Source: an uncultured Acidobacteriota bacterium
Lineage (GTDB): Bacteria > Acidobacteriota > Thermoanaerobaculia > UBA5066 > Gp7-AA6
Reading direction: 5' to 3'
Length of the DNA stretch: 64,000 nucleotides
Assembly: GCA_963837495.1 (NCBI GenBank)
Contig: CAWINF010000003.1
Location: 398,784-462,783, forward strand
Positions within the stretch are counted from its first letter, which is position 1, and each line of letters starts with the position of its first letter. The notes beneath the pieces were generated by a model that ran no database searches, had not been told where the DNA came from, and saw only the letters and a list, made by a program, of their open reading frames with translations. Positions 1 through 64,000 of this stretch are shown here, piece after piece. The translations under genes were made by a program, and so were the position numbers.

Positions 1-864
1 GTGGACCACGAACCTCGGATCGGCCGTCCAGGCGAAGTCGTGGACGTTCTCGGCGACGTAGCGGTAGGTCGCGACGTTCCCCTTTTTCGACTCGGAGACG
101 CGCTTTCCCGTCGCGCCCACGACGAAGGAGGCCGGCACGGAAAGCGTCACGTCGTAGCGCCCGAAGTCGGCGTAGAACTCGGAGTTGGCGTGGAAGGAGT
201 GGCAATTCCAGCCTCCCATCGCTCGTCCCCGCATCCCGGCCGGCTCGTAGACGCCGGTCTTGGGGAACCACTGGCCGGCGAGATGGAAGTCGCGCACGTA
301 GCCCGTGCGCGCGAAGACCCTGGGCAACTTCGACCGGAAGGAGATCGAAAGCCTGACCTCCCCGTGCGGCGCAACCGGCGTGGCAAGCGGCACCGAGAGG
401 ACTGTCTCGTCGGTCCCCGGGCCGGGGAAGGGATAGCCGTCGGGTTGGAGGAACCTCGCCGAAGGCTTGAGGTCCTCTCCCGCCTCCGTCTTCATCGAGA
501 CGACGTCGATCCATCCCCAGTCCTCCGGTTTCGTGCCTGCCTTGTCGCCGCGAAGCCGGCCGCCCGACTCCCGCGCGAAGATCGAACGGTTGTTCTTGAA
601 GGCGTTCAAATACAGATGGAATCTCAGCTCCGAGACGGCATCGCCGGAGGGATTTCTCCAGATCAGGCTCTCGCGGCCCTGGATCTCGTGCGTCCTGGGA
701 TCGAGATTCGCTTCGAGGGTGTACTCCACAACCGGAGGCGAGACCGGCGTCGCGGCAAGGAGCGAAGGGGCGGACGGGCATGTGGCCAGGACCGCCGCCA
801 CGAGCCAGGCTGCCTTCTTCGAACCTGCCGATCCTCCCGCGCCGGGAAAACGAGATTTCTTCAA
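1..864 (-). CDS. Secreted lipoprotein, possibly the N-terminal beta-domain of an M1-family-like metallopeptidase. The C-terminal end of the gene lies beyond the window start.
   Basis: Reverse-strand translation shows strong GC3 bias and runs uninterrupted to position 1. The N-terminus is MKKSRFPGAGGSAGSKKAAWLVAAVLATC, a signal peptide with lipobox LATC. The segment FHANSEFYADFGRYDVTLSVPASF resembles the M1 aminopeptidase N-domain. The plus-strand ORF 1..966 is its antisense artefact. Start is taken as TTG at 864. Confidence 0.5.
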   Translation of the reverse strand, partial: MKKSRFPGAGGSAGSKKAAWLVAAVLATCPSAPSLLAATPVSPPVVEYTLEANLDPRTHEIQGRESLIWRNPSGDAVSELRFHLYLNAFKNNRSIFARESGGRLRGDKAGTKPEDWGWIDVVSMKTEAGEDLKPSARFLQPDGYPFPGPGTDETVLSVPLATPVAPHGEVRLSISFRSKLPRVFARTGYVRDFHLAGQWFPKTGVYEPAGMRGRAMGGWNCHSFHANSEFYADFGRYDVTLSVPASFVVGATGKRVSESKKGNVATYRYVAENVHDFAWTADPRFVVH

Positions 865-941
865 TGTTTCCAGATTCTCATTCAACGCAGAAGCCGCCGA
901 AGAGTTTCATCCTCGAACCGCCGAGTCAATACAATCCCGCC

Positions 942-1928
942 GTGTCCCGCCGCATCGCGTTCCTGACCGGAGGCACCGGTTTCGTCGGTGGCCACGTTCT
1001 CCGAGCGCTCTGCGCGCAAGGATGGGCGGTGCGCGCGCTCGTACGAACGATGCCGGACTTTCCGCCGGATCTTCCCGTCGAGACCGTGGCCGGGAACCTC
1101 TCGGAGGGGTCCGGTGAGATTCTCCGAGAAGCCCTGCGGGGCTGCGAAGCGATCGTGCACGTGGCGGGGCTGGTCAAGGCGCGCTCGCTCGAGGATTACC
1201 GGGAGGTCAACGTCGCCGGGACGCGGCGCCTCGTCGCCGCGGGAACGGACTCGGCGCGCGAAGCGCTGTTTCTGCTCGTCTCCAGTCAGGCCGCCGCCGG
1301 ACCGGTCCGCGACGGCCGGCCGGTCCGGGAAGACGATGCTCCGCGGCCCGTCTCCTGGTACGGCCTTTCCAAGCTCGAGGCGGAAGAGGAGGTCGCGCGC
1401 GGATGGCGGGGACCCTGGTTCGTCCTGCGGCCAGGAGTCATCTTTGGACCGCGAGATCGCGGTCTCCTGAGGCTCTTCGCGGCGGCTTCCCGAGGCTGGG
1501 TTCCCACGCCCGCGGCAAGGCGCAGGATCCAGATCATCCATTCTTCCCGCGCCGCCGCCGGCATCGCCCGGGCAGCCGCGCGTCCCGACCTGTCCGGCAA
1601 GAGGGGTTTTCTCTGCGACTCGGAACCAATCCGGGTCCGCGACCTCGCGGCGGCGATCGCTCGATTACCGGAGCGCCATGCCCGTCTCGTGCCGGTCCCC
1701 GATCTTCTGGTTCGACTTGCCGGAGCTGTCGAAACGCTCCGGGAGGCCGTCACCGGGCGTTCTCGCCCATTCAACGCGGACAAGGCGCGGGAGATCCTGG
1801 CCGGCGATTGGCTTTGCGAACCGGCTTTGATGCAGAAACATCTTGATCTGCCTCCTCCGTCTCCTCTGGAGGACACCCTGGCCGAGACGTGGAATTGGTA
1901 CAGACGACACCGGTGGCTCTCTTTGTAA
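942..1928 (+). CDS. NAD(P)-dependent epimerase/dehydratase family (SDR); candidate ceramide reductase CerR.
   Basis: N-terminal Rossmann motif (M)SRRIAFLTGGTGFVGGHV and a downstream YxxxK-type SDR region. The listed ORF starts at 780; the likely real start is GTG 942 (alternative ATG 864). It lies immediately upstream of an Spt homolog. Confidence 0.8.
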   Translation: MSRRIAFLTGGTGFVGGHVLRALCAQGWAVRALVRTMPDFPPDLPVETVAGNLSEGSGEILREALRGCEAIVHVAGLVKARSLEDYREVNVAGTRRLVAAGTDSAREALFLLVSSQAAAGPVRDGRPVREDDAPRPVSWYGLSKLEAEEEVARGWRGPWFVLRPGVIFGPRDRGLLRLFAAASRGWVPTPAARRRIQIIHSSRAAAGIARAAARPDLSGKRGFLCDSEPIRVRDLAAAIARLPERHARLVPVPDLLVRLAGAVETLREAVTGRSRPFNADKAREILAGDWLCEPALMQKHLDLPPPSPLEDTLAETWNWYRRHRWLSL

Positions 1929-1980
1929 AATTTGCTAAGATCCCGGGTCCAGGGCTCGACGCTAACTGCTGGGAGGACTG

Positions 1981-3219
1981 ATGAGCAAACCTGCTCCGGC
2001 GGCAAGACTCTTGGACGAAAGTCCAGTCCCTTTCTTCGACAAGTGTTACCGGTACGACGTGGCGGAACGGGTTCGCCAGGCGGGGGTTTATTCCTTCTTC
2101 CGGGTCATCGAGTCGGCCCAGGACCCCGAGGTCTCGATCGGAGGCCGCCGGCTCATCATGCTCGGGTCCAACAACTACCTCGGGCTGACCAACCATCCCC
2201 GGGTCAAGGAGGCAGCCATCGAAGCGATCCGCCGCTATGGCTCCGGGTGCGCGGGATCCCGCTTCCTGAACGGCACTCTCGACCTTCACGTGCTTCTGGA
2301 GGAGCGGCTCGCGGAGTTCACGCGCCAGGAGGCCGCGATCACGTTCGCGACCGGATTCCAGGTCAATCTGGGGGCGATCTCCTGCCTGGTCGGTAAGGGG
2401 GACACGGTCTATCTCGACAAGCAGGATCACGCCTGCATCATCGACGGGGCGCGCCTCTCCTTCGGCGAAGTCCGCAAGTTCCGCCACAACGATCCCGCCG
2501 ACCTGGGGCGTCAGATGCGGCAGGACGGCGCCAGGGGCCGCTTCATCGTGGTGGACGGGGTCTTCTCGATGGAGGGGGACATCGCGCCCCTTCCGGAGAT
2601 CCTGGCCGCGGCCCGCGCATCCGCCGCCGGAGTCATGGTGGACGATGCCCACGGCATCGGCGTGCTCGGACCGACCGGCCGCGGCACCTGCGAGCATTTC
2701 GGCGTGGAGGAGGAAGTGGACCTGATCATGGGCACCTTCTCCAAGTCTCTGGCTTCCGTGGGAGGGTTCATCTCCGGGGACGCCACCATCATCGACTACA
2801 TCAAGCACAAGGCCCGCACCATGATCTTCTCCGCCGCTCCTCCTCCCGCGTCCGTGGCCGCCGCGCTGGCGACCCTGGACATCATCGAGGAGGAGCCCGA
2901 ACGCCGCGCGCAGCTCTGGCAGAACACGCTCTTCTTCCGGGAAGGGTTGAAATCCCTCGGGCTGGACACCGGCAACTCGCAGACCCCCGTCGTTCCGATC
3001 GTCGTGGGAGAGGATGCCCTCGCGCTGGAGATGGTGCAGCGCCTCCACAAAGCCGGAGTCTTCGTCAACTGCGTCCTGTCGCCGGCCACGCCGCCCGGAC
3101 GCGCGCTCATCCGCACGTCGCTCATGGCCACGCACACCCGCGGGCAGCTCGCGCGCGCGCTCGAAGCGATCGAGAACGTCGGGCGGCAGGTCGGTCTCGT
3201 GCGGACCGTCGAGGTGTGA
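1981..3219 (+). CDS. spt: Serine palmitoyltransferase-like alpha-oxoamine synthase (PLP-dependent).
   Basis: Motifs FFRVIESAQD, GSNNYLGLT, GSGCAGSRFLNGTLD and the PLP-lysine motif GTFSKSLAS, plus a LIRTSLMATHT tail. These are recalled from Sphingomonas Spt; the similarity appears closer to Spt than to BioF/Kbl. Confidence 0.8.
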   Translation: MSKPAPAARLLDESPVPFFDKCYRYDVAERVRQAGVYSFFRVIESAQDPEVSIGGRRLIMLGSNNYLGLTNHPRVKEAAIEAIRRYGSGCAGSRFLNGTLDLHVLLEERLAEFTRQEAAITFATGFQVNLGAISCLVGKGDTVYLDKQDHACIIDGARLSFGEVRKFRHNDPADLGRQMRQDGARGRFIVVDGVFSMEGDIAPLPEILAAARASAAGVMVDDAHGIGVLGPTGRGTCEHFGVEEEVDLIMGTFSKSLASVGGFISGDATIIDYIKHKARTMIFSAAPPPASVAAALATLDIIEEEPERRAQLWQNTLFFREGLKSLGLDTGNSQTPVVPIVVGEDALALEMVQRLHKAGVFVNCVLSPATPPGRALIRTSLMATHTRGQLARALEAIENVGRQVGLVRTVEV

Positions 3220-3234
3220 GGGTCTCCTCCGCCG

Positions 3235-4390
3235 GATGACCTCGATCGAGCCGCTTTCACGGTCGAAGCGGGACCTCTCACGTTTCTTCGACGTCGCGGA
3301 TGGGATCTACCGGGGCGATCCCAACTGGGTTCCACCCTTGCGCGACGACCTCGCGAAGGCGTTCTCGGAGAAGAACCCGTTCTTCCGCCATGCGGAGATG
3401 CAGCTTTTCGTGGCGCGCCGCGGCGGGCAAGACGCGGGCAGGATCGCCGCGATCCTGGACCGCCACCACAACGACTTTCACGGGGAGAAGACGGGCTTCT
3501 TCGGGTTCTTCGAATCGCAGAACGACCGGAGCGTGTCGGACTCCCTCCTCGACGCCGCGGCCGGCTGGGCGCGCCATCGCGGCATGGAGACCCTGCGCGG
3601 ACCCGCGAACCCGAGCCTGAACGACGAGGCCGGCCTGCTCGTGGAGGGATTCGACAAGCCGCCCGTCCTGATGATGACCTACAACCCGCGATACTACGTT
3701 GACCTGATCGAGGCGGCGGGGTTTCGAAAAGCGAAGGACCTCCTCGCCTACTGGTTCGAGATCGGGCCGGAGCCGCTCGCGCGCTTCGCCCGAATCAACG
3801 AACGCTTCCGCAAGCGCGCGGCCGACATCGAAGTCCGCAAAGTCTCCAAGCGGAGCCTGATGGCGGATCTCCCGAAAATCCGGGAGGTCTACAACGACGC
3901 CTGGGAGAAGAACTGGGGCTTCGTGCCGATGACCTCAGAGGAGATGGATTTCATGGCCGCCCGGTTGAAGCCGCTCCTCGACGAGAACTTCCTCTTCCTC
4001 GGCGAGACAAGAAGATCCGACGGATCTCTCGAGCCGATCGCCTTCATGCTCTCCCTGCCCGACTACAACGCCGCCATCCAGCCGCTCGGCGGAAGGCTTC
4101 TGCCTTTCGGCTGGCTGAAGTTCCTCCTGGGACTGAAGAGGATCAAGACACTCCGCGTGGTCACGCTCGGCTTGAAGAAGGACTTCCGCATGCGCGGCAT
4201 CCAGTCCCTCATGTTCGAAGAAGGCCTCAGGGCCGCGCTCAAGCGCGGCCTCACCGGCTGCGAGGTCTCCTGGATGCTCGAGGACAACGACCTCGTGCTG
4301 CGGTCCGTCCGCCTGTGGGGCGGGAAACACTACAAGACCTACCGCATGTACGACCGGCCTCTCGAATCACTCCGCGTGAATCGGTCGTAG
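3235..4390 (+). CDS. GNAT-fold N-acyltransferase (~385 aa); candidate bacterial ceramide synthase (bCerS).
   Basis: ATG at 3235 lies 15 nt after the spt stop. The protein has an acyltransferase-like core (YNDAWEKNWGFVPMTSEEMDF...). Assignment rests on synteny with spt and the SDR gene. Confidence 0.65.
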
Positions 4391-5223
4391 AGGCGGTCTC
4401 CCAGGGGGACCGTCACCACGGCGAGGAGCGCGCCCGCGATCACGTCCACGACGTAGTGGTACCGGCAATAGACCGTCGAGAGGACGAGGCAGACCGCAAT
4501 GGGGAGCAGCCACCAGAAGGCGTCGCGCGCGCGCTGAAAGGCCGCGAGGAGTACCACCACGGCGATCATCGTGTGCCCGGAGGGGAAGACGTCGAACTTC
4601 GTTTTCTCCAGCTCATCGAGCGTCGAAGAGATGGCGAGGGAGACGCCGGTCGTCGTGAGCGGCACCGCGTGTCGGGAGGCCAGGGCAACGCGCGGGCCGA
4701 GAGCAGGCAACGCGAAGTATCCGGCGTAGGAAACGACATACGCCAGGGTGAGCGTGAAAATGAAGCGGCGCGCCGCGGGGCGGCTTCTCCTCCAGAGGAC
4801 GACGCCCAGCGCGATCGCGATGAAGTAGTAGGTCAGGTAAGCGACGAAGAAGAAGTCCGTCAAGACGGGACTCACGAAACGCTGAAGCTCGATCGTCGGG
4901 TCCGCGTGGAAGAGCCAGCGGTCCGCCGCGATCAAGAGGTCGTCCCGCGCGCGGGGGCGCGCCGCGGCAATCAGGGGTCCGAGGTTCTCGTAGAGGATGG
5001 GCACGAACGCGATCGGGTAGAAGTTGACGAGCACGCGAAGCGCCGGAGGGAGCCGATCCTCCCTCCGAGCGGCGGCCATCACGATCAGGACGCCCGCCGC
5101 CATGAGGGCGTAGCGCGTCAGGATTCCGGCCGGGTCGGCGACGCGGCCGTCCAGCCACAGCGCGAGCCCGGAAAGGAGGGCCAGAGTCAACAGATTCAGT
5201 GCTTCGAGGGGGCGCGGCTTCAC
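4339..5223 (-). CDS. PAP2-superfamily membrane phosphatase/transferase.
   Basis: Multiple TM segments; PAP2 motifs KxxxxxxRP-like, PSGHT and YCRYHYVVDV. Convergent with the GNAT gene, with a 52-nt 3' overlap. Confidence 0.8.
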   Translation of the reverse strand: MKPRPLEALNLLTLALLSGLALWLDGRVADPAGILTRYALMAAGVLIVMAAARREDRLPPALRVLVNFYPIAFVPILYENLGPLIAAARPRARDDLLIAADRWLFHADPTIELQRFVSPVLTDFFFVAYLTYYFIAIALGVVLWRRSRPAARRFIFTLTLAYVVSYAGYFALPALGPRVALASRHAVPLTTTGVSLAISSTLDELEKTKFDVFPSGHTMIAVVVLLAAFQRARDAFWWLLPIAVCLVLSTVYCRYHYVVDVIAGALLAVVTVPLGDRLYDRFTRSDSRGRSYMR

Positions 5224-5294
5224 GCCGGCATTTATAGCGCGAATCGGGCGGCGCCCCGGCCGGCGGCCCCTGGCGCGATAGAATCGCGGTATTC

Positions 5295-6617
5295 ATGAAG
5301 GCAGCGAAAGCGTCTCTCTTTCTTCCGGCGCTCGCGGGCTGCCTTCTTCTTGCCGGCGCCGCGACGGGGGCGGCGAGCGCCGCTCGCGCCCCCCTCGTCG
5401 TCCTTGGCCGCATCGATACCCCGATCCACCCCGCCGCCGCCAACTACCTGAACAAGCTGATCAAGGGCGCGGAGAAGAACGGCGCCGAGCTCGTCGTGGT
5501 GGGCATCTCGACGCCCGGCGGGCTCCTGACCTCGACCCGCGAGATGGTCTCGGCGATTCTTCTCTCCAGCGTCCCGGTCGCGACGTTCGTGTCGCCGTCC
5601 GGCGCTTCCGCCGCCTCGGCGGGTTTCTTCCTGCTGGAGTCGGGGGACGTCGCGGCGATGGCTCCCGGGACGAACTCGGGGGCCGCGCACCCGGTGGCCG
5701 GAGAAGGCCAGGACCTGCCCAAGACCTTGAACGAGAAGGCGGAGCAGGATGCGCGGGCCTTCATCCGGAGTCTCGCGCGTCAGCGGGGGAGAAACGCCGA
5801 TGCGGCCGAGTCCGCGGTCACGTCCAGCAAGTCCTTCACGGAAACGGAGGCGAAGGGGTCGAACCTCATCGAGGTCGTCGCCCGCGACGTGCCGGACCTG
5901 TTGAACCAGCTCGACGGGCGGACGATCCAGCGCGTCGGCGAGAAGCAAACGACCCTTCACTTGAAGGGCTACCGTCTCGAGACCCGGGAGATGAGCGGGC
6001 TCGAGAAGGTCCTGGGCGTCGTCTCCCACCCCAACGTCGCCTACATTCTCTTCCTGCTCGGGCTCGTGGGCCTCTACTTCGAGATGTCGAGCCCCGGCGC
6101 GGTGCTGCCGGGCGTCGTGGGCGGAATCTCGCTGCTTCTGGCGCTCTACGCGTTCTCGGTTCTTCCCGTCAACCTCGCCGGGCTGGCCCTGATCCTCTTC
6201 GCCGTGCTGCTCTTCATCGCCGAGGTCAAGGCGGCGAGCCACGGCGTTCTGGCCGTCGGCGGGGCGATCGCGCTGGTGGCGGGATCCCTCCTGCTCTTCT
6301 CGGGACGCGGGGACCAGGGCTACCAAGTGGACCTCTCCATCATCCTGCCGGGCGTCGCGTTGACGCTGGCCGTCGTGGGATTCCTGACGTTTCGGACGAT
6401 CTCGCTGCGGCGAATGCCCGTGAGGACAGGGGTGTCCGGCCTGCTCGGGAAGAACGCGCGGGTGGTGCGGTCCGCCGCCGAGCCGGACTCCCCGGGCACG
6501 GTGCTCCTCGAAGGAGAATACTGGGACGCCTATGGAGCCCCCGGCGCCGCCCCGGGCGATACGGTCCGCGTGGTCGGCATGGAAGGGTTGAAACTTCGAG
6601 TTGAACGGAGGACGTGA
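5295..6617 (+). CDS. NfeD-family membrane-bound serine protease (ClpP-like N-domain plus C-terminal OB domain).
   Basis: Signal peptide, ClpP-like region GISTPGG, TM block and a C-terminal beta-barrel tail. Its stop overlaps the start of the SPFH gene (ATGA). Confidence 0.85.
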
Positions 6618-7375
6618 TGCCGCAGGCTCTTCCCGGTTTCGTCTTTGCCGCCCTGGTCCTGCTCCTCTTCCTTTTCAAGTGGATCAACATCCTGAAGGAG
6701 TATGAGCGCGCCGTGACGTTCTGGCTCGGGCGGCTTTCGAAGCAGCCCAAGGGACCGGGTCTCGTCTTGATCTTCTGGCCGGTCGAGACGATGGTCCGGA
6801 TGTCCCTTCGCACGATCGTCCACGACGTGCCGTCGCAGGACATCATCACGAAGGACAACGTCTCGGTGAAGGTGAACGCGGTCGTCTATTTCCGCGTGGT
6901 CCAGCCGGACAAAGCGGTGGTCCAGGTGGAGAACTATCTCTACGCCACCTCGCAGCTCGCCCAGACGACCCTTCGCAGCGTGCTCGGCCAGGCCACGCTG
7001 GACGAGCTTCTGTCGGAGCGGGACAAGCTGAACCTCTCCCTCCAGCAGGTCATCGACGAGCACACGGAACCCTGGGGCATCAAGGTTTCGCTCGTCGAAG
7101 TCAAGCAGGTGGATCTGCCCCCGGAGATGCAGCGCGCGATGGCCAGGCAGGCGGAGGCAGAGCGCGAGAAGCGGGCCAAGATCATCCACGCCGAAGGAGA
7201 GGCCCAGGCGGCCGAGAAGCTCTCCGAGGCGGCCGCGATCATCGGCCGCGAACCGGCCACTCTGCAGCTGCGGTACCTCCAGACGCTCACGGAGCTAGCG
7301 AGCGAGAAGAACTCGACCATCGTCTTCCCGCTGCCGATCGACCTGTTGAAGGCCTTCCTGCCGAAGGACAAGTAG
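6614..7375 (+). CDS. SPFH/band-7 (stomatin-like) protein.
   Basis: N-terminal TM, then a canonical band-7 core ([33 protein letters not shown], coiled-coil [11 protein letters not shown]). Classic nfeD-stomatin operon. Confidence 0.9.
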
Positions 7376-7380
7376 CCCGC

Positions 7381-7992
7381 GTGTCCGAGCCCCGCACTCA
7401 CTACCAGGTCTCCTTCACTTCGCGGCAGGCCGTGCTTCTCTTCGTCCTGGTCCTGGCCGCCCTGACAGGGGCTTTTTTCCTGGGACTCCTGACGGGGCTC
7501 TCGGGGCGCCCCCCGGCGCCAGCCGCGGCGGTTTCCGCGCCGACGCCTCTTCCCACGGCGCTGGCCGCCGTGAAGGCCAATCCGCCGGCCACCGAGCCGC
7601 CGGCCGCACAGGATCAGACTCCGCCGCCCGCCGTGGCCGCCCGGGAACCCGGGAGGACGGAAGGGCTCCAGTTCTTCGAGGACCGCCCGGCGGAACCGAC
7701 GGCCGCACCGGCGCCTTCGTCGGCGAAAGCCCCGGCTCCGGCGAAAGCCGCCGGGGGCTTCTGGGTTCAGATCCTGTCCACGAGATCGGAACGCGAGGCG
7801 AAGTCTCACCGGACGAGCCTCTCCGCGCATGGTTATCGAGCGATCGTCGAGCCCTCGCGCGCCACCGGCGGTCCGATCGTTTACCGGGTACGCGTGGGTC
7901 CCTTCGCGTCGCGCGAGGAGGCTTCGAAGGCCGCGCGAACGCTCGAGCGAAAGGAGAAAGCGAAGCCGTGGATCGTTCCGCCGGGAGAATAG
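7381..7992 (+). CDS. SPOR-domain (septal peptidoglycan-binding) protein.
   Basis: TM anchor, Pro/Ala-rich linker and a C-terminal SPOR domain (FWVQILSTRSEREAKSHRTSLSAHGYRAIVEP...YRVRVGPFASREEASKA). GTG start. Confidence 0.75.
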   Translation: MSEPRTHYQVSFTSRQAVLLFVLVLAALTGAFFLGLLTGLSGRPPAPAAAVSAPTPLPTALAAVKANPPATEPPAAQDQTPPPAVAAREPGRTEGLQFFEDRPAEPTAAPAPSSAKAPAPAKAAGGFWVQILSTRSEREAKSHRTSLSAHGYRAIVEPSRATGGPIVYRVRVGPFASREEASKAARTLERKEKAKPWIVPPGE

Positions 7993-8885
7993 GCACGCTC
8001 CCCATCCGCGCCCCGGAATGGATCCGCGAAAAGCGCCTGCGCCTGGCCGACCTCCACGAGGTCAAGCGCGTGATGCGCGCCGGCTATCTCCACACGGTCT
8101 GCGAGGAGGCGCGATGCCCCAACCGTGGAGAGTGTTTCGTCCGCGGGACCGCGACGTTCCTCCTGCTCGGCGACATCTGCACGAGGGCCTGCGGCTTCTG
8201 CGACATCGCCACGGGACGGCCCCGCCCCGTGGACCCGCTGGAGCCGGCCAGGGTGGCGGCGGCGGCGAGCCGGATGAGCCTGAAGTTCGTCGTCGTGACG
8301 TCGGTGGACCGCGACGACCTGCCTGACGGAGGCGCCGCCCACTTCGCCGGGACGATCCGGGCGCTGCGCGACCTCTCGCCGGTTCCCGGAATCGAGGTGC
8401 TCACGCCCGATTTCCGCGGCCGGCTCGATTCCGTGCGGACCGTCGTCGAAGCGGGGCCCGACGTCTTCAACCACAACGTCGAGACCGTTCCGCGTCTCTA
8501 TTCCCGGGCGCGCCGCGGCTCGAAGCTCGAACGCTCGCTCGCGGTCCTCGCCGAAGCGAAAAGGCTCGACCCGCGGATGACGACGAAGTCGGGCTTGATG
8601 GTGGGTCTGGGAGAGACGGAGCAGGAAGTGCTCGATCTGCTCGGCGGCCTCCGAGCGTCCCAGGTGGAGATCGTCACGATCGGCCAGTACCTGCGCCCCT
8701 CGCGCCAGAACCTGCCCGTCGAGGAGTACGTCGCCCCGGAGATGTTCGACCGCTACCGCGAAGCGGGGGAGAGGATGGGCTTCCGCCATGTCTTCTCCGG
8801 TCCCTTCGTGCGCTCCTCCTATCGCGCCGAAGAAGCCCTCGCCGCCGCCTCTTCTCCCTCTCCCTCCGGGAGAGGGTCGGGGTGA
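7968..8885 (+). CDS. lipA: Lipoyl synthase.
   Basis: Radical-SAM and auxiliary cluster motifs CEEARCPNRGEC and CTRACGFC; aligns with E. coli LipA (RAPEWI..LHTVCEE). Confidence 0.9.
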   Translation: MDRSAGRIGTLPIRAPEWIREKRLRLADLHEVKRVMRAGYLHTVCEEARCPNRGECFVRGTATFLLLGDICTRACGFCDIATGRPRPVDPLEPARVAAAASRMSLKFVVVTSVDRDDLPDGGAAHFAGTIRALRDLSPVPGIEVLTPDFRGRLDSVRTVVEAGPDVFNHNVETVPRLYSRARRGSKLERSLAVLAEAKRLDPRMTTKSGLMVGLGETEQEVLDLLGGLRASQVEIVTIGQYLRPSRQNLPVEEYVAPEMFDRYREAGERMGFRHVFSGPFVRSSYRAEEALAAASSPSPSGRGSG

Positions 8886-10423
8886 GGGGCCAACCCAAGC
8901 CCACACCCTCCTCCTGGAGGACGCTGGCCGCCGGCGTCCTCTCGGGTCTCCTCTACGCCCTGGCCTTCCCGCCGCTCGAGTGGGTGCTCTTGCTGCCGCT
9001 GGCTCTCGTGCCCTGGATGCTCGCGCTCGCGGCGGAAGAAAGCCGTGCCCGCGCCCTCCTCTCCGGGTTCGTCTTCGGCCTCGCCTACTGGTGCGCTTCG
9101 ATCCCGTGGATCTTCTACGTCGTCACGCGTTACGGCGGCCAGTCCGAAGTCATGGGCGTCATCTGCGTGCTCATCCTGGCCGCGATTCTGGCCGAGTGGC
9201 CCGCGGTCGTGGCCTGGGGAGTCGTCTCCTGCGCGAGGGCGGGCTCGTGGAGGCGTTTCGCCGCCTTTCCGTTGCTCTGGATGGCGGCCGAGCACGCGAG
9301 GTCCTTCGTCTATGGAGGGTTCCCCTGGAATCTGACCGGGCACGCTCTCTATCGCCACCCGGTCTGGACGCAGTCCGCGTCCGTGTGGGGCGTTTACGGA
9401 GTCGGCCTCGCCGTCATGGCCACGACGGCCCTTCTGGCGGCATCGATCCGGAAGCGCAGCGCGCGCCCCATCCTGGCGGCCGCGGCCCTGGCGCTCGCCG
9501 CCGGAGGCTGGGGAGCGCTGCGGCTGGCCGCGAAGCCCGAGGGAGGCGCGCCTCTGCCGGTCGCTCTTCTCCAGCCGAACCTTTCGCAGGAGTCCCGCCT
9601 GGCCGCCGGCGGTGAAGCGAGCAACTATCTCGCCGTGATCGAGTCCGCGCGCGCGGCCGCGACTTCGAAGCCGTCGCTCATCGTGATCCCCGAGTCGGCA
9701 TTTCCAACCTACTGGCAGAGGAGCGAGCGGATGCGGCGGGACTTGACCGGGATCGCGCGGGAGAGCGGCGGAGCCGTTTTGTTCAACGACGTCCAGGAGG
9801 AGCCGGACGGGCGCTATTACAACGTGGCGCGCCTCTGCGGACCGGAGGGGCTTCTCGGAAATCCCTATCGCAAGGTCCACCTCGTCCCCTTCGGCGAGTA
9901 CGTTCCGCTGCCCAGGCTCTTCTTCTTCGTGCGGCAGATCTCGACGGAGATCGGGGCTTTCTCCGCGGCGTCGCGCCCGGCGACGATCGGATGGGGGCCG
10001 CTGTCGGTCGGCCTCGGGGTCTGCTATGAGGTTCTGTATCCTTCCCTCGCTCGGGCGGAGGTCGCGCAGGGAGCCAACCTTCTGGCGACGATCTCCAACG
10101 ACTCCTGGTACGGGCGGGCGGGCGCGCAGCCCCAGCACTTCGCGGGAGCCGTCCTGAGGGCGGTCGAGAACCGCCGGTATCTTCTGCGCGCGGCGATCAC
10201 GGGCATCTCGGGCATCGTGGACGAGAAGGGGCGCATCCTCCAGGAGCTGGGAGAGAACCGCTCCGGCATCCTGCGCGGAACCGCCCGGCTTCTCAAGTCT
10301 GAGACCGCCTGGACGCGATGGGGTTACTGGCTGCCCCGTCTGGGCGATGCCGCGGGGCTCGCCGTGCTACTCTTCGGCGCTGTCCGACTCCTCGGCTCTC
10401 GAAAGCCGAGGGGCGGCAGCTGA
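8882..10423 (+). CDS. lnt: Apolipoprotein N-acyltransferase.
   Basis: Multi-TM N-terminus plus a CN-hydrolase domain (IVIPESAF..., GVCYEVLYP, NDSWY). GTGA overlap with lipA. Confidence 0.9.
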   Translation: MRGQPKPTPSSWRTLAAGVLSGLLYALAFPPLEWVLLLPLALVPWMLALAAEESRARALLSGFVFGLAYWCASIPWIFYVVTRYGGQSEVMGVICVLILAAILAEWPAVVAWGVVSCARAGSWRRFAAFPLLWMAAEHARSFVYGGFPWNLTGHALYRHPVWTQSASVWGVYGVGLAVMATTALLAASIRKRSARPILAAAALALAAGGWGALRLAAKPEGGAPLPVALLQPNLSQESRLAAGGEASNYLAVIESARAAATSKPSLIVIPESAFPTYWQRSERMRRDLTGIARESGGAVLFNDVQEEPDGRYYNVARLCGPEGLLGNPYRKVHLVPFGEYVPLPRLFFFVRQISTEIGAFSAASRPATIGWGPLSVGLGVCYEVLYPSLARAEVAQGANLLATISNDSWYGRAGAQPQHFAGAVLRAVENRRYLLRAAITGISGIVDEKGRILQELGENRSGILRGTARLLKSETAWTRWGYWLPRLGDAAGLAVLLFGAVRLLGSRKPRGGS

Positions 10424-10432
10424 GATCATCCA

Positions 10433-11552
10433 ATGACCGAACGCGACGACCTGATCGCCCGCCTCAAAGCCGCCTCGGAGCGACTCCTCTCGCTCCGGGG
10501 CTATCTTTGATCAGGACGCCGCGCGGAGCGCGCTCGAGGGACTGAGGCGCAAGGCCGCCGCACCGGATTTCTGGTCCCGCCCGGAAGAAGCTCAGGAAGT
10601 CCTTCGACAGAGCCGCGCGCACGAGCGCAAGCTCGACACGGCCGGCAGCCTGGACGAGCTCCGCGACGAGCTCGACACCTTCGCCGAGCTGCTCAAAGAA
10701 GGGGAGCCCGCGGAGCCGGACGCCCGGGAGGCGTTGGGAAAAGCCTCGGCGTTCGCCGACGAGCTGGAGCTGTCGGTCAAGATGGGATCGCCCGAGGACC
10801 CCAAGAACGCCTGGCTCATGATCCACGCCGGCGCGGGCGGCACGGAATCGCAGGACTGGGCGGAGATGCTGCTGCGCATGTACCTGCGCTTCTGCGAGCA
10901 GCGCGGGTGGAAGGCCGAGCTGATCGACCGGCAGGACGGCGAGGAAGCGGGCTTGAAGAGCGCGACGCTCCACGTCGTCGGGGACCACGCTTATGGCTAC
11001 CTGAAGGGAGAGATGGGGGTCCATCGCCTGGTGCGCATCTCCCCCTTCGACGCGGCGCAGCGCCGCCACACCTCCTTCGCGTCGATCTACGTCTCGCCGG
11101 AGGTAGACGAGGACATCCAGATCGAGATCGCGGACAAGGACCTGCGCGTGGACACCTACCGCTCGAGCGGCGCCGGAGGCCAGCACGTCAACGTCACGGA
11201 CTCGGCCGTGCGCCTGACGCATCTGCCCACCGGAATCGTCGTGACGTGCCAGAACGAGCGCAGCCAGGGGCGCAACCGCGATCTGGCCATGAGGGTGCTG
11301 CGCGCTCGCCTCTACCAGCGGGCGCTGGACGAGCGACGGGCGGACGAAGAGAAGCTCGTGGGTGATAAGAAATCCATCGAGTGGGGAAGCCAGATCCGAT
11401 CGTACGTGCTCCACCCTTACCGGATGGTCAAGGACCACCGCACCGGGTACGAAACCGGCGACACCGACAAGGTCCTGGACGGCGGCCTGGCTCCCTTCAT
11501 CGAGGCCTACCTGAAGTCCCGGGCCGATTCCGGCCGCGCCGTCGGAGCCTAG
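10433..11552 (+). CDS. prfB: Peptide chain release factor 2, with a programmed +1 frameshift.
   Basis: Frame 0 reads MTERDDLIARLKAASERLLSLRGYL then TGA at 10508. Shifting +1 at CTT (10505-10507) continues as DQDAARSALEGLRRKAAAPDFWSRPEEAQ... through the GGQ-containing RF2 body (SPFDAAQRRHTSF, RSSGAGGQHVN). The site context CGGGGC-TAT-CTT-TGA is near-identical to E. coli. Confidence 0.9.
10495..10511 (+). promoter_or_regulatory. prfB autoregulatory +1 frameshift site (internal SD-like GGGG, then TAT CTT TGA).
   Basis: Sequence cGGGGc TAT CTT TGA t. The in-frame UGA is followed immediately by the RF2 reading frame in +1. Confidence 0.85.
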
Positions 11553-11584
11553 TCTTGGGTCGCGCGGCCCCGCCGCGGAGCTGG

Positions 11585-12133
11585 ATGGACGAGATCCGCG
11601 CCCGTCTCTCCGCTCGTCATCCGCGCGAGCCCGAAATTCCCGGAGAGGAGCTCCGGCGGGCCGGCGTGCTCGTCCCGCTTTTCGTGCGCGACGCCGGTCT
11701 CTGGATTCTCTTTACCCGCCGCACCGAAAGCCTCGAGCATCATCCCGGACAGATCTCGTTTCCCGGAGGATCCGAAGAGCCCGGCGATGAAAGCCTCTTT
11801 GCCACGGCGGTGCGGGAGACGGAGGAGGAACTGGCGGTCGCGCCGTCGGACATCATGGCTCTGGGCTCCCTCTCGCCGATCGTGACGGTCACTCACTTCT
11901 ACGTCGAGCCCTACGTGGCGGCGCTGCCTCAGCCCTACGTCTGGAAGCCCGCGGAGGCGGAGATCGCCGAGGTCATCGAGGTCCCGATCCGGGCCCTCAT
12001 GGACCCCGCGGTCCTCGAGAAGAAGCCAATGCCCGGGCGCGAGGGCCTCATCCTCTTCTACCGTCACGACCGCCACGTCATCTGGGGAGCAACCGCCGCG
12101 ATCCTCTCCGAGCTCCTCGAGGCCCTGAAGTAA
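11585..12133 (+). CDS. NUDIX hydrolase (CoA pyrophosphatase NudL-like).
   Basis: Nudix box GGSEEPGDESLFATAVRETEEELAV. Start taken at ATG 11585 (alternative TTG 11555); the listed ORF starts further upstream in the same frame. Confidence 0.8.
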   Translation: MDEIRARLSARHPREPEIPGEELRRAGVLVPLFVRDAGLWILFTRRTESLEHHPGQISFPGGSEEPGDESLFATAVRETEEELAVAPSDIMALGSLSPIVTVTHFYVEPYVAALPQPYVWKPAEAEIAEVIEVPIRALMDPAVLEKKPMPGREGLILFYRHDRHVIWGATAAILSELLEALK

Positions 12134-12193
12134 GTTGACGATTAGAGAGGATTGATCGATTGAGGACGCCTGATCCTTAAATCCTTCACTCGT

Positions 12194-13078
12194 TCAATGC
12201 GCGTAGGTCTTCTCACCGGCCTCAATGCGGATTCCAAGTCGGTTCTGAGCCGGCGGCAAGGGACATGTCGCGTAAGGCGTGAATACGCAGGGCGGGTTGT
12301 AGGCCTTGTTGAAGTCCAGAACGACGCGCCCGTTCATGTCCGGCGGCGCCGCGTAGAGGAAACGGCCGCCCCCGTAGGTCTCGATGCCGTTTGTCTGGTC
12401 CCCGAAGATCAGGAAGAGGTCCTCGGTTCCCGACTCGGCGACCGCGTCAATTCGAAACTCCCTCCCTCCGAGGCGGAAGACGACCGCGCCCGGAGATTTC
12501 TCCTGTTCGATCGAGCCGAGGATGTTGGGGACGGCGATCGTCTTGCCGGCCGGATAGGCGTCGAAGCGCGCGTCGAACCGCCACTTCAGATCGATGGGGT
12601 AGCTTTCGATGCCGTGGAACGCCAGGAGCGCCGGGCTTCGGCTGTCCTTGACCCGGACGCCGAAGCGTTTCCCTCTCCGGACCAAATAGAAGCTGACGCT
12701 GCCGCGCCGGAGAAGGGTCGGCTCACCCTCCGCGTCGGAACGAAGCGCCATCGTCGCGGCGGGACGCCCGCCAACCGTGAGACCGGCGTCCGGCCAGGCC
12801 CGGAGGGTGACCACTCCTCCCGAGAGATCGAGGGAGCCCAGCGCCTTGCCTCCTTTCGCCTCGGGAAAGACGATGCGGTTGGTCTTCGGATCGACGCCGA
12901 AAGCGTTCTGTCCTTCGTGCAGCCAGAAGAGGCCAACGAGCGTCAACCACCCATCCTCCTTCTTCAGGCTCGCCACCCTCTTCGCTCGCCACGCCTCGAC
13001 GTCCGCCCGCTGCGTCTCGGCCGTGGTCGCAGGCTTCGCAACCCTGCGAGGACTCGGGACCAAAATCGAGCCCATCAT
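12194..13078 (-). CDS. DUF1684-like protein.
   Basis: WRAKRVASLKKEDGWLTLVGLFWLHEGQNAFG matches the DUF1684 signature. The listed 433-aa ORF extends its N-terminus through the tRNA-derived repeat array and is rejected. Likely start is ATG 13078 or GTG 13116. Confidence 0.6.
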   Translation of the reverse strand: MMGSILVPSPRRVAKPATTAETQRADVEAWRAKRVASLKKEDGWLTLVGLFWLHEGQNAFGVDPKTNRIVFPEAKGGKALGSLDLSGGVVTLRAWPDAGLTVGGRPAATMALRSDAEGEPTLLRRGSVSFYLVRRGKRFGVRVKDSRSPALLAFHGIESYPIDLKWRFDARFDAYPAGKTIAVPNILGSIEQEKSPGAVVFRLGGREFRIDAVAESGTEDLFLIFGDQTNGIETYGGGRFLYAAPPDMNGRVVLDFNKAYNPPCVFTPYATCPLPPAQNRLGIRIEAGEKTYAH

Positions 13079-13149
13079 CAGAAAAGAGAATGCGCCGAGC
13101 CAAGGCCAATGCCAGCGACCGTTCACGCATCCGATTCTAGGCCACGGTC

Positions 13150-13616
13150 CTCGGCTCATGGAAGCCAGCCGTGTCCGGACACGGCTCGTGGAGAGATCTC
13201 GATCGACAGAGGAGAGTTGGTGGCCCCAACGAGACTCGAACCCGTGCCGCGGCCTCCGGGGGGCTCGGGGGGCACCACGTGCCCCCCGCTCATGGAGCCA
13301 GCCGTGTCCGGACACGGCTCGTGAAGAGATCTCGATCGACAGAGGAGAACTGGTGGCCCCAACGGGACTCGAACCCGTGCCGCGGCCTCCGGGGGGCTCG
13401 GGGGGCATCACGTGCCCCCCGCTCATGGAGCCAGCCGTGTCCGGACACGGCTCGTGGAGAGATCTCGATCGACAGAGGAGAACTGGTGGCCCCAACGGGA
13501 CTCGAACCCGTGCCGCGGCCTCCGGGGGGCTCGGGGGGCACCACGTGCCCCCCGCTCATGGAGCCAGCCGTGTTCGGACACGGCTCGTGGAGAGATCTCG
13601 ATCGACAGAGGAGAAC
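13150..13616 (-). repeat. Tandem array of tRNA-Glu-derived units, period 133 bp. Three perfect units start (plus-strand coordinates) at 13218, 13351 and 13484; a partial unit covers 13150-13217.
   Basis: On the minus strand each unit ends with the exact tRNA-Glu T-arm and acceptor 3' strand plus CCA (ggccgcggcacgggttcgagtcccgttggggccacca). This is preceded by two perfect GC hairpins (GGGGGGCAC..GUGCCCCCC and AGCCGUGUCC/GGACACGGCU) and a palindromic GATCGAGATCTC segment. Confidence 0.85.
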
Positions 13617-13691
13617 TGGTGGCCCCAACGGGACTCGAACCCGTGCCGCGGCCTTGAAAGAGCCGTGTCCTAACCACTAGACGATGGGGCC
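13617..13691 (-). tRNA. tRNA-Glu(UUC).
   Basis: Minus strand GGCCCCATCGTCTAGTGGTTAGGACACGGCTCTTTCAAGGCCGCGGCACGGGTTCGAGTCCCGTTGGGGCCACCA. It has a full cloverleaf, anticodon loop CTTTCAA and an encoded CCA. Confidence 0.9.
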
Positions 13692-13854
13692 CGAAAAAAC
13701 GATAGCACGCATGTCATATTGAGCCGAACTGCGAGGGACTCGAACCCGTGCCGCGGCCTCCGGGGGGCTCGGGGGGCCACATGGCCCCCCGCTCAAATCA
13801 GCCAGGCGTGTCGGCTCCGCAGGAGCCGTGTCCTAACCACTAGACGATGGGGCC
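13692..13854 (-). ncRNA. tRNA-Glu-like pseudo-tRNA or structured RNA unit (163 nt).
   Basis: Intact tRNA-Glu 5' half (GGCCCCATCGTCTAGTGGTTAGGACACGGCT). The anticodon loop is replaced by a 7-bp stem with a UGC triloop. A ~60-nt GC-hairpin insertion and a T-arm follow, but the acceptor 3' strand is non-complementary. It ends GCGUGCUAUCGUUUUUUCG. Confidence 0.5.
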
Positions 13855-14018
13855 CGAAAAAACGATAGCACGCATGTCATATTGAGCCGAACTGCGAGGG
13901 ACTCGAACCCGTGCCGCGGCCTCCGGGGGGCTCGGGGGGCCACATGGCCCCCCGCTCAAATCGGCCAGCCGTGTCGGCCGCGTAGCGGCCGTGTCCTAAC
14001 CACCTAGACGATGGGGCC
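13855..14018 (-). ncRNA. Second tRNA-Glu-like pseudo-unit (164 nt), paralogous to 13692-13854.
   Basis: Same architecture. The replaced anticodon arm differs by compensatory pairs (CGGCUCC-UGC-GGAGCCG versus CGGCCGC-UAC-GCGGCCG). Confidence 0.5.
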
Positions 14019-14110
14019 TCGGACCGAGAAAAACGATAGCACGGGGATCTCATTCCGCGCCGAGCAGCGCGGGACTCGAACCGGTACCGCCGGCGCCGGT
14101 GAGCCCCTCA
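14019..14110 (-). repeat. Partial third tRNA-like unit (T-arm-like GGTTCGAGTCC, CUAUCGUUUUUC spacer and GC hairpins).
   Basis: Contains gcgggactcgaaccggtacc and the perfect palindrome ccctctcccgccgggagaggg. Confidence 0.4.
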
Positions 14111-14146
14111 CCCCGACCCTCTCCCGCCGGGAGAGGGAGAAGGGCG

Positions 14147-14179
14147 CTAAAAACAGAAGTGCCGGCTTGCGCCGGCACT
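14147..14179 (-). terminator. Rho-independent terminator for the small secreted-protein gene.
   Basis: Minus-strand hairpin AGUGCCGGC-GCAA-GCCGGCACU followed by UCUGUUUUU, about 25 nt after the stop at 14204. Confidence 0.7.
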
Positions 14180-14203
14180 CGATGATCCGTGATCGGCGGA
14201 GTC

Positions 14204-14515
14204 TTACTTCGAGGGGGCCTTGGTGGGCTCGGGCTTGGCGGGCTCGGTTTCCATCTTCGTCTCGGTGCTCTTCTTGGTGGTGGTCTTGCCCTTCTTGGTC
14301 ACCTTCTTGTGGGCCTTCTTCTTGGTGGTCATCTTCTTGCCCGGTTCCTTGGTCTCAGTCGTGGTCGAGGTGCTCGTGGACTGGGAGCCGGTGACCGGGT
14401 TCGTCGACTTCTTCGACTCCGTCGAGGACTTGGTTTCCGTGGTCTGCGCGAAGACGCCGGTCGGGAAGGCCAGCGCCACCGCCAGGGCCACGAACTTCAA
14501 CAGGGACTTCTTCAT
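14204..14515 (-). CDS. Small secreted Ser/Thr/Lys-rich low-complexity protein (103 aa).
   Basis: Strong RBS AAAGGAGAG 7 nt upstream of the ATG. Signal peptide MKKSLLKFVALAVALAFPTGVFA and a downstream terminator. Confidence 0.75.
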   Translation of the reverse strand: MKKSLLKFVALAVALAFPTGVFAQTTETKSSTESKKSTNPVTGSQSTSTSTTTETKEPGKKMTTKKKAHKKVTKKGKTTTKKSTETKMETEPAKPEPTKAPSK

Positions 14516-14723
14516 CTTTTCTCTCCTTTTCGGCGCGGGGCACTACGCACCGCGTCACTCACAGGCAGGGACTCTAGATCTCTGCGAGTGAACCCAACAT
14601 GAACGCGGGAACGGCCTTTCGAGGAGTCTCGAACTCATTGAGACTATTGGTCTTGTGCCGCAGCGCTCCAGCGTCCAGAGAGGAACTTTCAGACTCGGCT
14701 TCGCCTCCTCAAACCTGTGAGAT

Positions 14724-17700
14724 TCACGCGCCGGCGGCGCTGCCGGGACCGGCAAGCCTGCCCCGGGGATCCAGAAAGGAGTAGAGGGCGGGCAGCACGA
14801 GAAGAACGAGAGGGCCGGACAGGAGGAATCCTCCGATGACGGCGATCGCGAGCGGTTGCTGGAGCTGCGCGCCCTCGCCCAGCGCGAACGCCAGCGGGGC
14901 GAGAGCGAAGACACTCGCAAGGACCGTCATCGCGACGGGCCGCAGCCGCCGGCGAGCCGCGGCTCTCCACGCCTGCGCGGGAACGAGGCCCTCGCGCAGG
15001 GACTTCCGCGCCTCATGAATGACGAAGATGGCGTTCTCGCCGACGATTCCGACCATCATGATCGCGCCGACGAAGCTGGAGATGTTGAGCGTCATTCCCG
15101 TCAGCAGGAGGAGGCCGAAGACACCGGCCAGGACCGCCAGCGCGATAACACTCGTGACCAGCGGAGCCCTCCAATCCCCGAACTCGAAGAGAAGGACGAC
15201 GGAGACCAGGACGAGTCCCGCGATCAACACGAGCAGGAGTCCCTTGAACGAGGCCTGTTGCTGCTCGTAGATCCCTCCGAATCGGATCTCCATGCCCGGA
15301 GGCAGGTCGAGCCTCGTCTGGAGCGCGGTGCGGATCTCCGAGATGGCGCCTCCCAGGTCACGGCCGGAGAGGCGGGCGGTCACTCCGAGGAACGTCTTCA
15401 AATTCTCGCGGTCGATCTCCGCCTCGGGGGGACCGGTCGAGAGCGTGGCGATGGTCGAGAGCGGCACGAGCGCGCCCGAAGGAGTCCGGATCTTGAGCTG
15501 GTCCAGGCCCGCCGGAGCATTCTCGAAGACGCGAATGTCATAGACGCGTTCGCCGACACGGAGTGTTCCGGCGACGGTTCCCGTGACGGCCGGCTCCACG
15601 ACGGCATGAAGGTCTTCCGTCGTGAGCCCGAACCGCGACGCCTCTTCTCCCGCGGCGGAGCCAGACGTCGCGGCTTCGCGAAAGCGAGGCCGAACGTTCA
15701 GGGCGGGGCCGGCGATGACGACTCCATCGAAGACGTCCTCAACGCCTCGGACCGAGGAGATGATCCGGGCGGCTTCGCGCGCCTTGCGCTGGAGCAGCGC
15801 CTGGTCCTCTCCGAAGATCTTGATGTCGATGGGCTGAGGCGCGCCACCGGTCAGGTCTCCGATGTTGTCCTCGATGAGCTGCCCGAAGTCTGTGCGGAGG
15901 GCGGGCTCGACCGCCGCCAGCCGCGCGCGAAGGTCGTCGATGATGGCGCCGGCGGGGCGCCGGGCCTTACGAGGCTTCAACTTGATCACGTAGTCGCCGC
16001 GGTTGGGCTCCGTGATGAAGAAGCCGAGCTGGGTGCCGGTGCGGCGGGAGTAACTCTGGACGTCGGGAAGCGATCGGATGATCTTCTCGGCCTCGGAAAG
16101 GATCGTGTCCGTATCGGTTAACGAGGTTCCGGGCGGGGTCCAGTAGTCGAGGATGATCGAGCCCTCGTCCATGGAAGGGAGGAAGTCGCTTCCGATCATC
16201 CGGGAAAGGACATATCCGCCGGCCCACAGAAGGAGAGCGGCCGCGATCGGAAGAACCGGACGCCGAAGAAACAGACCGAGGGCGCGGTCGAGGCGCCGGC
16301 CCCGAGGAGGTCCCTGCCTCTTTGCCGGCGGGAGCGAGGAACCGGCCGCCAGCGGGACCGCGAACACCGCCAGGAAGAATGAAACGACGAGCGCCAGGGC
16401 CATCGTCAGCGCGAGAGGCTTGAAGAACGCGCCGGCGACGCCGGTCAGCAGCGCGAAAGGGACGAAGATGATGATCGTCGAGAGGCTCGATCCGACGAGC
16501 GCCGGCAGCAGGTCTGCCACGCCGCGCCCGGCCGGGTCGTCCGCGCGCTCCTCCCGTTTCCTGTGGATGTTCTCGACGACGACGATCGCGTCGTCGGCGA
16601 TGAGGCCAAGGGCGGCGGCGATCCCTCCGAGAGTCATGAGATTGATGGTCTGTCCCACCGCACCGAGCAGGAGCAACACGACCGCGACGCTCACGGGGAT
16701 GGCGGCGACGGCGATCAGGGTCAGCCGCAGGCTTCGAAGGAACAACAGCAGGACGATTGCGGCCAGAACGACGCCGATGAGGATCGCGTCGCGGGCGCCG
16801 CCGACCGAGCGGGAAACAAACGTCGCCTGGTCGTAGAAAGGCGTCCAGGTGACGTCGCGGGGAATGAGCCCCGGTTTCTCCTTGAAGATTGCCGCGACCC
16901 CCCGCGCGATGTCCACCGTGTTGGCCGCGGGCTGGCGGATCAGGTTGACGAGGACGGCCGGACGTCCGTCGGCCGTCGTCCGGATGTAGGAAACGGCGTC
17001 GCCCGCCGCAACCGTTCCGAGCTCCCCGACGTGCGCCGGGACACCGCCTCCCGGGACCGGCACCGGGATTTGCGCCACTGCGTCGGTTCCAGCGGCGCGT
17101 CCATCCACGAGCGCAAGGTAGAGCTCGTGGTTGGCCTCGGTCAGCCCCGCGGAGAGAATCTGGTTGTTCTTCCTGACCGCCGTGACGACGTCGGCGGAAG
17201 AGAGTCGCCGGCCGGCGAGCGCCTGCGAGTCCAGGCGAACCTGAAACTCGCGCTTGCGGCCTCCCTGGATCTGGACCTCGGAGACACCGGGAATGCGGAT
17301 GAGCTCGGGCTTCAGCACGAACTCGGCCAGGACAAGCAGCTCGGCCTGGCTGCGGGTCGGCGAGGAGAGCGCGTAGCCCAGGATCGGGAAGATCGCGGTG
17401 TTCATCCACTCGACGTCCATTCTCGCGCCGGCGGGAAGGTCCGGTCGGATCCGCTCGACTTCCGCCTGGACGCGCTGAAGGGCCGTCTGCATGTCGGTCC
17501 CCCAGGCAAAGTTGGCGGAGATCTCCGTTGATCCGCGGGATGTCGTCGAGAGGACCCGGAGGATTCCGGGCACGCGAAGAATCGCTTCCTCAAGCGGGCG
17601 CGTCACCGTCGGCATCATCCAGGCGGCCGGCTCTTCGCCGACGTCGGCGATCACTTTCACGAGCGGAAACGTGACCGAAGGGAAGATCGAGGACGGCAGG

Positions 17701-17792
17701 CGCAGGGCCGCGAAGACGCCTCCGGCGACGAGGATCGCGATCAGGAGGAAAACCGCGGCGGGGCGCTCGCGGGACAGGCGCAGGAGGCTCAC
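14724..17792 (-). CDS. RND-family efflux pump inner-membrane transporter (AcrB/CzcA superfamily, 1022 aa).
   Basis: 12-TM RND architecture with two large periplasmic loops and the conserved TM4 motif GLIADDAIVVVENI. Last gene of a tolC-MFP-RND operon. Confidence 0.9.
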   Translation of the reverse strand: MSLLRLSRERPAAVFLLIAILVAGGVFAALRLPSSIFPSVTFPLVKVIADVGEEPAAWMMPTVTRPLEEAILRVPGILRVLSTTSRGSTEISANFAWGTDMQTALQRVQAEVERIRPDLPAGARMDVEWMNTAIFPILGYALSSPTRSQAELLVLAEFVLKPELIRIPGVSEVQIQGGRKREFQVRLDSQALAGRRLSSADVVTAVRKNNQILSAGLTEANHELYLALVDGRAAGTDAVAQIPVPVPGGGVPAHVGELGTVAAGDAVSYIRTTADGRPAVLVNLIRQPAANTVDIARGVAAIFKEKPGLIPRDVTWTPFYDQATFVSRSVGGARDAILIGVVLAAIVLLLFLRSLRLTLIAVAAIPVSVAVVLLLLGAVGQTINLMTLGGIAAALGLIADDAIVVVENIHRKREERADDPAGRGVADLLPALVGSSLSTIIIFVPFALLTGVAGAFFKPLALTMALALVVSFFLAVFAVPLAAGSSLPPAKRQGPPRGRRLDRALGLFLRRPVLPIAAALLLWAGGYVLSRMIGSDFLPSMDEGSIILDYWTPPGTSLTDTDTILSEAEKIIRSLPDVQSYSRRTGTQLGFFITEPNRGDYVIKLKPRKARRPAGAIIDDLRARLAAVEPALRTDFGQLIEDNIGDLTGGAPQPIDIKIFGEDQALLQRKAREAARIISSVRGVEDVFDGVVIAGPALNVRPRFREAATSGSAAGEEASRFGLTTEDLHAVVEPAVTGTVAGTLRVGERVYDIRVFENAPAGLDQLKIRTPSGALVPLSTIATLSTGPPEAEIDRENLKTFLGVTARLSGRDLGGAISEIRTALQTRLDLPPGMEIRFGGIYEQQQASFKGLLLVLIAGLVLVSVVLLFEFGDWRAPLVTSVIALAVLAGVFGLLLLTGMTLNISSFVGAIMMVGIVGENAIFVIHEARKSLREGLVPAQAWRAAARRRLRPVAMTVLASVFALAPLAFALGEGAQLQQPLAIAVIGGFLLSGPLVLLVLPALYSFLDPRGRLAGPGSAAGA

Positions 17793-17796
17793 GCGG

Positions 17797-18774
17797 TCAC
17801 GGCTGCGCTGCGACGAGCTTGCCTTCGGGCAGTCCGACCAGGCCCGAGACGATCACCGCCTGGCCCGGCGCGAGGGGCGGCGAGACGATTTCCGTCCGTC
17901 CTCCCTCTACGACTCCCGTCCGCACGTCGACCCAATGGGCCCGGTTCTGCGTGACGAGCGCGACCCGGGCGACGCCGGTCACGTCGTCTCGGAGAACGGC
18001 CGCGTCGGGCACGACGGTTGTGTCGGGGTGCTCTCCCACGAGGACCCGCGCCGTGCCCACGATCCCCAGAGGCAGCCGGCGGGCCGGCTCGGGCAGATCG
18101 ACACGGACGGAAGCCGTGGAATCGGCGGGGTTCGCCGCGGGAAGCGCCGAGTGGACGGTTCCGGAGATCGCGCGCGTTTCTCCCGCGATCTGGATGGAAG
18201 CCTTCTGCCCGGGCCGGATCCGCGGAAGTTCGGACTGGGCGATGTCGGCCAGGAACACGGTGGACCCGGCGTCGTTGATCGTCAGGATTTCCTGATCTTC
18301 GGAGACGCGATCTCCGGCGCTTGCCGCATGGGACAGGACCATTCCGTCCGAGGACGCCGTCAGCGGCTTGCGGACCAGGTTCTTTTCGGCCAGCGCGACG
18401 GCCCGGCCGGCGTCGCGCCGCTCGGCTTCGCTGGCCGCCTGCCGCAGCATCTCCCGCGCCCCCGAGAGGGCGGCCTCGCTGTCGCGGGCAACGATCGTCC
18501 CGACCTTCTGCCCGCGGCGCACGCGGTCGCCGTCGAAGACGGAGAGCTCCGTCAGGGTTCCGGCGAACGGCGCCCGCAGCTTCTGCTGCGCCAGAGCGGC
18601 CGTCTTGCCCGGTCCCGAGACGAAGAGGGACAAGGACGCCTTCTCGGCCAGTGCGACCCGGACGGGCGTGGGGAGCGCGGGCGTGTTATCCGGGCGGGCC
18701 GCTTCACCCGGCGCGTCGCCCTTCCGGCATCCGACGACGGCGAGAAGCAGGAGCGCAACGGCTTCGCGCTTCAC
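17797..18774 (-). CDS. RND efflux periplasmic adaptor (membrane fusion protein), lipoprotein.
   Basis: Lipobox LLLAVVGC plus HlyD-like beta-barrel and lipoyl regions. 4-nt gap to the RND gene. Confidence 0.85.
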   Translation of the reverse strand: MKREAVALLLLAVVGCRKGDAPGEAARPDNTPALPTPVRVALAEKASLSLFVSGPGKTAALAQQKLRAPFAGTLTELSVFDGDRVRRGQKVGTIVARDSEAALSGAREMLRQAASEAERRDAGRAVALAEKNLVRKPLTASSDGMVLSHAASAGDRVSEDQEILTINDAGSTVFLADIAQSELPRIRPGQKASIQIAGETRAISGTVHSALPAANPADSTASVRVDLPEPARRLPLGIVGTARVLVGEHPDTTVVPDAAVLRDDVTGVARVALVTQNRAHWVDVRTGVVEGGRTEIVSPPLAPGQAVIVSGLVGLPEGKLVAAQP

Positions 18775-20114
18775 GGCGAGCCCCAGCGATCCCCGATCGC
18801 CCGAGCGATCCGGTAGCGCGCGACCGCGTCGGAGAAGCGCACGGCGGCGTCCACCGCGGAAGAGTAGGCGTCGAGGACCTCAAGCGACGTCGCGGCGCCC
18901 CCGCGGTACCGGCTTTCCGCTTCCAGGAAGGCGTCGCGCGCGGCCGGACTCGCGCGGGAGAGGAGGTCGACCTCTCGTCCGAGCGTTTCGATCGCGGAAC
19001 GGGCCTGCGCCCATTTCAAACGGGCGTCCCGCCGCGCGACCTCGACCTTCTGGCGGGCCTGCCTCAGGGCGAGGTCCGCCTGCGCCACGCGCGCGCGCAT
19101 GGCGCCGAAGTCGAAGACCGGCCAGGAGAGCGAGAGCATGAAGGAATAGCCCGCGTCGCGGCGGACACGGTCGAAGAACGTGGCATTGGGATCGCGTTGC
19201 CTCAGGTCGAGCGGGACGAGGCGCGAGGTATCCGATCCCCAGAAGCCGAGGTCCGCCGAGAGATCGAGGTGAGGCCGGCGTTCGGCGCGAGCGCCCGAGA
19301 GGGCCGCGTCCGCCGCGCTCGCTTCGGCGCGGGCGGCGGAAACCTCCGGCACCTCCTCCCAGGCGCCCGCTGACGCTGCCGGAACGGCGGCCGGCACGGG
19401 AAGCGGCGCGATCTCGAGGAGAGCGCGCGGTTCTCGCCCCATCAGGTCGTTCAGCTCCAGGCGGGCGTCGTCCGCGCGCTTCTCGGCTTCCAGGACGCTC
19501 GCCTGCTCGGACGCGAAGCGAACGTCCGTCTTCATGAGGTCCGAGGCGACGGCCTGCCCCGAGGCCTGGCGGCTCTTGAGCGACGTGCGATAGCTCTCCA
19601 GCCGCGCGATGCCCTCGCGCCGCGCGGCGATCTCTTCCCGCGCGGCGAGAAGCTCGTTGTAGCGGCTGATCACCTCGAGCTCGAGATCTTTTTCTTCGAT
19701 GCGGTAGCGCCCCCGCGCCGCGTCGAGCTCGGCGTCGGCCCTCGCAACGGCGGCGCGGCGAGCCCCTCCGTCGTAGACAGGCTGCCGCCCGACGGCCTGC
19801 AAGCGAAATTCGCCCAGATTGGTCACGACGGGGTCGTACCCGGAAGGGGGCGCATACACGAAGTCCCCCTCCACGGCGACCTTGAGCCAGCGCTCGGCCC
19901 GCGCCTCGGTCCGCTTCTCCCGGGCGATCGCGACGTCGAAGGCGGGAAGCGGGAGCCGCGCGTTGGAGGCCCGCGCCTCCCGCACGGCCTCTTCGAGCGT
20001 CACCGGCGCCTGAGCCTCGGCGGCGCATGCGATGGCCGCGCCGAGCAGGAGAGCCAGGCGGCCGGCGGCGGCGAACGTGTCCGCGGAGCGCGATCGTTTG
20101 TTCACCGGACGCAT
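18771..20114 (-). CDS. TolC-like outer membrane efflux protein.
   Basis: Signal peptide and a two-repeat OEP architecture. 4-nt overlap with the MFP gene. Confidence 0.85.
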   Translation of the reverse strand: MRPVNKRSRSADTFAAAGRLALLLGAAIACAAEAQAPVTLEEAVREARASNARLPLPAFDVAIAREKRTEARAERWLKVAVEGDFVYAPPSGYDPVVTNLGEFRLQAVGRQPVYDGGARRAAVARADAELDAARGRYRIEEKDLELEVISRYNELLAAREEIAARREGIARLESYRTSLKSRQASGQAVASDLMKTDVRFASEQASVLEAEKRADDARLELNDLMGREPRALLEIAPLPVPAAVPAASAGAWEEVPEVSAARAEASAADAALSGARAERRPHLDLSADLGFWGSDTSRLVPLDLRQRDPNATFFDRVRRDAGYSFMLSLSWPVFDFGAMRARVAQADLALRQARQKVEVARRDARLKWAQARSAIETLGREVDLLSRASPAARDAFLEAESRYRGGAATSLEVLDAYSSAVDAAVRFSDAVARYRIARAIGDRWGSP

Positions 20115-20126
20115 TCTAAGGAATGC
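20111..20126. promoter_or_regulatory. Perfect 16-bp palindrome GCATTCTAAGGAATGC spanning the tolC-like start codon.
   Basis: The ATG of the 18771..20114 gene lies inside the right arm of the palindrome. It is a candidate operator or start-codon-sequestering hairpin. Confidence 0.4.
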
Positions 20127-20193
20127 GGCCCATCGCGGCTCGAATCTCTTGCATCCGGAACGTTCCGTGGACGCGGGAACGCTCAGGCCCGCG

Positions 20194-20346
20194 TCAGTCC
20201 CCTTTCGAAGGCGCGCTCTTCAGACTCGCGTAGAGGGAGTCGTCGGCGATCCGAAGGCCGTGGGCGCGCAGCTGCTGGATCACCGGGTTGACTTCGTCGG
20301 CGACGAGGACGAAGTTCGCCGGTCGTCGCGACGCGCCTTCCGACAC
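20194..20346 (-). CDS. Possible small ORF (50 aa) between the chrB-like and tolC-like genes.
   Basis: GTG start; reads MSEGASRRPANFVLVADEVNPVIQQLRAHGLRIADDSLYASLKSAPSKGD. GC3 bias is consistent with coding. It is below the ORF-track length cut-off and has no recognisable domain. Confidence 0.3.
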   Translation of the reverse strand: MSEGASRRPANFVLVADEVNPVIQQLRAHGLRIADDSLYASLKSAPSKGD

Positions 20347-20350
20347 TGCT

Positions 20351-21379
20351 TCATGATTTTCTCCGCTTTCCTGGAGCCGGTCTCCTCCGGCGGAACGACT
20401 CGTGGAGTCCGTCGAAAAGCGTGATTCCTCGTTCCAGCCGCTCTTCGTCGCTCGGGCAGGCGTTCACGATACCCGCAAGAAGCTGCTCGATCCCGCGAGT
20501 CTCCGGGCGTCCGAACTTCCCGTCCCTCAGGTCGATCTCGTGGACGATCTCCGCGACGGGACCGAGAGCGGGATCGGTGAGCCCGGAGCGGCGGCGGAGC
20601 GTCTCGAACGTGCAGCGGTCGGCCTCGTGGGTGAAGGCGCCGCCGACCATGTCGAAAGTTATCTCGCCGGCGCGCGGAATCTCTCGCCTGGGATCGATGA
20701 ACCGGAAGCGCGCCCGTCTGTCCACGAACCGGCGGATGAGCCAGGCCGTGGCGATCCGGTCCACCTTGATGCCCTTGCGGGTCACCCAGGTCTTGCGGGA
20801 GAGCCGGGTTGTGGATGGCCTCCCCGCGGAAACAGATTCCCGCGCCGCGGCGCGGCGCTCGAGCGTCGCGAGCAGCCGCTCGGCGGCCTCGCGTCCCCTG
20901 GCGCGGAAGAAGTCGATCCGGGAGATTTCGTCGAGGCGTCTGCGCCAGCGGGCCAGACGCGCGGGAAGGTCTTCTTCGAGAGGACCGGCGCCGCTCGCGC
21001 GCTTCGCCCTCCGGCCCCGTTCGCGGAGGGACGCGGCGAGCGCGGCGTAGTCGGCGTCCCGATCCCGGCGGAACCGGTCGACAAGCGCGGCGTTCGTCTC
21101 TTTTCCGAGGAAGTCGGCCTCGCAGACGTAGGCCTCGCCGCCTCCCGCGATCGCCTCCTCCCCGATCCACTGGAAGTCCTCCAGGCAATCTTCCAGGCGG
21201 GGCAGGACGTAAACGGCGTTCTTGAGCGCCACGGCTCCCGCCTTGGCCAGGCGCTGCCGGATCTTCGCGCGCAGGTAGAGCGGCTTCGGCGGGAGCTGGT
21301 GGATCAGCAGGTACCAGCGAGGCGCCCCCTCGCGGCGGCGCCGGCGCCGAGGCTTCGGGCGAGTTCGGTCTTTCATCAC
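20351..21379 (-). CDS. ChrB-like chromate-resistance regulator family protein.
   Basis: N-terminal WYLLIHQLPPKP..LRAKIRQRLAKAGAVALKNAVYVLP matches the ChrB N-domain. C-terminal VDRIATAWLIRRFVD matches the Chrome_Resist domain. Confidence 0.7.
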   Translation of the reverse strand: MMKDRTRPKPRRRRRREGAPRWYLLIHQLPPKPLYLRAKIRQRLAKAGAVALKNAVYVLPRLEDCLEDFQWIGEEAIAGGGEAYVCEADFLGKETNAALVDRFRRDRDADYAALAASLRERGRRAKRASGAGPLEEDLPARLARWRRRLDEISRIDFFRARGREAAERLLATLERRAAARESVSAGRPSTTRLSRKTWVTRKGIKVDRIATAWLIRRFVDRRARFRFIDPRREIPRAGEITFDMVGGAFTHEADRCTFETLRRRSGLTDPALGPVAEIVHEIDLRDGKFGRPETRGIEQLLAGIVNACPSDEERLERGITLFDGLHESFRRRRPAPGKRRKS

Positions 21380-21586
21380 GCCCCATATAGCACTTGATTT
21401 ACAGCTATAGCAATTGCTTTAGGATCGCGATGGAGGGGAGACGCAATGGGACTCTCGGCGGCGGCCTTCCTGCTCCTGGGGGCGCGATCCGCCGAAAGGG
21501 AGGCTGCGCCTCATTTCGCGATACGTTCCGGCAGGCGGCTCGCTCTCCTTCTGAGACGCCGGAAGCCATCCCGTTAGAATGAGGCC

Positions 21587-23617
21587 ATGGGCGATGTGAC
21601 ACCGGCACAGGTCCTCCCCTCCGTCTGCCCGCTCGATTGCCCGGACGCCTGCAGTCTCGAGGTCCGAGTCGAAGACGGTCGGGCCGTCGAGGTCGGAGGG
21701 AGCCGCGTCAATCCCGTCACGGCGGGCTTCATCTGCGCGAAGGTCCGCCGCTTTCCCGAGCACGTCCACGGGCCGCGCCGCGTCCGCCATCCGGGCTTGA
21801 GGGAAGGGCGGAAGGGGGAAGGCCGGTTCCGCCGCGTCTCGTGGGACGAGGCCCTGGATCTCGTCGCTTCCCGCATGAAGGACCTGACGGCGCGGGGAGA
21901 AGGGGAGCGCATTCTTCCTTTCTGCTACGGAGGCTCGAACGGATACCTCTCGCAGAACACGTCGGACGCTCGCCTCTTCAACCGGCTCGGCGCCTCCCGG
22001 CTCGCTCGCACCCTCTGCGCGGCCCCGTCGGGGCGCGCCGCGGCGGGCCTCTATGGCGCGATGCCGGGAACCGCCCTGCAGGACTACAGGCACTCGAAGC
22101 TCGTCGTGCTCTGGGGTGCGAATCCTTCCGTCTCCGGCATCCACCTCGTGCCCTACGTGCTCGAAGCTCAGAGCCGCGGAGCGCTCCTCGCCGTCGTCGA
22201 TCCGCGCCGGACGCGCCTGGCCGAGAGGGCGGATCTGCACGTCGCGCCCCACCCGGGCACGGACCTTCCCCTGGCCCTCGCGGTCATCCGGTGGCTCTTC
22301 GAGAATGGCCGCGCGGACGAAGCCTTCCTCTCAACTCACGCAGTCGGGGCCGACGATCTGCGCCGGAGGGCCGCTCCCTGGACGCTCGACGCCGCGGCGC
22401 GGACGACTCGCGTCCCCGCGGAGCGGATCGAGGCTCTCGCCCGGATCTACGCGGAATCGAGCCCCGCGGCGATCCGTTGCGGCTGGGGGCTCGAACGCAA
22501 CCGCAACGGCGGCTCGGCAGTCGCCGCCGTTCTGGCTCTGCCCGCGGTGGCCGGGAAGTTCGGTGTGCGCGGCGGCGGATACACGATGAGCAACTCCAGG
22601 ACCTGGGACCTCGACGCGCTGGCGGCGGCGGGCGAGTTGCGCGCGCCCTCGACGCGCGAGGTCAACATGAATCTTCTCGGCGAGACTCTCGTCAGCCCCA
22701 ACGGATCTCCCGTCGATCTCCTCTTCGTCTACAACTGCAACCCGCTCGCGACGGTCCCCAACCAGGAGAAGGTGCGCGCGGGACTCTCGCGCGAGGATCT
22801 CTTCACCGTCGTCTTCGATCCCGTGATGACGGACACGGCGCTCTATGCCGACGTCGTGCTCCCCGCGACGACCTTTCTCGAGAGAGACGAGATGTCCCGC
22901 GGATACGGCGCGATGGTGCTTCAGGAGGGAAGGCCCGTCATACCGCCGGTCGGCGAGTCGCGGCCCAACCACGAGGTGTTCGCCGAGCTGACGCGCCGCG
23001 CCGGTCTCTCACGTCCGGACGACCCGGAGTCGGCGAAGGAGATGAAGCAGGCGATCCTGCGAACCAGCCCTTCGGGCGAGGCGATCCGGCGAGCCCTCGA
23101 TTCGCAAGGGGTCGCTTTTCCGGGCGGCAATCCCGCGCCCGTCCAGTTCGTGGACACCTTCCCGCTCACGGCCGACGGCAGGATTCACCTTGTGCCCGAG
23201 GCCCTGGACCGCGAGGCTCCCGACGGTCTCTACGCCTATCGCCCCGATCCCGAGAGCTCCCGATATCCGCTCGCGCTGATCTCGCCGGCCAGCGACCGCA
23301 CGATCAGCTCGACCCTCGGGGAGCTGCACGAAGAGCAGGTTCCGCTCGAGATGGCTCCGCGGGACGCGGAAGCCCGAGGCGTCGGCGACGGGGATCGGGT
23401 CCGGGTCTTCAACGGCTTCGGAGAGGTTCGATGCCTCTCCCGCAGGAACCCCGCTCTGCGCGAGGGGGTGGTCCTGCTCCCCAAGGGTCTCTGGCGACAC
23501 AACACGCTGTCGGGAACGGGCGCCACGGCGCTGGCGCCCGACACTCTGACGGACCTCGGCGCCGGCGCCTGCTTCAACGACGCCCGAGTCGAGGTCGAGC
23601 GTTTGCCCGGGCAATGA
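21587..23617 (+). CDS. Molybdopterin (bis-MGD) oxidoreductase, MopB superfamily, single-subunit cytoplasmic type.
   Basis: N-terminal Fe-S motif CPLDCPDACSL..FICAKV, followed by MopB catalytic and MGD-binding domains and a C-terminal molybdopterin dinucleotide-binding barrel. Confidence 0.85.
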   Translation: MGDVTPAQVLPSVCPLDCPDACSLEVRVEDGRAVEVGGSRVNPVTAGFICAKVRRFPEHVHGPRRVRHPGLREGRKGEGRFRRVSWDEALDLVASRMKDLTARGEGERILPFCYGGSNGYLSQNTSDARLFNRLGASRLARTLCAAPSGRAAAGLYGAMPGTALQDYRHSKLVVLWGANPSVSGIHLVPYVLEAQSRGALLAVVDPRRTRLAERADLHVAPHPGTDLPLALAVIRWLFENGRADEAFLSTHAVGADDLRRRAAPWTLDAAARTTRVPAERIEALARIYAESSPAAIRCGWGLERNRNGGSAVAAVLALPAVAGKFGVRGGGYTMSNSRTWDLDALAAAGELRAPSTREVNMNLLGETLVSPNGSPVDLLFVYNCNPLATVPNQEKVRAGLSREDLFTVVFDPVMTDTALYADVVLPATTFLERDEMSRGYGAMVLQEGRPVIPPVGESRPNHEVFAELTRRAGLSRPDDPESAKEMKQAILRTSPSGEAIRRALDSQGVAFPGGNPAPVQFVDTFPLTADGRIHLVPEALDREAPDGLYAYRPDPESSRYPLALISPASDRTISSTLGELHEEQVPLEMAPRDAEARGVGDGDRVRVFNGFGEVRCLSRRNPALREGVVLLPKGLWRHNTLSGTGATALAPDTLTDLGAGACFNDARVEVERLPGQ

Positions 23618-24531
23618 CCGTCGGCGCGGCCGCCGATGCGGAGCCCGCGGAGAAGGAGAGAAAGACGCGCAAGCGCCGTCTGCGGGGCGCGATTGCCGTC
23701 ACTGTCGCGATCCTGCTCGTCGAGGTCGCGGGAGGACTCGTCGCGCACAGCCTCGCGCTCCTGGCGGACGCGGCGCACATGTTCGCCGACATCGCGGCTC
23801 TCCTTCTGGCCTATGCCGGCCTGACGCTCGCGGGCCGCGCGCCGACGGGAAGGCACACCTTCGGCCTCTACCGGGCCGAGATCCTGGCGGCCTTCGTCAA
23901 CGCCCAGATCCTCCTCCTCGTGGCCCTTTACGTCGGCTACGAAGCGGTCCGGCGTTTCCGGAATCCGGTCGAGATCCACACCGGCCTCATGTTCGGGATC
24001 GCCGCCGCGGCTCTGGGCGGCAACGTCCTTTCGGCCCTGCTCCTCTCCAGGGGCAGCGCCACGAGCCTGAACATGCGCGCCGCGTATCTCGAGGTCGTCA
24101 CCGACATGCTCGGCTCGCTCGCCGTGATCGCGGCCGCCATCACGATCCCTCTGACGGGTTGGCGCTGGCTGGATGCGGCGGTCTCCGCCGGCGTCGCTCT
24201 CTTCATCCTGCCGCGCGCAGCCCGACTGCTCCGGCAGTCCGCCCACATCCTGCTCGAAGGGTCTCCCGGCGAGATCGACCTTCTCTCCCTGCGGCAGGAG
24301 ATCCTGGCTCTGCCGGGGGTCGAAGAGCTTCACGACCTGCACTGCTGGACTCTGACGTCCGGCCTGCACTCGGCAAGCGTCCACATCCGCGCGTCGTCGG
24401 AGAGCAGCCGCGTCGAGGTGCTGGCGGCGGTCCAGAAATTGCTCCGGGAAGAGGCCGGGGTAGACCATGCCACGATCCAACTGGAATGGGGGTCCGAGAT
24501 GACGTGCGCCTCGAGCCGGAGGCACGCATGA
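23614..24531 (+). CDS. Cation diffusion facilitator (CzcD-like Zn/Co/Cd efflux).
   Basis: Six TM segments with HSLALLADAAHMFAD and the ZT_dimer C-domain. ATGA overlap with the upstream gene. The listed 964-aa ORF is a frame artefact; only this C-terminal part is real. Confidence 0.85.
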   Translation: MTVGAAADAEPAEKERKTRKRRLRGAIAVTVAILLVEVAGGLVAHSLALLADAAHMFADIAALLLAYAGLTLAGRAPTGRHTFGLYRAEILAAFVNAQILLLVALYVGYEAVRRFRNPVEIHTGLMFGIAAAALGGNVLSALLLSRGSATSLNMRAAYLEVVTDMLGSLAVIAAAITIPLTGWRWLDAAVSAGVALFILPRAARLLRQSAHILLEGSPGEIDLLSLRQEILALPGVEELHDLHCWTLTSGLHSASVHIRASSESSRVEVLAAVQKLLREEAGVDHATIQLEWGSEMTCASSRRHA

Positions 24532-24541
24532 AGGAGTCAGC

Positions 24542-25174
24542 ATGAGAGTCATTGCCGGGATTCTGATAGGGCTGTTGCTCGTTTTCGTCGCGGTCGGAAT
24601 CATCGTCTGGACCGGGTCCTACAACGTTGCGGCGACGAACCCTCCGGGCCGGTTTGAAAAGAAGTTCGCCGCGTTTGCCCTGGACCGTTCCATCCAGAAG
24701 CGGGCGCCGGTCCGGACCAACCCGTTTTCGAAGCCGGAGGACATCCGGGCCGGCCTCGCGCACTACAAGGAGAACTGTCTGGACTGCCACGGGGCGCCCG
24801 GCGTCGAGGAGTCCGAGTTCGGCCAGGGCTTGAACCCCCCCGCGCCCGATCTCACGCTCCCCTCCGTGCAGAGGATGTACGACGGCGAGCTCTTCTGGAT
24901 CGTTTCCAACGGGATCCGCATGACCGGCATGCCCGCGTTTTCCCCAACTCACAAGGAAGAGGAAATCTGGAAGATCGCGGCTTTCGTCCGCCACCTGCCC
25001 GAGGTCACCAGGGAAGAGCAGCAGATCCTGAGGGCCGGCCACGGAGAAGAGGCGGGCCATCACGAGGCGGCCGAGTCCGGAGGCAAGCCGGAGGGAAAAG
25101 AGGAAGAGAACCCCGCTGCCGGAGAAACTCCTTCGCCGACGCGCCCGCCGGGAACCGAGCCCCACAAGGATTGA
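24542..25174 (+). CDS. Membrane-anchored monoheme c-type cytochrome.
   Basis: N-terminal TM, CLDCHG heme-binding motif and a Met ligand region (MTGMPAF). Acidic, His-rich C-terminal tail. RBS AAGGAG. Confidence 0.75.
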   Translation: MRVIAGILIGLLLVFVAVGIIVWTGSYNVAATNPPGRFEKKFAAFALDRSIQKRAPVRTNPFSKPEDIRAGLAHYKENCLDCHGAPGVEESEFGQGLNPPAPDLTLPSVQRMYDGELFWIVSNGIRMTGMPAFSPTHKEEEIWKIAAFVRHLPEVTREEQQILRAGHGEEAGHHEAAESGGKPEGKEEENPAAGETPSPTRPPGTEPHKD

Positions 25175-25521
25175 GGGCTCCGAGGCTATCTGGAGGTTCT
25201 GATCCTGATGCTCGCCGCCGCCACCTGCGCGGCCCGAGGGCATGGCCCGAGACCGGGTTTCCGTTCAGGAGGCAACGCTCGGCTTCGTTCGCAACGTCCC
25301 AGACTGCGCCTTCGCGACAGAGCGACGGCAGGTCTTCCTGTCAAGGCCAGCCGTCGCGCGCCGACGAGGGAGGCGACCCCGACGCCGGGGCGGCTTGTCA
25401 GGCATAGTCCACTGACTCCGCCTCACTTCGCACCAGCAGGGAAACTCGATTCATTCGTGACGGTGCCTCTCATTGTAGGGATCTAGCCGCTCGGCCCGCC
25501 GCTCATCCGCTGGCACCCGGC

Positions 25522-26385
25522 TCAGCCTCCGACGAGGTTGAGGATCCTCTGAAGGATCTGGATCGCGCCCTGCCAGTCCTGCCACACTTCGGGGAAGGCC
25601 CTGCTCCGGCGCATGCGCCGGTCCGTCCGCCGGGCGCTGTCCAGGAGACGGCTGGCCTCCGCCCGGATCTGCCGGCGGTCGCTCGCCCCCGAATCGACGG
25701 TCCGGCGGAAGGCCACGACCTGGTCGTGGAAGTCGCGGATGGACTGGAAGAACTCCCGGCGATAGGGGCCCCGGCCGGCCACGCGTTGCGCAAGCCCGTG
25801 CGCCCGGCCCGCCCGGTCCTCGAGCTCGCGCGCGAGACCCGCGAGCTCTCCGGATTCGCGACGACCCGGCGGGTTGCGTCTCTCGCCATACTCGTCGCGG
25901 CCCGGGCCGGCGGGAGCGAGATCGATCACGCCTTCTCCGGATTGACTCACTCTCATCATCCGGCGCAGGATCTCCACGACCTCGTTCCAGTCACTCAAGG
26001 TGTTGTCGTCCGCGAAGCGGGAACGGCGGACCCGCTCCTGCACATCCTGCGCGCTCCGCAACAGTCCCCGCAGGTCATCGTCCACCGGCCAGGGCGCCCC
26101 CCTGTAGTTGGCCATGCGCTCGTCGAATCTCCTCGCGCTTCGCTCGAATTCGGCGATCGAGGCGAGCAGGCTCCTGTCGCGCCGGGAGATCCAGGATTCT
26201 CGCCGCTGTGCCTGGTCGTTGGCATGACCGGCGCGTTCGTCCAGGCTCCGGGAGAGCTGGCGCAGCTCCCGATACGCCGGCTCGGAAAGCGCCGCGGCGG
26301 CCCGCTGAGCCTCCAGCGCCGAGGCCGCAATCATCCAGGAAGCCGCGCACGCGATCGAAAACAGGGCGAGACTTCGATTTGTCAT
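25522..26385 (-). CDS. Secreted alpha-helical protein with two internally homologous halves (hypothetical).
   Basis: Signal peptide; two ~75-aa repeats (ERAGHANDQAQRR... and DRAGRAHGLAQRV...). Arg/Glu-rich. Could be a periplasmic Spy/CpxP/ZraP-like helical chaperone, but no diagnostic motif is seen. Confidence 0.55.
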   Translation of the reverse strand: MTNRSLALFSIACAASWMIAASALEAQRAAAALSEPAYRELRQLSRSLDERAGHANDQAQRRESWISRRDRSLLASIAEFERSARRFDERMANYRGAPWPVDDDLRGLLRSAQDVQERVRRSRFADDNTLSDWNEVVEILRRMMRVSQSGEGVIDLAPAGPGRDEYGERRNPPGRRESGELAGLARELEDRAGRAHGLAQRVAGRGPYRREFFQSIRDFHDQVVAFRRTVDSGASDRRQIRAEASRLLDSARRTDRRMRRSRAFPEVWQDWQGAIQILQRILNLVGG

Positions 26386-26389
26386 CTTC

Positions 26390-27160
26390 TCAGTGTACGG
26401 CTTTCTTGCGGAATTGGCGGAGGCCGGCGATCAGGAACGCCGCGTCGAAGCCGATCAGGGCGCCGAGGATCGCCGGAATGGAGAGATGCGGAAACTGGGG
26501 CACGAGAGCGCTGCGCAGACCCTCGCTGGAATACACGACGGGATTGATGAGGACGGCCTTCTGCAGGAAAGAGAACCGCGCCAGGGCGCTCCACGGGTAG
26601 TACGTACAGCCGAAGAAAATCATGGGGGCGAGAACGAGCGAGAACATCAGACCGATCTGCGTCTGCCCGATCGAGCATCCCAGCGTCAATCCGAGCGAGG
26701 AAGAGAGGAACGCGATCAGCAGGCAGAGCGCCGCGAAGAGGAGAGGGTGGGGGAGCCGCAGGTCCACTCCCTTCCCCATGACGAGCCAGGCGGAAGGGAG
26801 GACGACGAGACCGGCGACGAGCGCCTGGATCATGCCGGCCAGGATCTTCTCCACGGCCACCCACTCGATCTCGATGGGAGCGAGCAGGCGGTCCTCGATT
26901 TCCTTGCTGAACTGGAACTCGGAGATGAGCGGCATGGCGACGGCCTGGATGCCGGAGAGAAACATCGAGAGCGCCATGATGCCCGGCAAGAGCAGGCTCT
27001 TGTATTGCAGCGGCATGTAGCCGCTCGCCGTCATCACGCGCCCGAAGATGAAGACGAGGAGCATCGGCTGCAGGAGCGTCTGGAGCAGGAGGGGGATGAA
27101 GTTGCGCCTCGCGACGCGCGCGTCGCGCCCGAGCAGAGCGAGGAAGGTCTTCGCGTTCAT
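26390..27160 (-). CDS. ABC-2 type transporter permease.
   Basis: Six TM segments with the ABC-2 signature region. Start is ATG 27160. The listed 318-aa ORF is extended artificially through the MITE copy. Confidence 0.8.
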   Translation of the reverse strand: MNAKTFLALLGRDARVARRNFIPLLLQTLLQPMLLVFIFGRVMTASGYMPLQYKSLLLPGIMALSMFLSGIQAVAMPLISEFQFSKEIEDRLLAPIEIEWVAVEKILAGMIQALVAGLVVLPSAWLVMGKGVDLRLPHPLLFAALCLLIAFLSSSLGLTLGCSIGQTQIGLMFSLVLAPMIFFGCTYYPWSALARFSFLQKAVLINPVVYSSEGLRSALVPQFPHLSIPAILGALIGFDAAFLIAGLRQFRKKAVH

Positions 27161-27167
27161 GCGGCCC

Positions 27168-27328
27168 TTGTCATCCTGAGTGAAGCGAAGGATCTGCTCC
27201 GGCTCTGGCGTCAGAGCGGATCCCTCGTCGCTTCGCTCGCGCCGTCGCCATAGCGGCCTTCCGCCTTCGCCGGAGAGCCGTAGCCGCTTCGGCGGAGGCT
27301 CTGGCGCGTCGGCGACCTCGGGATGACA
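27168..27328. mobile_element. MITE-like element copy 1 (TIR TTGTCATCCTGAG / CTCGGGATGACA), 161 bp.
   Basis: Shares termini and internal modules (GCGAAGGATCTGC, GGCTCTGGCGCGTCGGCGAC, CGCTTCGCTCGCGCCGTCGCCATAGCGGC) with the copies at 39478 and 63286. It sits exactly between the ABC ATPase stop and the permease start. Confidence 0.75.
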
Positions 27329-27346
27329 GGATGGAGTGGAGCACAC

Positions 27347-28372
27347 CTAGTCCCGCAGGCTCCGCCCCGTGTGGTGGAGGAAGAGGTTCTCGAGCGACGG
27401 CTCGGAAATGTGGACGTCGGAAATGTCGGCGCCGGCCTGCGTGGCTGCGGCGACGGCGGGCGGCACCAGCGGGCCGCCGCGGTCGGCGTAGAGGTCGGCT
27501 CCGTTCTCGCCGATGGGGCGCACCTCTGTGACACCCGGGAGGCGCGCGAGCGTCTCGAGCAGCTGCGGGGAGCGCGGATGGAACTGCAGGCGGATGACGA
27601 AGCCGCCGGGGATCGAGCTTTTCAGCTCCGCCGGCGTGCCGAGCGCGATGATCCGGCCGTGGTCCACGATGGCGACTCGCCGGCACAGTTCGTCCGCCTC
27701 CTCCATGTTGTGCGTGGTCAGGACGATCGTCCGGCCCCGAGCGTTGTACTCGCGCACGATCTCCCAGAGGAGAAGCCGCGTCTGAGGATCGAGTCCCGCC
27801 GAGGGCTCGTCCAGGAAGAGAACCTCCGGGTCGTGCATCATGGCGCGCGCGATCGAGAGCCGCTGCATCGTTCCTCCCGAGAGGACCCGCGGGAGCTGAT
27901 CGGCGCGCTCGGTCAATTGAAACCGCGCCAGCAGCTCCTCGGCGCGGCGCGACCGCTCCGCCGCAGGCAGCCGGAAATAGGCGCCGTGAAAGGTCAGGAT
28001 CTCCCGGACGGTCAGCGAGAAGTCCAGGTTCGGCCGCTGCGGAACGACACCGATCAAAGGCTTGACCGCGACCGGCCGCTGCCAGACGTCGTGGTCGCCG
28101 ATCCAGGCGCGTCCTCCGGTCGGACGGATCCGCGTGGTCAGGATGCCGACCGTCGTGGACTTGCCGGCGCCGTTGGGCCCCAGGAGCCCGAAGATCTCCC
28201 CGGGCCGGACCTCGAGCGTGAGGCCGGCCAGGGCCGTGATCTCGATCTTCTCCTTCTTTCCCTTCGAGCGCGCCGGCGCCCGCGAGAGCGAGAAGGCCCC
28301 GGCCATCGTCGCCGCCGGTGGGGCGGACGTGTAGACCTTGCGCAGGTCCTCGGTCCGAATCGACAGCGGCAC
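27347..28372 (-). CDS. ABC transporter ATP-binding protein (ABC-2/DrrA-like).
   Basis: Walker A GPNGAGKST, signature LSGGTMQRLSIA and Walker B LFLDEP, plus a C-terminal accessory domain. Confidence 0.85.
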   Translation of the reverse strand: MPLSIRTEDLRKVYTSAPPAATMAGAFSLSRAPARSKGKKEKIEITALAGLTLEVRPGEIFGLLGPNGAGKSTTVGILTTRIRPTGGRAWIGDHDVWQRPVAVKPLIGVVPQRPNLDFSLTVREILTFHGAYFRLPAAERSRRAEELLARFQLTERADQLPRVLSGGTMQRLSIARAMMHDPEVLFLDEPSAGLDPQTRLLLWEIVREYNARGRTIVLTTHNMEEADELCRRVAIVDHGRIIALGTPAELKSSIPGGFVIRLQFHPRSPQLLETLARLPGVTEVRPIGENGADLYADRGGPLVPPAVAAATQAGADISDVHISEPSLENLFLHHTGRSLRD

Positions 28373-28415
28373 GGAATCGTAAGATATATCGGGTGGCCAG
28401 GGCCGGGCTTCCCGG

Positions 28416-29745
28416 TCAAAGACTCGCGTTCTTCACCACATCCCCGACCGAGACCCCGCCGCGGTAGTTGCCGAGAAAAGTCAGGCCGGGCCAGCGCGCT
28501 TCGGCCCGCGCCAGGGTTTCCATGCGCCCGACGTGACCGGCCACGTACTGGGGGATCGAACGCGAATACCGCGTGATGGAAACACAGCGCGGCTGCTCCC
28601 GCGCTTCCAGCGCCGCGGCCGTGTCCCTTGCCGCAATCGCCGTCAGCTCCTGATCAGACAGCGCCGCGGCCTCCGGATCGCGCGCGCCGCCGAGGAAGAC
28701 GGTGACCAGCGCCTGGCCGTCGGGAGAACGGCCGGAGAAGAGACTGGAGCTCCAGACCGCTCCAAGAATCCGGCGGGCCTCCTGCGGGACGACGAGATGG
28801 CCGAATCCCTGAAGCGGGCGGGTAAGCGCCGCCAGCGGAATTCTGACGTGGACCACCGCGAGAAACGGATGAGGGATCCCCCCGAGCGCGTCCGCCGCGT
28901 CCGGGGCGAAGGGACGCACGAGGCGCTTCGCCTCCCACGCCGGCGCCGCGAGGACCACCCTGTCGGCCCGGCGTTCGCCTCGCGATGTGGCGAGCCTCCA
29001 TCCGCCCTCGCCTCGCGGCGAAAGCTCCTCGACGCGCGTGGCCGTCTCGATCCGGCCTCCCAGGCTCGCGGCGAGAGAGCGGGGGAGGGTCTCGAGCCCC
29101 TCGCGGAAGGAGAGGAGGCCGCGCGGGAGGGTGCGGTCTCGCGGCGTCTTCTTGCGTTCGGCGAGAGCCCCGCGCAGGATGCTGCCGTGCTCGCGGTCCC
29201 AGCGGGCCAGGCTCGGGAAGGCCGCCGCGATCGAGACCTCGCGGGAGGAGCCGGCGAATATGCCCCCGACGAACGGCTCGACGAATCGGTCGGCGATCTC
29301 TTCCCCGAGACGGCGCGTGAAGAAGGCATGCACGCTCTCTTCGGCGTCCGCGCCCCGGCGCGCGAAAGGCTCGGCGAAGAGACGCAGTTTCCCCCGCGCG
29401 GAGAGAAGCGGAGTCCGCGCGAGGCTTCCCGGACCCATGGGCAGAGCGCGAAGCTTTCCTTTCCATTCCACGTACCGGGGCAGCCGCGGGTCGGCGAGCA
29501 GGGCTTCGTCACGCAGACCCAGCTCTCCGACGAGGTTCCAGAGTTCGGTCGTCGGGCGGACGGTATTGGGACCGAGCTCCAGAAGGAACCCGTCCTTGAT
29601 CTCGGTGCGGACGGCCCCGCCCGCGCGGGCGGACGTCTCCAGCAGCAGCACGTCTTCTCCTCGCCGCTGCAGCGCCCGGGCGCGCACCAGCCCCGACATC
29701 CCGGCGCCGACGACGATCGTGCTGGCCGAGCTCATGCGCTCCAGA
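28416..29745 (-). CDS. hemY: Protoporphyrinogen/coproporphyrinogen oxidase, FAD-dependent HemY type.
   Basis: Start at MSSASTIVVGAGMSGL (dinucleotide-binding motif). The listed ORF is N-terminally over-extended. Confidence 0.85.
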
Positions 29746-30715
29746 AATCCCTTTGCGCAAGGATGATGTCCTCGAGCGCCCGCAGGAACGTGGGGCGGCT
29801 GTTCAGTCCAGCGGTCCTGCGGAAGTGGGCGATCCCGACCCTCTTCGCCTCTTCGCCGAAGAGCTGATCGATTTCGTAGAGAGTCTCGACGTGATCCGTC
29901 ACGAAGGCGATGGGGACCGCCAGGACCTGCTTTTCGCCTTTTCGCCCGAGCTCGCCGAGGACATCGAGCGTGGCCGGGCCCAGCCACTCGATGGGGCCCA
30001 GCTTGGACTGATAAGCCAGAGTCCAGGGACTCTCTCCGCCCGCCTTCTCGTGGATCGCCCGCACGCTCGCCTCGATCTCCTTCTGGTAGGGATCGCCTTC
30101 CCGCGTCACGAGCTTCCTCGGAATCGAGTGCGCCGAAAAGAGCAGGCGCACGGCCTCGGGGCGCGGGTCGGGAAACCTGGCGATCTCCTCGCGGATCGCC
30201 TCGGCGTGAGCCTCGACGAAGAGGGGATGCGTCGGCCAGGAGCCGACCTCGAAGACCCGCGCTTCGGGGGCGTATCGCCGCACCGCTTCCCGGGCACGCT
30301 CGAGCGCTCCCTTGGTGGTCGTCAACGAGTAATGGGGGTAGAGGGGCAGCGAGAGGAATCGCCGCACTCCGGCGGCGGCGAGCTCCGCGACGACATCCTC
30401 GACAAGCGGCGAAGAGCAGTTCATCGCGGCACGAGCGATCGCTTCCTTTCCGCGCTGGCGCAGGGACTGCTCGACACCGAGGGCCTGTTCCTCGGTGAGT
30501 CTCCGTATCGGAGATCCTCCACCGATCGAGGCGTAGAGCTTCCGCGACGTGCTCGTTCGCGTTATCGCGATGGCGGCGGCAATCCCTTTTCTCAGAATCG
30601 CGGGGCGGACCCGAATGACGTCGGGATCCGAGAAGAGCCGGTAAAGAAAGCGGGGAACCTCGTCAAGATTCTCCGGGCCGCCCAGCTGCAGGAACAGGAT
30701 CGCCCGGTCCGTCAT
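29732..30715 (-). CDS. hemH: Ferrochelatase.
   Basis: ILFLQLGGPE, the HxxPxxxxE region and conserved HSIP are present. 14-nt overlap with the hemY start. Confidence 0.9.
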   Translation of the reverse strand: MTDRAILFLQLGGPENLDEVPRFLYRLFSDPDVIRVRPAILRKGIAAAIAITRTSTSRKLYASIGGGSPIRRLTEEQALGVEQSLRQRGKEAIARAAMNCSSPLVEDVVAELAAAGVRRFLSLPLYPHYSLTTTKGALERAREAVRRYAPEARVFEVGSWPTHPLFVEAHAEAIREEIARFPDPRPEAVRLLFSAHSIPRKLVTREGDPYQKEIEASVRAIHEKAGGESPWTLAYQSKLGPIEWLGPATLDVLGELGRKGEKQVLAVPIAFVTDHVETLYEIDQLFGEEAKRVGIAHFRRTAGLNSRPTFLRALEDIILAQRDFWSA

Positions 30716-30721
30716 GAGATG

Positions 30722-30749
30722 AGCCGTGAGGCGTGAGGCGTGAGGCGTG
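30722..30749. repeat. Heptamer tandem repeat (GTGAGGC)x4 with a partly complementary GCCTGAC x2 stretch downstream.
   Basis: Direct reading of gccgtgaggcgtgaggcgtgaggcgtgaggcg ... cacgcctgacgcctgacgg in the hemN-hemH intergenic spacer. Confidence 0.8.
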
Positions 30750-30807
30750 AGGCGAAGCAGCGGTTGAATGTCCTGGTGGCCACGCCTGACGCCTGACGGT
30801 TGACGGC

Positions 30808-32190
30808 TCAGAGCGTCCGGGAGAAGACCGGCTTCTCCGGGGCCGCGGCGAGATAGGCGTCGAACGGCATCGCGAGGTTGCGCAGGAAGACGCGCCCCAC
30901 CGTCGTCGCCCGGATCTCGTCCTTCCCGAGGACGACCAGGCCGTCGGCGGCCGCAGGTCCGAGTTTCTCCAGAGCGCCGGCGAAATACTCGTCGAACCGG
31001 ATCCCGTACGCCGCCTCGATCTCGGACTTGACGATCACGCCGTGGCAGAGGAGGTTCTGGATCACGGTCCGGCGCAGCAGGTCGTCTTCCGAAAGCCGGA
31101 ACCCTCGGAACGTGGCCGCGCCGTGAGCCGCGACGTCCCGCTGGTACGGGCCGAGGTCCCGGCGGCTCTGGACGTAGGTGCGCCCGATCCCGCCGATCGC
31201 GCTCATCCCGAAGCCGATCAGGTCCGTCCCGGCCTTCGTCGTGTAGCCCTGGAAGTTCCGGTGGAGGGTCCTGTCCGTCCGCGCCCGCGCAAGCTCGTCG
31301 GTGGGCCGGGCGAAGTGATCCATGCCGATGTACTCGAAGCCGGCCCGCGTGAAGCGCTCGAGCGCCGTGCGGAAGATCTCGAACTTCGTGCGCTCGTCGG
31401 GCAGATGCGGCTGCAGCACGCTCTGGTGCTTCTTCATCCAGGGGACGTTGGCGTAGGAATAGACGGCCAGGCGGTCCGGGCCGATCACGAGGACCTTGTC
31501 GATCGTCTCGGAGAAGCTCTCGGCCGTCTGAAATGGCAGTCCGAAGATCAAGTCCATGTTGACGCTGGGGAAGCCGAGGGCGCGGGCCTGTTCGATGAGC
31601 CGGCGGGTGTCGTCGTACGGCTGAACGCGGTTGACCGCGACCTGGACCCGAGGCTCGAAATCCTGCACGCCCATGGAGAGCCGGTTGAACCCGAGTCTGG
31701 CGAGCGTCAGGAGGTGTTCCCGCGTCGTGACGCGCGGATCCACCTCGACGCCCATCTCGACGTCGGGCGCGAAACGGAAACGGTCCCGGAACTTTCGCCC
31801 CAGCCGCCGGAGGCGCTCCGGCGTGAAGTAGGTCGGAGTCCCCCCGCCCAGATGAAACTGGGTGACCGGCCGGTCCGCTCCGACCCGGTCGGCGACCCAG
31901 TCGATCTCCTTCTCGAGGACGTCGAGGTACGACTCCTCGAGCGCGTGCTGCGTGCCCGTGATGACGACGGTGCAGCCGCAGAAGTAGCAGAGCTTTTCGC
32001 AGAAGGGCAGGTGCACGTAGAGCGAGAGCGGCGCGGGTCTCTGCGCGGCCGAGCTATCTTCCAGCACCCGTGAGTAGTCGGAGGGAGTGAAGTCCTCCGT
32101 CCACACCGGCGCCGTCGGGTACGACGTGTACCGCGGCCCCGGCACGTTGTACCGATGGAGCAACTCCAGAGAGACTTCGCTGACGTTCAA
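30808..32190 (-). CDS. hemN: Oxygen-independent coproporphyrinogen III oxidase (radical SAM).
   Basis: LYVHLPFCEKLCYFCGC and the N-terminal HRYNVPGPRYTSYPTA motif. Putative TTG start overlaps the hemE stop (TTGA). The listed ORF is over-extended. Confidence 0.8.
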   Translation of the reverse strand: MNVSEVSLELLHRYNVPGPRYTSYPTAPVWTEDFTPSDYSRVLEDSSAAQRPAPLSLYVHLPFCEKLCYFCGCTVVITGTQHALEESYLDVLEKEIDWVADRVGADRPVTQFHLGGGTPTYFTPERLRRLGRKFRDRFRFAPDVEMGVEVDPRVTTREHLLTLARLGFNRLSMGVQDFEPRVQVAVNRVQPYDDTRRLIEQARALGFPSVNMDLIFGLPFQTAESFSETIDKVLVIGPDRLAVYSYANVPWMKKHQSVLQPHLPDERTKFEIFRTALERFTRAGFEYIGMDHFARPTDELARARTDRTLHRNFQGYTTKAGTDLIGFGMSAIGGIGRTYVQSRRDLGPYQRDVAAHGAATFRGFRLSEDDLLRRTVIQNLLCHGVIVKSEIEAAYGIRFDEYFAGALEKLGPAAADGLVVLGKDEIRATTVGRVFLRNLAMPFDAYLAAAPEKPVFSRTL

Positions 32191-33308
32191 GCCCGCGTCT
32201 CCGCTGGCGCCGCGGCCGGCAGGACCCCGGGCTCCCGCGCCGCGTCGAAGAACGCCTGCGCGCACTCGACCGGCGTCTGCGGCAGGACGCCGTGCCCCAG
32301 GTTGACGATGTGGGCGCGGCCGCCCGTGTCGGCCACGATGTCCCGCGTTCGCTTCGCGACATCCTCCTCGGGGCCGAGCAGGGCGCCCGGGTCGAGGTTC
32401 CCCTGGAGAGAAAGACCCGGCACCCGGCGCCGCGCCTCGGAGAGGGGCACGCGCCAATCGACGGACAGGACGTCCGCCCCCGACTCGCCCATCGCCTCGA
32501 GCAGGTGGGCGCAACCGTTGACGAAGAGGATGACCGGCGGATCTTCTTCCTTCACACGAGGACCCTTTTCCTCCGGCGCTGCGGGGCGCAGACGCGGAGC
32601 ACGCCGGATTCCTCCGATCGCGCGGGCGGTCGCCGGCAAGGCCCACTCGCGATAGTCCCTGGCCGTCAGCTCACCCGCCCATGTGTCGAAGATCTGGACG
32701 GCCCGCGCTCCCGACTCGATCTGAAAGGAGAGCACCTCTCCGACGACGTCGGCAAGGAGGTTGAGCAGGCGTCGAAGAGCTCTGGGGTCCCGTCCCATCA
32801 TCTGCTTGATCGCGGCGAAGGACTTCGAGCCCCCTCCTTCGACGAGATAGGAAGCCAGGGTCCACGGCGCTCCGGCGAAACCGAGCACCGCCGCTTTCTC
32901 CCCGACCTCTCGCGAAAGTGTCGACAGGATCTGACCGGTGAAGGCGATCTCTGCGGAAGGATCGAAGCTGTGCAGGCGGTTGACGTCCTCCAGGGTCCGC
33001 ACCGGCTCGGGGAGGTCCGGCCCTCCGTCCCCGAACTCGACGCGCGCTCCCATGGCCGCCACCGGGACGAGGATGTCCGAGAAGAAGATGACGCCGTCAG
33101 GCTGGAATCGCCGGAAGGGCTGAAGGGACACCTCCGCGGCCAGCTCGGGAGTACGGCAGAGTTCCAGAAACGAGACCTTGCGGCGCACCTCCCTGTACTC
33201 CGGGAGGTAACGCCCCGCCTGCCGCATCATCCACACAGGCGGACGATCCACCGGCCGCCCGAAGGAGGCGTCCAGAAAACGCGCGGCGGAGGGGGAGGAG
33301 CGGGTCAT
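32187..33308 (-). CDS. hemE: Uroporphyrinogen decarboxylase.
   Basis: PVWMMRQAGRYLPEY N-terminal signature, with a ~25-aa Pro/Glu-rich insertion. Confidence 0.9.
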   Translation of the reverse strand: MTRSSPSAARFLDASFGRPVDRPPVWMMRQAGRYLPEYREVRRKVSFLELCRTPELAAEVSLQPFRRFQPDGVIFFSDILVPVAAMGARVEFGDGGPDLPEPVRTLEDVNRLHSFDPSAEIAFTGQILSTLSREVGEKAAVLGFAGAPWTLASYLVEGGGSKSFAAIKQMMGRDPRALRRLLNLLADVVGEVLSFQIESGARAVQIFDTWAGELTARDYREWALPATARAIGGIRRAPRLRPAAPEEKGPRVKEEDPPVILFVNGCAHLLEAMGESGADVLSVDWRVPLSEARRRVPGLSLQGNLDPGALLGPEEDVAKRTRDIVADTGGRAHIVNLGHGVLPQTPVECAQAFFDAAREPGVLPAAAPAETRA

Positions 33309-33399
33309 CGAGCCGTTTGAGCCGGAATGAGCAGTATAGCAGCCGGTGCGGGGGGTTCACTCCCCTTGTCTCGTCACGATAGTATCCGCCGAGCCTAGC

Positions 33400-35718
33400 T
33401 TGATCGGAAGAACCGTCTCCCACTACCGCGTCGAGAAACGCCTGGGCGCAGGCGGGATGGGAGAGGTCTACCTGGCTCGTGACATGGCGCTCGGTCGGGC
33501 GGCGGCGCTGAAGCTCCTCCCGCGAGACCTCGATGCTTCGCTCAAGCCCCGGCTCCTTCGAGAAGGCGAGGCCTCCGCGCGCCTGCAGCATCCCGCGATC
33601 GCGACCTTCTACGAGGCCGGAGAGTCCGAGGGAGTCGCCTTCATCGCGATGGAATACGTCTCGGGACAGACCCTGCGAGACCGCCTGAGGGACGGACCGC
33701 TGCCCGTCCGCCAGGCCGTTTCGATGGCGGCGTGGCTCCTCGAGGCGCTCGGCCACGCTCACGCCGCGGGCATCCTGCATCGCGACATCAAGCCGGAGAA
33801 CGTGATGCTGACCTCCGAGAACTCGGCGAAGCTGCTCGATTTCGGGATCGCGAAAGTGTTCGCTCTCGCCGATCCCGAAGAAGCCACGGGCACCGCGTTG
33901 ACGGGGACGGGAGAAGTCCTCGGGACGGTCGGTTACATGTCGCCCGAGCAGCTGAAGGGGCTGCCTCTGGACGCGCGGTCCGATCTCTTCTCGCTCGGCG
34001 CGATCTTCTACGAGGCGCTCTCCGGCGAGCGCGCCTACCCGGGAAAGACAGCCGGCGAGCGGATCGCCGCGATCCTGACGAGGGATCCGGCGCCCCTGCG
34101 CGGAGCGGATGTGCCGCCGGAGCTTCGAGCGGTCCTCTCGCGGGCGCTCGCCCGCGAGCCCGAGCAGCGCTATCCCTCGGCGGCCAGCTTCCTCTCCGAC
34201 TTGCGACGGGCGACCGCCGGAGAGTTCGTCGCGACTCTGCCCGACACCCTCGCCGTCATGGACTTCGAGAACCTCTCCCGAAACCCCGACGACGACTGGG
34301 TCGGGAGCGGGATCGCCGAAAGCGTCGCCGCAGAGCTGACGCGTGTGGCCGGACTCTCGGTGGTGGCGCGCGAAAAAGCGCTCAAGGTCAAGAAGACGCT
34401 CGCGGCGGCTTCGGACGCACTCGAGCTGGGACACGCGCTGGGCTGCCGCTGGATCCTTTCGGGGAGCTACCAGCGGATGGGACCGGCGCTGCGGGTGACC
34501 TCCAGGCTGACCGAGGTCGCGACCGGCCGCGTCGTCTCCTCCGAGAAGCTCGACGGAAAACTCGACGAGATCTTCCAGATGCAGGACCGCCTCGCGTCCT
34601 CCACGGCCGCCGCTCTGGACCTGGACGTTCCGGCGGCGGCTCCCGCCCGCACTCGGAATCTGGGCGCCTATGAGGCCCATGCACGGGGGAGCCGGTTCTT
34701 CCACCAGCTCGCCAAGGGCACGTTCGAGCAGGCGCGGGAGCTCTTTGAAGAGGCGATCGCCGCCGAACCGGGCCACGCTCCCGCCCTGGCGGGTCTCTCG
34801 GCGGTCCACGCGATGCGCTTCACCTTCATGACGGATCCGGCGGAGCTCGAGAAGTCCATTCACTTCGCGCGGCGCTCGATCGCCGCCGACGGGAGTCTCG
34901 GGGAGCCGCACATCTGGCTCGGCTACTCGCTCTGGCGTCAGGGAAAGCCCGAGGAGGCCTTCGAAGAAGAGCGCAAGGCGACGGAGCTCGCTCCCGCCAA
35001 TCCCTTCGGTCCGTATTTCGCGGGCTGGTGCCGGCTCTCCACCGGCCGGGCGGAGGAGGCCGTTCCGCTCTTTGCCCGCGCGGTGGAAGCGGATGCCGAG
35101 CACGGCTGGAGCTGGCTCGGCCTGGGGCTGTCGTACGTGACGCTTGGACGGTTCGCCGAAGCGCGCTGGAGCCTGGAGCAGGCCGTCGCGCTGGAGCAGA
35201 AGCACTCGCAGAGCCCGACCGCGGGGGTCGGCGGATTCCTCGGGGAGTGCCTGCGCCGGGCGGGGGAGCCGGCGGCCGCGCGCGCCAGCTGCCTCGAAGG
35301 ACTCGAAGCCGTCGAAAAATCCGACCACAAGTACCGCGATACCTTTCGCGCGGTCTGTCTCTGCGTTCTCGCGCGGGCCGCCCTTGACCAGGAAGACCTG
35401 CCGGCGGCGCGGGCCTCGTTCACCCAGGCCATCGCTCACCTGCGGGGCCGCCCCCGGGCCCTCGGGGGCGGCCACCTGCTCGTGCAGGCTCTGGCCGGAC
35501 TCTCGCGCGCCGGAGAGGGAGCCGAGCATTTCGAGGAGGCCATGCGCCTCTTCGATGGCCGCCAGGGCTTCGACTACTCGTATCTCTGGATCTGCTCCGA
35601 CGAGGAGACGCTCTCCGAGCTGTCCCGCGCCGCCACGGCCCTCGGCCGTCCCGAGCCCGGTCTTCCCGGCCCCGGTGGTGCCTGCTCTGGTCGCGGCGCG
35701 AAGAGTCTCCTGAGGTAA
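33400..35718 (+). CDS. Ser/Thr protein kinase with a C-terminal TPR-repeat domain.
   Basis: Kinase subdomains LGAGGMGEVYLA, HRDIKPEN, DFGIAK and SPEQ, then TPR-like helical repeats. Start likely TTG 33400 (listed GTG 33346). Confidence 0.8.
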   Translation: MIGRTVSHYRVEKRLGAGGMGEVYLARDMALGRAAALKLLPRDLDASLKPRLLREGEASARLQHPAIATFYEAGESEGVAFIAMEYVSGQTLRDRLRDGPLPVRQAVSMAAWLLEALGHAHAAGILHRDIKPENVMLTSENSAKLLDFGIAKVFALADPEEATGTALTGTGEVLGTVGYMSPEQLKGLPLDARSDLFSLGAIFYEALSGERAYPGKTAGERIAAILTRDPAPLRGADVPPELRAVLSRALAREPEQRYPSAASFLSDLRRATAGEFVATLPDTLAVMDFENLSRNPDDDWVGSGIAESVAAELTRVAGLSVVAREKALKVKKTLAAASDALELGHALGCRWILSGSYQRMGPALRVTSRLTEVATGRVVSSEKLDGKLDEIFQMQDRLASSTAAALDLDVPAAAPARTRNLGAYEAHARGSRFFHQLAKGTFEQARELFEEAIAAEPGHAPALAGLSAVHAMRFTFMTDPAELEKSIHFARRSIAADGSLGEPHIWLGYSLWRQGKPEEAFEEERKATELAPANPFGPYFAGWCRLSTGRAEEAVPLFARAVEADAEHGWSWLGLGLSYVTLGRFAEARWSLEQAVALEQKHSQSPTAGVGGFLGECLRRAGEPAAARASCLEGLEAVEKSDHKYRDTFRAVCLCVLARAALDQEDLPAARASFTQAIAHLRGRPRALGGGHLLVQALAGLSRAGEGAEHFEEAMRLFDGRQGFDYSYLWICSDEETLSELSRAATALGRPEPGLPGPGGACSGRGAKSLLR

Positions 35719-35768
35719 TCGAAGGAGGAGCCTCGCGCCGGCGGCAGAGCCGCGTCGCCCGCGCAGCG

Positions 35769-38630
<2,862 letters not shown>

Positions 38631-38809
38631 TGAGGCCGGGCCTGGCGCGGCGCTGCCGGGAAGAGAACGATTCTCCGCGGCGTTGTCATGGCGGTTTCCG
38701 AGTCTATGGGGCGCGCTCCGGGCAGGTCAAGATGCATGAGAGGGGCCTGAAAACGCACTCCCGAACCCCCGAGCCGTCATAGATTGGGCCGGAATTGGAG
38801 GAAAACAGG

Positions 38810-39469
38810 ATGAAAAGGAATCTCCGTCTCGTGGCGATCCTCGCCTTGCTGGCCGCGGCGGCCCTGCCTCTCCTCGGCGATACCGAGACCTTCACCTTCG
38901 ACAAGGCGCACACGCTGGTAGGCTTCCGCATCCGGCACTTCGTCTCCAAGGTGGAAGGGCGGTTCAAGGATTTCGAGGGAACGATCTGGATCGACCGCGC
39001 CAACCCGTCCGCCTCGAAGGTCGAGCTGACGATTCAGGCCGCTTCGATCGACACCGCCAGCGAAAACCGGGACAAGGACCTGCGCTCGGAGAACTTTTTC
39101 GATGCCGCGAAGTACCCGACGATCACGTTCAAGAGCACGAAGATCACGCCGAAAGGGAGCGACAGCTACGACGTGACCGGCGAGTTCACCCTGCACGGCG
39201 TCACGAAGACGATCACCGTTCCCGTCAAGCACGGGGGGTTCCTCAGCATCAAGGGGCGAAACGGCATGATCGAGAAAACAGGTTTCGAGATCAACTTCCC
39301 GCTCAACCGGAAGGACTTCGGGATTACCTGGAACCGTCCCCTCGACACGGGCGGCTTCATGCTCTCCGACGACGTGGACATCAACATCCAGGTCGAAGCC
39401 AACAAGCAGATGCCCGACCAGGAAAAGCCTCCCGCGCCCGCCGCCGCGCCGACCCCCGCGAAGGGCTGA
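38810..39469 (+). CDS. YceI-family periplasmic protein.
   Basis: RBS GGAGGA, signal peptide and YceI-like lipocalin core (FDKAHTLVGFRIRHFVSKVEGRF). Confidence 0.85.
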   Translation: MKRNLRLVAILALLAAAALPLLGDTETFTFDKAHTLVGFRIRHFVSKVEGRFKDFEGTIWIDRANPSASKVELTIQAASIDTASENRDKDLRSENFFDAAKYPTITFKSTKITPKGSDSYDVTGEFTLHGVTKTITVPVKHGGFLSIKGRNGMIEKTGFEINFPLNRKDFGITWNRPLDTGGFMLSDDVDINIQVEANKQMPDQEKPPAPAAAPTPAKG

Positions 39470-39477
39470 TCACACGA

Positions 39478-39672
39478 TTGTCATCCTGAGCGCAGCGAAG
39501 GATCTGCCCTTCACGGAGAGAGAGCAGATCCTTCGTCACTTCGCTCGCGCCGTCGCCCTAGCGGCTTTCCGCCTTCGCTGGAGAGCAGTAGCCGCGCGCC
39601 GTCGCCATAGCGGCTTTGGCGCGTCGGCGACTTCGGCGGAGGCTCTGGCGCGTCGGCGACCTCAGGATGACA
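39478..39672. mobile_element. MITE-like element copy 2 (TTGTCATCCTGAG...CTCAGGATGACA), 195 bp with an internal duplication.
   Basis: Same TIRs and internal modules as copy 1. Confidence 0.75.
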
Positions 39673-39715
39673 GGGACGGGGCCGGAGACCCGGCCTGCTA
39701 ACATTGGTCTTCCTG

Positions 39716-40522
39716 ATGGAATCGCACGTTCTCGGCTGGGTCGCCGTGGCTCTCTATCTCGGCGCCGAGGCTTACTCGATCGTCTCCCTCGTCCGGCCGC
39801 GCGTGTCCCCCCTGCCCGGCCATCTGATGGTCGGGGCGGGCCTGGCCCTTCAGTTCGCGGATCTCGAAGCCCGGGCGCGGGCCCTCCATTCGGTTCCCTA
39901 CCGCACGATCGGCGGTTCCCTCTCGCTCTTCGGCTGGATGCTGGGTCTCTCCTATCTCGCGCTCCTCTTCCGCCACCGGGAACGGGCCGTCGGGCCGTTC
40001 CTGATTCCGTTTGTGATTGCCTTCTCGGTCCTGGGTCTGTTGTTGCCGCAGCCCGGCGTGGTCGCGCGCACGGATACGCGCGGCCCCGTCTTCGCCCTGC
40101 ATGTGACCTTCGCGATCCTGGCCTACGCCGCCTTCACCTTTTCCTTCGTGCTGTCGGTCCTGTACCTGATCCAGAAGCGCCAGCTTCGCCGGGTCCAGAC
40201 GGGACTTCTCTTCGCCCGGCTGCCGGCCCTGGACGTCATCGGGAGGATGAACCGGACGAGCGTCTCGATCGGCCTGTCGGTTCTCGGTGTGTCCGTGGTG
40301 CTGGGGAGCATCTGGGCCGAGCGGGTCTGGAGCCGGCTTCCGGACGCCAAATTCGGATTCGCGATCCTGACTCTCGTCATCTACGGGTTTCTTCTCTTCA
40401 AGGACCGGCGGGGGTGGGGGGGCGAGCGCGTGGCGCTGCTCTCGATCCTCGGTTTCGCGATGATCATCTTCTCGTACACGTTCGTCAACCTCTACCTCTC
40501 GACGCAGCACGTCTTCCGATGA
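39716..40522 (+). CDS. hemX: CcsA/HemX-like cytochrome c assembly family membrane protein.
   Basis: Eight TM segments with a Trp-rich WAxxxWG-like region. Its stop overlaps the hemA start, as in the hemAX operons of Firmicutes. Confidence 0.7.
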   Translation: MESHVLGWVAVALYLGAEAYSIVSLVRPRVSPLPGHLMVGAGLALQFADLEARARALHSVPYRTIGGSLSLFGWMLGLSYLALLFRHRERAVGPFLIPFVIAFSVLGLLLPQPGVVARTDTRGPVFALHVTFAILAYAAFTFSFVLSVLYLIQKRQLRRVQTGLLFARLPALDVIGRMNRTSVSIGLSVLGVSVVLGSIWAERVWSRLPDAKFGFAILTLVIYGFLLFKDRRGWGGERVALLSILGFAMIIFSYTFVNLYLSTQHVFR

Positions 40523-41781
40523 GCATCTCTCAGGAGACCCGGCTCGCCCTGCTGGGATGGAGCTTTCGCGGAGCGGGCGTGTCCGTGCGCGAGCGGGTCG
40601 CCTTCACGGCCGACGAGATCCGCGAGGCGCTGACGGGCCTCCTGCAGCGGGGCGTGATCTCCGAGGGGGTCATCGTATCCACCTGCCATCGGAGCGAGAT
40701 CTACAGCTTCGCCTCCGACGAGGTCTCCCGCGACGGTCTGACGCGGTATCTCTCGGAGTGGCGGGGCCTCGACCAGGCCGAATTGGAAGGCTCCTGTTTC
40801 TACCGGGTGGGAGCCGACGCGGTCCATCACCTCTTCCGCGTCGCCGCGGGGCTCGACTCGCTGGCGCTCGGCGAGAGCGAGGTCCTCGGCCAGGTGCGGC
40901 AGGCCCTGAGTCTCGCCCGGGAATCCGGGTCCACCCGGGCGGTGATGCACCGCCTCTTCGAGAGCGCCGTCGCGGCCGGCAAGCGCGTGCGCGCGGAGAC
41001 GGAGATCGCCCGGCATCCGCTCTCCGTTTCGTCCATCGGGTTCGAGCTCGCGATGAAGGTCTTCGGCGACTTGTCCCAGCGCCGGGTGCTGGTCATTGGA
41101 GCGGGGGAGACCGGCTCGCTCTTCGCGCGCCACGCGGTCGAGGCCGGGGTGCGCTCCCCCGTGATCCTCAACCGCACCGCGTCGCGGGCGCAGGAGCTGG
41201 CGGCGAGCGTCAACGGCCGCGCCGCCGCCTGGGAGAGTCTCGCGCAGGAAGTTCCCCTGGCCGACGTCGTCGTCAGCGCGACTTCGAGCCCCCTGCCTCT
41301 CGTCACCCGCGCCCAGGTCGAGGCGGCGATGCGCGACCGGCGCGGCCGCCCGATGTTCTTTCTGGATCTCGCCGTGCCCCGCGACATCGCCCCCGACGTC
41401 TCCGAGGTCTACAACGTCTTTTCCTACTCGATCGACGACCTGGAGGAGGTCGCGCGGGAAAACCGCGCACGGCGGGCGCGGGAGGTTCCGGTGGCCGAAA
41501 AGATCGTCCAGGAAGAGCTGGAGAACTATCTCGCGTGGCTGGGGAACCTCTCGGTCGTGCCGACCGTGACGCAGTGGCGCCACCGGCTGGAAGAGCTGCG
41601 CGATCTCGAGCTCGATCGCGCGCCGGCGGCCGAGCGCGAGCGCCTGCGCAGGCTCCTGGACGCTTTCTCCGCGAGAATCCTGCACGAGCCCATGCGCCGG
41701 ATGAAGGCGGAGTCCGATCCCGCCCGCAAACTGGACCGCGTCGAAGCGGTGCGGCATCTCTTCGATCTGGACAGGGAGTAA
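40519..41781 (+). CDS. hemA: Glutamyl-tRNA reductase.
   Basis: N-terminal catalytic domain with STCHRSEIY (active-site Cys) and NADPH domain VIGAGETG. ATGA overlap with hemX. Confidence 0.9.
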   Translation: MSISQETRLALLGWSFRGAGVSVRERVAFTADEIREALTGLLQRGVISEGVIVSTCHRSEIYSFASDEVSRDGLTRYLSEWRGLDQAELEGSCFYRVGADAVHHLFRVAAGLDSLALGESEVLGQVRQALSLARESGSTRAVMHRLFESAVAAGKRVRAETEIARHPLSVSSIGFELAMKVFGDLSQRRVLVIGAGETGSLFARHAVEAGVRSPVILNRTASRAQELAASVNGRAAAWESLAQEVPLADVVVSATSSPLPLVTRAQVEAAMRDRRGRPMFFLDLAVPRDIAPDVSEVYNVFSYSIDDLEEVARENRARRAREVPVAEKIVQEELENYLAWLGNLSVVPTVTQWRHRLEELRDLELDRAPAAERERLRRLLDAFSARILHEPMRRMKAESDPARKLDRVEAVRHLFDLDRE

Positions 41782-41796
41782 GAGCTCGGCCCGACC

Positions 41797-42702
41797 ATGA
41801 AACTCAGACTGGGAGCGCGAGGGAGCCAGTTATCGCTGGCTCAGGCAAGGCTCGTCACGGAATCCCTGGCGGGGATCGCGGAGGTCGAGCTCGTCGTCGT
41901 CAAGACGACGGGGGACCGTCTCTCGGCCGCCGGCTCTCCGATCGAGTGGAAGGGGGACTTCACGCGCGAGCTGGACGAAGCCCTTCTGGACGAACGGATC
42001 GATTTCGCCGTTCACAGCATGAAGGACGTGCCGACGGATGTTCCCCGGGGACTGGCGCTCGCGGCGGTGCCCGTTCGCGAGGACCCGAGGGACGTCCTGA
42101 TCTCGAAGCCGCGCCGGAAGCTCGAAGAGCTTCCCGCCGGAGCGCGCGTCGGCACGGCCAGCCCGCGGCGAAAGGCCCAACTGCTGGCGGCGCGGCCGGA
42201 CCTGGAGGTGCTGGAGGCGCGGGGAAATGTGGATACCCGAATCGCGCGCCTGGCCGAGGGGCGCTTCGACGCGATCGTGCTGGCGAGCGCGGGGCTGGCG
42301 CGCCTGGGGCGGACCGAGGAGTCCTGCGAGGTCCTGCCCGTGAGCCTCCTCCTGCCGGCGATCGGACAGGGCGCCCTCGCGATCTATGCCCGCGCGCAGG
42401 ATCGGGAGACGCTCGCTCTCCTCGAGGCGCTGGACGACCCCGCGTCGCATCGCGAGGTCGAAGCCGAGCGGAGCCTGCTCGCCACGCTCGAGGCCGGGTG
42501 CAAGGCCCCCGTGGCCGGTCTCGCCCGGGTCGGCGATGGATCCCTCACGCTCTCGGCGGGAGTGTTTTCTCCGGACGGATCGAGCGCGCTGCGCGAGCAG
42601 TCGGGGGGTCCGGCGACAGAGGCGGCCTCGCTCGGCCGCGAGGTCGGGCGCAGACTTCTCGATCGCGGGGCGGCGGCCCTGATCGACGCCGCGAGCCGAT
42701 GA
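41797..42702 (+). CDS. hemC: Porphobilinogen deaminase (hydroxymethylbilane synthase).
   Basis: MKLRLGARGSQLSLAQA N-terminus and dipyrromethane cofactor Cys region. Confidence 0.9.
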   Translation: MKLRLGARGSQLSLAQARLVTESLAGIAEVELVVVKTTGDRLSAAGSPIEWKGDFTRELDEALLDERIDFAVHSMKDVPTDVPRGLALAAVPVREDPRDVLISKPRRKLEELPAGARVGTASPRRKAQLLAARPDLEVLEARGNVDTRIARLAEGRFDAIVLASAGLARLGRTEESCEVLPVSLLLPAIGQGALAIYARAQDRETLALLEALDDPASHREVEAERSLLATLEAGCKAPVAGLARVGDGSLTLSAGVFSPDGSSALREQSGGPATEAASLGREVGRRLLDRGAAALIDAASR

Positions 42703-43445
42703 CCCTGCCGAAAGCCCTCGTCGTGCGTTCGGGGGCCAATCCTTTCGTTTCCCTCGCGCCGAGCGCCCGGATTGAGATCGTCGAGAGGTCGAGCCATTCC
42801 ATCGAGCCCGTCGAGCCGGACGAGTCCCTTCTGGAACCCCTGGCCGACTTCACGATCTTTACCAGCCAGGTCGCCGTGGAGAGGTTCTTCGCGGACCCTC
42901 GCCGAGCTTCTCTCTTCCGCGCCGCGATGGCGGGGGGGGGCGTGACGGCCGTCGGGCCGGTGACGGCGGAGGCGCTCGCGGCCCGGGGAATCAAGGCGGC
43001 CCTCGTGGCCGGCGGCTCGGCCGAGAACATTCTGGAGCGGCTCCCGGGGGATCTCTCCGGGAGGCGATTCCTGCTCCCTTGCGGAGAAGACGCGAACCCC
43101 GAGCTGGCCGAGCGTCTCGGCTCCCGGGGCGCGCACCTTGCCCGCCTGGTTCTCTACCGGAAGATTCCCAGGCCGCGCGATCCCGGCCTCGAGCGCGAGA
43201 TTCTCGAAAGGCCCTTCGCGGCGTTCTGCACGACATCTCCTTCCGCTGCGCGCTGGCTCTTCGAGGGCCTGGGACAGGCCGCCACCCGGCGTCTGCGGGA
43301 GACTCCCGCCGTCGTCCTGGGGCGGTTCACGCGGCGGTTTCTCGAGTCTCACGGCGTCTCGCGCATCGCGGTCACCGGAGAGGCGCGCTTCGCCGAGGCC
43401 GTGGCGCTGCTCGAAACTCTTGCGACCGCGCCCGCGCGGACATAG
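42699..43445 (+). CDS. hemD: Uroporphyrinogen-III synthase.
   Basis: Position in the operon and HemD-like two-domain alpha/beta pattern. ATGA overlap with hemC. The listed 962-aa ORF is an artefact apart from this C-terminal section. Confidence 0.7.
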   Translation: MTLPKALVVRSGANPFVSLAPSARIEIVERSSHSIEPVEPDESLLEPLADFTIFTSQVAVERFFADPRRASLFRAAMAGGGVTAVGPVTAEALAARGIKAALVAGGSAENILERLPGDLSGRRFLLPCGEDANPELAERLGSRGAHLARLVLYRKIPRPRDPGLEREILERPFAAFCTTSPSAARWLFEGLGQAATRRLRETPAVVLGRFTRRFLESHGVSRIAVTGEARFAEAVALLETLATAPART

Positions 43446-43446
43446 A

Positions 43447-44439
43447 TTGCCCTCCGTGACCGGATTTCCCACCCTTCGTCTGAGGCGCCTGCGCCGGTCT
43501 CCCGCTCTGCGCGCGCTCGTGCGCGAGACGCGACTCTCGGCCGACCGCTTCGTCGCGGGGTTCTTCGTGCGTCGCGGAAAGGGGCTTCGCCAGGAGATCT
43601 CTTCTCTGCCCGGCGTCCTGCGCCTCTCGCCGGACGAGGCCGTGGCGGAAGCCCAGGAGCTGGCTTCCCTGGGAGTGCCAGGGGTCATCCTTTTCGGAAT
43701 CCCGGAGAGGAAGGACGAGACGGGCAGCGAGGCCTGGGACGAGGAGGCGGCCGTCCAGGAGACCGTTCGGCGGCTGAAGAAAGAAGTCCCGCAGATCCTG
43801 GTCGTCACGGACGTCTGCCTGGACGAGTACACCTCGCACGGCCACTGCGGCGTGATCCGCGACGGAGAGGTGGACAACGACGCGACGCTGCCGCTGCTCG
43901 CGAAGGCCGCGCTGTCGCAGGCGCGTGCCGGCGTGGACGTGGTCGCGCCCTCGGACATGATGGACGGGCGGGTCGCTGCGATCCGCCGCGCCCTGGACGA
44001 GAACGGCTTCGATCAGATCGCGATCCTCGCCTACTCGGCCAAGAGCGCCTCGGCCTTCTACGGACCGTTTCGCGAGGCCGCGGATTCGTCGCCCAAATTC
44101 GGCGACCGGCGAGGCTATCAGATGGACGCGGCCAATCGGCGGGAGGCGATGCGCGAGATCGCGCTGGACCTGGAAGAGGGGGCCGACGCGGTCATGGTCA
44201 AGCCGGCCCTCGCCTACCTCGACGTGATCCGCGAAGCCCGCGTCCGCTTCGACGCTCCGATCGCCGCGTACAACGTCTCCGGCGAATACGCGATGGTCAA
44301 GGCCGCGGCCGCCAATGGATGGATCGACGAAAAGAGGATCGTCCTGGAGATCCTGACGGGCATCGTGCGCGCCGGGGCGGACTTCGTCCTGACCTATCAC
44401 GCCAGGGACGCCGCCAGGTGGCTCAAGGAAGGAAGTTGA
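43447..44439 (+). CDS. hemB: Porphobilinogen synthase (ALA dehydratase).
   Basis: FPTLRLRRLRR start and active-site lysines (VMVKP). A DxCxDE-type residue set (DVCLDEYTSHGHC) suggests a partially Zn-type site. TTG/GTG start. Confidence 0.9.
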   Translation: MPSVTGFPTLRLRRLRRSPALRALVRETRLSADRFVAGFFVRRGKGLRQEISSLPGVLRLSPDEAVAEAQELASLGVPGVILFGIPERKDETGSEAWDEEAAVQETVRRLKKEVPQILVVTDVCLDEYTSHGHCGVIRDGEVDNDATLPLLAKAALSQARAGVDVVAPSDMMDGRVAAIRRALDENGFDQIAILAYSAKSASAFYGPFREAADSSPKFGDRRGYQMDAANRREAMREIALDLEEGADAVMVKPALAYLDVIREARVRFDAPIAAYNVSGEYAMVKAAAANGWIDEKRIVLEILTGIVRAGADFVLTYHARDAARWLKEGS

Positions 44440-44440
44440 G

Positions 44441-44468
44441 AGTCGAGAGTCGAGAGTCGAGAGACCGG
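44441..44468. repeat. Heptamer tandem repeat (GAGAGTC)x3.5 in the hemB-hemL spacer.
   Basis: Reads ttgagagtcgagagtcgagagtcgagagacc. Confidence 0.8.
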
Positions 44469-44491
44469 GCACGGCGTCCGGCGCCTCGATC

Positions 44492-45844
44492 TTGGTGAAG
44501 CCTCGGAAAGGGAGAGGCGCCGCGCGGAGTGCGGCGCTCTATAAACGCGCTTGCGCGCTTATGCCGGGCGGCGTCTCCTCACCGGTGCGGTCGTTCGCCT
44601 CGGTCGGGGGGGAGCCCTTCTTCGTGCAGTCGGGGCGCGGCGCGCGCGTGCGCGACGCCGACGGGCGCTCGTACATCGACTACGTGCAGTCCTACGGCCC
44701 GCACCTCTTCGGGCACGCTCCGGACTTCGTGCGGAGGGCGGTCGCCGGGGCCCTTCGGCGGGGAACGTCGTTCGGCGCCCCGACGGCGCTCGAGGTGCGA
44801 CTGGCCGAGCGCGTCGTCGCGATGGTGCCCTCGGTCGAGATGGTCCGGTTCGTCAACTCCGGGACCGAGGCGACGATGAGCGCGGTTCGCCTCGCGCGGG
44901 CGGCGACCGGACGCTCGCGCATCGTCAAGACGGAGGGGGGATACCACGGCCACGGAGACGGGTTCCTCGTTTCCGCGGGCTCGGGCGTCGCGACGCTGGG
45001 AATCGCCGGCAGCCCGGGCGTCCCGGCCGAGGTCGCCAGGCTGACCGTCGTGATCCCTTACAACGACACGCCGGCCCTCGAGAAGGCTTTCGAGTGTTTC
45101 CCGGGGGAGATCGCGGCGTTCATCCTCGAGCCGATCGCGGCCAACATCGGGCTCGTGCTGCCCCGCCCGGGGTATCTGGAGGCCGTGGCGGAGATCACCC
45201 GGCGGCAGGGCGCGCTTCTCATCTTCGACGAGGTGATCACCGGTTTTCGCGTGGCGGCGGGAGGGGCGCAGAAACTCTACGGCGTCTCGCCGGACCTGAC
45301 CACTCTCGGGAAGATCCTGGGCGGCGGACTCCCGGTCGGCGCCTACGGGGGGAGACGCGATCTGATGGAGCGGATGGCGCCGTCGGGGCCGGTGTACCAG
45401 GCGGGCACGCTCTCGGGAAACCCGCTGGCGATGAGCGCGGGCATCGCGATGCTCTCGCAGATCGCGCGCCATCCTCCGTACGGAGAGCTCGAGGAGAAAG
45501 GCGCCCTGCTCGAAGAGGGCGTCCGAAAGGCGATCGCGGACACCGGAGTCGCGGACCGTGTGAGCTACGAGCGGATCGGCTCGCTCTCCACGCTCTTCTT
45601 CTCTCCGGGTCCGTCCTCGGATTTCACGTCGGTCAAGGGATGCGACACGGCCGCCTACTCGCGCTTCTTCCACGCGATGCGCAAGCGAGGCGTCTTCCTG
45701 CCCCCCGCGCAGTTCGAGGCCTGGTTCGTGTCCACGGCCCACTCGGAGTCCGACCTGCGCCGCACCGTCCGGGCCGTCGGCGAGAGCCTGGCCGCGGCTT
45801 TCGACCGCGGCGTTCGCTCCGCGAACGGCGGTCGCGAGAGTTGA
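44492..45844 (+). CDS. hemL: Glutamate-1-semialdehyde 2,1-aminomutase.
   Basis: LYKRACALMPGGVSSPVRSF N-terminus; class-III aminotransferase with a PLP lysine. Confidence 0.9.
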   Translation: MVKPRKGRGAARSAALYKRACALMPGGVSSPVRSFASVGGEPFFVQSGRGARVRDADGRSYIDYVQSYGPHLFGHAPDFVRRAVAGALRRGTSFGAPTALEVRLAERVVAMVPSVEMVRFVNSGTEATMSAVRLARAATGRSRIVKTEGGYHGHGDGFLVSAGSGVATLGIAGSPGVPAEVARLTVVIPYNDTPALEKAFECFPGEIAAFILEPIAANIGLVLPRPGYLEAVAEITRRQGALLIFDEVITGFRVAAGGAQKLYGVSPDLTTLGKILGGGLPVGAYGGRRDLMERMAPSGPVYQAGTLSGNPLAMSAGIAMLSQIARHPPYGELEEKGALLEEGVRKAIADTGVADRVSYERIGSLSTLFFSPGPSSDFTSVKGCDTAAYSRFFHAMRKRGVFLPPAQFEAWFVSTAHSESDLRRTVRAVGESLAAAFDRGVRSANGGRES

Positions 45845-45899
45845 AACGAGGGCTTTTGTCTCGGCTGAAAGAGAGATCTCTGTCCCTCCTTCACTTCGC

Positions 45900-47924
45900 C
45901 TAACCCGGAGTGCCTCGGAGGACCTCGAGGCTGCGCTCGAGGGCGTTCTCGGTGCCGAGCAGCAGGAGCTGGTCCTGGGGCTCGAACACGAAGTCGGCGC
46001 CGGGCGTGACGAGGGCGTTGCCGTTGCGCACGGCGGCGAGGAGTATCGTTCCGCCCGAGCCTCGAAGCTCCAGATCCCTCAGGGACCGCCCGACCGCCCG
46101 CCAATCCGGCCCGACAGACACGAACTCGATGCGAGTCCCCCCGAGAGCCTGCTCCAGACGCTCGGCGGCCACGTCGGGCGCGCGGAACTTCCGGAAGCTG
46201 TCCTCGCGTGTGCGGCGGATCTCGTCGGTCTCCGACTCGACCCAGGGAAGAGGAAAGCCCAGCCGACGCAGGGTCCGCCCGGAGATCTCGAGCGAGGTTT
46301 CGAATTCCTCGGCCACGACCTCGTCGGCGCCCAGTCCCGAGAGGCCCGGGATCTCGGCGAGGTAGCGCGTGCGAGCGAGGAGGAAGATGGCCGGCGACAG
46401 GCTGCGGCACAGCGAGAGCGTGTGGCGGGTCGCGCGCGGGTCCGACAGAAGCACGATCGCGGCCCGCGCTCTCTCGATGCCGGCGTGCCTCAGGACGGAC
46501 GCGCTCGTCGTGTCGCCGTACTCGATCGGCGCCCCTTTGGCCCGGCCGGCCCGGACCCGCTCCGGGCTCAGATCGAGCACGCGAAACGGGACCTTCGCCC
46601 GCGCCAGCACGCGGGAAAGAGTCTCGCCCATGTGGCCGAATCCGAAGACGAGGACATGATCTTCGCCCGGGAGCCTTGGCCCGGCCAGAGCGTCCGCGAC
46701 CAATTCGCGGGGACGGCCGATCGGGAACCCGGCTATCCGGTCGCCCACCGCGTGGCCGAGCAGGAACAGAAACGGAGTCGCGGTCATCGAGATGATCGTC
46801 GCCGCCAGCACGACCTGGTAGACCTCCGCCGAGACCAGGTTGGCCGCCCGCCCTTGCGCCAGGATCACGAAGGCGAATTCTCCGATCTGGGCCAGGGAAA
46901 TACCCACGATCGCCGCGACTCGAGGGCCGTAACCCAGCACGAGCACCGGGATCGCGGCCACGACCGCCTTGCCGACGAGAACGAGCGCGAGAGCGGCCGC
47001 GACGGTCGCGGGCCGAGTCGTCAGGATCCGCGCGTCGAACAGCATGCCGACCGACACGAAGAACAGAGCGTTGAAAGCGTCACGGAAGGGAGCGATGTCC
47101 GCCATGGCCTGGTGCCCGAAGTCGGAATCGGAAACGACCAGTCCCGCCAGGAAGGCGCCGATGGCGAGCGAGAGCCCCGCCCGCGCGGTCGCGAGCGCGG
47201 TGCCGAGCACGAGCAGGAGCACGGCCAGGAGGAACAGCTCCTTGCGCCGCGTCGCGGCGACCGCGTGGAGAAGGGGTGGGACCACGAATCGCGCCGCGAA
47301 GAACACGAGGACGACCGCGGCGGCCGCCTTGCCGATGGCGACGCCCGTTTCCAGAAGCGGGATGCCGTGGCGGGCCGCGAGCGGTCCGATGAGCAGCAGG
47401 ATCGGAACCACCATCAGGTCTTCGAAGACGTTGATCCCGACGAGAAACCTCCCGTGCGGCGAGTCAAGCTCGCGGCGCTCGACGAGGAGCTGGAGGATGA
47501 TGACCGTGGAACAGGTGACCACGAGGAACCCGAAGAAGAGGCTCTGGTTCCAGCTGTAGCCGCGCAGGAGCGGAACTGCTGCCGCGAGAAGAGTCACGCC
47601 GCAAAACTGGATGGGCCCGGCGATCCAGACGGCCGAGCCCAGGCGGCGCAGACTCGAGAGGGGAAGCTCGAGGCCGACCGTGAAGAGGAGCAGAACGACG
47701 CCGACCTGCGCCAGAGCCTCGACCGTTCCCACATCCTGCACGAACCCGAGCCCGTGGGGGCCCAGAAGGACGCCCGCCAGAAGGTAGCCGATCAAAGGCG
47801 GCAGGCGCAGCCGGTTCAGGACGTAGGCCGCCGCCAGGGCCGCCAGAAAGACCAGGGCGAGCGGAGCGAGAAAAGCCGGAACGGCCACTGCGGCCATTAT
47901 CGCGGACTCAGGTCCTGCGCTCAT
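45900..47924 (-). CDS. CPA2-family K+/H+ antiporter with TrkA-N/TrkA-C (RCK) domains (KefB/KefC-like).
   Basis: 13-TM Na_H exchanger core and a Rossmann RCK domain (VLVFGFGHMG). Confidence 0.85.
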   Translation of the reverse strand: MSAGPESAIMAAVAVPAFLAPLALVFLAALAAAYVLNRLRLPPLIGYLLAGVLLGPHGLGFVQDVGTVEALAQVGVVLLLFTVGLELPLSSLRRLGSAVWIAGPIQFCGVTLLAAAVPLLRGYSWNQSLFFGFLVVTCSTVIILQLLVERRELDSPHGRFLVGINVFEDLMVVPILLLIGPLAARHGIPLLETGVAIGKAAAAVVLVFFAARFVVPPLLHAVAATRRKELFLLAVLLLVLGTALATARAGLSLAIGAFLAGLVVSDSDFGHQAMADIAPFRDAFNALFFVSVGMLFDARILTTRPATVAAALALVLVGKAVVAAIPVLVLGYGPRVAAIVGISLAQIGEFAFVILAQGRAANLVSAEVYQVVLAATIISMTATPFLFLLGHAVGDRIAGFPIGRPRELVADALAGPRLPGEDHVLVFGFGHMGETLSRVLARAKVPFRVLDLSPERVRAGRAKGAPIEYGDTTSASVLRHAGIERARAAIVLLSDPRATRHTLSLCRSLSPAIFLLARTRYLAEIPGLSGLGADEVVAEEFETSLEISGRTLRRLGFPLPWVESETDEIRRTREDSFRKFRAPDVAAERLEQALGGTRIEFVSVGPDWRAVGRSLRDLELRGSGGTILLAAVRNGNALVTPGADFVFEPQDQLLLLGTENALERSLEVLRGTPG

Positions 47925-47964
47925 CTCTGGTAGCCTGTCGCCGAGCGACAGCGCAAGGGGGCCG

Positions 47965-49512
47965 ATGCCGGGTATGACGACTCAGGCGCGGGCGAGCGAC
48001 AAGCAGTGGTTCGGACACCCGCGCGGCCTCTCCACGCTCTTTTTCACGGAGATGTGGGAGCGCTTCAGCTACTACGGGATGCGGGGCATTCTCCTGCTGT
48101 TCCTCGTCAACGCCGTCGCCACCGGCGGGTTCGGGATGAGCGACAAGACGGCCTCCGCGATCTATGGCCTCTACGTCGGACTGGTGTACCTGATGGCGCT
48201 TCCGGGCGGATGGATCGCCGACAGGATCCTGGGCCAGCGCCGGGCCGTTTTCCTCGGGGGGTGCATCATCGCCGCGGGGCATTTCAGCATGGCGCTGCCG
48301 ACGGTGCCCACCTTCTATCTGGGTCTCTGCCTGATCGTGATCGGGACGGGACTGCTCAAGCCCAACGTCAGCGCGATGGTCGGCGATCTCTATCCCGAGG
48401 GAGGAGCGCGGCGGGACGCCGGGTTCTCGATCTTCTACTCGGGCATCAACACGGGCGCGCTCTTCGGCCCCCTCGTGTGCGGTTTTCTCGGAGAGAGGAT
48501 CAACTGGCACCTGGGCTTCGGCGCCGCGGGAGTCGGGATGGTGTTCGGCCTCGTGCAGTATCGCTTCGGCGGAAAGTACCTGGGCGCCGCGGGGCTTCGG
48601 GCGGCCGAGTCCGGAGACCGGGTCGCTCTGCGCCGGATGTCCATCGCAATCGCGGCGGTCGCGCTCGTGATCGCCCTTCTCGCCGGGCTCATGGTCTTGG
48701 GCATTCTGAAGCTCACCCTCGTCCAGGTGGCCCAGAGCACGGGCTTCTTCATGGCGGTCCTCGCCGTGCTGTATTTCGCCTCCGTGCTTCTGTTCGGCAA
48801 GCTGTCAACTCCGGAGAAGAAGCGGGTCATCCTGATCTTCGTCTTCTTCCTCGCCGCGGTCCTTTTCTGGTCGGGCTACGAGCAGGCCGGGTCCTCCATG
48901 AACCTGTTCGCGGAGCGGCTGACCGACCGCATGATCGGCCATTGGGAGATGCCCGCTTCGTGGCTCCAGTCGGTCAATCCGGTTTTCATCATCGTCTTTG
49001 CGCCGGTGATCGGCGCCCTCTGGGTCTGGCTCAGGTCGCGCGAGCCTTCGACTCCCGCCAAGATGGGCTACGGCCTGGTGCTTCTCGCGGTCGGTTTTCT
49101 CGTGCTCGCCTGGGGCGCGACCTTCACCCGCGGCGGCTCCAAGGTGTCCCCGATGTGGCTGGTCGTAACTTACTTCCTGCACACCGTGGGGGAGCTGTGC
49201 TTGAGCCCCGTCGGTTTGAGCAGCGTCACGAAGCTCGCGCCGCGCCGCCTCGTCGGCCAGTTGATGGGGACCTGGTTCATGGGCACCGCGCTCGGCAATC
49301 TGATCGCCGGCCTTGCCGGCGGCGGGTTCGAAGGCATGTCGGTCGGACAGATGTTTGCCGCCGTCGCGAAGGTCACGGGCGCGGCCGGGCTGGTCCTCCT
49401 TCTCTTCTCGAGGCCGCTCAAGCGGTTGATGGGAGGCGAGCGCGGCGAGATCGTCGACGCCATGCCCGTGGGTTCCGAGGCGGCTACTCGCGAGGAGACG
49501 CAGACTCTCTAA
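47965..49512 (+). CDS. POT/PTR2-family di-/tripeptide:H+ symporter (DtpT-like).
   Basis: ExxERFxYYG motif (EMWERFSYYGMRG) and GGWIADR motif; 14 TM segments. Confidence 0.85.
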   Translation: MPGMTTQARASDKQWFGHPRGLSTLFFTEMWERFSYYGMRGILLLFLVNAVATGGFGMSDKTASAIYGLYVGLVYLMALPGGWIADRILGQRRAVFLGGCIIAAGHFSMALPTVPTFYLGLCLIVIGTGLLKPNVSAMVGDLYPEGGARRDAGFSIFYSGINTGALFGPLVCGFLGERINWHLGFGAAGVGMVFGLVQYRFGGKYLGAAGLRAAESGDRVALRRMSIAIAAVALVIALLAGLMVLGILKLTLVQVAQSTGFFMAVLAVLYFASVLLFGKLSTPEKKRVILIFVFFLAAVLFWSGYEQAGSSMNLFAERLTDRMIGHWEMPASWLQSVNPVFIIVFAPVIGALWVWLRSREPSTPAKMGYGLVLLAVGFLVLAWGATFTRGGSKVSPMWLVVTYFLHTVGELCLSPVGLSSVTKLAPRRLVGQLMGTWFMGTALGNLIAGLAGGGFEGMSVGQMFAAVAKVTGAAGLVLLLFSRPLKRLMGGERGEIVDAMPVGSEAATREETQTL

Positions 49513-49897
49513 TTCGGCACGGGATTTGCGGGTGAAATTCTTCGTGCAACAGGCAGAATTCGACCTTTCGAAACTCGTGGGAAGCAAATCTCTGTCACGT
49601 TCCCTCCTCTCGGTTTGGCTTTGATCGCTAGCCCGATTCCGAGCTGGAACCGCCTTATGTCTTTTGAAGGAAGCGGCTTAGCGGCGTGGAGAAGATACTT
49701 GAAGCGATCGCGGCCAAATTGTGCCAGAATCGGGCACAAGGGTTGCTACTGAAGCACACTGGAAGAGCAATGACACAGGAAAGAAACAACGGCGGGTACC
49801 TCCCAGGGGGAGGTTTGCCTTTTCCAGCGTTTAGAGATCGGGTGTGGAAGAGTGCGGCGGAGTTCTTGGGCAGCAAACCTTGAAGGAGATCCCGAGG

Positions 49898-50692
49898 ATG
49901 AGCAGTGCAGCCGGTCCCCCGCGAGTATCGCGATTCGGATGGAACCTCTCCGGCGTAAAAAGCCCTTCAGGGCGGGCGAAAGCCGACGCTCCCGCCGTGC
50001 TCCTGGCGACCGCCGATGCCGTTCTGCGAGGCCATTGGAAAGCTGTCCTCCAGGAGGGGTATCCCCTTCGGGATGTTTCCGACGGCGCCTGCCTCGACCG
50101 GACGGTCGCGACTCTGACGCCCGATGTCCTCCTGCTCGATCTCGACCTGTTCGGCGTCGGCGGAATTGGCGACGGTCCGATCGTGCAGAGCCTGGCACAG
50201 GGTGCGAAGCTGGTCCTGTTCTCTTCCTCTCCCAACGAGCGGGAAGGGATCCGCGTGCTGAAGGCCGGCGCCAGGGGATATTGCAACAAGAACATCGATC
50301 CGCAGCTTCTTCGAAGGATCGTGGACCGAGTCCATGAGGGAGAGATCTGGGCAGAGCGCAAGCTCATTCCCAAGCTCCTGGAAGAGTACGCCGCGTCGCA
50401 GGACGGTGAGCACCGCAAACAGAGGCGGAAATCCGACAGCCGGCTGACCCTTCTGACGCCGCGCGAGCGCGAGATCGCTTTTCTGATCGGCGCCGGCGCC
50501 AGCAACAAAGAGATCGCGAGCCGGCTTCGTGTCGGCGAAGGTACGGTCAAGGCTCACCTGACCTCGATTTTTCGGAAACTGGGCTTCTCCGACCGTCTCC
50601 AGCTCGGCCTTTTTCTGGTGAACCCGAACTGGGATCTCCAGTACTCGCAGAAGACCCTCTCCGCTCCCTCCGTCGAGCGTCTCAGCTCCTGA
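49898..50692 (+). CDS. LuxR/FixJ-family response regulator (receiver plus HTH_LuxR).
   Basis: RBS AAGGAG. Receiver-like domain (LLLDLDL, KLVLFSSSP) and C-terminal LTPREREIAFLIGAGASNKEIASRLRVGEGTVKAHL. Confidence 0.75.
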   Translation: MSSAAGPPRVSRFGWNLSGVKSPSGRAKADAPAVLLATADAVLRGHWKAVLQEGYPLRDVSDGACLDRTVATLTPDVLLLDLDLFGVGGIGDGPIVQSLAQGAKLVLFSSSPNEREGIRVLKAGARGYCNKNIDPQLLRRIVDRVHEGEIWAERKLIPKLLEEYAASQDGEHRKQRRKSDSRLTLLTPREREIAFLIGAGASNKEIASRLRVGEGTVKAHLTSIFRKLGFSDRLQLGLFLVNPNWDLQYSQKTLSAPSVERLSS

Positions 50693-51282
50693 TCCGGCTC
50701 CGGCTCCGGACGCGAGGCTCTCCCCGGGGGGAGCCCGCCATTCTTTGCCTTTGAACGGCAGGCGATTCCGGTATGCAGGTCCAGGAGATCCTTCCAGAAC
50801 TCACCGCTAACCCGTAGCCCCCTCCCGAGAACCCGGCTCTCCCGGATCCCACCGCGAGGCCGCCGTTTTGGTCGCCTTGTGCGGCCTGAACTCTTCAACC
50901 TCACGCAAGATCTCTGGGCGCGTCCGGCATCGTGAGAGTGTTGGCACTTTCGGGCATCCGATTGGAGTGATTCCCATCACTCCGAAAAATCTGGCGGGAG
51001 TCTCTTGAGCCGAGAGCGCCGGTCAGGCTGTCGTGACGGAGACTCAAAAAGACGGAACGTTCTGGTCGAGGGCCGGCGTCTGCCCGCCGATCTCCCGCCA
51101 ATTTCAGAACGGCTATTCGTAAGCTGAGGTTTTCAGCCTTTGGTTTTGTTCCCGCCGGAGTCCGAAGGTGTCCCCACCCTGGAATAGCTCGGAGTCGGCA
51201 CCCCTGCGCACTTCAGGGCCTGAACCTGCCTGAGATCTAAGAGCGCAAGGACCACCTCCGGAGAAATTGGAGGGTATACCGA

Positions 51283-51330
51283 AGTCCAATGACTAATGTC
51301 CAACGACCAATGTCCAATAGACACGACTCA
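51283..51330 (+). promoter_or_regulatory. Direct ~15-bp repeats GTCCAA(T/C)GAC(T/C)AATG x2.5 upstream of the collagen-like gene.
   Basis: Reads gtccaatgactaatgtccaacgaccaatgtccaatagac in an AT-richer 780-bp intergenic region. Candidate transcription-factor binding array. Confidence 0.35.
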
Positions 51331-51475
51331 GACACGCTGCTCTAATAGTCGCCAACACAGTCGGGTCAGATTATGAAGCAAGAATACAGAATCGCCTTTC
51401 ACTGCATCAGAACGGCTCAGTCCACGAAACACAACTGCTCTTGTCGATAACAACCACAAGACAAAGGAGGCTAGA

Positions 51476-52660
51476 ATGCACCGTATACTTACAGCCGCTT
51501 TCCTTCTTCTATGTTCTACCGGGTTACTCGCGCAGGCGACGACCGAGCAGGCGTCCCGGTCCACCTTTGAGATCCAGGGTTTGAAGGTCAAGACACAGAT
51601 TGATTTCGACGGGGTGGTCCATCGGGCCTTGTATCAGGAGATCGTCCCGTGCCGGTTGGTGGACACTCGCGCGGGCTCGAATTTCGACGCGCCCTACGGC
51701 GGACCGGCGTTTGTCAACGAGACCCGGATATATTCCGTTTCGGGGGTCGGCCCGACCAACCCTTGTGCCATCGGGAACCGCGGCGCGGCAGACCCCGACG
51801 CGCGAACGTTTTCGCAGCCATGGATCGCCCTCAGTGTGATGGTCAAGATCTACAACGCCGAGACGGGCCCGGTCTCCGGCGCCTTCAGGATGCTGGGAGC
51901 CTCGGCGACACCCACGTGGTTTGGCTGGACGGGTGCCGGCGTGCTGGCTGCCCAGCAAGACGCAGTTGTTCTGACCAACGACCAGATTTCAGTTGCTGTT
52001 AACGGCGCGAAGGCCGACGTGACCGTCGATTTGCTCGGCTACTTTGTGGATGACCCGGCCCTTGCCGGCCCGCAGGGGCCCCAGGGTGAGAAAGGGGACA
52101 TTGGAGCCACCGGGCTGCAAGGGCCTGCGGGTCTGGCGGGGCCGCAGGGTGTCAAGGGCGACACGGGCGCGACCGGAACGACCGGGCTGCAAGGGCCTGC
52201 GGGTCCGGCGGGGCCGCAGGGTGTCAAGGGCGACACGGGCGCGATCGGAGCGTCCGGGCCGCAGGGGCCCGAAGGCGCGGCGGGACCGCAGGGTGTGAAG
52301 GGTGATACGGGTGCGGCCGGCGCGCAAGGACCCCAGGGTCTGGCGGGGCCGCAGGGTGTCAAGGGCGACACAGGTGCGGCCGGACCGCAGGGGCCCGAAG
52401 GTCCTGCTGGTCCGCAAGGTGCGAAGGGTGATACCGGAGCAACAGGACCGATTGGGCCGCAGGGGCCGCAAGGTATTCAGGGTCCTCCGGGGCCGCAAGG
52501 CCCTCCCGGCCCCTCTCCGGTCGGGGCCTCTGACTGCACGATACTGGAGCAAATCAAGGGGTGTCTTAGCGACAATGGGGGCTTCGCCAATTTTCGTGAG
52601 TGTACCCTGGCGTTGATTTGTCCGGCACCAGAAGCTCGGATCGTGAAGACGAGAAGTTAA
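51476..52660 (+). CDS. Secreted collagen-like triple-helix repeat protein.
   Basis: RBS AAGGAGG and signal peptide. A ~190-aa N-domain is followed by ~47 uninterrupted GXY triplets ([11 protein letters not shown]...) and a Cys-rich 45-aa C-terminal domain. Confidence 0.8.
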
Positions 52661-52686
52661 AGGCCTCGAGGGAAGTGAAGGTGTGA

Positions 52687-52720
52687 GAGGCGGGGAGAGA
52701 TCCCCGCCTCTGCTTTATTC
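52687..52720 (+). terminator. Rho-independent terminator after the collagen-like gene.
   Basis: Hairpin GAGGCGGGGA-GAGA-UCCCCGCCUC followed by UGCUUUAUUC. Confidence 0.7.
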
Positions 52721-53046
52721 GTCAGCAGGACCAGGGCCGACAATGAGTCGTGCGGGAACCGCGCAGAGTTCAGAGACCGCGCGTTGCTTCTCGCGGGTCA
52801 TGACTCAACCGGGCTGAGGGCGTCCGATTTGCTCGATCGTGATTCCCACCCCGGCCAGAAACCAGAGCCAGTCGCCCAGTCCGCCGCCTCCCTCGGCGAA
52901 GAGCACGACGGACGTGACAACGCGAAACGGGGCGTGCGATGCTCTTCCGAAGGGGTCATCTCAGCAGGTTCTTCATGTCACGCTATCCCCTCGTTTAGCG
53001 TCGATCACCCGGCGGAACTGGCGCGCTCGATGCTTGCTGGAAGAGC

Positions 53047-53694
53047 ATGGCACAGCGCGCACCGATCGAAGGCACGGCTCTCCCGCTCATTCCCGAAAGG
53101 CCGACGCTTCACGGGCTGCGGGAGGCGGCCAGGGACTGCCGCGCCTGTCCGCTCTGGAAGCGAGGCATGCAGACTGTCTTCGGAGAGGGAAAGCGGGGCT
53201 CCCTGGTGGTCCTGGTCGGCGAGCAGCCGGGCGACCGCGAAGACATCGAAGGCCGGCCCTTCGTGGGTCCCGCGGGAAGACTCCTCGACGCCTGCCTGGA
53301 GGAGGCCGGCATCGACCGGTCGAAGGCCTACGTCACCAACGTGGTCAAGCATTTCAAGTGGGAGCCGCGCGGCAAGAAGCGGATCCACCAGAAACCCAAC
53401 GCGGTGGAGATCGGCGCCTGCCGCCCCTGGCTCGACGCGGAGCTTTCTCTCATCAAGCCGAAGGTCCTCGTCTGCCTGGGCGCCACAGCCGCTCAGGCTT
53501 TGCTCGGCTCCTCTTTCCGCGTGACGAAGAGCCGCGGCTCCTTCGTGAAGTCGGCTCTCGCGCCCTTCGTGACTGCCACGGTCCACCCCTCCTCGATTCT
53601 TCGGGCGCCGGACGACGCCGCCCGACGCCTGGCGAAAGAGGCCTTCGTCCAGGACCTTCGAAGAGTCGCAAGCAAGATCTTGGAAGCGCAATGA
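53047..53694 (+). CDS. Uracil-DNA glycosylase superfamily protein, UdgX-like.
   Basis: Motif A GEQPGDRED, R-loop KKRIH (compare UdgX KRRIH with its covalent-linking His) and motif B HPSSILR. Fe-S Cys positions are typical of family 4. Confidence 0.75.
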   Translation: MAQRAPIEGTALPLIPERPTLHGLREAARDCRACPLWKRGMQTVFGEGKRGSLVVLVGEQPGDREDIEGRPFVGPAGRLLDACLEEAGIDRSKAYVTNVVKHFKWEPRGKKRIHQKPNAVEIGACRPWLDAELSLIKPKVLVCLGATAAQALLGSSFRVTKSRGSFVKSALAPFVTATVHPSSILRAPDDAARRLAKEAFVQDLRRVASKILEAQ

Positions 53695-53742
53695 AGGAAA
53701 TGGCGGACCACCGAAAGTGGAGAACGGGAAGCCCGGGAATTG

Positions 53743-53766
53743 GGGGGCTACTTGCGCAGCCCCCCC
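53743..53766. terminator. GC hairpin between convergent genes (udgX-like and the secreted hypothetical).
   Basis: Reads GGGGGGCU-ACUUGCGC-AGCCCCCC; only a weak T tract. Confidence 0.45.
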
Positions 53767-53790
53767 TCCGATTTGCGTGGATCGATTCCG

Positions 53791-55080
53791 CTACCTGTGG
53801 ATTTGGATATTGCCCCCGATCAAGGTATGCGGACCATTCGAGTAGGTTGTCGTCTGGATGCCGAAGGTGTCCATAGTCCCGGGCTCGCCGCAGTCGTCAA
53901 CGTCAACCGTGAAAGGCTCCGAGGTTGTGCCGGTCACCCGGATCACGTCGGCCATTCCCTGGAAGGTCGCATGCGTGTTCGGGCCGCAACTCCCATCGCT
54001 GATGAATAGTCCGCTCATGGAAGTCGCTCTTATGCGGACCCCTGCAGAATGGTCGTTGTACTCCAGGTTCCCTGTCGCCGCGCAGCACCGCACCACGAAG
54101 CCGAAGGTGGCCTGCGAGTTCGGATCAGCCGCACTGGCCGTCAGAGCCGGTGGCGAGAGGAGCTCCCCGAGGGAGGAGAAGACGGGATCGCCCGTGATCT
54201 GGCCCCCGCCCGTGACCCTTCCTGGAGTGGATTCCTGGCCGGTCCTGAAGCTGTTGTCGATGGCAAGGCCGTCAAACTCGTTCTGAACGAACCAGCCGTA
54301 GCGGTTACCGCCCACGGTCGTCCCGATGACGTCGGAGGGATCGCTTAGAACCCACGTGCCGAGCGGGGTGTTCGAGCCCGTCGGCGCAACCGTCAAGGTG
54401 ACGGTGAGGGGGCCCCCAGGCATCCCGCTGAAGGCGTGCTTGAAGGTGTACCAGCCCGACATCGAGATTTGGACCGGGGAATGGCCCGGGTCGGCCGGGT
54501 TCGCTCCGCAGCGTGTCGCGTTGTTGCCGCCTGTCATCACGAACCCGAGCGCGTCCGTTCCCACGTTGAACACGAAGTCGCGCCTGAAGTTCCCGGAGGT
54601 GTCGCTGATCGCCGAAGACCAGTCGAAACGGGTGTCCGGGTGAGCGATCGCGTAGGGCACATCGAGGTAGATGTCGACCCCGGTCGAGTATCCGCCCGGC
54701 GGGAAGGTCGCGCTGTAGCCTCCCCATTTTGTGTACGGTCCCTCGTGGATCGGTTGGGGTCCTCCGCCGGACATGCAGGTATCGGGACTGGGGTCTTTCC
54801 CCAGCCGGGCGTAGTAGTCGCCCGTGGCTGCCGCCACCCCATTCGCATAGGTGCTTGTTGACCCCGATGGGACTCGGGTGATCGTGGCCCCGCTGTTGTT
54901 GAACCACCCCGCGGTGTCCGTCTCGAAACCATTGAAATAAGGCCCTGGCGGCGCATCGGCGGCGGCCGTCGCGCCCACAGCGAACAGGATGGCGAAGACT
55001 GCGAAGAGCCGGGGGGCATAGCGCTTCGCTCTCGTTCTCCGGTTCGCATTGGGCGTGACAGCCGCTGCCCTGACCTCCAT
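53791..55080 (-). CDS. Secreted hypothetical protein (~430 aa), Gly/Thr/Ser-rich.
   Basis: Likely start ATG 55080 gives a signal peptide (RLFAVFAILFAVGATAAA). No recognisable catalytic motif. Alternative upstream start at 55143. Confidence 0.6.
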   Translation of the reverse strand: MEVRAAAVTPNANRRTRAKRYAPRLFAVFAILFAVGATAAADAPPGPYFNGFETDTAGWFNNSGATITRVPSGSTSTYANGVAAATGDYYARLGKDPSPDTCMSGGGPQPIHEGPYTKWGGYSATFPPGGYSTGVDIYLDVPYAIAHPDTRFDWSSAISDTSGNFRRDFVFNVGTDALGFVMTGGNNATRCGANPADPGHSPVQISMSGWYTFKHAFSGMPGGPLTVTLTVAPTGSNTPLGTWVLSDPSDVIGTTVGGNRYGWFVQNEFDGLAIDNSFRTGQESTPGRVTGGGQITGDPVFSSLGELLSPPALTASAADPNSQATFGFVVRCCAATGNLEYNDHSAGVRIRATSMSGLFISDGSCGPNTHATFQGMADVIRVTGTTSEPFTVDVDDCGEPGTMDTFGIQTTTYSNGPHTLIGGNIQIHR

Positions 55081-55277
55081 TCCGGATGCGCCGGCTATTT
55101 CGCGCCGAGCTCCGCGTTCGTGGAATTGCAGAAACCGTTTCATGAGAAACCTCCTTTCAAGCCGTCCCGAAGGTAGGGGCCGGCAGAGGGCGGAGGCAAT
55201 GAGGGGAATCCCTCATTTTAAGGACCCGCGATTCCTCAATCCTGACGAGGGCCGAGACTCTGGTGATCGAAGGAGTT

Positions 55278-55303
55278 GGTGGGTCGCGTGTGACTCGAAC
55301 CCC
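55278..55303 (-). repeat. 26-nt direct repeat of the tRNA-Lys 3' end (att-like remnant).
   Basis: tggtgggtcgcgtgtgactcgaaccc matches tggtgggccgcgtgggactcgaaccc at 60264-60289 with 2 mismatches over 26 nt, in the same orientation. Confidence 0.65.
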
Positions 55304-55600
55304 AACCGACGAGACCGAAGAATGACTTCCGCGATTTCGCACGAATCTCGGATTCGCGTTCTTATCCCTTTTCACCCCTGAACTCGCAACGCTTCGAGCA
55401 CACCCGAAGCCTCTTCGCCGAGGCGTCGGCTCGTCTGCCCGAATCGGGGCCCGGCGGCAGTCAGGGCCGTTCGCGACGCTGCCGCCTCTGAGTCGAGTTG
55501 GGCAACCGGGGGAAGCGAAGCCCCTTCGCCCACAAGCAGAGAGCCCGGAGAATAAGGCGAGAGGGAGGAAACTCCCTCTCGCCTCCAAAGAGCGCGCTTA

Positions 55601-57838
55601 TTACTTGTGAGCCTGATGATTCCCGAACGTTAGATTGGTGACAACAACATCCAAGACCACGTTGCCATCGGCATCTGTGATGGTGTATCTGGCAGTGTCG
55701 TTTGTACCCGGCTCTCCCGCATCGGTAAAGGTCCACGTCGCCGTGGCGCCAGGCACGCCATTGTACCTGCCGGTGCCGACACCTATGTAGGTATCAAAGG
55801 GCGCGGCAGGTGGCGGCGGCGCTATGGCCGGATCGTCGAAGCAAGCAGCCGACACCAGATCAGTCATGTGGAACCTGTTGCCCGCCCAGTTGATCTCAAG
55901 GCTGTTGGGGTGTTTGCTGGCATTACAATGCAGCTCAAATCCATGCGTCACTCTGACGCCGTCAGTAGTGAACACACTGCCTCCACCGGTCATCCGGCCG
56001 CTCGCCGGCGTTGGCGTATTGGTCGGCGTATTCGTCGGGGTATTCGTGGGAGTGTTGGTCGGAGTGTTGGTCGGCGTATTCGTCGGGGTGGGGGTGTTGG
56101 TCGGCGTGTTGGTCGGGGTGTTCGTCGGGGTGGGGGTGTTGGTCGGCGTGTTGGTCGGGGTGTTCGTCGGGGTGTTGGTCGGCGTGTTGGTCGGGGTGTT
56201 GGTCGGGGTGTTCGTCGGCGTGTTGGTCGGCGTGTTGGTCGGCGTGTTGGTCGGCGTATTCGTCGGGGTGTTGGTCGGCGTGTTCGTCGGCGTATTCGTC
56301 GGCGTATTCGTCGGCGTGTTGGTGTTGGTCGGGGTGTTCGTCGGAGTGTCGGTGGGGGTGTTGGTCGGCGTGTTCGTCGGGGTGTTGGTCGGCGTGTTGG
56401 TCGGAGTGTTCGTCGGCGTATTCGTCGGCGTGTTGGTGGGGGTTGGAGTGTTTGTCGGAGTATTTGTCGGCGTATTGGTCGGCGTATTGGTCGGCGTGGG
56501 CGTGCAGGCCAGAACCAGAACCGTGTTCGTGGTGCTGGCCGACACCGGAAGCGGGATACCCCCGCCATTCGTGTCCGTGCCGGTGGCCGCGACTTGATCG
56601 GTGAAGAGAGTGGTCCCGCCCGGATCGCAGGAAGGCGCCGTCTCGTCTATATTGCCACCGCAGGTATCCCCCGGCGTGCCAAGAGGCTGGAGAACAGTCA
56701 CAGGAGTGCCGGCGGGGAATTCGCAGGGGATGGGCACGGGACCGCCGCCAGGAAATGGAACCTCGTTCGTAATGGCAAGGTTGATGACCGTGTTGACCGG
56801 GTCCTGGTTCTGGACCGTGTAGGAGCAAGAGAACGAGGCGCCCGGCGGCTCGACGGAGGGACAGGTCTTGGTTATCCCCAGACCGGTCGTGACATTAACG
56901 GCGTCAATCCCGGCCTTGCCCTTGGTCAGCGTGGTGGTCGTCCGCGACGTGTGGGTGGCCTGACTCGACGACATGCCCGTGGGGCAAGGCGTCAGAGCGC
57001 CCGTGGCGCTGAAGGTCCCCGTGAAATTGGAGTTTCCCTCGCCGCCCGCGCCGCCGGTCAGGAAGGCTTCGAAGCTCGCCGGCTTGCCGGCGAAACCATC
57101 CTGCCCGTCCGCTCCCGTGTTGTTCGCCGCCCTGAGATTGGCGCCCTGGCTCTGCTCCTCGTCCACGGGCTTGACGGCGAGCGCGTTGTAGTCGTTGCCG
57201 AATGAGGTGTAGACCGCGGAGGCCCACTGCCACTTCGCGGTTACCCCGGGCGTGTCGGTGGAAAAGGCCGCCGACCAGGTAACCGAACCGATGCCCCCGG
57301 GCAGACCCCCGGCGGGAACCGGGAAAGCAAGCCCGGAGAGAAAAGCCCTCCCCGAGAGACCGCCGGGGACGATCGTGACCCAGCGATTGTTCGCGGCATC
57401 GAAGCCCGTCGAAGCGACCGTCGCCGCCGGGTCGATGACGACCGTGGCGGCCGGAACGGCCAGGCTGTAGCTCTTGCCGTTGGCGACGAACGAAATCGTC
57501 GAATCATTCAGGAAAATACTCGCCGGCTGGGCCGCGAGTCCATCGACTCGCAGAGCGCTGTTGAACCAGATGACGTTGCCCTCGGCGATCGAAGTCGCGT
57601 TGAAGCCCGATTCGATCGAACTCAACGCCGTGCACGATCTCTCCATCTGGGGGGTGGAGGGCACCGGGGTACCCCTCTGGGGAGAGCTGCCTCTCGCCAG
57701 AGACACCAGCGCGATACCCAGGCACAAGACTCCCAGGCCCGACCAGATGCGCCACCTTCTGCGCGCTCCGGCGGAACTTGCCCAGGCATCGAACCAGGAA
57801 AAACGCGACCCTACGCGACGGCGACGCCCTGAGTCCAT
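55601..57838 (-). CDS. Large secreted protein with an extensive (TPTN)n tetrapeptide-repeat linker.
   Basis: 745 aa with an Arg-rich N-terminus and TM/signal region. The central ~165 aa are TPTNTPTN... encoded by a 12-bp tandem repeat. Flanking domains are Gly/Thr-rich with Cys pairs. Confidence 0.7.
56008..56500. repeat. 12-bp tandem repeat (about 40 units of GTTGGTCGGCGT and variants) encoding (TPTN)n.
   Basis: Direct reading of gttggtcggcgtattggtcggcgtattcgtcgggg... throughout. Confidence 0.9.
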
Positions 57839-58175
57839 AGTCTCCTCCTAGTGCGCGGAGAATATCCGCTGGAAGATGCAAGAGTCAAACTAGACTAAAG
57901 TCGTAGAAGGTGTGGGGAGCAGCTCCAGGATCCAGGCGTTTCGCGAAGGCCGGACTTTTCAGGAAGTCGTCGCTCAGGCTCTCGAGGAGTACCTCCGTAA
58001 GGCAAGAAGGGAAGGCGAACGCCGATGAGAGGCAAAGGCCTCATCCACCGCCCGAATGACTGTAAGGTCTTTATGCTCCTCCGCTTGACGATCTCGTGCG
58101 GTCGAACGCTCAGGCCGCGCGCCAGGCCCGCCGGCGCCGACACGCTCGCAAACCACTCCTGAAACCATTCCTCTT

Positions 58176-59975
58176 CTATCTGAACCCCACGAGGCGTGGG
58201 CGCCGCGGTTGTAGATCGAACGTCACGTACGTTGGCCCGTCTTCGTTCTTCACCACGATCGAGCCGCTCGAGATGTCGATGCTCGTACCGAGCATGCTCG
58301 TCGCGCGCTTCGCATTCACGAGCGTCACCGGAACCCTTCCCTGTGGCATGCTCGACCAGAGCACGACAACAACATCCCTCGGTCCGTCGAGCCGCATCGC
58401 ATGCAGGCTCGTCGGTTCGAGATCGAGGAAACCCTTGAAGACACGCCCTCCGGCGACGTCGCCGAGGGTGCGCACGCTGACGGCAGCGGGTTTGTCCGTG
58501 TAGTCGTTCGCGATCAATCCGTAGTTGTGCTCGGCGTTTGTCGGATCGGTTCCGTCGTCGCGAAGGTCGTAGACGACTGCGAGAGGGAAGCCGAGTGCCC
58601 AGGCGGAAAGGATCTCGCGCACGACGAACGTCGCCTGCGTGGCTCGCGCGGTCGGTGCGTGGCCGTCGCCGCCGAACGACGTCGATGAGTAGCCCCACTC
58701 GGTATCCCAGACCGCGGGCGCGCCGGGGAGGGCGCCGGCGATCGATCGCAGCAGCAGCGTCTCGTCGGTGATCGTCTCGCCGCCGCTCAGGCGATAGGGG
58801 TGCACGCCAATCGCGTCCGCGCCGTCCGCGCCGCCGCCAGCGAGATACCCGCGCACGAACGCGAAGTCGTATCCGGAGACGCCGGTCGTCGAGACTTTCG
58901 CCGACGGATCCCCCGCGTGCACCGCCGCGATCGTGGCGTTCGCGAGCGCGGCGTAGTCCGAAGGGCTCGGCGGTGACATCCAGAAGTATTCCAGGTTCGC
59001 CTCGTTCCAGATCTCGAAGGTGACCCCCTTGCCCGCGAAGTGCGCCGCCGCCGCCTTCGCGTACGCGGCGAACGCGGGGACGGTGGTGGAGACGAACGCG
59101 GCGTCGCCCGTCGGGGGGTAGAGCCGGTTTGTGTAGTCGAGGATGAGGTGCAGCGTCATACCGCGTGCGGCGAGTGAGGCGACGAGCGCGTCGTAGTTCG
59201 AAAAATTGTATATGCCCTTCGTCGACTCGACTGCGCTCCACGCGAAGTCCATGCGCACGCGGGAGAAGCCCATCCCCTTCGCGGCGTCGAGCCCGGCGTC
59301 GTCGCGCGTGAAGTGGATGTTCACGGCGAGGTGGCTCGCGAGGTCGGCCCTTGCCGGCGCCCCGGCGATCATCGGCGTCGTCGAGAGATCGATCGCCGCG
59401 CCGACGGCGCCGATCGCCGCCACCTCGTCGAAGTCGACCGCGCCGACAACCCCTTTCTCCAGCGGGTTCGCGGCCAGAATCGTCACCTGGGTGATCGGGC
59501 CGTGCAGCACGCCGTCATCCGCGCCGCCGAAGTGAACGTCGGGGGCGTCGAGCTCGACGACCTGTCGAAACCACGCGCCGGGATCATCGGCGCCGAAGGG
59601 GCGAGCGAGACCGTATTGGAGCACCTGCACTGTCGAATCGACGACTCGCAGCCACGCATGGATACCCGCAGGCGCCTTGACCCAGAAGGCGACCTCGGCC
59701 GCGTTGACCGGCGTGGGGAGCTTCAACGTCGCGGCGACGTACGCACCGCCGCCGGAAAAATCGTACGCGAGGTGCGCGCCGCTGCCGCTGTGCCCCGTCC
59801 CCCTGGTGAGCGATCCCGTCGCTCCGGGGAACTCGGATCCGTTGGAGAAGATCCACGGCTCCGGCGCTCGCGCGCCCTCGAAGTCGTCCAGCCTCGCCTC
59901 CTGTGCGTGCCCGCGCGAAGGCGTCGCAAAAACGACCGCACCGAAGAGTATGGCGATGCCGAGGTGCTTGCGCAT
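58176..59975 (-). CDS. Secreted clan GH-A glycoside hydrolase (GH5/GH39-like) with an N-terminal beta-sandwich (CBM-like) domain.
   Basis: Signal peptide and acid/base motif FEIWNEANL. A (beta/alpha)8 pattern follows the N-terminal domain. Confidence 0.75.
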   Translation of the reverse strand: MRKHLGIAILFGAVVFATPSRGHAQEARLDDFEGARAPEPWIFSNGSEFPGATGSLTRGTGHSGSGAHLAYDFSGGGAYVAATLKLPTPVNAAEVAFWVKAPAGIHAWLRVVDSTVQVLQYGLARPFGADDPGAWFRQVVELDAPDVHFGGADDGVLHGPITQVTILAANPLEKGVVGAVDFDEVAAIGAVGAAIDLSTTPMIAGAPARADLASHLAVNIHFTRDDAGLDAAKGMGFSRVRMDFAWSAVESTKGIYNFSNYDALVASLAARGMTLHLILDYTNRLYPPTGDAAFVSTTVPAFAAYAKAAAAHFAGKGVTFEIWNEANLEYFWMSPPSPSDYAALANATIAAVHAGDPSAKVSTTGVSGYDFAFVRGYLAGGGADGADAIGVHPYRLSGGETITDETLLLRSIAGALPGAPAVWDTEWGYSSTSFGGDGHAPTARATQATFVVREILSAWALGFPLAVVYDLRDDGTDPTNAEHNYGLIANDYTDKPAAVSVRTLGDVAGGRVFKGFLDLEPTSLHAMRLDGPRDVVVVLWSSMPQGRVPVTLVNAKRATSMLGTSIDISSGSIVVKNEDGPTYVTFDLQPRRPRLVGFR

Positions 59976-59977
59976 GA

Positions 59978-60166
59978 GATCAAGCGGTCTTCCTCTCGCC
60001 CTCGAGCGCTTCGAGCAGGCGCTCGGTGAGCTCGCTCGCGGTGCAAGGCTTCTGGAGGAAGCCCGCGAGGAGCAAACGGCGCAAGTCCGGATCGTCGTCG
60101 ACGACGAAGATCGTGCCGCTCAGAGCTGCGAACGAATCCTTCAGATCGGTCCCGCTCACGACATTG
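59978..60166 (-). pseudogene. Remnant of a response-regulator receiver domain (internally deleted).
   Basis: Reads ...TIFVVDDDPDLRRLLLAGFLQKPCTASELTERLLEALEGERKTA. The N-terminal DDD motif joins directly to the C-terminal KPF-like helix, with the middle of the domain missing. It abuts tRNA-Lys. Confidence 0.4.
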
Positions 60167-60263
60167 TCTCTGATTGCTAGGGTATCAGAGGGCCTCGCCG
60201 CCGCTTCCGGCTGCGGACGAAACCACTAGAAACTTCGAGGACGGATCCTGCTGCTGAGGAAAA

Positions 60264-60340
60264 TGGTGGGCCGCGTGGGACTCGAACCCACGACCACCGG
60301 CTTAAAAGGCCGATGCTCTAACCAACTGAGCTAGCGGCCC
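60264..60340 (-). tRNA. tRNA-Lys(UUU).
   Basis: Minus strand GGGCCGCTAGCTCAGTTGGTTAGAGCATCGGCCTTTTAAGCCGGTGGTCGTGGGTTCGAGTCCCACGCGGCCCACCA; anticodon loop CTTTTAA, encoded CCA. Confidence 0.9.
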
Positions 60341-60375
60341 GGGCTGGCGAAGAAGTATACGCGTCGAGTCGACTC

Positions 60376-61686
60376 TCAGCCCGCGGAGGGGAGGGCGGCG
60401 AGGAATTTCGAGTCGGGGCGGCGAATGGTTTCTTCGCGGCGGGGGCCGGTGGCTATGAAGGCAGCGGAGGCGCCGACGGCGTCTTCGAGGAAGCGGACGT
60501 AGCGGCTGGCGGCGGGAGGAAGGTCTTCGTAGCGCGTCACCGCGGTGGTCTTCGATTTCCAACCGGGAAGGGTCTCGTACACGGGCTCCAGGCGGGCCAC
60601 GTCCTCGACGAGAGGAGGCAAAGTGTCCGTCGACCGGCCGTCGAGGCGGTAGCCGACGCAGACGGGGATCTCGTCGAGGTCGTCGAGCACGTCGAGCTTC
60701 GTGATCGCGATCGCTTCGGCGCCGGAGAGCGCGACGGAGGTTCGGGCGACGACGGCGTCGAACCAGCCGGTGCGGCGGGGACGCCCCGTCGAGGTGCCGT
60801 ACTCGTTGCCGCGCGCGCGGAGGAATTCTCCGGTCGCGTTCGAAAGCTCGGTCGGGAAGGGCCCCGCTCCCACTCGGGTCGTGTAGGCCTTCAAGACGAC
60901 GAGAGAAGCGTCCAGGGCGCGCGGCGAGATCTGCAGTCCCGCTGCGAGGCCGGCCGAGGTGCACGTCGAGGATGTAACGAACGGGTACGTGCCAGCGGAG
61001 ATGTCGAGCATGGCGCCGTGCGCGCCCTCGCCGAGCAGAGTCCCCCCGGAAGCGAGGTGATTTCGCAGGTATCGCCCCGTGTCGGTCACGTAGGGTGCGA
61101 TCCGGGCCGCGGACTTTGCGAGCGAGGCGGCGACCGATCCGGGCGCGGGGACGACGATCTCTCCCAGCGCTGAAAGGAGCGTCCCGGTCTCCGCGGCCAG
61201 AGCCTCGACGCGCCCGATGAGGATCTCGGGCCGGAAGAGATCCGCGACGCGGACGCCGTGGCGCGCGGCGACGGATTCGTAAGCCGGTCCGATTCCCCGC
61301 AACGTCGTACCGAGCTTCGCGTTCCCGGCCGCGCGTTCGCGGGCGCCATCCAGGAGCCGGTGGTAGGGGAGGATGACGTGCGCGCGGTCGGAGAGGAGAA
61401 GGTTGTCGTCGATCGAGATCCCCGCGGCGCGGAGCGCGTCGATCTCGGAGAGAAGCGCCTCCGGATCCACCACAACTCCCGGGCCGATGACCCCCTTGCG
61501 GCCCCGCACAATCCCGGACGGGAGAAGGTGCAGCGCGAAATGGCGGTCGTCGAATTTGACCGTGTGCCCCGCGTTGTGGCCCCCGTGGTATCGCGCGACG
61601 ATGTCGAAGCGGTCCGAGAGAAGGTCTACGACCTTCCCCTTGCCTTCGTCTCCCCATTGACCGCCCAGGACCGCCACGACTCTCAC
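60376..61686 (-). CDS. purA: Adenylosuccinate synthetase.
   Basis: GGQWGDEGKGK P-loop and GHNAGHT motifs; full length. Confidence 0.9.
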   Translation of the reverse strand: MRVVAVLGGQWGDEGKGKVVDLLSDRFDIVARYHGGHNAGHTVKFDDRHFALHLLPSGIVRGRKGVIGPGVVVDPEALLSEIDALRAAGISIDDNLLLSDRAHVILPYHRLLDGARERAAGNAKLGTTLRGIGPAYESVAARHGVRVADLFRPEILIGRVEALAAETGTLLSALGEIVVPAPGSVAASLAKSAARIAPYVTDTGRYLRNHLASGGTLLGEGAHGAMLDISAGTYPFVTSSTCTSAGLAAGLQISPRALDASLVVLKAYTTRVGAGPFPTELSNATGEFLRARGNEYGTSTGRPRRTGWFDAVVARTSVALSGAEAIAITKLDVLDDLDEIPVCVGYRLDGRSTDTLPPLVEDVARLEPVYETLPGWKSKTTAVTRYEDLPPAASRYVRFLEDAVGASAAFIATGPRREETIRRPDSKFLAALPSAG

Positions 61687-61762
61687 GCTGGCCGCCTCTC
61701 TCGAGTTTGGAAGAACGCCGCAAGATAGCAGGCCGCGGGGGTTCTATACAATTCGGCGTCGC

Positions 61763-63280
61763 GTGAAACGTCTCGTCCTGACCGGCGCCGGATTGACGCT
61801 CGAGGATCTCGTGGACGCCGCCGACCGGCGCGCGCGCGCGACACTCGGTCCGTCGGCGCGGCGCGCGATGTCGGCCTCTCGACGCGTCGTGGAGCGGGCT
61901 GTCGCTCGGGGCGCCCGGGTGTACGGAGTCACGACGGGATTCGGGAGGTTCGCCGACGTGACGATTCCGGAGGACCGACTCGAGGAGCTCCAAAGAAACC
62001 TGGTTCGCAGCCACTCGGCGGGCGTCGGGAAGCCCCTTCCGGATCGCGCCGTGAGAGCCATGATCGTCCTGAGGGCAAACGCGCTGGCCAAGGGATTGTC
62101 GGGGATCCGGGCGGGAACGGTCCAGGCGCTCCTCGATATGCTCCACGCCGACGTCCTCCCGGTCGTTCCGGAGCAGGGTTCCGTCGGCGCCTCGGGAGAC
62201 CTCGCGCCGCTGGCGCATCTGGCGCTGGGTCTGATCGGAGAAGGGCACGCGCGGCGGCGAGGGCGCCTCCTGCCGGCCGGACGCGCGTTACGCGACGCCG
62301 GACTGCGACCGGTGGCGCTGGCCGCAAAGGAGGGCCTGGCGCTCGTCAATGGCGTCCAGATGACGGTGGCGGTCGGCGGACTGGCTCTGGCCCGCGCTCT
62401 CTTCCTCGCCCGCGTGGCGGACATCGCGGGCGCCGCCTCGCTCGACGCGGCGCGGGGATCGGATGCCGCGTTCGATGCGCGGGTCCTCTCGGCCCGGCCG
62501 CATCCGGGAGCGATGACCTCGGCGAAGAACTTGAGAAGACTCCTCTCCGCGAGCGCCATCCGCGAGTCCCACCGCGGCTGCGGCAAGATCCAGGACAACT
62601 ACGCCCTGCGCTGCATGCCTCAGGTCCACGGCGCCGCGCGGGACGCCTTCACTCACGCACGCGAAGTCCTCGAGCGGGAGATGAACAGCGCGACGGACAA
62701 TCCTCTCGTCTTCGCCCGCGGCGGACGGATCGTTTCGGGAGGCAACTTTCACGGAGCGCCGGTCGGCCTCGTCCTGGACTACGCGGCCGTCGCGGCCACG
62801 GACCTCGCCTCGATCTCGGAGCGGCGCATCGAGAAGCTCCTGAACCCCGACCTCTCGGAGCTGCCGGCTTTCCTCGTCGAAGAAGGAGGCTTGAACTCGG
62901 GTCTCATGATGGCGCAGGTGACGGCGGCGGCCCTCGTTTCGGAGTGCAAGGGTCTCGCGCACCCGGCCTCGGTGGACTCGATTCCCACCTCGGCCGACAA
63001 GGAAGACCACGTCTCGATGTCCCCCATCGCGGCGCGGAAATTCTCGAAGGTCGTGGAGATTCTCGAGCGAGTCCTGGCGATCGAGCTCCTCGTCGCCTTT
63101 CAGGCGATGGAATTCCTGCGTCCCCTCCGGACGTCCCCGCCGCTCGAGCGCGTCCGGCAGGCGTTGCGCCGCTCCGTCGCGCCCTGGCGGAAGGACCGGG
63201 TCCTGTCCGACGACCTGGAGGCCGCCCACGCCTTCCTCGACAGCGCCGCCTTGAAGCGGCTTGCCGCGGAGCTGGATTAG
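61763..63280 (+). CDS. hutH: Histidine ammonia-lyase.
   Basis: MIO-forming triad GASGDLAPL (ASG); 505 aa. Confidence 0.9.
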   Translation: MKRLVLTGAGLTLEDLVDAADRRARATLGPSARRAMSASRRVVERAVARGARVYGVTTGFGRFADVTIPEDRLEELQRNLVRSHSAGVGKPLPDRAVRAMIVLRANALAKGLSGIRAGTVQALLDMLHADVLPVVPEQGSVGASGDLAPLAHLALGLIGEGHARRRGRLLPAGRALRDAGLRPVALAAKEGLALVNGVQMTVAVGGLALARALFLARVADIAGAASLDAARGSDAAFDARVLSARPHPGAMTSAKNLRRLLSASAIRESHRGCGKIQDNYALRCMPQVHGAARDAFTHAREVLEREMNSATDNPLVFARGGRIVSGGNFHGAPVGLVLDYAAVAATDLASISERRIEKLLNPDLSELPAFLVEEGGLNSGLMMAQVTAAALVSECKGLAHPASVDSIPTSADKEDHVSMSPIAARKFSKVVEILERVLAIELLVAFQAMEFLRPLRTSPPLERVRQALRRSVAPWRKDRVLSDDLEAAHAFLDSAALKRLAAELD

Positions 63281-63285
63281 TGGAT

Positions 63286-63404
63286 TTGTCATCCTGAGGT
63301 CGCCGACGCGCCAGAGCCGCCATGGCGACGGCGCGAGCGAAGCGACGAAGGATCTGCTCGTCTTTTCTCAAGAGGGCAGATCCTTCGCTGCGCTCAGGAT
63401 GACA
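63286..63404. mobile_element. MITE-like element copy 3 (119 bp), with its internal module inverted relative to copies 1 and 2.
   Basis: Termini TTGTCATCCTGAG and CTCAGGATGACA. Internal gtcgccgacgcgccagagcc and cgagcgaagcgacgaaggatctgc are reverse complements of modules in copies 1 and 2. Confidence 0.7.
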
Positions 63405-63460
63405 AGAGGCTCGGGATGACAAGAAAAGGCTCAGGATGACAAGACGAGGCTCGGGATAGC
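63405..63460. repeat. Three extra tandem ~18-bp partial-TIR units (GGCTC[A/G]GGATGACAAGA...).
   Basis: Reads agaggctcgggatgacaagaaaaggctcaggatgacaagacgaggctcgggatagc. Confidence 0.7.
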
Positions 63461-63472
63461 TATACTTTCCCC

Positions 63473-64000
63473 GTGCCGGTCGAGTCTCCTCCCCGCGTCA
63501 TCCGGGCTGCGACGGGTACGGGACTGCGCTGCCGGGGCTGGGCACAGGAAGCGGCCCTGCGGATGCTCGAGAACAACCTGGACCCGGACGTGGCCGAGAA
63601 GCCGGGCGAGCTCATCGTCTACGGCGGAACGGGCAAGGCGGCGCGCAACTGGGAGTGCTTCGACGCGATCGTCGCGACGCTCGAGCGCCTGCGCTCCGAT
63701 GAGACCCTCCTCGTGCAGTCGGGCAAGCCCGTCGGGGTCTTCCGCACGCACGAGGACGCGCCGCGCGTCCTGATCGCCAACGCCATGCTCGTGCCGGCCT
63801 GGGCGACGGCGGACGAGTTCCGGCGCCTGGAAGGAATGGGACTGACGATGTACGGGCAGATGACCGCGGGCTCCTGGATCTACATCGGGAGCCAGGGCAT
63901 CCTGCAGGGAACCTTCGAGACTTTCGCGGCCGCCGCGGCGAAGCACTTCGACGGCAGCCTCGAGGGACGTCTCGTGGTGACGGCCGGCCTGGGCGGGATG
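63473..64000 (+). CDS. hutU: Urocanate hydratase (5' part; continues beyond the window).
   Basis: GTG start. Reads [57 protein letters not shown], the canonical HutU N-terminus. Confidence 0.8.

Follow-up and report, generated by a model that had tools for sequence, protein, structure and literature searches.

Do the genes at positions 942–5223 of this DNA encode a route to ceramides, and does the membrane protein next to them supply a head group? The window, meaning the whole 64-kb stretch analyzed, carries four genes in this segment, coding for an extended SDR, an alpha-oxoamine synthase (AOS), a tandem-GNAT protein and a convergent PAP2_3 membrane protein. All four were found at the coordinates given in the sequence-only reading. 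The cerR-like SDR gene (942..1928, plus strand) codes for 328 aa from a GTG at 942, with an ATG at 864 as the other possible start. After 52 nt follows the spt-like gene for a PLP-dependent AOS (1981..3219, plus strand, 412 aa), the start of which is preceded by the ribosome-binding site GGGAGGA. A gap of 16 nt separates it from the bcerS-like gene for a tandem-GNAT N-acyltransferase (3236..4390, plus strand, 384 aa). The gene for the PAP2_3 (Aur1/SMS-like) polytopic membrane protein (4339..5223, minus strand, 294 aa) is convergent with the GNAT gene, and the two overlap by 52 nt at their 3' ends. Lying on the opposite strand, it does not share a transcript with the triad. GC3 values of 0.75–0.88 in the called frames support genuine coding regions. 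The strings FFRVIESAQD, GSGCAGSRFLNGTLD, GTFSKSLAS and LIRTSLMATHT, proposed earlier as serine palmitoyltransferase signatures, were all present in the 1981–3219 translation. Based on homology and synteny, the triad very probably represents bacterial ceramide-synthesis genes, and the whole locus is likely to be a three-enzyme (dihydro)ceramide route with a probable head-group enzyme.

The sphingolipid locus of Sphingomonas wittichii RW1 served as the reference, and the link to the Caulobacter genes runs through its orthologs. In the published ortholog table, Caulobacter CC_1162, CC_1164 and CC_1154 (the genetically defined spt, cerR and cerS) correspond to Swit_3900, Swit_3897 and Swit_3908, with 40–45% identity between the proteins (45% and E 5e-109 for Swit_3908 versus CC_1154; PMC11324152 S2B). 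The RW1 gene order, anchored by ACP, DAGK_cat and LptF/G, fits this table. Pairwise BLASTP of the three window proteins with their RW1 counterparts gave E values from 2e-97 to 8e-29, and each of the three RW1 proteins had exactly one match within the 64-kb window.

The 384-aa GNAT protein had no match in Pfam and none in NCBIfam. Its AF2 model showed a tandem GNAT (acyl-CoA N-acyltransferase) fold with a mean pLDDT of 95.8, the fold of bacterial ceramide synthases (bCerS). BLASTP against Swit_3908 resulted in 36% identity over residues 4–376 of 384 (218 bits, E 2e-72), and a profile of the window GNAT family matched Swit_3908 with 378 bits (E 1e-116). Thus the protein is homologous over its full length to the S. 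wittichii ceramide synthase ortholog, in line with the bCerS assignment made beforehand. A lack of similarity to bCerS, which the sequence-only reading had named as a refuting result, was therefore not observed.

For the SDR, the Rossmann motif TGGTGFVGG was found at residues 8–16, together with a YxxxK motif (YGLSK). These are the GxxGxxG NAD(P)-binding motif and the catalytic motif of an extended SDR, and they align with GGTGFLGG and YGWSK of Swit_3897. Pfam matches were Epimerase (67.5 bits), 3Beta_HSD and NAD_binding_4. The proposed CerR identity was supported by a full-length BLASTP match to Swit_3897 (33% identity, 100 bits, E 8e-29) and by a family HMM, for which 37 SDRs linked to Spt in other phyla were used. 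This HMM scored the window SDR with 300 bits and Swit_3897 with 191 bits, versus at most 40 bits for unrelated SDR open reading frames. The sole exception, with 146 bits, belongs to a locus in which Spt and GNAT genes occur without an adjacent SDR. In NCBIfam, HpnA ranked first, followed by OleD/oxyalk_red and then SdmB, and the order was identical for Swit_3897. The HpnA score of 98.6 bits is far under the cutoff of that model (367) and about equal to the BLAST score with Swit_3897, and the top PDB match reached just 64 bits. Caulobacter CerR is reported to be a periplasmic, peripheral-membrane protein (PMC11087976). An N-terminal signal peptide was not evident in the window SDR, where the Rossmann motif begins at residue 8. 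Nor was one evident in Swit_3897, where this motif begins at residue 5, and the sequence is therefore not decisive for location.

Conservation of the arrangement was followed in 81 loci from other genomes of many phyla, 66 of which were flanked on both sides, with proximity defined as 6 kb. Spt was located within this distance of the GNAT gene in 50/81 loci, an SDR in 43/81 and a PAP2 gene in 26/81. In 40/81 loci, Spt lay directly upstream of the GNAT gene on the same strand, and Spt, GNAT and SDR occurred together in 39/66 loci having both flanks. Co-location of the four genes was far above that expected for unrelated genes, so the arrangement is not due to chance. The genomic tie of the GNAT family to spt also shows in Spt::GNAT fusion proteins (P0142, P0267 and P0197). 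One locus (L001) carries an SDR, an Spt::GNAT fusion and a PAP2_3 gene in this order on one strand. Homologs of the window genes in the order SDR-PAP2-GNAT-Spt were found in two Bryobacterales loci (L028 and L031). PAP2 and bCerS genes remain neighbors in several gene orders and strand arrangements, which come from at least six phyla.

The membrane protein was examined for a role in the same pathway, which had been suggested on the basis of its fold. Its top Pfam match was PAP2_3, the Aur1 family (77.9 bits, cutoff 27), with an additional match to PAP2_C, the sphingomyelin-synthase C-terminal model. The domain carries the catalytic His of C2 (FPSGHT) and the His/Asp of C3 (STVYCRYHYVVD), and FPSGH and HYVVD are kept in cluster-linked PAP2 homologs of several phyla. 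C3 reads Ser-Thr as in Aur1, and a canonical K-x6-R-P C1 motif was not recognizable in the protein. Yeast Aur1 was the top structural match of the model in Foldseek, with an E value of only about 1e-3. The next-best matches were the bona fide phosphatases LpxE and PgpB. These structures and the marginal sequence similarity to Aur1 (15 bits) and to the BT_1522 model NF052609 (27 bits) count against a transferase. The same holds for the opposite strand here and for a PAP2 homolog within 6 kb in only 26/81 loci. On a different reading, the triad makes ceramide and the PAP2 protein would be an ordinary phosphatase of lipid phosphates. This could be of the PgpB/LpxE/UppP type, or act on ceramide-1-phosphate or sphingoid-base phosphates, and its adjacency may be lineage-specific. 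However, Aur1 aligned over 247 of 294 residues and the phosphatases over about 155–160, at the weak Foldseek E value given above. Together with the Pfam ranking, the lack of a recognizable C1 motif, the Aur1-like C3 motif and the adjacency to bCerS that persists across gene orders, strands and phyla, this speaks somewhat against a phosphatase, which we regard as a possible but less favored identity. From fold, motifs and conserved adjacency, the protein is a candidate ceramide phospho-head-group transferase, with about an even chance that this is its function. The earlier suggestion is thus strengthened by the survey and by the Aur1 match. The protein is not an ortholog of BT_1522, as its 27 bits miss the NF052609 (phosphoinositol dihydroceramide synthase) cutoff of 480.

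The AOS family acts through a Schiff-base lysine, a PLP-stacking histidine and the Asp/His of a DxAH motif. The window synthase has the class I/II aminotransferase fold of PLP-dependent enzymes (Pfam Aminotran_1_2, 188 bits) and these catalytic residues. Its PLP lysine within GTFSKS, and its DHACIIDG and VDDAHG segments, line up with the matching residues of solved SPTs. The top NCBIfam model was NF047600 (Spt, CFB type) with 534 bits, which misses the equivalog cutoff of 640 bits, and the next non-Spt model was TIGR01825 (BioF/Kbl subfamily) with 421 bits. By sequence, the synthase is nearest to Spt models yet short of their curated equivalog range. Among PDB entries, Sphingobacterium multivorum SPT was the top match (429 bits), and lower scores were obtained for Kbl (272 bits) and cysteate-C-fatty acyltransferase (257 bits). 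In a neighbor-joining (NJ) tree of 56 sequences and 391 columns, with few outgroups, the synthase and S. multivorum SPT formed a clade in 100/100 bootstraps, with Kbl and BioF of E. coli and ThAOS of Thermus outside it. Support was 88/100 when the clade also took in S. wittichii SPT. BLASTP with Swit_3900 showed 41% identity over query residues 42–407. NCBIfam, PDB and the NJ tree concur and therefore support Spt identity, and the check proposed in the sequence-only reading, grouping with Spt and not with BioF/Kbl, came out in favor of Spt.

The enzyme is accordingly named a putative Spt, for which serine, alanine, glycine or cysteate are candidate amino-acid substrates. With a substrate other than serine, the cluster product would be a related N-acylated amino lipid and not canonical ceramide: alanine or glycine would lead to 1-deoxy-sphingolipid-type bases and cysteate to sulfonolipid-type bases. 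The score under the Spt equivalog cutoff (534 < 640) and the detectable relationship to cysteate-C-fatty acyltransferase are compatible with this. So is the report that environments with Spt-like genes of many phyla are rich in 1-deoxyceramides and sulfono-1-deoxyceramides (PMC11334938). However, the synthase is far closer to solved SPT than to the cysteate enzyme or Kbl and falls within the S. multivorum SPT clade in all bootstraps. Furthermore, a PAP2_3 transferase would require a C1 hydroxyl, which only serine supplies. We therefore consider use of a non-serine amino acid improbable. A further reading takes the genes as unrelated neighbors that encode an epimerase of sugar nucleotides, an enzyme of the BioF/Kbl type and an N-acetyltransferase. 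Public records suggest as much, since their generic labels for such proteins are epimerase/dehydratase, 8-amino-7-oxononanoate synthase and GNAT acetyltransferase or RimI-like acetyltransferase. This reading is highly implausible and effectively refuted by the Spt::GNAT fusions, the synteny kept across phyla, the specific matches to three Sphingomonas sphingolipid genes and a phylogeny that excludes Kbl and BioF.

In the favored ceramide route, Spt would form 3-ketosphinganine by condensation of L-serine and a long-chain acyl thioester, as expected from its family membership. Acyl-CoA is the probable donor, given the Sphingobacterium/CFB type of the enzyme and the lack of a dedicated ACP or acyl-ACP synthetase at the locus. 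As judged from the homologous genes of Caulobacter and Sphingomonas, the long-chain base would be N-acylated by the tandem-GNAT bCerS, and its 3-keto group would be reduced by the extended-SDR CerR, with NAD(P)H as reductant. Whether N-acylation or 3-keto reduction comes first is debated for Caulobacter. In the last and least certain step, the PAP2_3 protein may use a glycerophospholipid as donor and place its phospho-head group on ceramide. Products would be diacylglycerol and a phosphosphingolipid, namely ceramide phosphoethanolamine, phosphoglycerol or phosphoinositol.

We compared the locus with known systems. Caulobacter and S. wittichii share the three protein families with the window (41%, 33% and 36% identity to the RW1 proteins for Spt, CerR and bCerS), and the S. 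wittichii GNAT-type ceramide synthase likewise lacks a Pfam or NCBIfam model. In contrast to these organisms, a dedicated ACP (AcpR), an acyl-ACP synthetase (AasR), a ceramide kinase and LptF2/G2 were not found in the 64-kb window. An ACP/acyl-ACP synthetase pair is not expected for an Spt of the CFB/Sphingobacterium type. In alphaproteobacteria, cerS lies about eight genes away from spt, whereas the window has a compact cerR-spt-bcerS unit. Alignment showed that the window Spt also lacks the equivalent of Arg378 of the Sphingomonas enzymes. Its closest solved relative, from the same NJ clade, is S. multivorum SPT (PDB 3A2B, 8GUH), and both carry GTFSKSLAS, the GCAGSRFLNGTLD block and the C-terminal LIR.SLMATHT block. 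Unlike the ceramide genes of Bacteroidota, which are reported to be unclustered (PMC11334938), those of the window are adjacent. Yeast Aur1, an inositol phosphorylceramide synthase, and Bacteroides BT_1522, a phosphoinositol dihydroceramide synthase, are of the PAP2_3 type, as is the window protein. A Kei1 partner and inositol-lipid genes (MIPS, PIP synthase) are absent from the window, and thus the head group need not be inositol. Within the same phylum, ceramides were reported in Solibacter usitatus (Halamka et al. 2024, as cited in PMC12619533), which belongs to another class (Terriglobia/Bryobacterales versus Thermoanaerobaculia-like). The gene order of the Bryobacterales loci is unlike that of the window. 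Given this report, as far as the citing paper conveys it, and Spt-like genes in 38–40 phyla (PMC11334938), the earlier view that sphingolipid production would be unusual and notable here is dated. The locus is rather a good new example of an already known pathway that is now predicted in many phyla.

The four genes of the locus were called from the ORF listing together with a GC3 analysis. On the plus strand, a gene for an extended SDR (942-1928, GTG start at 942 with an alternative ATG at 864) is followed by an alpha-oxoamine synthase (AOS) gene with an upstream GGGAGGA ribosome-binding site (1981-3219) and by the gene for a 384-aa GNAT protein (3236-4390). They are separated by 52 nt and 16 nt. 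A polytopic PAP2 protein of 294 aa is encoded on the minus strand (4339-5223). The 3' ends of the convergent GNAT and PAP2 genes share 52 nt (4339-4390); the alignments confine this overlap to the non-conserved C-terminal tails of both proteins. No terminator-like hairpin was seen between the two genes, and comparable 3' overlaps were found at three of the fetched loci (L004, L036 and L054). A secreted-protein gene (1-906, minus strand, continuing past the window start) is divergent from the SDR gene, and the intergenic stretch between them, 5' of the SDR, is AT-richer in a window with a GC of about 0.67. Its product has a hydrophobic signal-like N-terminal segment and gave no match in Pfam. 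The four genes were confirmed, and the four peptide strings quoted in the sequence-only reading were all found in the AOS translation.

In Pfam, the AOS was recognized by the generic Aminotran_1_2 domain only. The top NCBIfam equivalog was the CFB-type serine palmitoyltransferase (NF047600), with 534 bits and thus short of the cutoff of 640. The rival models scored 421 (BioF/Kbl subfamily), 394 (glycine C-acetyltransferase) and 392 bits (BioF). Against the PDB, the SPT of Sphingobacterium multivorum ranked first with 429 bits. Below it came ThAOS of Thermus (332 bits), the Sphingomonas SPTs (281-293), KBL (272), cysteate-C-fatty acyltransferase (257) and BioF (232). A neighbour-joining tree was calculated from the window AOS, 50 AOS genes adjoining GNAT homologs elsewhere and the references S. 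multivorum SPT, S. wittichii SPT, ThAOS, E. coli Kbl and E. coli BioF. With these few outgroups, a clade of the window AOS and the S. multivorum SPT, excluding Kbl, BioF and ThAOS, was recovered in 100/100 bootstraps, and the same clade enlarged by the S. wittichii SPT in 88/100. The PLP lysine (GTFSKS), the DHA..DG histidine and the DDAH motif line up with the solved enzymes. The equivalent of Arg378 in the Sphingomonas SPTs is absent from the window AOS, as it is from the S. multivorum enzyme. Judged by its sequence, the AOS is a member of the Spt family. The proposed Spt identity, with a grouping away from BioF and Kbl, was therefore upheld by the tree and by the top matches in NCBIfam and the PDB.

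Searches of Pfam, NCBIfam and PDB sequences with the 384-aa protein returned no match; its homologs are sometimes labelled GNAT in public records. The comparison with Caulobacter cerS, cerR and spt was made through the Sphingomonas wittichii RW1 orthologs of a published table, which pairs CC_1162 (spt), CC_1164 (cerR) and CC_1154 (cerS) with Swit_3900, Swit_3897 and Swit_3908 (PMC11324152 S2B). Swit_3900 was retrieved via a PDB 2X8U sequence search, followed by its chromosomal neighbourhood (L082). Four independent anchors (ACP, DAGK_cat, LptF and LptG) show that the gene order there follows the locus-tag numbers. Swit_3908 has 382 aa and is likewise without a Pfam or NCBIfam match. The alignment of the window protein with Swit_3908 runs from end to end at 36% identity (218 bits, E 2e-72), and the profile of the window GNAT family detected Swit_3908 with 378 bits (E 1e-116). 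The 384-aa protein is thus classified as a bCerS-family tandem GNAT, in agreement with the similarity suggested before. The family comprises 7818 cluster representatives at E <= 1e-3. One relative, P0121 (784 aa), consists of two tandem bCerS-like halves.

The window SDR matched Swit_3897 over its full length (33% identity, E 8e-29), and the top PDB SDR was a worse match with 64 bits. An HMM was built from 37 SDRs adjoining Spt/GNAT in other phyla, leaving out the close relatives of the window and S. wittichii. It scored the window SDR with 300 bits and Swit_3897 with 191 bits. Among the remaining SDR-like ORFs of the fetched loci (about 1.3 Mb), none exceeded 40 bits except for a 146-bit ORF at L047, a locus with Spt and GNAT and without an adjacent SDR. 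The full-length match and the HMM score bear out the reading of this epimerase-like SDR as CerR, and we assign it to the CerR family of reductases. The window SDR and Swit_3897 gave the same ranking of weak NCBIfam matches, with HpnA first, the OleD-type 2-alkyl-3-oxoalkanoate reductases second and the sterol enzyme SdmB third; these are families of reductases that act on 3-keto lipids. An identity as HpnA, the hopanoid-associated epimerase, was rejected: with 98.6 bits the SDR stays far below the model's cutoff of 367, its surroundings contain no hopanoid genes, and the CerR ortholog Swit_3897 gives the same weak HpnA match. Neither the window SDR nor Swit_3897 shows an N-terminal signal peptide in its sequence; CerR of Caulobacter is reported to be periplasmic (PMC11087976).

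Linkage of these genes was analyzed in a scan of one genome per species, which gave 80 loci; together with the metagenomic contig L001, 81 loci were counted. The 80 loci belong to Acidobacteriota, Verrucomicrobiota, Gemmatimonadota, Zixibacteria, Eisenbacteria, Ignavibacteria/Chlorobiota, Bacteroidota, Planctomycetota, Chloroflexota, Nitrospirota, Desulfobacterota-type and other lineages. A Spt homolog lies within 6 kb of the GNAT gene at 50/81 loci, and at 40/81 it is located directly upstream on the same strand. For the CerR-type SDR, the count within 6 kb was 43/81. PAP2 homologs were found within 6 kb at 26/81 loci and within 300 bp at 20/81. Of the 66 loci with at least 1.5 kb of flank on each side, 39 had all three core genes together. 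Unsupervised clustering of the neighbour ORFs at the 81 loci yielded only these four as conserved families. Three members of the GNAT family, all from metagenomes, are natural fusions with an N-terminal AOS: P0142 (780 aa), P0267 (777 aa) and the fragment P0197. On the P0142 contig (L001, fusion gene at 8001-10343), SDR, Spt::GNAT and PAP2_3 genes are encoded on a single strand. The Spt::bCerS fusions are independent genomic support for a close coupling of the pathway's first two steps. They are consistent with, and no proof of, the acylate-then-reduce order proposed for Caulobacter. At L066 (10001-12267), on an Acidobacteriota chromosome, a bCerS-like gene adjoins the gene of a divergent AOS. 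This AOS shares only 35% identity with the window Spt and falls outside the Spt clade of the tree, between the SPTs and Kbl. Here, the same acyltransferase family may have an AOS with another substrate as its partner.

The five nearest loci, Thermoanaerobaculia/Acidobacteriota MAGs with a GNAT identity of 63-73%, have the complete window arrangement. This includes an NfeD (5295-6617) and SPFH/stomatin (6614-7375) pair after the PAP2 gene. The pair is noteworthy because SPFH proteins in other systems organise membrane microdomains. The NfeD/SPFH order was detected at 7/81 loci (L002-L004, L006, L007, L027 and L033). Since these are all Thermoanaerobaculia-type loci, the pair was rejected as a general pathway component, and its neighbourhood probably reflects lineage synteny. 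Further along the window, the release factor 2 gene (10433-11552) has a classical programmed +1 frameshift: translation starts at the ATG at 10433, an in-frame CTT TGA (10505-10510) follows a GGGG stretch, and the PCRF/RF-1 domains run on in the +1 frame to 11552. An RND efflux operon on the minus strand (14724-20219; outer-membrane factor, HlyD-type adaptor and AcrB-type pump) looks ordinary, as do the ChrB-like gene and the molybdopterin oxidoreductase with cytochrome c after it. The GC is 0.60-0.64 at 48000-58000, compared with about 0.68 elsewhere in the window, and several ORFs of this region had no Pfam match.

The PAP2 protein was recognized in Pfam by PAP2_3 (77.9 bits) as well as by PAP2 and PAP2_C. 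PAP2_3 is the family of Aur1, and PAP2_C corresponds to the C-terminal domain of sphingomyelin synthase. NCBIfam gave weak matches only, with phosphoinositol-dihydroceramide synthase on top (27 bits against a cutoff of 480). This model represents BT_1522, an Aur1 homolog genetically shown to make PI-dihydroceramide in Bacteroides (PMC9246714). Foldseek matched the protein to 9ivc and 9vj4 with TM scores of 0.52-0.63. The C2 motif FPSGH and the His/Asp of C3 (HYVVD) are kept in cluster-linked homologs from several phyla. In its C3 motif, the window protein has Ser-Thr like Aur1, whereas the phosphatase YodM has Ser-Arg. The position of the PAP2 gene shifts among loci, with adjacency kept. In the window it is convergent and downstream of the GNAT gene; the order is SDR-PAP2-GNAT-Spt in Bryobacterales, Spt-GNAT-SDR-PAP2 in Gemmatimonadota and Eisenbacteria, and PAP2-GNAT-Spt in Sulfotelmatobacter. 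Based on the motifs and on the adjacency kept in varied positions, a head-group transferase is favoured. A lipid phosphatase stays a serious rival, because the sequence is only marginally similar to Aur1 and phosphatases come next among the structural matches. We give even chances to the protein being a ceramide phospho-head-group transferase. The recurrent bCerS neighbourhood across phyla speaks for the earlier idea that the PAP2 enzyme is part of the same pathway; its function stays a candidate one.

PAP2_3 genes accompany Spt-bCerS-CerR in Acidobacteriota, Verrucomicrobiota, Gemmatimonadota, Eisenbacteria, Nitrospirota, Desulfobacterota-type and Latescibacterota genomes. We tentatively suggest, as a possibility slightly short of even, that they form a bacterial family of Aur1-like ceramide phosphotransferases that is widely distributed and so far uncharacterised. 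If true, PAP2_3 would be the missing head-group step of environmental bacterial phosphosphingolipids. Within Verrucomicrobia, the full gene set is found at L010 and L019. An Akkermansia muciniphila MAG (L012) and four further loci (L021, L009, L008 and L013) encode a bCerS-like GNAT protein with 49-54% identity to that of the window, and neither Spt nor CerR was found in their fetched flanks. At L012 (2224-4291) and L021, a convergent PAP2_3 gene is located directly beside the GNAT gene. Such a bCerS and PAP2_3 pair without a nearby Spt could mark the acylation and decoration of sphingoid bases salvaged from host or neighbouring cells.

The family membership of the four proteins, their conserved linkage and the gene fusions were observed; from the known properties of these families we infer the chemistry. 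Spt would convert serine and an acyl thioester to 3-ketosphinganine, bCerS would N-acylate the base, and CerR would reduce the 3-keto group. The order of acylation and reduction is disputed (PMC11087976). As a last step, the PAP2_3 protein may add a phospho-head group. The neighbour clustering of the 81 loci gave no conserved family for ACP, acyl-ACP synthetase, ceramide kinase or LptF2/G2. When about 40 ORFs spread over the window were scanned with Pfam, and the window was searched by tblastn with Swit_3899, 3902 and 3903, these genes were not found either. With neither an ACP nor an acyl-ACP synthetase in linkage, the acyl donor of Spt is probably acyl-CoA. In alpha-, beta- and gammaproteobacteria, by contrast, the two are linked (PMC9386255, PMC11324152).

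Taken together, the locus is a predicted unit for ceramide synthesis, compact and well supported. It belongs to a Thermoanaerobaculia-like member of the Acidobacteriota, and no lipid reports on this lineage were found in the literature searched. The term "PAP2" is absent from PMC11334938 and PMC11324152, and an association of PAP2_3 with bCerS was not found described there. The recurrent PAP2_3 neighbour, with its candidate function, is the one element for which we found no description in the accessible literature. Beside bCerS across phyla, this Aur1-like protein is a concrete candidate for the attachment of phospho-head groups to bacterial ceramides. The triad itself corresponds to the published bacterial ceramide pathway, the genes of which are described as often clustered (PMC11334938). 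Among Black Sea MAGs, 38 phyla were reported to have Spt-like proteins, which brought the candidate phyla to 40 (PMC11334938). Therefore, sphingolipid capacity in an Acidobacteriota genome is not surprising, and the sequence-only reading is dated in calling it unusual. The locus is rather in line with recent work that describes sphingolipid synthesis as a widespread capacity of bacteria from environmental phyla.

Follow-up and report, generated by a model that had tools for sequence, protein, structure and literature searches.

tRNA genes are classic landing sites for mobile DNA, and the tRNA fragments left beside them are usually treated as inert scars. In the 64,000-nt stretch of acidobacterial DNA analysed here (the window), a tRNA-Glu gene is surrounded by pieces of its own sequence, and the question is whether these pieces are scars of that kind or parts of the locus that its host lineage keeps. 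A preliminary description of the downstream pieces offered two answers, iterated attB/attP-type remnants at a tRNA integration hotspot or a tandemly amplified tRNA-like structured RNA. The explanation that we consider probable is a different one: a single live tRNA-Glu(UUC) gene stands amid tandem decayed copies of its own transcription unit, which are reshaped by unequal recombination and gene conversion and which contain an insert under constraint.

The window has a G+C content of 67%, and the proteins encoded around the locus are those of Acidobacteriota, near metagenome-assembled genomes (MAGs) named Thermoanaerobaculia. The centre of the locus, an intact and live tRNA-Glu(UUC) gene of 75 nt with an encoded CCA (13617-13691, minus strand), was recognized by ARAGORN and by the Rfam tRNA model (RF00005, 67.1 bits, E 7e-14), in agreement with the preliminary description. 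This model exceeded its threshold only at 13620-13691 and matched none of the repeat units described below at E≤1. Upstream of the gene lie an orf for a Lys/Thr-rich protein of 103 amino acids, which has a terminator of canonical type, and an RND efflux operon. Downstream, the first array stops about 25 nt short of the in-frame GTG codon (13126) of a DUF1684 gene (Pfam, 5.8e-45), in line with the original statement that it runs up to this gene.

TRF placed the downstream array at 13154-13654 with a period of 133 bp, 3.8 copies and 97% matches. It comprises three full units of 133 bp, D1 (13484-13616), D2 (13351-13483) and D3 (13218-13350), and a partial terminal unit of 64 nt, D4 (13154-13217), all on the minus strand. 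The array and its partial fourth unit are as first described, but the three full units are not identical: they differ pairwise by 2-3 substitutions (97.7-98.5% identity), D2 being 98.5% identical to D1 and D3 97.7% identical to either. The last 37 nt, reported as an exact copy of the tRNA 3′ end in every unit, are exact in D1 and D2, whereas D3 carries one mismatch (GAGTCTC) located in the T loop/stem. The tRNA-derived part is also larger than these 37 nt. Each unit begins with a 30-nt spacer, continues with a 20-bp palindrome and a 49-nt insert, designated M, and ends with tRNA positions 39-76 including CCA. The right arm of the palindrome (AGCCGTGTCC joined to GGACACGGCT) corresponds to tRNA positions 22-31, and the repeat search found the palindrome (AGCCGTGTCCGGACACGGCT) in four copies, at 13566-13585, 13433-13452, 13300-13319 and 13167-13186. 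The sequence GATCGAGATCTC, taken at first for one palindrome, consists of two overlapping 8-nt palindromes, TCGATCGA and GAGATCTC.

The insert M takes the place of the anticodon loop and is built of GGCTCCATGAGC, a G6...C6 hairpin and GAGCCCCCCGGA. The hairpin was detected by the repeat search in three D-unit copies (13532-13554, 13399-13421 and 13266-13288) and in two copies upstream of the tRNA gene (13770-13791 and 13933-13954). Of the two GC hairpins per unit that had been called perfect, the first is mismatched in D1 and the second in D2. A 24-mer of M occurs five times, always at the tRNA-Glu locus, against 0.01 occurrences expected by chance. Over the 64 kb neither this 24-mer nor G6/C6 hairpins of this type were met anywhere else, and a REP/MITE or IS200-type hairpin element dispersed through the genome was rejected for this reason. 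A group I intron in the anticodon loop was also discarded: the insert has 49 nt instead of at least 200, no intron family was found at E≤1, and the pseudo-tRNA is incomplete. The units are neither a CRISPR array nor coding, as had been concluded earlier; the whole 133-bp unit is repeated, instead of repeats of about 25-40 bp, and there are no unique spacers.

The terminal unit D4 contains the spacer, the palindrome and GGCTTCCATGAGC, and is fused to the DUF1684 upstream region exactly at the would-be start of the G6/C6 hairpin. It keeps GGCTTCC like the relatives, whereas D1-D3 carry a private 1-nt deletion (GGCTCC), which by its distribution fits either a recent expansion from one unit or a homogenisation that spared the edge copy. 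ARAGORN scored part of D1 as tRNA-Gly(CCC), a false positive, for D units lack tRNA positions 1-21 and the anticodon loop. Neither type of unit can be regarded as a canonical tRNA, with RF00005 below threshold and the upstream units devoid of the anticodon loop and the acceptor 3′ strand. Such calls belong to a class of errors, tRNA gene fragments miscalled as tRNA genes, treated by van der Gulik et al. 2023 (PMC9897764). The D1 call resembles them as a partial, non-canonical tRNA-derived sequence, but the cases described in that paper are single fragments left by integration or CRISPR activity, not conserved tandem units evolving in concert.

A second array, which escaped the preliminary description, lies upstream of the tRNA gene on the same strand. 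TRF gave its limits as 13660-14018 with a period of 163, 2.2 copies and 95% matches, and it is composed of two units and a degenerate partial unit extending to about 14105. U2 (13692-13854, 163 bp) contains tRNA positions 1-32, a 6-bp mini-hairpin, M, tRNA positions 39-64, i.e. the T arm without the acceptor 3′ strand, and a promoter-like GTGCTATCGTTTTTT leader. The mini-hairpin of U1 (13855-14018, 164 bp) differs from that of U2 by two compensatory pairs (CGGCCG/CGGCCG in U1 vs CGGCTC/GAGCCG in U2). The degenerate U0 (14019-14105) retains a T-arm-like GGTTCGAGTCCC at 14071-14082, GCTGCTCGGCG and a promoter-like GTGCTATCGTTTTT; the repeat search found a 74% repeat copy at 14047-14104 in this region, and U0-like remnants are also present in two related loci, L039 and L040. 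The motif GTGCTATCGTTTTT of the U units stands before the live tRNA-Glu gene as well. The promoter-like CGTGCTATCGTTTTT, with its extended -10-like TGCTATCGT, was found by the repeat search in three minus-strand copies (13695-13709, 13858-13872 and 14029-14043), one ahead of tRNA-Glu and one ahead of each U unit, and other loci retain it in front of their tRNA-Glu gene and U units. The CGTGCTATCGTTTTT motif may function as a promoter; a sigma-70 scan of the region found none. An intermediate form was met in locus L037, where the tRNA 5′ half that makes up the U unit is succeeded by a spacer and then by a complete D-type unit, which indicates that U units can derive by internal deletion from a duplicated block of promoter, tRNA, spacer and D.

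Is this arrangement peculiar to one genome? Most related loci were found by the palindrome pattern, and the conservation of the palindrome and of GGCTGGC is therefore ascertainment-biased; the M core was part of no search pattern. Scanning a genome collection for the palindrome pattern revealed seven loci in MAGs of Acidobacteriota/Thermoanaerobaculia, with five of the seven matches adjoining tRNA-Glu(UUC). The order U - tRNA-Glu - D was seen in five MAGs (L008, L009, L013, L014 and L015). Matches of the same scan in Pseudoduganella (L007) and 'Eubacteriales' (L012) were dismissed as chance, since both sit within coding-like sequence away from any tRNA gene. A scan of metagenomes contributed a further 22 soil contigs, the majority of which show the U - tRNA-Glu - D layout; their D units number 1-3. 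A second sample was chosen through the neighbouring AcrB gene rather than through the repeat. It contained L039 (identity 88%; a partial U, three U units and the tRNA), L040 (87%; a U remnant and the tRNA), L041 (74%; U, tRNA and D) and L042 (71%; a partial U, two U units and the tRNA), while the tRNA-Glu context was absent at the AcrB homologues L043 and L044. The D unit is not universal, being absent from L042 despite its U units; L015 has D and no full U. The D copy number varies from 1 to 3 across independent assemblies, and some D units are degraded, with the acceptor/CCA end lost in L010/L019 and the T arm in L003, L016 and L029. The layout, present at tRNA-Glu in MAGs and in soil contigs, is a lineage-wide trait of the tRNA-Glu locus in Thermoanaerobaculia-like Acidobacteriota and no private accident.

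The same does not apply to the DUF1684 side. No tRNA is present upstream of DUF1684 in the relatives reached via that gene (L001, L002 and L006), so this side represents a rearrangement junction and not conserved synteny. A distance of about 230 kb separates the AcrB/tRNA-Glu block from the DUF1684 block on a single contig of the closest long relative, which places the rearrangement junction at D4.

In a comparison of 11 genomes, the 45-nt leader and the spacer had mean pairwise identities of 0.40 and 0.42, against 0.80 in the M core and 0.92 in the 3′ half. Since M is conserved far better between genomes than the adjoining spacers, something constrains it, although the same picture could arise without selection if the module spreads horizontally. 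Within a genome the D 3′ half nearly always matches the resident gene. The tRNA 3′ halves vary among genomes in T-loop and variable-region bases (GAATCC, GAACCC, GATTCC, GACTCC), and every D unit located after the tRNA has the 3′ half of the resident tRNA in L009, L014, L017, L018, L020, L022, L024, L034 and L037. The D 3′ half departs from the resident tRNA by one or two positions in L008, L015 and L036, the last of which has a T-loop T-to-C change common to U and D and absent from the tRNA. Genome-private variants of M are likewise common to U and D, namely GGCGGACGTTAGC in L017, CTCTCATGAGC in L041 and GAGCCCCCC in the window, and both kinds of unit in L014 carry a private G5/C5 stem in M. 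This pattern shows that gene conversion keeps U and D alike in each genome and keeps the D 3′ half equal to that of the live tRNA.

In relatives the tRNA-Glu locus is an integration hotspot with D copies at the borders of islets. Segments of 45 bp that extend from the anticodon loop (CTTTCAAGG) to CCA (tRNA positions 32-76) are directly repeated around variable DNA, and in L003, L020, L032, L039 and L040 they border 1.6-3.7 kb of variable DNA with conserved arms beside the units. Two 45-bp remnants enclose a 1.6-kb DUF7450 islet in L003, L021 and L028, and the islet is followed there by a spacer, a degenerate D, MazE/PIN genes and DUF1684. The order in L020 is tRNA, 3.7 kb of DNA, a remnant (positions 32-76), spacer and D, and in L032 it is remnant, spacer, D, 2.6 kb and a remnant. 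The conserved arm TTCGATTTCGAGRGRTCC occurs after the tRNA in L020 and L039, after a D unit in L009 and after the displaced 3′ remnant in L003, L021, L028 and L032, and its one-mismatch variants occur after the tRNA in L040 and after the last D unit in L022/L035. No Phage_integrase was detected among the ORFs tested from L009, L011, L020, L028, L032 and L035; the sole mobile-element type found in the sampled islands was IS3-type rve transposases, in L009, and the other sampled genes encode TPR, LysR, histidine kinase or M4 peptidase proteins or have no Pfam match. With no integrase in the sampled islands, it is the anatomy of the 45-bp repeats that points to their site-specific origin. Scans of viral contigs for the palindrome, the tRNA 3′ half and the island arm returned nothing, and thus gave no phage or provirus attP for this site. 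The D units are a resident component found at island borders, not scars themselves. Although devoid of the anticodon loop, D may itself serve as a recombination site, or it may have come to lie beside islands via homologous exchange between 3′-half copies.

The RNA structure of the units was evaluated across genomes. The topmost part of the G6/C6 stem shows covariation (AT/CG/GC), and most of its variants still pair. Over ten genomes, pairing in the mini-hairpin of U units amounts to 98%, and two pairs have changed in both partners; neither its covariation score nor its percentage of cells paired was reached in any of 500 shuffles. Pairing of GGCUCCA with UGGGGCC, suggested earlier as an acceptor-like stem, is indeed possible with one G-U pair, and with one U bulged 89.5% of the cells are pairable across 22 units. 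The 22 units show no compensatory change in this stem, however, and inner pairs are broken in 4-6 of them. The RNAalifold consensus leaves the acceptor-like stem out and forms no cloverleaf, while the covariation of the whole structure is not above that of shuffles (39/500), in a test limited by the mean column identity of 89% among the compared units. An 82-nt core folds as a four-way junction with a 7-bp acceptor-like stem; the minimum-free-energy z-scores of single units (-0.7 and -1.7) are unremarkable. No Rfam family other than tRNA, and that for the live gene only, reached its threshold. A tRNA-like fold of the D units is conceivable, and covariation lends it no support.

Against this background the other explanations of the arrays may be weighed. 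Each 133-bp unit might be the leftover of an island that integrated and was then deleted, with the old 3′ half displaced and the non-tRNA part left from an island arm, so that the array would count past integrations. The hotspot suspected in the preliminary description exists in relatives; the ends of islands are as a rule marked by displaced tRNA 3′ fragments, a general principle set out in the Islander paper (PMC4383910); and the approximately 9 nt after CCA in the window spacer (ACTCTCCTC / GTTCTCCTC) resemble the start of the arm (ACTCTCCTCAAACGAC in L040 and CTTCTCCTCAAAGGAC in L003). The window shares with island ends and with CIME-like accretion of islets the direct repeats of a tRNA 3′ segment beside a tRNA gene, and in relatives the 45-bp segments bound islets of 1.6-3.7 kb with conserved arms and no integrase found. 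True scars in these relatives, however, begin at the anticodon loop (CTTTCAAGG) and follow arms whose CGAATC and GTCCCACC motifs bear no likeness to M, whereas the tRNA identity of D units starts at position 39, behind a conserved insert and not at a crossover. The window units abut via the 30-nt spacer with nothing else between them, the island arm motif was not found in the window, and in L014, L018 and L034 the D unit follows the tRNA directly with no island between. M also stands in the U units 5′ of the tRNA, where scars of the 3′ half are not expected, and it is 80% conserved between genomes when the spacers are about 40% conserved. The window D units were on these grounds rejected as attR-type scars, and a pure scar origin of the arrays is rather improbable. 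A miniature integrative element, in the form of a 133-bp circle (3′ half, spacer, palindrome and M) moved by an island-encoded recombinase with each event gaining or losing exactly one unit, would produce the exact tRNA-(spacer-palindrome-M-3′ half)n layout; its unit boundaries coincide with the tRNA 3′ segment used by the islands, and its horizontal spread would fit the similarity of M between distant genomes. Such a circle is nevertheless mechanically unfavourable, no recombinase was found in the sampled islands, the identity block of the islands begins at the anticodon loop that is missing from D, the D 3′ half tracks the host tRNA and not a mobile consensus, and the U units are left unexplained, all of which makes this element very improbable. 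As to an artefact in which the assembler duplicated a single unit, short tandem repeats are prone to copy-number errors, but the units here have their own substitutions and the terminal one is a different variant, other, independent assemblies also contain arrays of 2-3 units that differ internally (two units in L018, three in L033, and L014 on a contig of 1.27 Mb), and L022 and L035, from different samples, are mutually identical; we give this explanation hardly any credence.

The D units, and perhaps the U units, could instead be processed to a stable RNA in which an acceptor-like stem is combined with a long G6/C6 arm and with a genuine T arm ending in CCA, and which acts on a tRNA-binding enzyme as mimic or decoy, or else as a regulator, with the array serving as a gene-dosage amplification. 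Of the tRNA-like RNA proposed at the outset, the tandem amplification was borne out; in addition, the insert is conserved and its hairpin top covaries. The four-way junction of the core, the acceptance of D1 by ARAGORN, the high pairability of the acceptor-like stem and the E. coli analogue discussed below, which gives a real RNA annotated as rttR, speak in the same direction. The stem itself, lacking compensatory changes, broken in several units and left out of the consensus, does not support the proposal, nor do the covariation of the whole structure, the loss of the acceptor/CCA end or the T arm from the degraded units and the Rfam search, and the identity of the 3′ half with that of the live tRNA is equally explained by gene conversion. 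We regard a functional family of this type as unlikely. There is a modest chance that the M units constitute an undescribed, selected RNA or DNA module of the Thermoanaerobaculia tRNA-Glu locus, either as a source of small RNAs derived from the tRNA-Glu precursor or as a landing pad. Small RNAs with a T arm, an acceptor strand and CCA would act on an enzyme that handles tRNA-Glu or on tRNA-Glu expression; a host-maintained, multi-copy landing pad would divert integrating elements from the essential gene.

For the decayed copies of the tRNA-Glu transcription unit that we favour, the following course may be envisaged. The copy number would shift by unequal homologous recombination or by replication slippage between the direct repeats of 37 to 133 bp, and D1-D3 of the window would be a recent expansion of one variant unit. 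We infer transcription, processing and a function of the M units. As no terminator lies between tRNA-Glu and the D units, these are most likely co-transcribed with the tRNA as a 3′ trailer, which, by analogy with RtT of E. coli, might give RNAs of about 130 nt after cleavage at the tRNA-like 3′ ends. Our best guess is that M is constrained by what it does in the U units, whether in the tRNA-Glu promoter, where it would be an upstream element or a leader hairpin, or as a hairpin stabilising the precursor; the copies of M in D units would then simply follow through conversion.

Among known systems, the 178-bp RtT repeats in the tyrT operon of E. coli come closest. In E. coli NC_000913.3 the tyrV gene is followed by 3.1 copies of a 178-bp unit (95%), each ending in the 3′ 19 nt of tRNA-Tyr; the tyrT/tyrV repeats are annotated as rttR/tpr, and the locus (L038) has four matches to RtT (Rfam RF00391) of 133-137 bits. 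One repeat unit of the tyrT operon encodes rttR according to a passage in PMC3318445, which cites Bosl & Kersten 1991 for the rttR RNA, and the mode of action of RtT is still called unknown by one recent preprint. The architecture of tandem units 3′ of a tRNA gene that end in its own 3′ end with CCA is present in the window: in both systems a tRNA gene is followed by about three near-identical head-to-tail units (here 133 bp × 3.8, 97%), which contain a T-loop-like piece each and are not protein-driven. There is, however, no homology in sequence or structure between the RtT and the window units, and the RF00391 model found no match at E≤1 in window positions 12500-14800. The E. coli repeat reuses 19 nt of its tRNA, whereas the units described here use 37 nt and positions 22-31, and the fetched E. 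coli stretch contains neither an upstream array of 5′ halves nor a shared insert. The E. coli repeat also encodes the Tpr peptide. A Tpr-like small ORF was rejected for the window: a period of 133 nt, not divisible by 3, shifts the frame, and the start codon within CATGAGC lacks conservation, with TTTGAGC, GTTAGC, CATAGGC and others in its place.

The locus is a real, non-coding, clade-conserved tRNA-linked repeat system, and we read the tRNA-Glu arrays as a new variant of tRNA-linked repeats. Here tRNA fragments form ordered arrays that flank a live gene, share a well-conserved insert and evolve together with that gene, in a poorly studied soil lineage. In practice such units mislead tRNA finders such as ARAGORN and inflate ORF calls in a genome of 67% G+C. 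If the insert acts in tRNA-Glu expression, in precursor processing or in recombination, the arrays would represent the second known tRNA-linked repeat RNA after RtT and would offer a comparative handle on the problem of how RtT acts.

The terminal, truncated unit of the array lying 3′ of tRNA-Glu(UUC), designated D4, is the point at which two gene blocks, AcrB/tRNA-Glu and DUF1684/NUDIX/RF/Lnt, meet in the window (junction at 13154). The closest long relative is the ENA contig ERZ25039463 contig_46352, from which both loci L001 and L039 derive; there the AcrB/tRNA-Glu block occupies 11.5-22.6 kb, ca. 230 kb away from the DUF1684/NUDIX/RF/Lnt block at 251-260 kb. Comparison of the two arrangements argues that the array end at 13154 represents a rearrangement breakpoint. 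The other side of the locus comprises a 103-aa ORF (14204-14515, minus strand), encoding a signal peptide followed by a Lys/Thr-rich low-complexity body with no matches in Pfam, and its canonical terminator (14157-14180, minus strand). Since many relatives (L009, L013, L015, L037 and L039-L042) have this ORF and terminator upstream of their tRNA-Glu locus, the conserved synteny lies on the side of the 103-aa ORF.

Translation of DUF1684 most likely begins at GTG 13126 (minus strand), which is in frame and is aligned to the ATG of the L006 homologue; the gene call in the database places the start at ATG 13078 instead. A TAGAAT motif (13139-13134, minus strand) is located 7 nt 5′ of this GTG and suggests a leaderless or near-leaderless DUF1684 mRNA; the corresponding -35 position falls within the truncated D4. 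Upstream of tRNA-Glu an extended -10-like motif TGCTATCGT (13699-13707, minus strand) ends just 7 nt from the mature 5′ end of the tRNA (13691), the distance at other loci being 12-25 nt, so that in the window genome the primary transcript may begin at or adjoining the mature end.

The 49-nt insert M is a component of the D units and of the U units found 5′ of the tRNA. In L031 a remnant resembling U0, the degenerate partial U unit, precedes tRNA-Glu(CUC) (2182-2256, minus strand) and matches the T arm of that gene itself, and M joined to a UUC-type 3′ half is located 3′ of the same gene, so that the module is not strictly bound to the UUC isoacceptor gene. In L042 (8520-9100), which has no D unit 3′ of the tRNA, the place of the T arm after M is taken, in the first full U unit and in the partial copy preceding it, by a copy of the sequence that flanks the tRNA itself on the 3′ side (CTTTCGGCGCGG...), and the U unit adjoining the tRNA ends instead in a GCGGCAC...GTGCCGC-type hairpin. 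In these flank-copy units M looks like a substitute for tRNA positions 32-76.

In L016 (3678-5340) and, identically arranged, in L025, ca. 1.5 kb containing no long ORF lies between a degenerate D unit and a second D-like unit, which is short and terminates in GAGTCCCGTTGGGGCCGCCA; the intervening segment is possibly an insertion inside the D array. Two IS3-family transposase genes (rve, HTH_21; 2719-3678 and 5799-6716) are present in L009, both in the DNA beyond the D unit and beyond the conserved island arm adjoining that unit. A 12-mer scan revealed no additional T-loop copies adjoining tRNA-Lys(UUU) of the window (60264-60340, minus strand).

High G+C content accounts for long spurious ORFs through the repeat array: one of 433 aa (12194-13495, minus strand), carrying the DUF1684 reading frame on into D2-D4, and one of 298 aa crossing the array on the plus strand (12777-13673). 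The tRNA-Gly(CCC) called by ARAGORN on part of D1 (13484-13565, minus strand) was rejected as a false positive, the Rfam tRNA model giving no match there; it could nevertheless find its way into annotations.

Follow-up and report, generated by a model that had tools for sequence, protein, structure and literature searches.

Partial tRNA-Glu copies with conserved hairpins flank the tRNA-Glu gene in an Acidobacteriota clade: candidate structured leader and trailer RNAs

In the 64,000-nucleotide stretch of DNA analyzed in this work (hereafter the window), a tRNA-Glu(UUC) gene is flanked on both sides by partial copies of itself, designated U units (upstream) and D units (downstream), which apparently form an undescribed, lineage-specific, tRNA-Glu-derived family of an Acidobacteriota (Thermoanaerobaculia-like) clade. 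Judging from the sequences, both kinds of unit are most likely transcribed together with tRNA-Glu, as structured leader (U) and trailer (D) RNA. The explanation that we tentatively prefer, with a confidence that falls somewhat short of even, is that U and D units are RNA structures under selection, expanded in this genome by unequal crossing-over. Four observations lead us to this reading: the deep conservation of non-tRNA and partly non-palindromic sequence, the maintenance of specific hairpins by compensatory changes, the constrained composition of a linker, and the presence of a promoter-like motif ahead of each unit. It should be stressed that maintenance at the DNA level could also account for perfect hairpins and that the independent compensatory events are few.

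The array is located on the minus strand, and its 5'→3' order (U0, U1, U2, tRNA-Glu(UUC), D1-D4) corresponds to descending coordinates. Its elements, including two hairpins named HP1 and HP2 and a GC-rich insert named X, are as follows:

14019..14110, minus strand: U0, about 92 nt, degenerate remnant of a third upstream unit, 3' part only; by alignment and motif match it contains the T-arm-like GGTTCGAGTCCC (14071-14082), then GCGCTGCTCGGCGCGG and the promoter-like motif GTGCTATCGTTTTTC (14029-14043)
13855..14018, minus strand: U1, 164 nt; closed stem-loop 13975-13991, insert X 13922-13974, HP2 13933-13954, T arm 13898-13909, copy of the promoter-like motif 13858-13872
13692..13854, minus strand: U2, 163 nt, architecture as in U1; closed stem-loop 13812-13828, insert X 13759-13811, HP2 13770-13791, T arm 13735-13746, promoter-like motif 13695-13709
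13617..13691, minus strand: tRNA-Glu(UUC), 75 nt, functional-looking, CCA encoded
13484..13616, minus strand: D1, 133 nt; in order, 32-nt G-poor linker, HP1 (13566-13585), GGCUCCA, HP2 (13532-13554), GAGCCCCCCGGA, tRNA positions 39-76 including ACCA
13351..13483, minus strand: D2, 133 nt, architecture as in D1; HP1 13433-13452, HP2 13399-13421 with a single apical C/A mismatch
13218..13350, minus strand: D3, 133 nt, architecture as in D1; HP1 13300-13319, HP2 13266-13288, T loop GAGTCTC
13143..13217, minus strand: D4, partial, about 75 nt; linker, HP1 (13167-13186) and GGCUUCCAUGAGC, then unique flank

The identity of the tRNA-Glu(UUC) gene was indicated by ARAGORN, by Rfam RF00005 (67.1 bits) and by its cloverleaf minimum free energy (MFE) fold. 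The two paralogous tRNA-Glu-like units that the initial annotation had placed upstream of tRNA-Glu are indeed present, as a minus-strand repeat with a TRF period of 163 and 95% matches, and U0 shows 74% identity with the 3' 58 nt of U1/U2. As regards the extent of the array, that description was right for U1 and U2, but the segment 14019-14110 turned out to be the degenerate third unit, and the 3.8 D units downstream (13154-13654; TRF period 133, 97% matches) had been missed. D4 marks the end of the tandem duplication. The open reading frames on either side of the array (DUF1684 and a small secreted protein) were judged real, and no further copies of the units were found in the 64-kb window with a covariance model, R1, built from D units.

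In U1 and U2, tRNA-Glu positions 1-30 are unchanged, except for a 1-nt insertion in the D-loop of U1, in agreement with the earlier observation that the tRNA 5' part, the D-arm and a T arm are kept. The anticodon loop is zipped into a 7-bp stem with a triloop (CGGCCGC-UAC-GCGGCCG in U1 and CGGCUCC-UGC-GGAGCCG in U2). It is followed by insert X, i.e., the GC-hairpin insertion described earlier, which measures 53 nt rather than about 60 nt, is GC-rich and holds GGGGGGCCAUGUGGCCCCCC and a second C-run. Insert X gives way to tRNA positions 39-63, which include the T arm; these are followed by a 3' strand unable to pair and by a spacer ending in AUAUGACAUGCGUGCUAUCGUUUUUUCG. The strand after the T arm, CUCGCAGUUCGGCUC, cannot pair with GGCCCCA, as was originally claimed, and no acceptor stem can thus be formed. 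The spacer was correctly described as conserved, although it is most simply read as a duplicated promoter region and not as a unit terminator. The motif GTGCTATCGTTTTT, a putative extended -10 promoter element, precedes each tRNA-Glu and each U unit by 12-22 nt at all the loci.

A common core was distinguished in U and D units, consisting of (A)CGGCU-GGCU, a short linker ending with UGAGC, the G6/C6 hairpin HP2, GA(N)CCCCCCGGA and the tRNA from position 39 onward. It approximates a tRNA-Glu in which the anticodon loop (positions 32-38) was swapped for an insert of about 48 nt. In U units, tRNA positions 1-43, including the closed loop, lead into the core, and the T loop is followed by tRNA-upstream sequence.

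The comparison of U1 and U2 revealed 7 substitutions and 1 indel, with identity over 108 nt; all 7 substitutions fall within unit positions 31-55, i.e., in one 25-nt patch. Four of them make up two compensated pairs, exactly at tRNA positions 31-39 and 32-38, so that the two sides of the stem do change together, as had been reported. When 7 substitutions were placed at random in a simulation, at least two compensated pairs with the stem intact were obtained in 15 of 3,000,000 trials. Both stem types were found in other genomes as well; since these types are old and the rest of the units is homogenised, the compensatory changes did not originate in the genome studied here. Instead of new compensatory mutations, U1 and U2 show a mosaic of two old stem types brought about by recombination.

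For the comparative analysis, a pattern scan of one genome per species was performed, which returned 107 stretches and 6 homologous arrays. The arrays from metagenome-assembled genomes (MAGs), i.e., L012, L018, L023, L028/L052, and L079 (six GTDB MAG contigs), all belong to Acidobacteriota or Thermoanaerobaculia. With a second pattern, about 20 further loci were found in metagenome contigs, which gives about 25 loci overall, soil metagenomes included. In several of the MAG and metagenome assemblies the contigs stop inside the repeats, e.g., the overlapping L028 and L052 of MAG SMAG_U9343.

Every locus contains a tRNA-Glu gene followed by one to three D units, and one to three upstream U units are present only in a subset of loci (the window, L012, L018, L052/L135, L108, L114, L121, L123/L140, L128, L137, and L139). 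The succession of genes, i.e., RND pump - small Lys/Thr-rich secreted protein - [U] - tRNA-Glu - [D], is maintained, at an RND pump identity to that of the window of 83% in L128 and of 63-65% in L018, L052, and L114. As the order is kept at 63-65% RND identity, the arrangement is old and the window just carries more copies of the units. The genes located downstream of the array vary from locus to locus. The R1 scores were 85-124 bits for D units, 45-62 bits for U units and 39-43 bits for real tRNA-Glu genes; within the window they were 53.6 (U1), 52.5 (U2), 111 (D1), 112.6 (D2), 112.9 (D3), and 28.8 bits (D4, partial).

The 17 instances of the closed stem come from no fewer than 11 loci and fall into three types (CGGC-UCC/GGA-GCCG, CGGC-CGC/GCG-GCCG, and CGGC-UGC/GCA-GCCG), with a U-N-C triloop. 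The stem is fully paired in 16 of the 17 instances, the remaining one (L114) having a basal mismatch. In the alignment of 14 U units, the closed helix is 99% paired, with pair 31-39 being UA in 8 and CG in 6, and pair 32-38 being GC in 10 and CG in 4. The initial annotation had named non-compensatory change in homologs as the finding that would speak against it, and the homologs show instead a stem kept by two-sided changes. In L128, the closed stem-loop is unchanged despite a badly degraded insert. Other parts of U units are less stable: HP2 is imperfect in most of their variants, the outer copies have a truncated or degenerate 5' half, and the T arm is missing from the U units of the L114/L137/L139 clade. 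Since HP2 is often mismatched in U units and the closed stem shows just one basal mismatch, generic palindrome-repair mutation does not explain the closed stem. The three stem types need just two or three independent compensatory events. A U-type closing helix (GGCUG/CAGCU), which is 70% paired, was considered and not adopted. Thus, the original argument for a maintained fold over neutral decay is supported in part, by the stem and by the conservation of the units across lineages, though not for a local origin of the compensation nor for the remaining parts of U units, which decay.

In D units, a G-poor linker and HP1 (GCCGUGUC...GACACGGC), the 3' arm of which duplicates tRNA positions 23-30, stand ahead of the core. 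The tRNA 5' strand is absent and GGCUCCA substitutes for it, while on the 3' side the T arm is complete and continues into the acceptor 3' strand, discriminator and CCA. Preceded by HP1, the 82-nt segment that starts at GGCUCCA and ends at CCA has a cloverleaf-like MFE fold, in which a 7-bp acceptor-type helix (GGCUCCA/UGGGGCC) is accompanied by HP2 at the D-arm position and by a normal T arm. ARAGORN labels D units as tRNA-Gly(ccc) or tRNA-Arg(ccg), e.g., 13484-13565 in D1 as tRNA-Gly(ccc).

Among 14 representative loci, the mean pairwise identity was 0.57 for the linker (0.53 for shuffled sequences), 0.93 for HP1, 0.79 for the non-tRNA core and 0.96 for the tRNA-derived 3' half. The conserved core segment UGAGC ... 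GAACCCCCCGGA is non-palindromic and non-tRNA. The linker, measured from the tRNA CCA to HP1, has 30-32 nt in 13 of the 14 loci and 22 nt in L124, and it contains 16% G and 37% C, compared with 34% and 33%, respectively, in the window. Such strand asymmetry and constant length without conserved sequence would be expected of a single-stranded RNA spacer.

In D units, almost all variants of HP2 form a perfect stem of 7-9 bp, and the apical pairs of this hairpin occur in three Watson-Crick forms (AU:15, GC:9, and CG:7 in a model-fitted alignment). Compensatory changes of the kind expected from structured RNA under selection were therefore found in the closed stem and in the HP2 of D units, in few independent events. 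In the acceptor-like helix, an invariant G-run stands opposite almost only C or U, which gives C-G or U.G pairs. Because the arms of HP1 and most of the helix partners are invariant, no covariation evidence can come from them, and in an unbiased alignment no two-sided covariation was found in the acceptor-like helix. This helix and an alternative one (UGGCUUCC/GGAGGCCG) are both 83-90% paired and fit about equally well. The MFE z-scores (-0.5 to -1.7) are unremarkable, as is the value of -1.1 for the real tRNA, the sequence being GC-rich. The RNAalifold fold of D units, in which the G-run pairs with the second C-run and GGCC (39-42) pairs with the acceptor 3' strand, showed zero covariation and was treated as one of several options with equally little support.

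The units were then compared with known families. In the search with Rfam 15, at the gathering threshold and at E<=10, only real tRNAs and sub-threshold noise were obtained. U2 reached 16.8 bits with the tRNA model RF00005 (gathering score 29), and U1 and the D units had no match to this model at E<=10. Instead of the 7-nt anticodon loop of a canonical tRNA, there is a 3-nt loop in U units and none in D units. With the mascRNA model RF01684, D units scored 16.9-20.5 bits, i.e., below the real tRNA (24.9) and the gathering threshold (42.5). No tmRNA was found in the window by ARAGORN and Rfam, and scanning the array region with Rfam gave no match to Y RNA. The literature searched contained no account of such an arrangement.

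The suggestion that the units may act as attenuators was not borne out: the terminator scan indicated a single site (14157-14180, after the upstream gene) and none at the closed stem, HP1, or HP2, and as there is no U tract behind these hairpins, an attenuator or terminator reading is unsupported. Several other candidates were set aside, namely REP/IS200-type hairpins, as the 64-kb window contains no additional copy, type III toxin-antitoxin repeats, as a toxin gene is lacking and most genomes have just one copy, and, on sequence grounds, a C+.G-C triplex of HP2 with the second C-run, a G-quadruplex or i-motif, and a small ORF after GGAGG.

In position, the units resemble remnants of attachment (att) sites, as partial tRNA copies adjoining tRNA genes usually stem from integrating elements (PMC9897764). 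The points of likeness are 3' direct repeats of the tRNA that adjoin an intact tRNA gene and insertions at the locus. In L120/L131, a 3.7-kb insertion, in which neither an integrase nor any other Pfam family was found in L120, separates a complete tRNA-Glu from a 3' partial copy starting in the anticodon stem (in L120 at position 29-30, with CUUUCAA retained), and in L012 an IS3 transposase lies immediately 3' of D. Williams is said to have distinguished, in 2002, sublocation classes of tRNA-targeting integrases.

An array made by DNA-level recombination at a tRNA gene, i.e., by scars or landing sites of integrative elements combined with unequal crossing-over, is in our opinion an improbable origin; on this reading, the hairpins would be DNA palindromes produced by template switching, or sites for proteins or recombinases, with no RNA role. 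The reading draws on the usual source of tRNA-adjacent copies, on the locus being a recombination hotspot with variable downstream genes and copy number, and on the fact that in each of the three hairpins a tRNA-like strand faces its own complement (the arms of HP1 and of the closed stem are tRNA-derived, and an HP2 arm merely resembles the tRNA acceptor 3' end). Moreover, the linker 3' of the tRNA resembles the flank 3' of the last D unit (50-97% identity in several loci), which shows that similarity among the tRNA-derived parts is maintained, with no need for selection, by tandem duplication followed by gene conversion. However, the D repeat begins at position 38/39 without the anticodon-loop overlap that a true anticodon-loop attR retains (compare the L120 copy), the repeats are 96 nt apart with no element, integrase or mobile genes between them, and the U units repeat the 5' part of the tRNA, while integration does not duplicate the 5' half. 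Viral contigs gave zero matches for the tRNA 3' half, for a shorter 3' end and for HP2 with the C-run, and a phage attP origin is therefore unsupported. Duplex DNA would have no need of a G-poor linker of constant length or of variation restricted to C and U opposite G, both of which are specific to one strand, and within U units HP2 decays but the closed stem is kept. A further difference from att remnants is that many genomes share the hairpins and a conserved insert not derived from tRNA.

It is even less probable, and we disfavour it, that the units are neutral partial pseudogenes which arose by tandem duplication and were homogenised by conversion, with the compensation being a chance mosaic. 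The tRNA-derived parts of the units do follow the cognate tRNA in their evolution: for U and D units, both the D-loop variant (AGAGG or AGUGG) and the discriminator (A or G) are usually those of the tRNA at their own locus. The near-identity of U1 and U2 outside one short patch agrees with such homogenisation, and so does the unit L121:895, which has an intact anticodon loop and an upstream flank in place of the acceptor 3' strand, a structure that shows unequal crossing-over of a simple kind, the T arm having recombined with a T-arm-like sequence upstream. Nevertheless, the closed loop, insert X and the 5' arm of HP1 have no tRNA donor and are still conserved where the flanking intergenic DNA is randomised; the near-complete pairing of the closed stems in three pair types and the chance rate of two compensated pairs (about 5 per million trials) also stand against neutrality.

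Another possibility retains an RNA role and moves it away from the precursor. D units, and perhaps U units, would then be free-standing genes of tRNA-like small RNAs, released by RNase P and 3' trimming and acting in trans as mimics, which we consider unlikely. They might serve a tRNA-binding enzyme or toxin as decoy or adaptor, or pair, in the manner of an external guide, through UGGGGCC-ACCA with the unpaired GGCCCCA of U units. Several sequence features of D units agree with such a mimic: U(-1)/G(+1), an acceptor-like helix of 6-7 bp, a T arm that is perfect, CCA, and a discriminator identical to that of the cognate tRNA. Furthermore, ARAGORN calls these units tRNAs, the mascRNA model matches them weakly below threshold, R1 separates them from real tRNAs, and they occur in every locus, with or without U. 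On the other hand, the acceptor-like helix has no two-sided covariation and an equal competitor, the acceptor 3' strand and CCA were lost in some terminal D copies (L028/L118 and L112), and no conserved protein partner is encoded nearby, the downstream genes differing among loci. A somewhat broader formulation, in which D (with U as its derived upstream form) represents a new class of anticodon-less, CCA-ended tRNA-like RNAs, released by RNase P and acting in trans as decoy, adaptor or external-guide-like partner, is held by us to be doubtful. Such a class would be present clade-wide in Acidobacteriota, would combine the tRNA-Glu 3' half with a conserved GC hairpin/C-run domain, and would partner the unpaired GGCCCCA of U units.

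The units are similar in shape to tRNA-like non-coding RNAs and in genomic position to att remnants. Among the former, mascRNA/menRNA (RF01684), the tRNA-like domain of tmRNA and bacterial YrlA (PMC4201824) were taken for comparison. Like these, D units have an acceptor-type helix, a T arm, a CCA-type end and no decoding anticodon loop, and they adjoin a precursor from which RNase P could free them; unlike these, they are derived from, and kept identical to, the adjacent tRNA-Glu. A conserved structured sequence within a tRNA transcription unit is also a feature of functional tRNA spacers, an example of which is the 3'ETS-leuZ sponge of E. coli. As in such spacers and in polycistronic precursors separated by RNase P (PMC2190699), the conserved sequence could affect processing or have a role of its own, but functional tRNA spacers are not tRNA-derived repeats and have neither a closed anticodon arm nor a CCA-ended mimic. 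Split and permuted tRNA genes of archaea and algae (PMC3978253) share with our array the separate 5'-half-like and 3'-half-like units and the extra complementary GC-rich sequence (here, the 5' arm of HP1 is complementary to tRNA positions 22-32). They differ in that our units have an intact tRNA-Glu between them, U units carry a destroyed anticodon and D units none, bacteria have no bulge-helix-bulge splicing, and D occurs without U in many loci.

According to the preferred reading, i.e., that of selected RNA structures in the leader and trailer of tRNA-Glu, selection would act on the RNA folds. Each U unit begins with a copy of the promoter-like region of the tRNA and then encodes tRNA positions 1-43 with the closed 7-bp stem and UNC triloop, insert X and the T arm. 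A D unit would consist of an unstructured 30-32-nt linker, HP1 sequestering the copy of tRNA positions 23-30, and a tRNA-like fold built of a GGCUYYY/UGGGGCC helix, HP2 and the T arm, with NCCA at its 3' end. Local hairpins, namely the closed stem of U units and HP1 of D units, may sequester the tRNA-derived strands, and strands locked in this way in the leader and trailer would not mispair with the real tRNA in the shared precursor; in addition, D may supply the precursor with a tRNA-like RNase P/CCA-type end. The two U and 3.8 D copies in the window would represent a recent expansion by unequal crossing-over.

Recognition of this family should improve the annotation of tRNA genes in Acidobacteriota, in which the units are miscalled by ARAGORN as tRNA-Gly or tRNA-Arg and contigs end in the repeats. 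If the units are products of recombination, the locus makes a clear case of sequences evolving in concert, and of palindromes being maintained, around a tRNA gene. Should the folds prove functional, they would constitute a family of tRNA-derived structured RNAs that is tied, both physically and evolutionarily, to its parent tRNA gene, and would exemplify how partial duplicates of a tRNA can become stable structures that do not decode.

The tRNA-Glu-derived repeats are not confined to the upstream side of tRNA-Glu(UUC), where the initial annotation had placed them (13692-14110). A second array was found downstream of the tRNA gene, beyond those coordinates, and it belongs to the same family as the upstream (U) units. 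The features of the window considered here are as follows:

10318-10545, plus strand, 75-aa ORF in another frame, upstream of the release factor 2-like ORF
10734-11552, plus strand, release factor 2-like ORF, whose only start is an internal TTG
13143-13616, minus strand, 133-nt tandem array of tRNA-Glu 3'-half units with ACCA (3.8 copies, 97% matches)
13484-13565, minus strand, downstream unit called as tRNA-Gly(ccc) by ARAGORN
14157-14180, terminator of the gene for the 103-aa protein
14204-14515, minus strand, 103-aa protein with a signal peptide

Each downstream (D) unit combines a linker, a hairpin (HP1), a GC hairpin (HP2) and the tRNA 3' half. The linker, which runs from the tRNA CCA to HP1 (e.g., window 13585-13616), measures 30-32 nt at all but one of the 14 loci compared; over the D units of these loci, it is G-poor (16% G) and random in sequence. 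The HP1 arms are invariant in all compared sequences (19/19).

On the other side of the array, the 103-aa protein has a Thr/Lys/Ser/Glu-rich, low-complexity body and no Pfam match; conserved copies directly precede the array at nine loci from other MAGs or metagenome contigs (L012, L018, L052, L079, L108, L114, L121, L128, and L140). At three loci, the outermost promoter-like motif is closely preceded by another motif, GTCATCCTGAGCGAAGC(G/C)GAAGGATCT (in L018 at about 4110-4140, in L052 and L140 on the upstream side of the U unit). The window lacks this second motif, which may be a dispersed repeat unrelated to the array. Elsewhere in the window, the 75-aa ORF and the release factor 2-like ORF (10318-11552, plus strand) would presumably be consistent with the programmed +1 frameshift typical of prfB.

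Variant units were recognized at related loci. The L121 unit (about 870-985, oriented coordinates), which retains an intact anticodon loop (CUUUCAA) and the T arm, lacks the GC-rich insert and has its acceptor 3' strand replaced by the upstream flank, is a plain unequal-crossover product. In L130, it is a tRNA-Glu(CUC) instead of tRNA-Glu(UUC) that precedes degenerate U/D-like modules containing HP2, a T arm and a UGGCGACCA end (stored 2182-2256 and downstream), and that array contains no intact tRNA-Glu(UUC) gene.

Some loci also carry insertions. A 3.7-kb insertion (L120, stored coordinates 1119-4816; the same element occurs in L131 and L125) separates a complete tRNA-Glu from a partial copy; this copy starts within the anticodon stem (GCUCUUUCAAGG...), and a D unit comes after it. 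The insertion has no integrase, and four ORFs in it have no match in Pfam; it resembles an integrated element whose crossover lay in the anticodon loop. In L012, an IS3-family transposase is located directly 3' of the D unit (region 2815-3681), and GGTNCGATTTCGAGGGGTCC..TTTTC, common to L012 and L140 (about 1770-1830 in the latter), lies ~25 nt past CCA in both and may be an element end targeting this site.

Contigs DATFQY010000060 (L028) and DATFQY010000052 (L052), belonging to one MAG, both end inside repeats and overlap each other, which indicates that the array broke this assembly. Metagenome contigs of L108, L110, L118, L135, and L136 also end inside the array; thus, copy numbers from short-read assemblies may be underestimates.

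D units in the window and at the following loci were called by ARAGORN as either tRNA-Gly(ccc) (82 nt) or tRNA-Arg(ccg) (75 nt):

L110, 21-103
L141, 2149-2223
L124, 6226-6300

These identities were rejected by the Rfam tRNA model, and the units are not real tRNAs. The D units are an annotation trap in the carrier genomes, where they are miscalled as tRNA-Gly or tRNA-Arg.

Follow-up and report, generated by a model that had tools for sequence, protein, structure and literature searches.

The 64-kb stretch of DNA analyzed here (the window) comes from an uncultured soil member of the Thermoanaerobaculia (Acidobacteriota); there, on the core chromosome, the locus is probably a mosaic of 3 independent units compacted by gene loss. 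The locus is not a single new detoxification machine; its genes are real, and gene loss, which explains the compact layout, has forced 3 separate units together. Unit 1 would be the remnant of an Arthrobacter-type chromate-resistance determinant, in which chrB has stayed intact; chrA, chrL (DUF1529), a ChrB_C-only gene, and a chrK-like beta-propeller gene appear to have been deleted, and recognizable scars flank chrB. Unit 2 would be an OEP-MFP-RND efflux operon, and unit 3 a MopB-CDF-cytochrome c operon with its own conserved −10 box, predicted to operate independently. The core-chromosome setting is evident from prfB, lnt, lipA, and the heme genes hemY/H/N and hemA/C/B/L nearby. All 7 genes of the first-pass annotation lie where it had placed them, the RND, MFP, OEP, and ChrB genes on the minus strand and the MopB, CDF, and cytochrome c genes on the plus strand, and open reading frames (ORFs) and profile matches bear out the identities it had given them (Table 1).

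Table 1. Genes, gene remnants, and candidate regulatory sites of the locus, in window coordinates.
Feature	Position	Strand	Details
RND inner-membrane permease, 1022 aa	14724..17792	−	ACR_tran 655 bits, 2e-196, full length; last gene of the operon
MFP periplasmic adaptor, 325 aa	17797..18774	−	TIGR01730 RND_mfp 126 bits vs 94.9; HlyD_3, HlyD_D23
OEP/TolC outer-membrane factor, 447 aa	18771..20114	−	OEP 158 bits; alternative GTG start at 20105
Inverted repeat	20107..20130		10-nt arms, 90% complementary, 4-nt spacer
TAGAAT −10-like box	20113..20118	−	7 nt before GTG 20105; putative own promoter of the pump operon
Scar: 3′ end of deleted ChrB_C-only gene	20193..20243	−	78–82% DNA identity to gene 3′ ends of L002, L005
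Small ORF, 50 aa	20194..20346	−	Chimera: chrL fragment + chrB_C 3′ end
Scar: internal fragment of deleted chrL (DUF1529, LppY/LpqO)	20244..20344	−	DNA alignment to relatives' DUF1529 genes
chrB	20351..21379	−	342 aa from GTG; 341 aa from ATG 21376; intact, ChrB_C and ChrB_N matches
AT-rich direct repeat TATAGCA[C/A]TTG[A/C]TTTA	21386..21421		Two copies 20 bp apart, 7–42 nt upstream of chrB start
Scar: 3′ end of deleted chrK-like secreted beta-propeller gene	21484..21532	+	Aligns with relatives' gene end
TAGAAT −10 box	21575..21580	+	6 nt before MopB ATG; predicted, conserved
MopB (bis-MGD type), 676 aa	21587..23617	+	Fe4S4, Molybdopterin, Molydop_binding domains
CDF cation exporter, 305 aa	23614..24531	+	Cation_efflux + ZT_dimer domains
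Membrane-anchored monoheme cytochrome c, 210 aa	24542..25174	+	Cytochrome_CBB3 54 bits

The window ChrB is a canonical full-length ChrB. Profile searches found both the ChrB_C domain (PF09828, formerly Chrome_Resist; 147.7 bits against a cut-off of 25, E = 3e-43, positions 1–131/132) and ChrB_N (30.6 bits against a cut-off of 23). The Chrome_Resist assignment made in the first pass was right and, because the domain is present, its absence, which would have counted against the annotation, does not arise. The protein is 48% identical to a Rhizobium plasmid ChrB encoded directly upstream of chrA; the locus of the closest plasmid homologue, at that same identity, reads chrB-chrA, with a divergent SOD and ChrB_C gene. 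Its AF2 model has a mean pLDDT of 84.6. Residues R200, R207, H250, and H279 are invariant across 39 homologues and, when mapped by spacing onto the Ochrobactrum tritici numbering, match R180, R187, H229, and also H258, which O. tritici ChrB needs for its response to chromate (PMC3817168). Through these conserved Arg and His residues, ChrB would sense chromate.

The AT-rich direct repeat upstream of chrB occurs nowhere else in the window, and a promoter-like TTTACA-16-TAGGAT overlaps it. Among the relatives' loci (designated L001 onward), it abuts the chrB 5′ end in L002–L009 and L028 and, as a slightly divergent copy, in L013, and it stays there whatever gene faces chrB, for example an M20 peptidase or a propeller gene. 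It occupies −7 to −42 relative to the chrB start, in agreement with −4 to −37 for the ChrB site of O. tritici (PMC3817168). The repeat is thus likely to be the ChrB operator and the chrB promoter, with ChrB predicted to bind the direct repeats that overlap its own promoter. The palindrome proposed as operator in the first pass does exist (Table 1), among 33 inverted repeats counted over 1.6 kb; it covers the OEP start codon (ATG) and a TAGAAT box, and is absent from L001, L002, L005, and L006, and this want of conservation leaves the operator role unsupported.

No ChrA homologue was found in any ORF of the 64-kb window, in agreement with the first pass, and chrB is not encoded next to chrA anywhere in it. 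In Thermoanaerobaculia MAG relatives with 60–88% identical ChrB, a chrK-like propeller gene diverges from a chrB-chrL-...-chrB_C-chrA-OEP-MFP-RND array, and in those with 67–88% identity, DUF1529, ChrB_C, ChrA, and accessory genes lie between chrB and the orthologous OEP-MFP-RND genes; gene calls in these loci were GC3-based, and are crude and in places wrong. ChrA is present in L002, L003, L005, L008, and L013, and only a 57-aa fragment of it is left in L001, the closest relative. Traces of such genes persist in the window. In the scar next to the pump operon, DSLYASLKSAPSK aligns with DSLYAHLKHVPSK of ChrB_C-like genes, and the chrL scar shows 80–84% DNA identity over 76–101 nt to the interiors of the DUF1529 genes of L001, L002, L028, and L008; the relatives' DUF1529 gene is in turn 39% identical to Arthrobacter FB24 ChrL (E = 7e-56). 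The small possible ORF reported in the first pass is present and is not a gene: it is a chimeric remnant of chrL and chrB_C. On the other side of chrB, the third scar aligns with the propeller gene end ...DPKRGRLRIFRDTFR in L005, L006, and L028. L008 and L028 have the whole propeller gene (340 aa), and L002, L005, and L006 have only pieces of it; the gene bears a weak resemblance to FB24 ChrK of the YncE family (E = 1e-7, 21% identity).

Because the relatives hold chrA, chrL, chrB_C, and a chrK-like gene here and the window shows the scars of their deletion, the idea that ChrB instead partners the RND pump and the molybdoenzyme in one oxyanion module is unsupported and was not borne out. Nor is the block conserved, a point on which the first-pass annotation had staked that idea: the units occur apart in other genomes. 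By itself, without chrA, the locus would be unable to expel cytoplasmic chromate. "Decay" may overstate the case, as chrB is intact with all key residues, and chrA may lie elsewhere on the 1.34-Mb contig.

The pump operon is compact, with the OEP gene overlapping the MFP start by 4 nt. The RND permease reached the cut-off of no NCBIfam model, and its closest solved chains are ZneA (307 bits), CusA (263 bits), and AcrB (206 bits). HME-RND pumps carry the TM4 signature DFG..DGA..VEN. The permease, with ALGLIADDAIVVVEN in TM4 and 458 bits against a TIGR00914 cut-off of 701, was not assigned to this class (CzcA/CusA) by score or signature, yet its closest solved chain is ZneA, and it may still handle substrates of either kind. 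Orthologues of 56–87% identity were found in 80 metagenome loci, always with OEP-MFP upstream, and most of these loci lack chr genes, including approximately 19 that have at least 3 kb of upstream sequence. In the nearest relatives, the operon lies directly downstream of chrA, and one genome has a tight chrB-chrA-OEP-MFP-RND operon; in L013, chrB, chrA, and the OEP gene are joined by 8-nt overlaps and followed by MFP and RND matches on the same strand. The −10-like box of the pump operon, found as TACAAT-N7-GTG at the same site in L005 and L006, may possibly give a leaderless mRNA. We found no terminator-like site between chrB and the OEP gene; transcription from the chrB promoter could run through this terminator-free 236-bp scar into the pump operon, which would also be served by its own −10 box.

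The same arrangement can be read without decay, with chrB and OEP-MFP-RND forming a streamlined, working periplasmic efflux system that responds to chromate or another oxyanion and for which chrA is elsewhere or dispensable. We think this unlikely. It is true that chrB and the 3 pump genes are intact and full length, that the interval between chrB and the OEP gene lacks a terminator, and that chrA or chrB precedes the pump operon in the nearest relatives as well as in L013, L093, L095, and L139. However, scars of 3 or 4 chr genes flank chrB, L001 with its ChrA fragment represents an intermediate stage, most pump orthologues occur without chr genes, and the pump has its own −10 box; in addition, judging from the sequence and from RND signatures, TM4 contains an AcrB-like DD relay, with nothing pointing to an anion substrate.

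The molybdoenzyme of unit 3 belongs to the MopB superfamily by its 3 Pfam domains and a Cys at the Mo ligand position. Its N-terminus reads C14-x3-C18-x3-C22...C50 and has no Tat motif, which agrees with the cytoplasmic location given in the first pass. In an alignment with FdhF, C144 falls on the Cys/Sec Mo ligand, and the next residue is Ala rather than His; judged by this alignment, MopB is Cys-ligated. None of the NCBIfam models reached its cut-off. For the best of them, Fdh-alpha (TIGR01591), MopB scored 221 bits against 666, and with Ala after C144 an FdhF-type formate dehydrogenase was rejected. The FdhF/YdeP family (TIGR01701, 62 bits against a cut-off of 582) and a YjgC-like protein (YjgC chains score 133 bits and have about 260 extra N-terminal residues) were rejected as well, and the YdeP/YjgC-like placement suggested in the first pass was not upheld. 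MopB relatives are encoded in at least 585 species, and the orthologues mostly stand alone in housekeeping contexts with no conserved partner. L001, L005, L006, and L028 all keep the −10 box before MopB, as do L008, L013, and L018 and three loci where MopB stands alone (L030, L039, and L055); in L002 the box is TACAAT and the Shine-Dalgarno-like GAGG is missing. The box probably represents MopB's own promoter, giving a leaderless mRNA, and lies approximately 155 bp from the AT-rich repeat.

The CDF start overlaps the MopB stop as ATGA, confirming the translational coupling noted in the first pass. The transport site in the membrane consists of HxxxD in TM2 and ExxxD in TM5 and is invariant in 19 orthologues. 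Zn-type CDFs have an HD-HD site, with HxxxD in TM5; with ExxxD there and 227 bits against the cut-off of 408 of the ZitB model (NF002923), the protein was not assigned to the ZitB/CzcD Zn type. The cytochrome gene is preceded by an AGGAG Shine-Dalgarno sequence, and its product, with an N-terminal TM helix and a His/Glu-rich tail, is a class I c-type cytochrome by CLDCH, the distal Met in MTGMP, and its match to PF13442 (54 bits against 27). Among 945 cytochrome homologues found, those of 58–63% identity are still encoded downstream of MopB-CDF. Of 80 species loci, only 15 have a CDF gene behind MopB; the remaining 64 that could be assessed encode no CDF, cytochrome c, ChrA, or ChrB. The MopB-CDF-cytochrome c triad is confined to one acidobacterial subclade, with or without chr genes, and we infer that MopB in this subclade gained two additions, a CDF with an atypical HD/ED site and a membrane-anchored cytochrome c.

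The triad might alternatively be a metal-cation homeostasis operon, serving, for example, Fe, Mn, or Zn export together with periplasmic redox handling, with MopB a mere passenger. MopB stands alone in at least 64 of the 80 species, L090 retains the cytochrome though its MopB is broken, and ferrochelatase and other heme genes adjoin the locus; moreover, in some relatives the triad runs on into genes for a small protein of the periplasm and an MFP/RND system of the CusB type (HMBD), and in other relatives a His/Met-rich protein comes next. Against a passenger role, the spacing between MopB and CDF is tight across the subclade, from overlap to 44 nt, and the triad persists down to 58% cytochrome identity, and we regard this alternative as tentative and somewhat unlikely.

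Chr genes lie near the triad in 8 of the 15 species and in none of the 64 MopB-only loci (Fisher p = 2.5e-7); the remaining 7 CDF-linked loci show none within the stretch covered. This co-localization may reflect a functional connection instead of common descent, and it counts in favor of the first-pass model. That model has a single oxyanion module under ChrB control: MopB would reduce chromate or a related oxyanion, leaving a product cation for the CDF to export, the cytochrome would take care of electrons in the periplasm, and the RND pump would empty that compartment. In the window and in L001–L006, chrB and MopB are immediate, divergently oriented neighbors, the MopB and CDF genes overlap, the ExxxD of CDF TM5 is unusual and invariant, and a second promoter-like site, over the candidate operator, points toward MopB, so that ChrB could influence unit 3 by read-through. 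We nevertheless consider the model improbable. The adjacency of chrB and MopB results from decay of the intervening propeller gene; in L009 and L013, an M20 peptidase faces chrB and MopB is 3 to 4 genes off; the triad occurs without chr genes in L010–L012, L014, L016, L020, L029, and L088; and MopB has its own conserved putative promoter, at a distance from the repeat, and orthologues that mostly lack partners. Chromate reduction is not known for any MopB enzyme, nor Cr(III) transport for any CDF. Bolder still, and in our judgment very improbable, is the proposal that the triad is a new trans-envelope redox detoxification system and, separately, that chrB-chrA-OEP-MFP-RND of the relatives includes the first RND pump to carry an oxyanion across the outer membrane. 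Here, MopB could reduce a chromate-like oxyanion and the atypical CDF export the product cation, and ChrB control could reach the triad by read-through from the old chrK promoter; the basis is that the triad is conserved across no fewer than 15 species as well as numerous metagenome contigs, preferentially beside chr genes.

Compared with known systems, MopB shares an N-terminal 4Fe-4S domain, 2 MGD-binding domains, and a Cys at the Mo ligand position with FdhF-type formate dehydrogenases, acetylene hydratase, and PsrA/PhsA, but scores at most 157 bits against any solved chain and reaches no curated family cut-off; unlike formate dehydrogenases, it has no His after the ligand, and also no Tat signal and no partner subunit genes. 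The CDF has the Cation_efflux and ZT_dimer domains and the TM2 HxxxD of CzcD/ZitB exporters, with ZitB as its best named model, and differs from them in scoring below the ZitB cut-off, in the TM5 ExxxD, and in its translational coupling to a molybdoenzyme. As in the TnOtChr chrBACF of O. tritici and the chr operons of Cupriavidus metallidurans, where ChrB regulates chromate efflux, ChrB has two domains with the conserved Arg-rich motif and His, and an AT-rich repeat lies over the promoter immediately before chrB; in contrast to these systems, the window has direct repeats (20-bp spacing) instead of an imperfect inverted repeat, lacks chrA, chrC, and chrF, and has a tripartite RND pump downstream. 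On pMOL28 of C. metallidurans, the chr genes sit beside the cnr RND system as separate plasmid-borne regulons. The window shares with it a resistance region in which a chromate determinant adjoins an RND metal pump; here, however, the context is chromosomal, and the chrBA and pump genes of L013 overlap as one operon. The determinant of Arthrobacter sp. FB24 comprises chrJ, chrK, chrL, a split chrB, and chrA, with ChrK likewise divergent from chrB (PMC2751784). The relatives of the window resemble it in having chrA, ChrL, additional ChrB_C-only genes, and, diverging from chrB, a propeller gene of the YncE type; unlike FB24, the window keeps only fragments of the chrL, chrK-like, and ChrB_C-only genes, has no chrJ, and retains an unsplit chrB.

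Profile searches and an ORF listing placed every gene named in the first-pass annotation where it had been drawn (see table), and the 50-aa ORF and the palindrome that it had pointed out both exist in the sequence of the window, the G+C content of which is 65% to 72%. The interpretation of these genes as a single ChrB-governed oxyanion module was not supported beyond the gene identities, since the constituent units occur apart elsewhere. The locus is probably a decayed chromate determinant, comprising chrB and its candidate operator, which abuts an independent tripartite efflux operon (OEP-MFP-RND) and an independent operon for a cytoplasmic molybdopterin (bis-MGD type) enzyme (MopB), a CDF cation exporter, and a cytochrome c (hereafter, the triad). 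No ORF of the 64-kb window encodes a homologue of the chromate exporter ChrA, and our literature searches found no paper connecting ChrB to a MopB enzyme or a CDF. The arrangements are new, the families are known, and the novelty is modest.

Genes of the efflux operon, chrB, and the MopB-CDF-cytochrome c operon in the window
Product	Coordinates	Strand	Evidence and features
RND permease	14724-17792	-	ORF listing and profile search
MFP	17797-18774	-	ORF listing and profile search
OEP	18771-20114	-	ORF listing and profile search
ChrB	20351-21379	-	ChrB_C 3e-43 across full-length profile; ChrB_N above cut-off
MopB, 676 aa	21587-23617	+	N-terminal C-x3-C-x3-C...C cluster, without Tat motif
CDF	23614-24531	+	ATG overlaps MopB TGA
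Membrane-anchored monoheme cytochrome c	24542-25174	+	AGGAG Shine-Dalgarno in front

The window is core chromosome rather than a mobile island. It carries prfB, lnt, lipA, NfeD/SPFH, tRNA genes, and a large heme-biosynthesis neighbourhood, in which protoporphyrinogen oxidase, hemH, and hemN immediately follow an ABC transporter and hemA, hemC, hemB, and hemL lie farther along. Its right-hand synteny is also kept in relatives. The heme genes occupy 28416-32646 and 39616-45844 (protoporphyrinogen oxidase-like, ferrochelatase, and HemN-like, then GluTR, HemC, and ALAD); a class-III aminotransferase takes the place of hemL, and a Ser/Thr kinase-TPR protein and an aconitase lie between the 2 clusters. 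The prfB gene (10433-11552, plus strand) spans 2 frames, with CTT TGA, the classical site of programmed +1 frameshifting, at 10505-10511, a GGGG Shine-Dalgarno-like run ahead of it, and the PCRF and RF-1 domains in the downstream frame. On the minus strand, a 433-aa protein (12194-13495) whose C-terminal domain is DUF1684 lies between a NUDIX gene and a tRNA pair (13484-13565 and 13617-13691), in which tRNA-Glu(ttc), about 1 kb past the end of the RND gene, adjoins an 82-nt tRNA-Gly(ccc) called by ARAGORN and not reported by Rfam; a tRNA-Lys is located at 60264-60340 (minus strand), at about 60.3 kb. The stretch 48000-58000 has a G+C content of 0.60 to 0.64, compared with about 0.68 elsewhere in the window, and 2 large minus-strand ORFs in this low-G+C stretch (53791-55143 and 55601-57838) have no Pfam match.

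Proteins identical (100%) to ChrB, MopB, and the cytochrome c were found in the protein database on a 1.34-Mb contig, alongside thousands of homologues, those named being from Thermoanaerobaculia or Acidobacteriota. Among the relative loci that we fetched, L001 to L006 (ChrB 67% to 88% identical; L001 being the closest relative) have ChrB divergent from MopB-CDF-cytochrome c, as in the window. On the other side of ChrB, they carry a varying set of genes for DUF1529, 3-keto-disaccharide-hydrolase-like, MacB/FtsX, MFP, 128-aa, and ChrB_C-only proteins and ChrA (PF02417), after which comes an OEP-MFP-RND operon orthologous to that of the window. In L005, 10 nt separate the end of chrA from the OEP gene, whereas L001 retains only a 57-aa ChrA fragment ahead of it. 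A compact chrB-chrA-OEP array with 8-nt overlaps, followed on the same strand by MFP and RND matches, is present in L013 (1-6968), from an Acidobacteriota MAG of GTDB, and chrA directly precedes the same pump in L093 and L095. To our knowledge, fusion of a chromate determinant to a tripartite RND pump has not been described; the joining of chrBA to such a pump is an uncharacterised association.

Remnants of comparable genes flank chrB in the window. The segment 20244-20344 shows 80% to 84% DNA identity to the interior of the DUF1529 gene in 4 relatives, and 20193-20243 aligns with the terminal 3' portion of the ChrB_C-only gene; therefore, the small possible ORF of the first-pass annotation is a chimera of 2 gene fragments. 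On the MopB side, L008 and L028 harbor an intact gene for a 340-aa secreted beta-propeller protein between chrB and MopB, divergent from chrB; this gene is reduced to pieces in L002, L005, and L006, and 21484-21532 of the window aligns with its 3' end. A 62-aa ORF (21394-21582) considered as a small gene was rejected, being the decayed 3' end of the propeller gene. The DUF1529 protein shares 39% identity with ChrL from the chromate determinant of Arthrobacter sp. FB24, and the propeller protein bears a weak resemblance to FB24 ChrK of the YncE family (E 1e-7), which is likewise divergent from chrB (PMC2751784). The scars, together with the lack of ChrA in the window, hence mark chrB as what is left intact of an Arthrobacter-type determinant that has eroded; chrB touches both the pump operon and MopB because the genes between were lost. 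The loci thus document the stepwise erosion of a chromate determinant in uncultured Acidobacteriota, from an intact island through a ChrA fragment to chrB alone, and caution that a tidy "module" in one genome can be a deletion residue visible solely through comparison with relatives.

An alignment scan with MopB across one genome per species matched at least 599 stretches, at least 585 of which encode relatives; among the matches listed, these come from Acidobacteriota above all, and also from Eisenbacteria, Planctomycetota, and Myxococcota; they include the cultured Paraliomyxa miuraensis, in which MopB occurs in stand-alone form only. Using our own ORF, phmmer, and clustering pipeline, we compared the best 80 of the at least 585 loci (55% to 87% identity). 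The CDF gene is next to MopB in only 15 of these 80, with MopB at least approximately 66% identical in all 15 and the cytochrome also present in 12 to 13 of them; cytochrome homologues with 58% to 63% identity still lie downstream of MopB-CDF in L088 and L091. MopB stands alone in the other 64 assessable loci, in lineage-specific housekeeping contexts: its neighbours, named from their sequences, include NDH-2, YggX-like, SerC-like, and large helicase-like proteins, with synteny within lineages only, and no conserved partner was found across the 64 loci. ChrA and/or ChrB are within reach in 8 of the 15 CDF-linked loci, compared with none of the 64 MopB-alone loci (p = 2.5e-7), which leaves a residual possibility that the triad constitutes a novel chromate-linked detoxification system; neither gene is within reach in the remaining 7 CDF-linked loci, the CDF-linked genomes form one clade, and the co-location may reflect inheritance rather than function. 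A metagenome scan with the RND protein yielded OEP-MFP-RND orthologues (56% to 87% identity) in 80 loci, with ChrA upstream in L093, L095, and L139 only, ChrB convergent in L100 and L101, and no chr gene in approximately 19 loci whose upstream sequence extends for 3 kb or more, and the notion of a chr-specific pump was rejected. The chr genes, the RND operon, and the triad are therefore 3 units that all exist independently.

The region beyond the cytochrome c gene is variable. L002, L003, L005, L006, and L088 encode a 109- to 121-aa protein (no Pfam match) and a second, Cus-like OEP-MFP(HMBD)-RND system, both absent from the window. In L001 (4935-6176), L008, L009, L010, L013, L016, L029, L090, and L091, the cytochrome gene is followed by one for a 413- to 490-aa protein that is His/Met-rich in its N-terminal region and lacks a Pfam match, in place of which the window has an unrelated 287-aa ORF (25522-26385, minus strand), also without a Pfam match. 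The triad may be decaying in L090 (5144-7925), where a 216-aa ORF separates 2 MopB fragments of 107 aa and 276 aa and the CDF-sized gene has no Pfam match; the cytochrome c is intact.

Comparison of MopB with NCBIfam and the PDB revealed no named family near cut-off: the best models were Fdh-alpha (221 bits versus a cut-off of 666) and YdeP (62 versus 582), the latter arguing against a YdeP-like identity, and the best PDB matches were FdhF-type chains (approximately 150 bits). C144 occupies the Mo-ligand position in the alignment, and the residue after it is Ala rather than the His of FDHs. MopB is a cytoplasmic molybdoenzyme of wide distribution and without a family; one clade has it coupled to a cytochrome c and an atypical CDF, and its substrate would be worth finding. 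The CDF is closest to ZitB, yet below cut-off, and its transport site, HxxxD in TM2 and ExxxD in TM5, is invariant in 19 orthologues (L001 to L029). In Zn-type CDFs, the TM5 position is occupied by His, which may point to an unusual metal specificity here. The solved structures nearest to the RND permease are ZneA and CusA, yet TM4 carries an AcrB-like DD motif, so no substrate class follows.

A TAGAAT box 6 nt before the MopB ATG (21575-21589) is conserved in relatives and also in stand-alone MopB loci; L002 has TACAAT instead and has lost the Shine-Dalgarno-like GAGG. At the OEP gene, TAGAAT-N7-GTG (20103-20118) is conserved in the form TACAAT-N7-GTG in L005 and L006. The conserved -10 boxes so close to the start suggest leaderless mRNAs for both genes, with MopB having its own promoter. 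Boxes of this kind, 6 to 7 nt before MopB and OEP starts, occur in relatives including L005, L006, L008, L013, L018, L030, L039, and L055; among 47 crude gene calls of the window, no more than 5 have one. That ChrB still drives the pump operon is a residual possibility: no terminator-like site was found between chrB and the OEP gene. The palindrome proposed as an operator (20107-20130) was rejected in that role, as it is not conserved and is formed around the -10 box and start codon. An Rfam scan of 13500-26500, including a search for Moco or other riboswitches in the 200-nt MopB upstream region, returned only a tRNA.

A direct repeat, TATAGCA[C/A]TTG..., is present in 2 copies 20 bp apart at 21386-21421, 7 to 42 nt before the chrB start, without a second occurrence in the window. 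Loci L002 to L009 and L028 carry it at the chrB 5' end, as does L013 in a slightly divergent copy, and it is kept even where the opposite gene encodes an M20 peptidase (L009, L013) or the propeller protein (L008, L028). We know of no ChrB operator in Acidobacteriota, and the repeat represents a conserved candidate for this phylum. The AF2 model of ChrB (pLDDT 84.6), which has no close solved relative, comprises a Cas2/PaaX-middle-like N-domain, long helices, and an alpha/beta C-domain. ChrB shares 48% identity with a plasmid-borne Rhizobium ChrB located directly upstream of chrA, and its R200, R207, H250, and H279 are invariant across 39 homologues, with the same spacing as the residues required for the chromate response of Ochrobactrum tritici ChrB (PMC3817168). 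The position of the repeat likewise parallels the AT-rich O. tritici ChrB site at -37 to -4 (PMC3817168).
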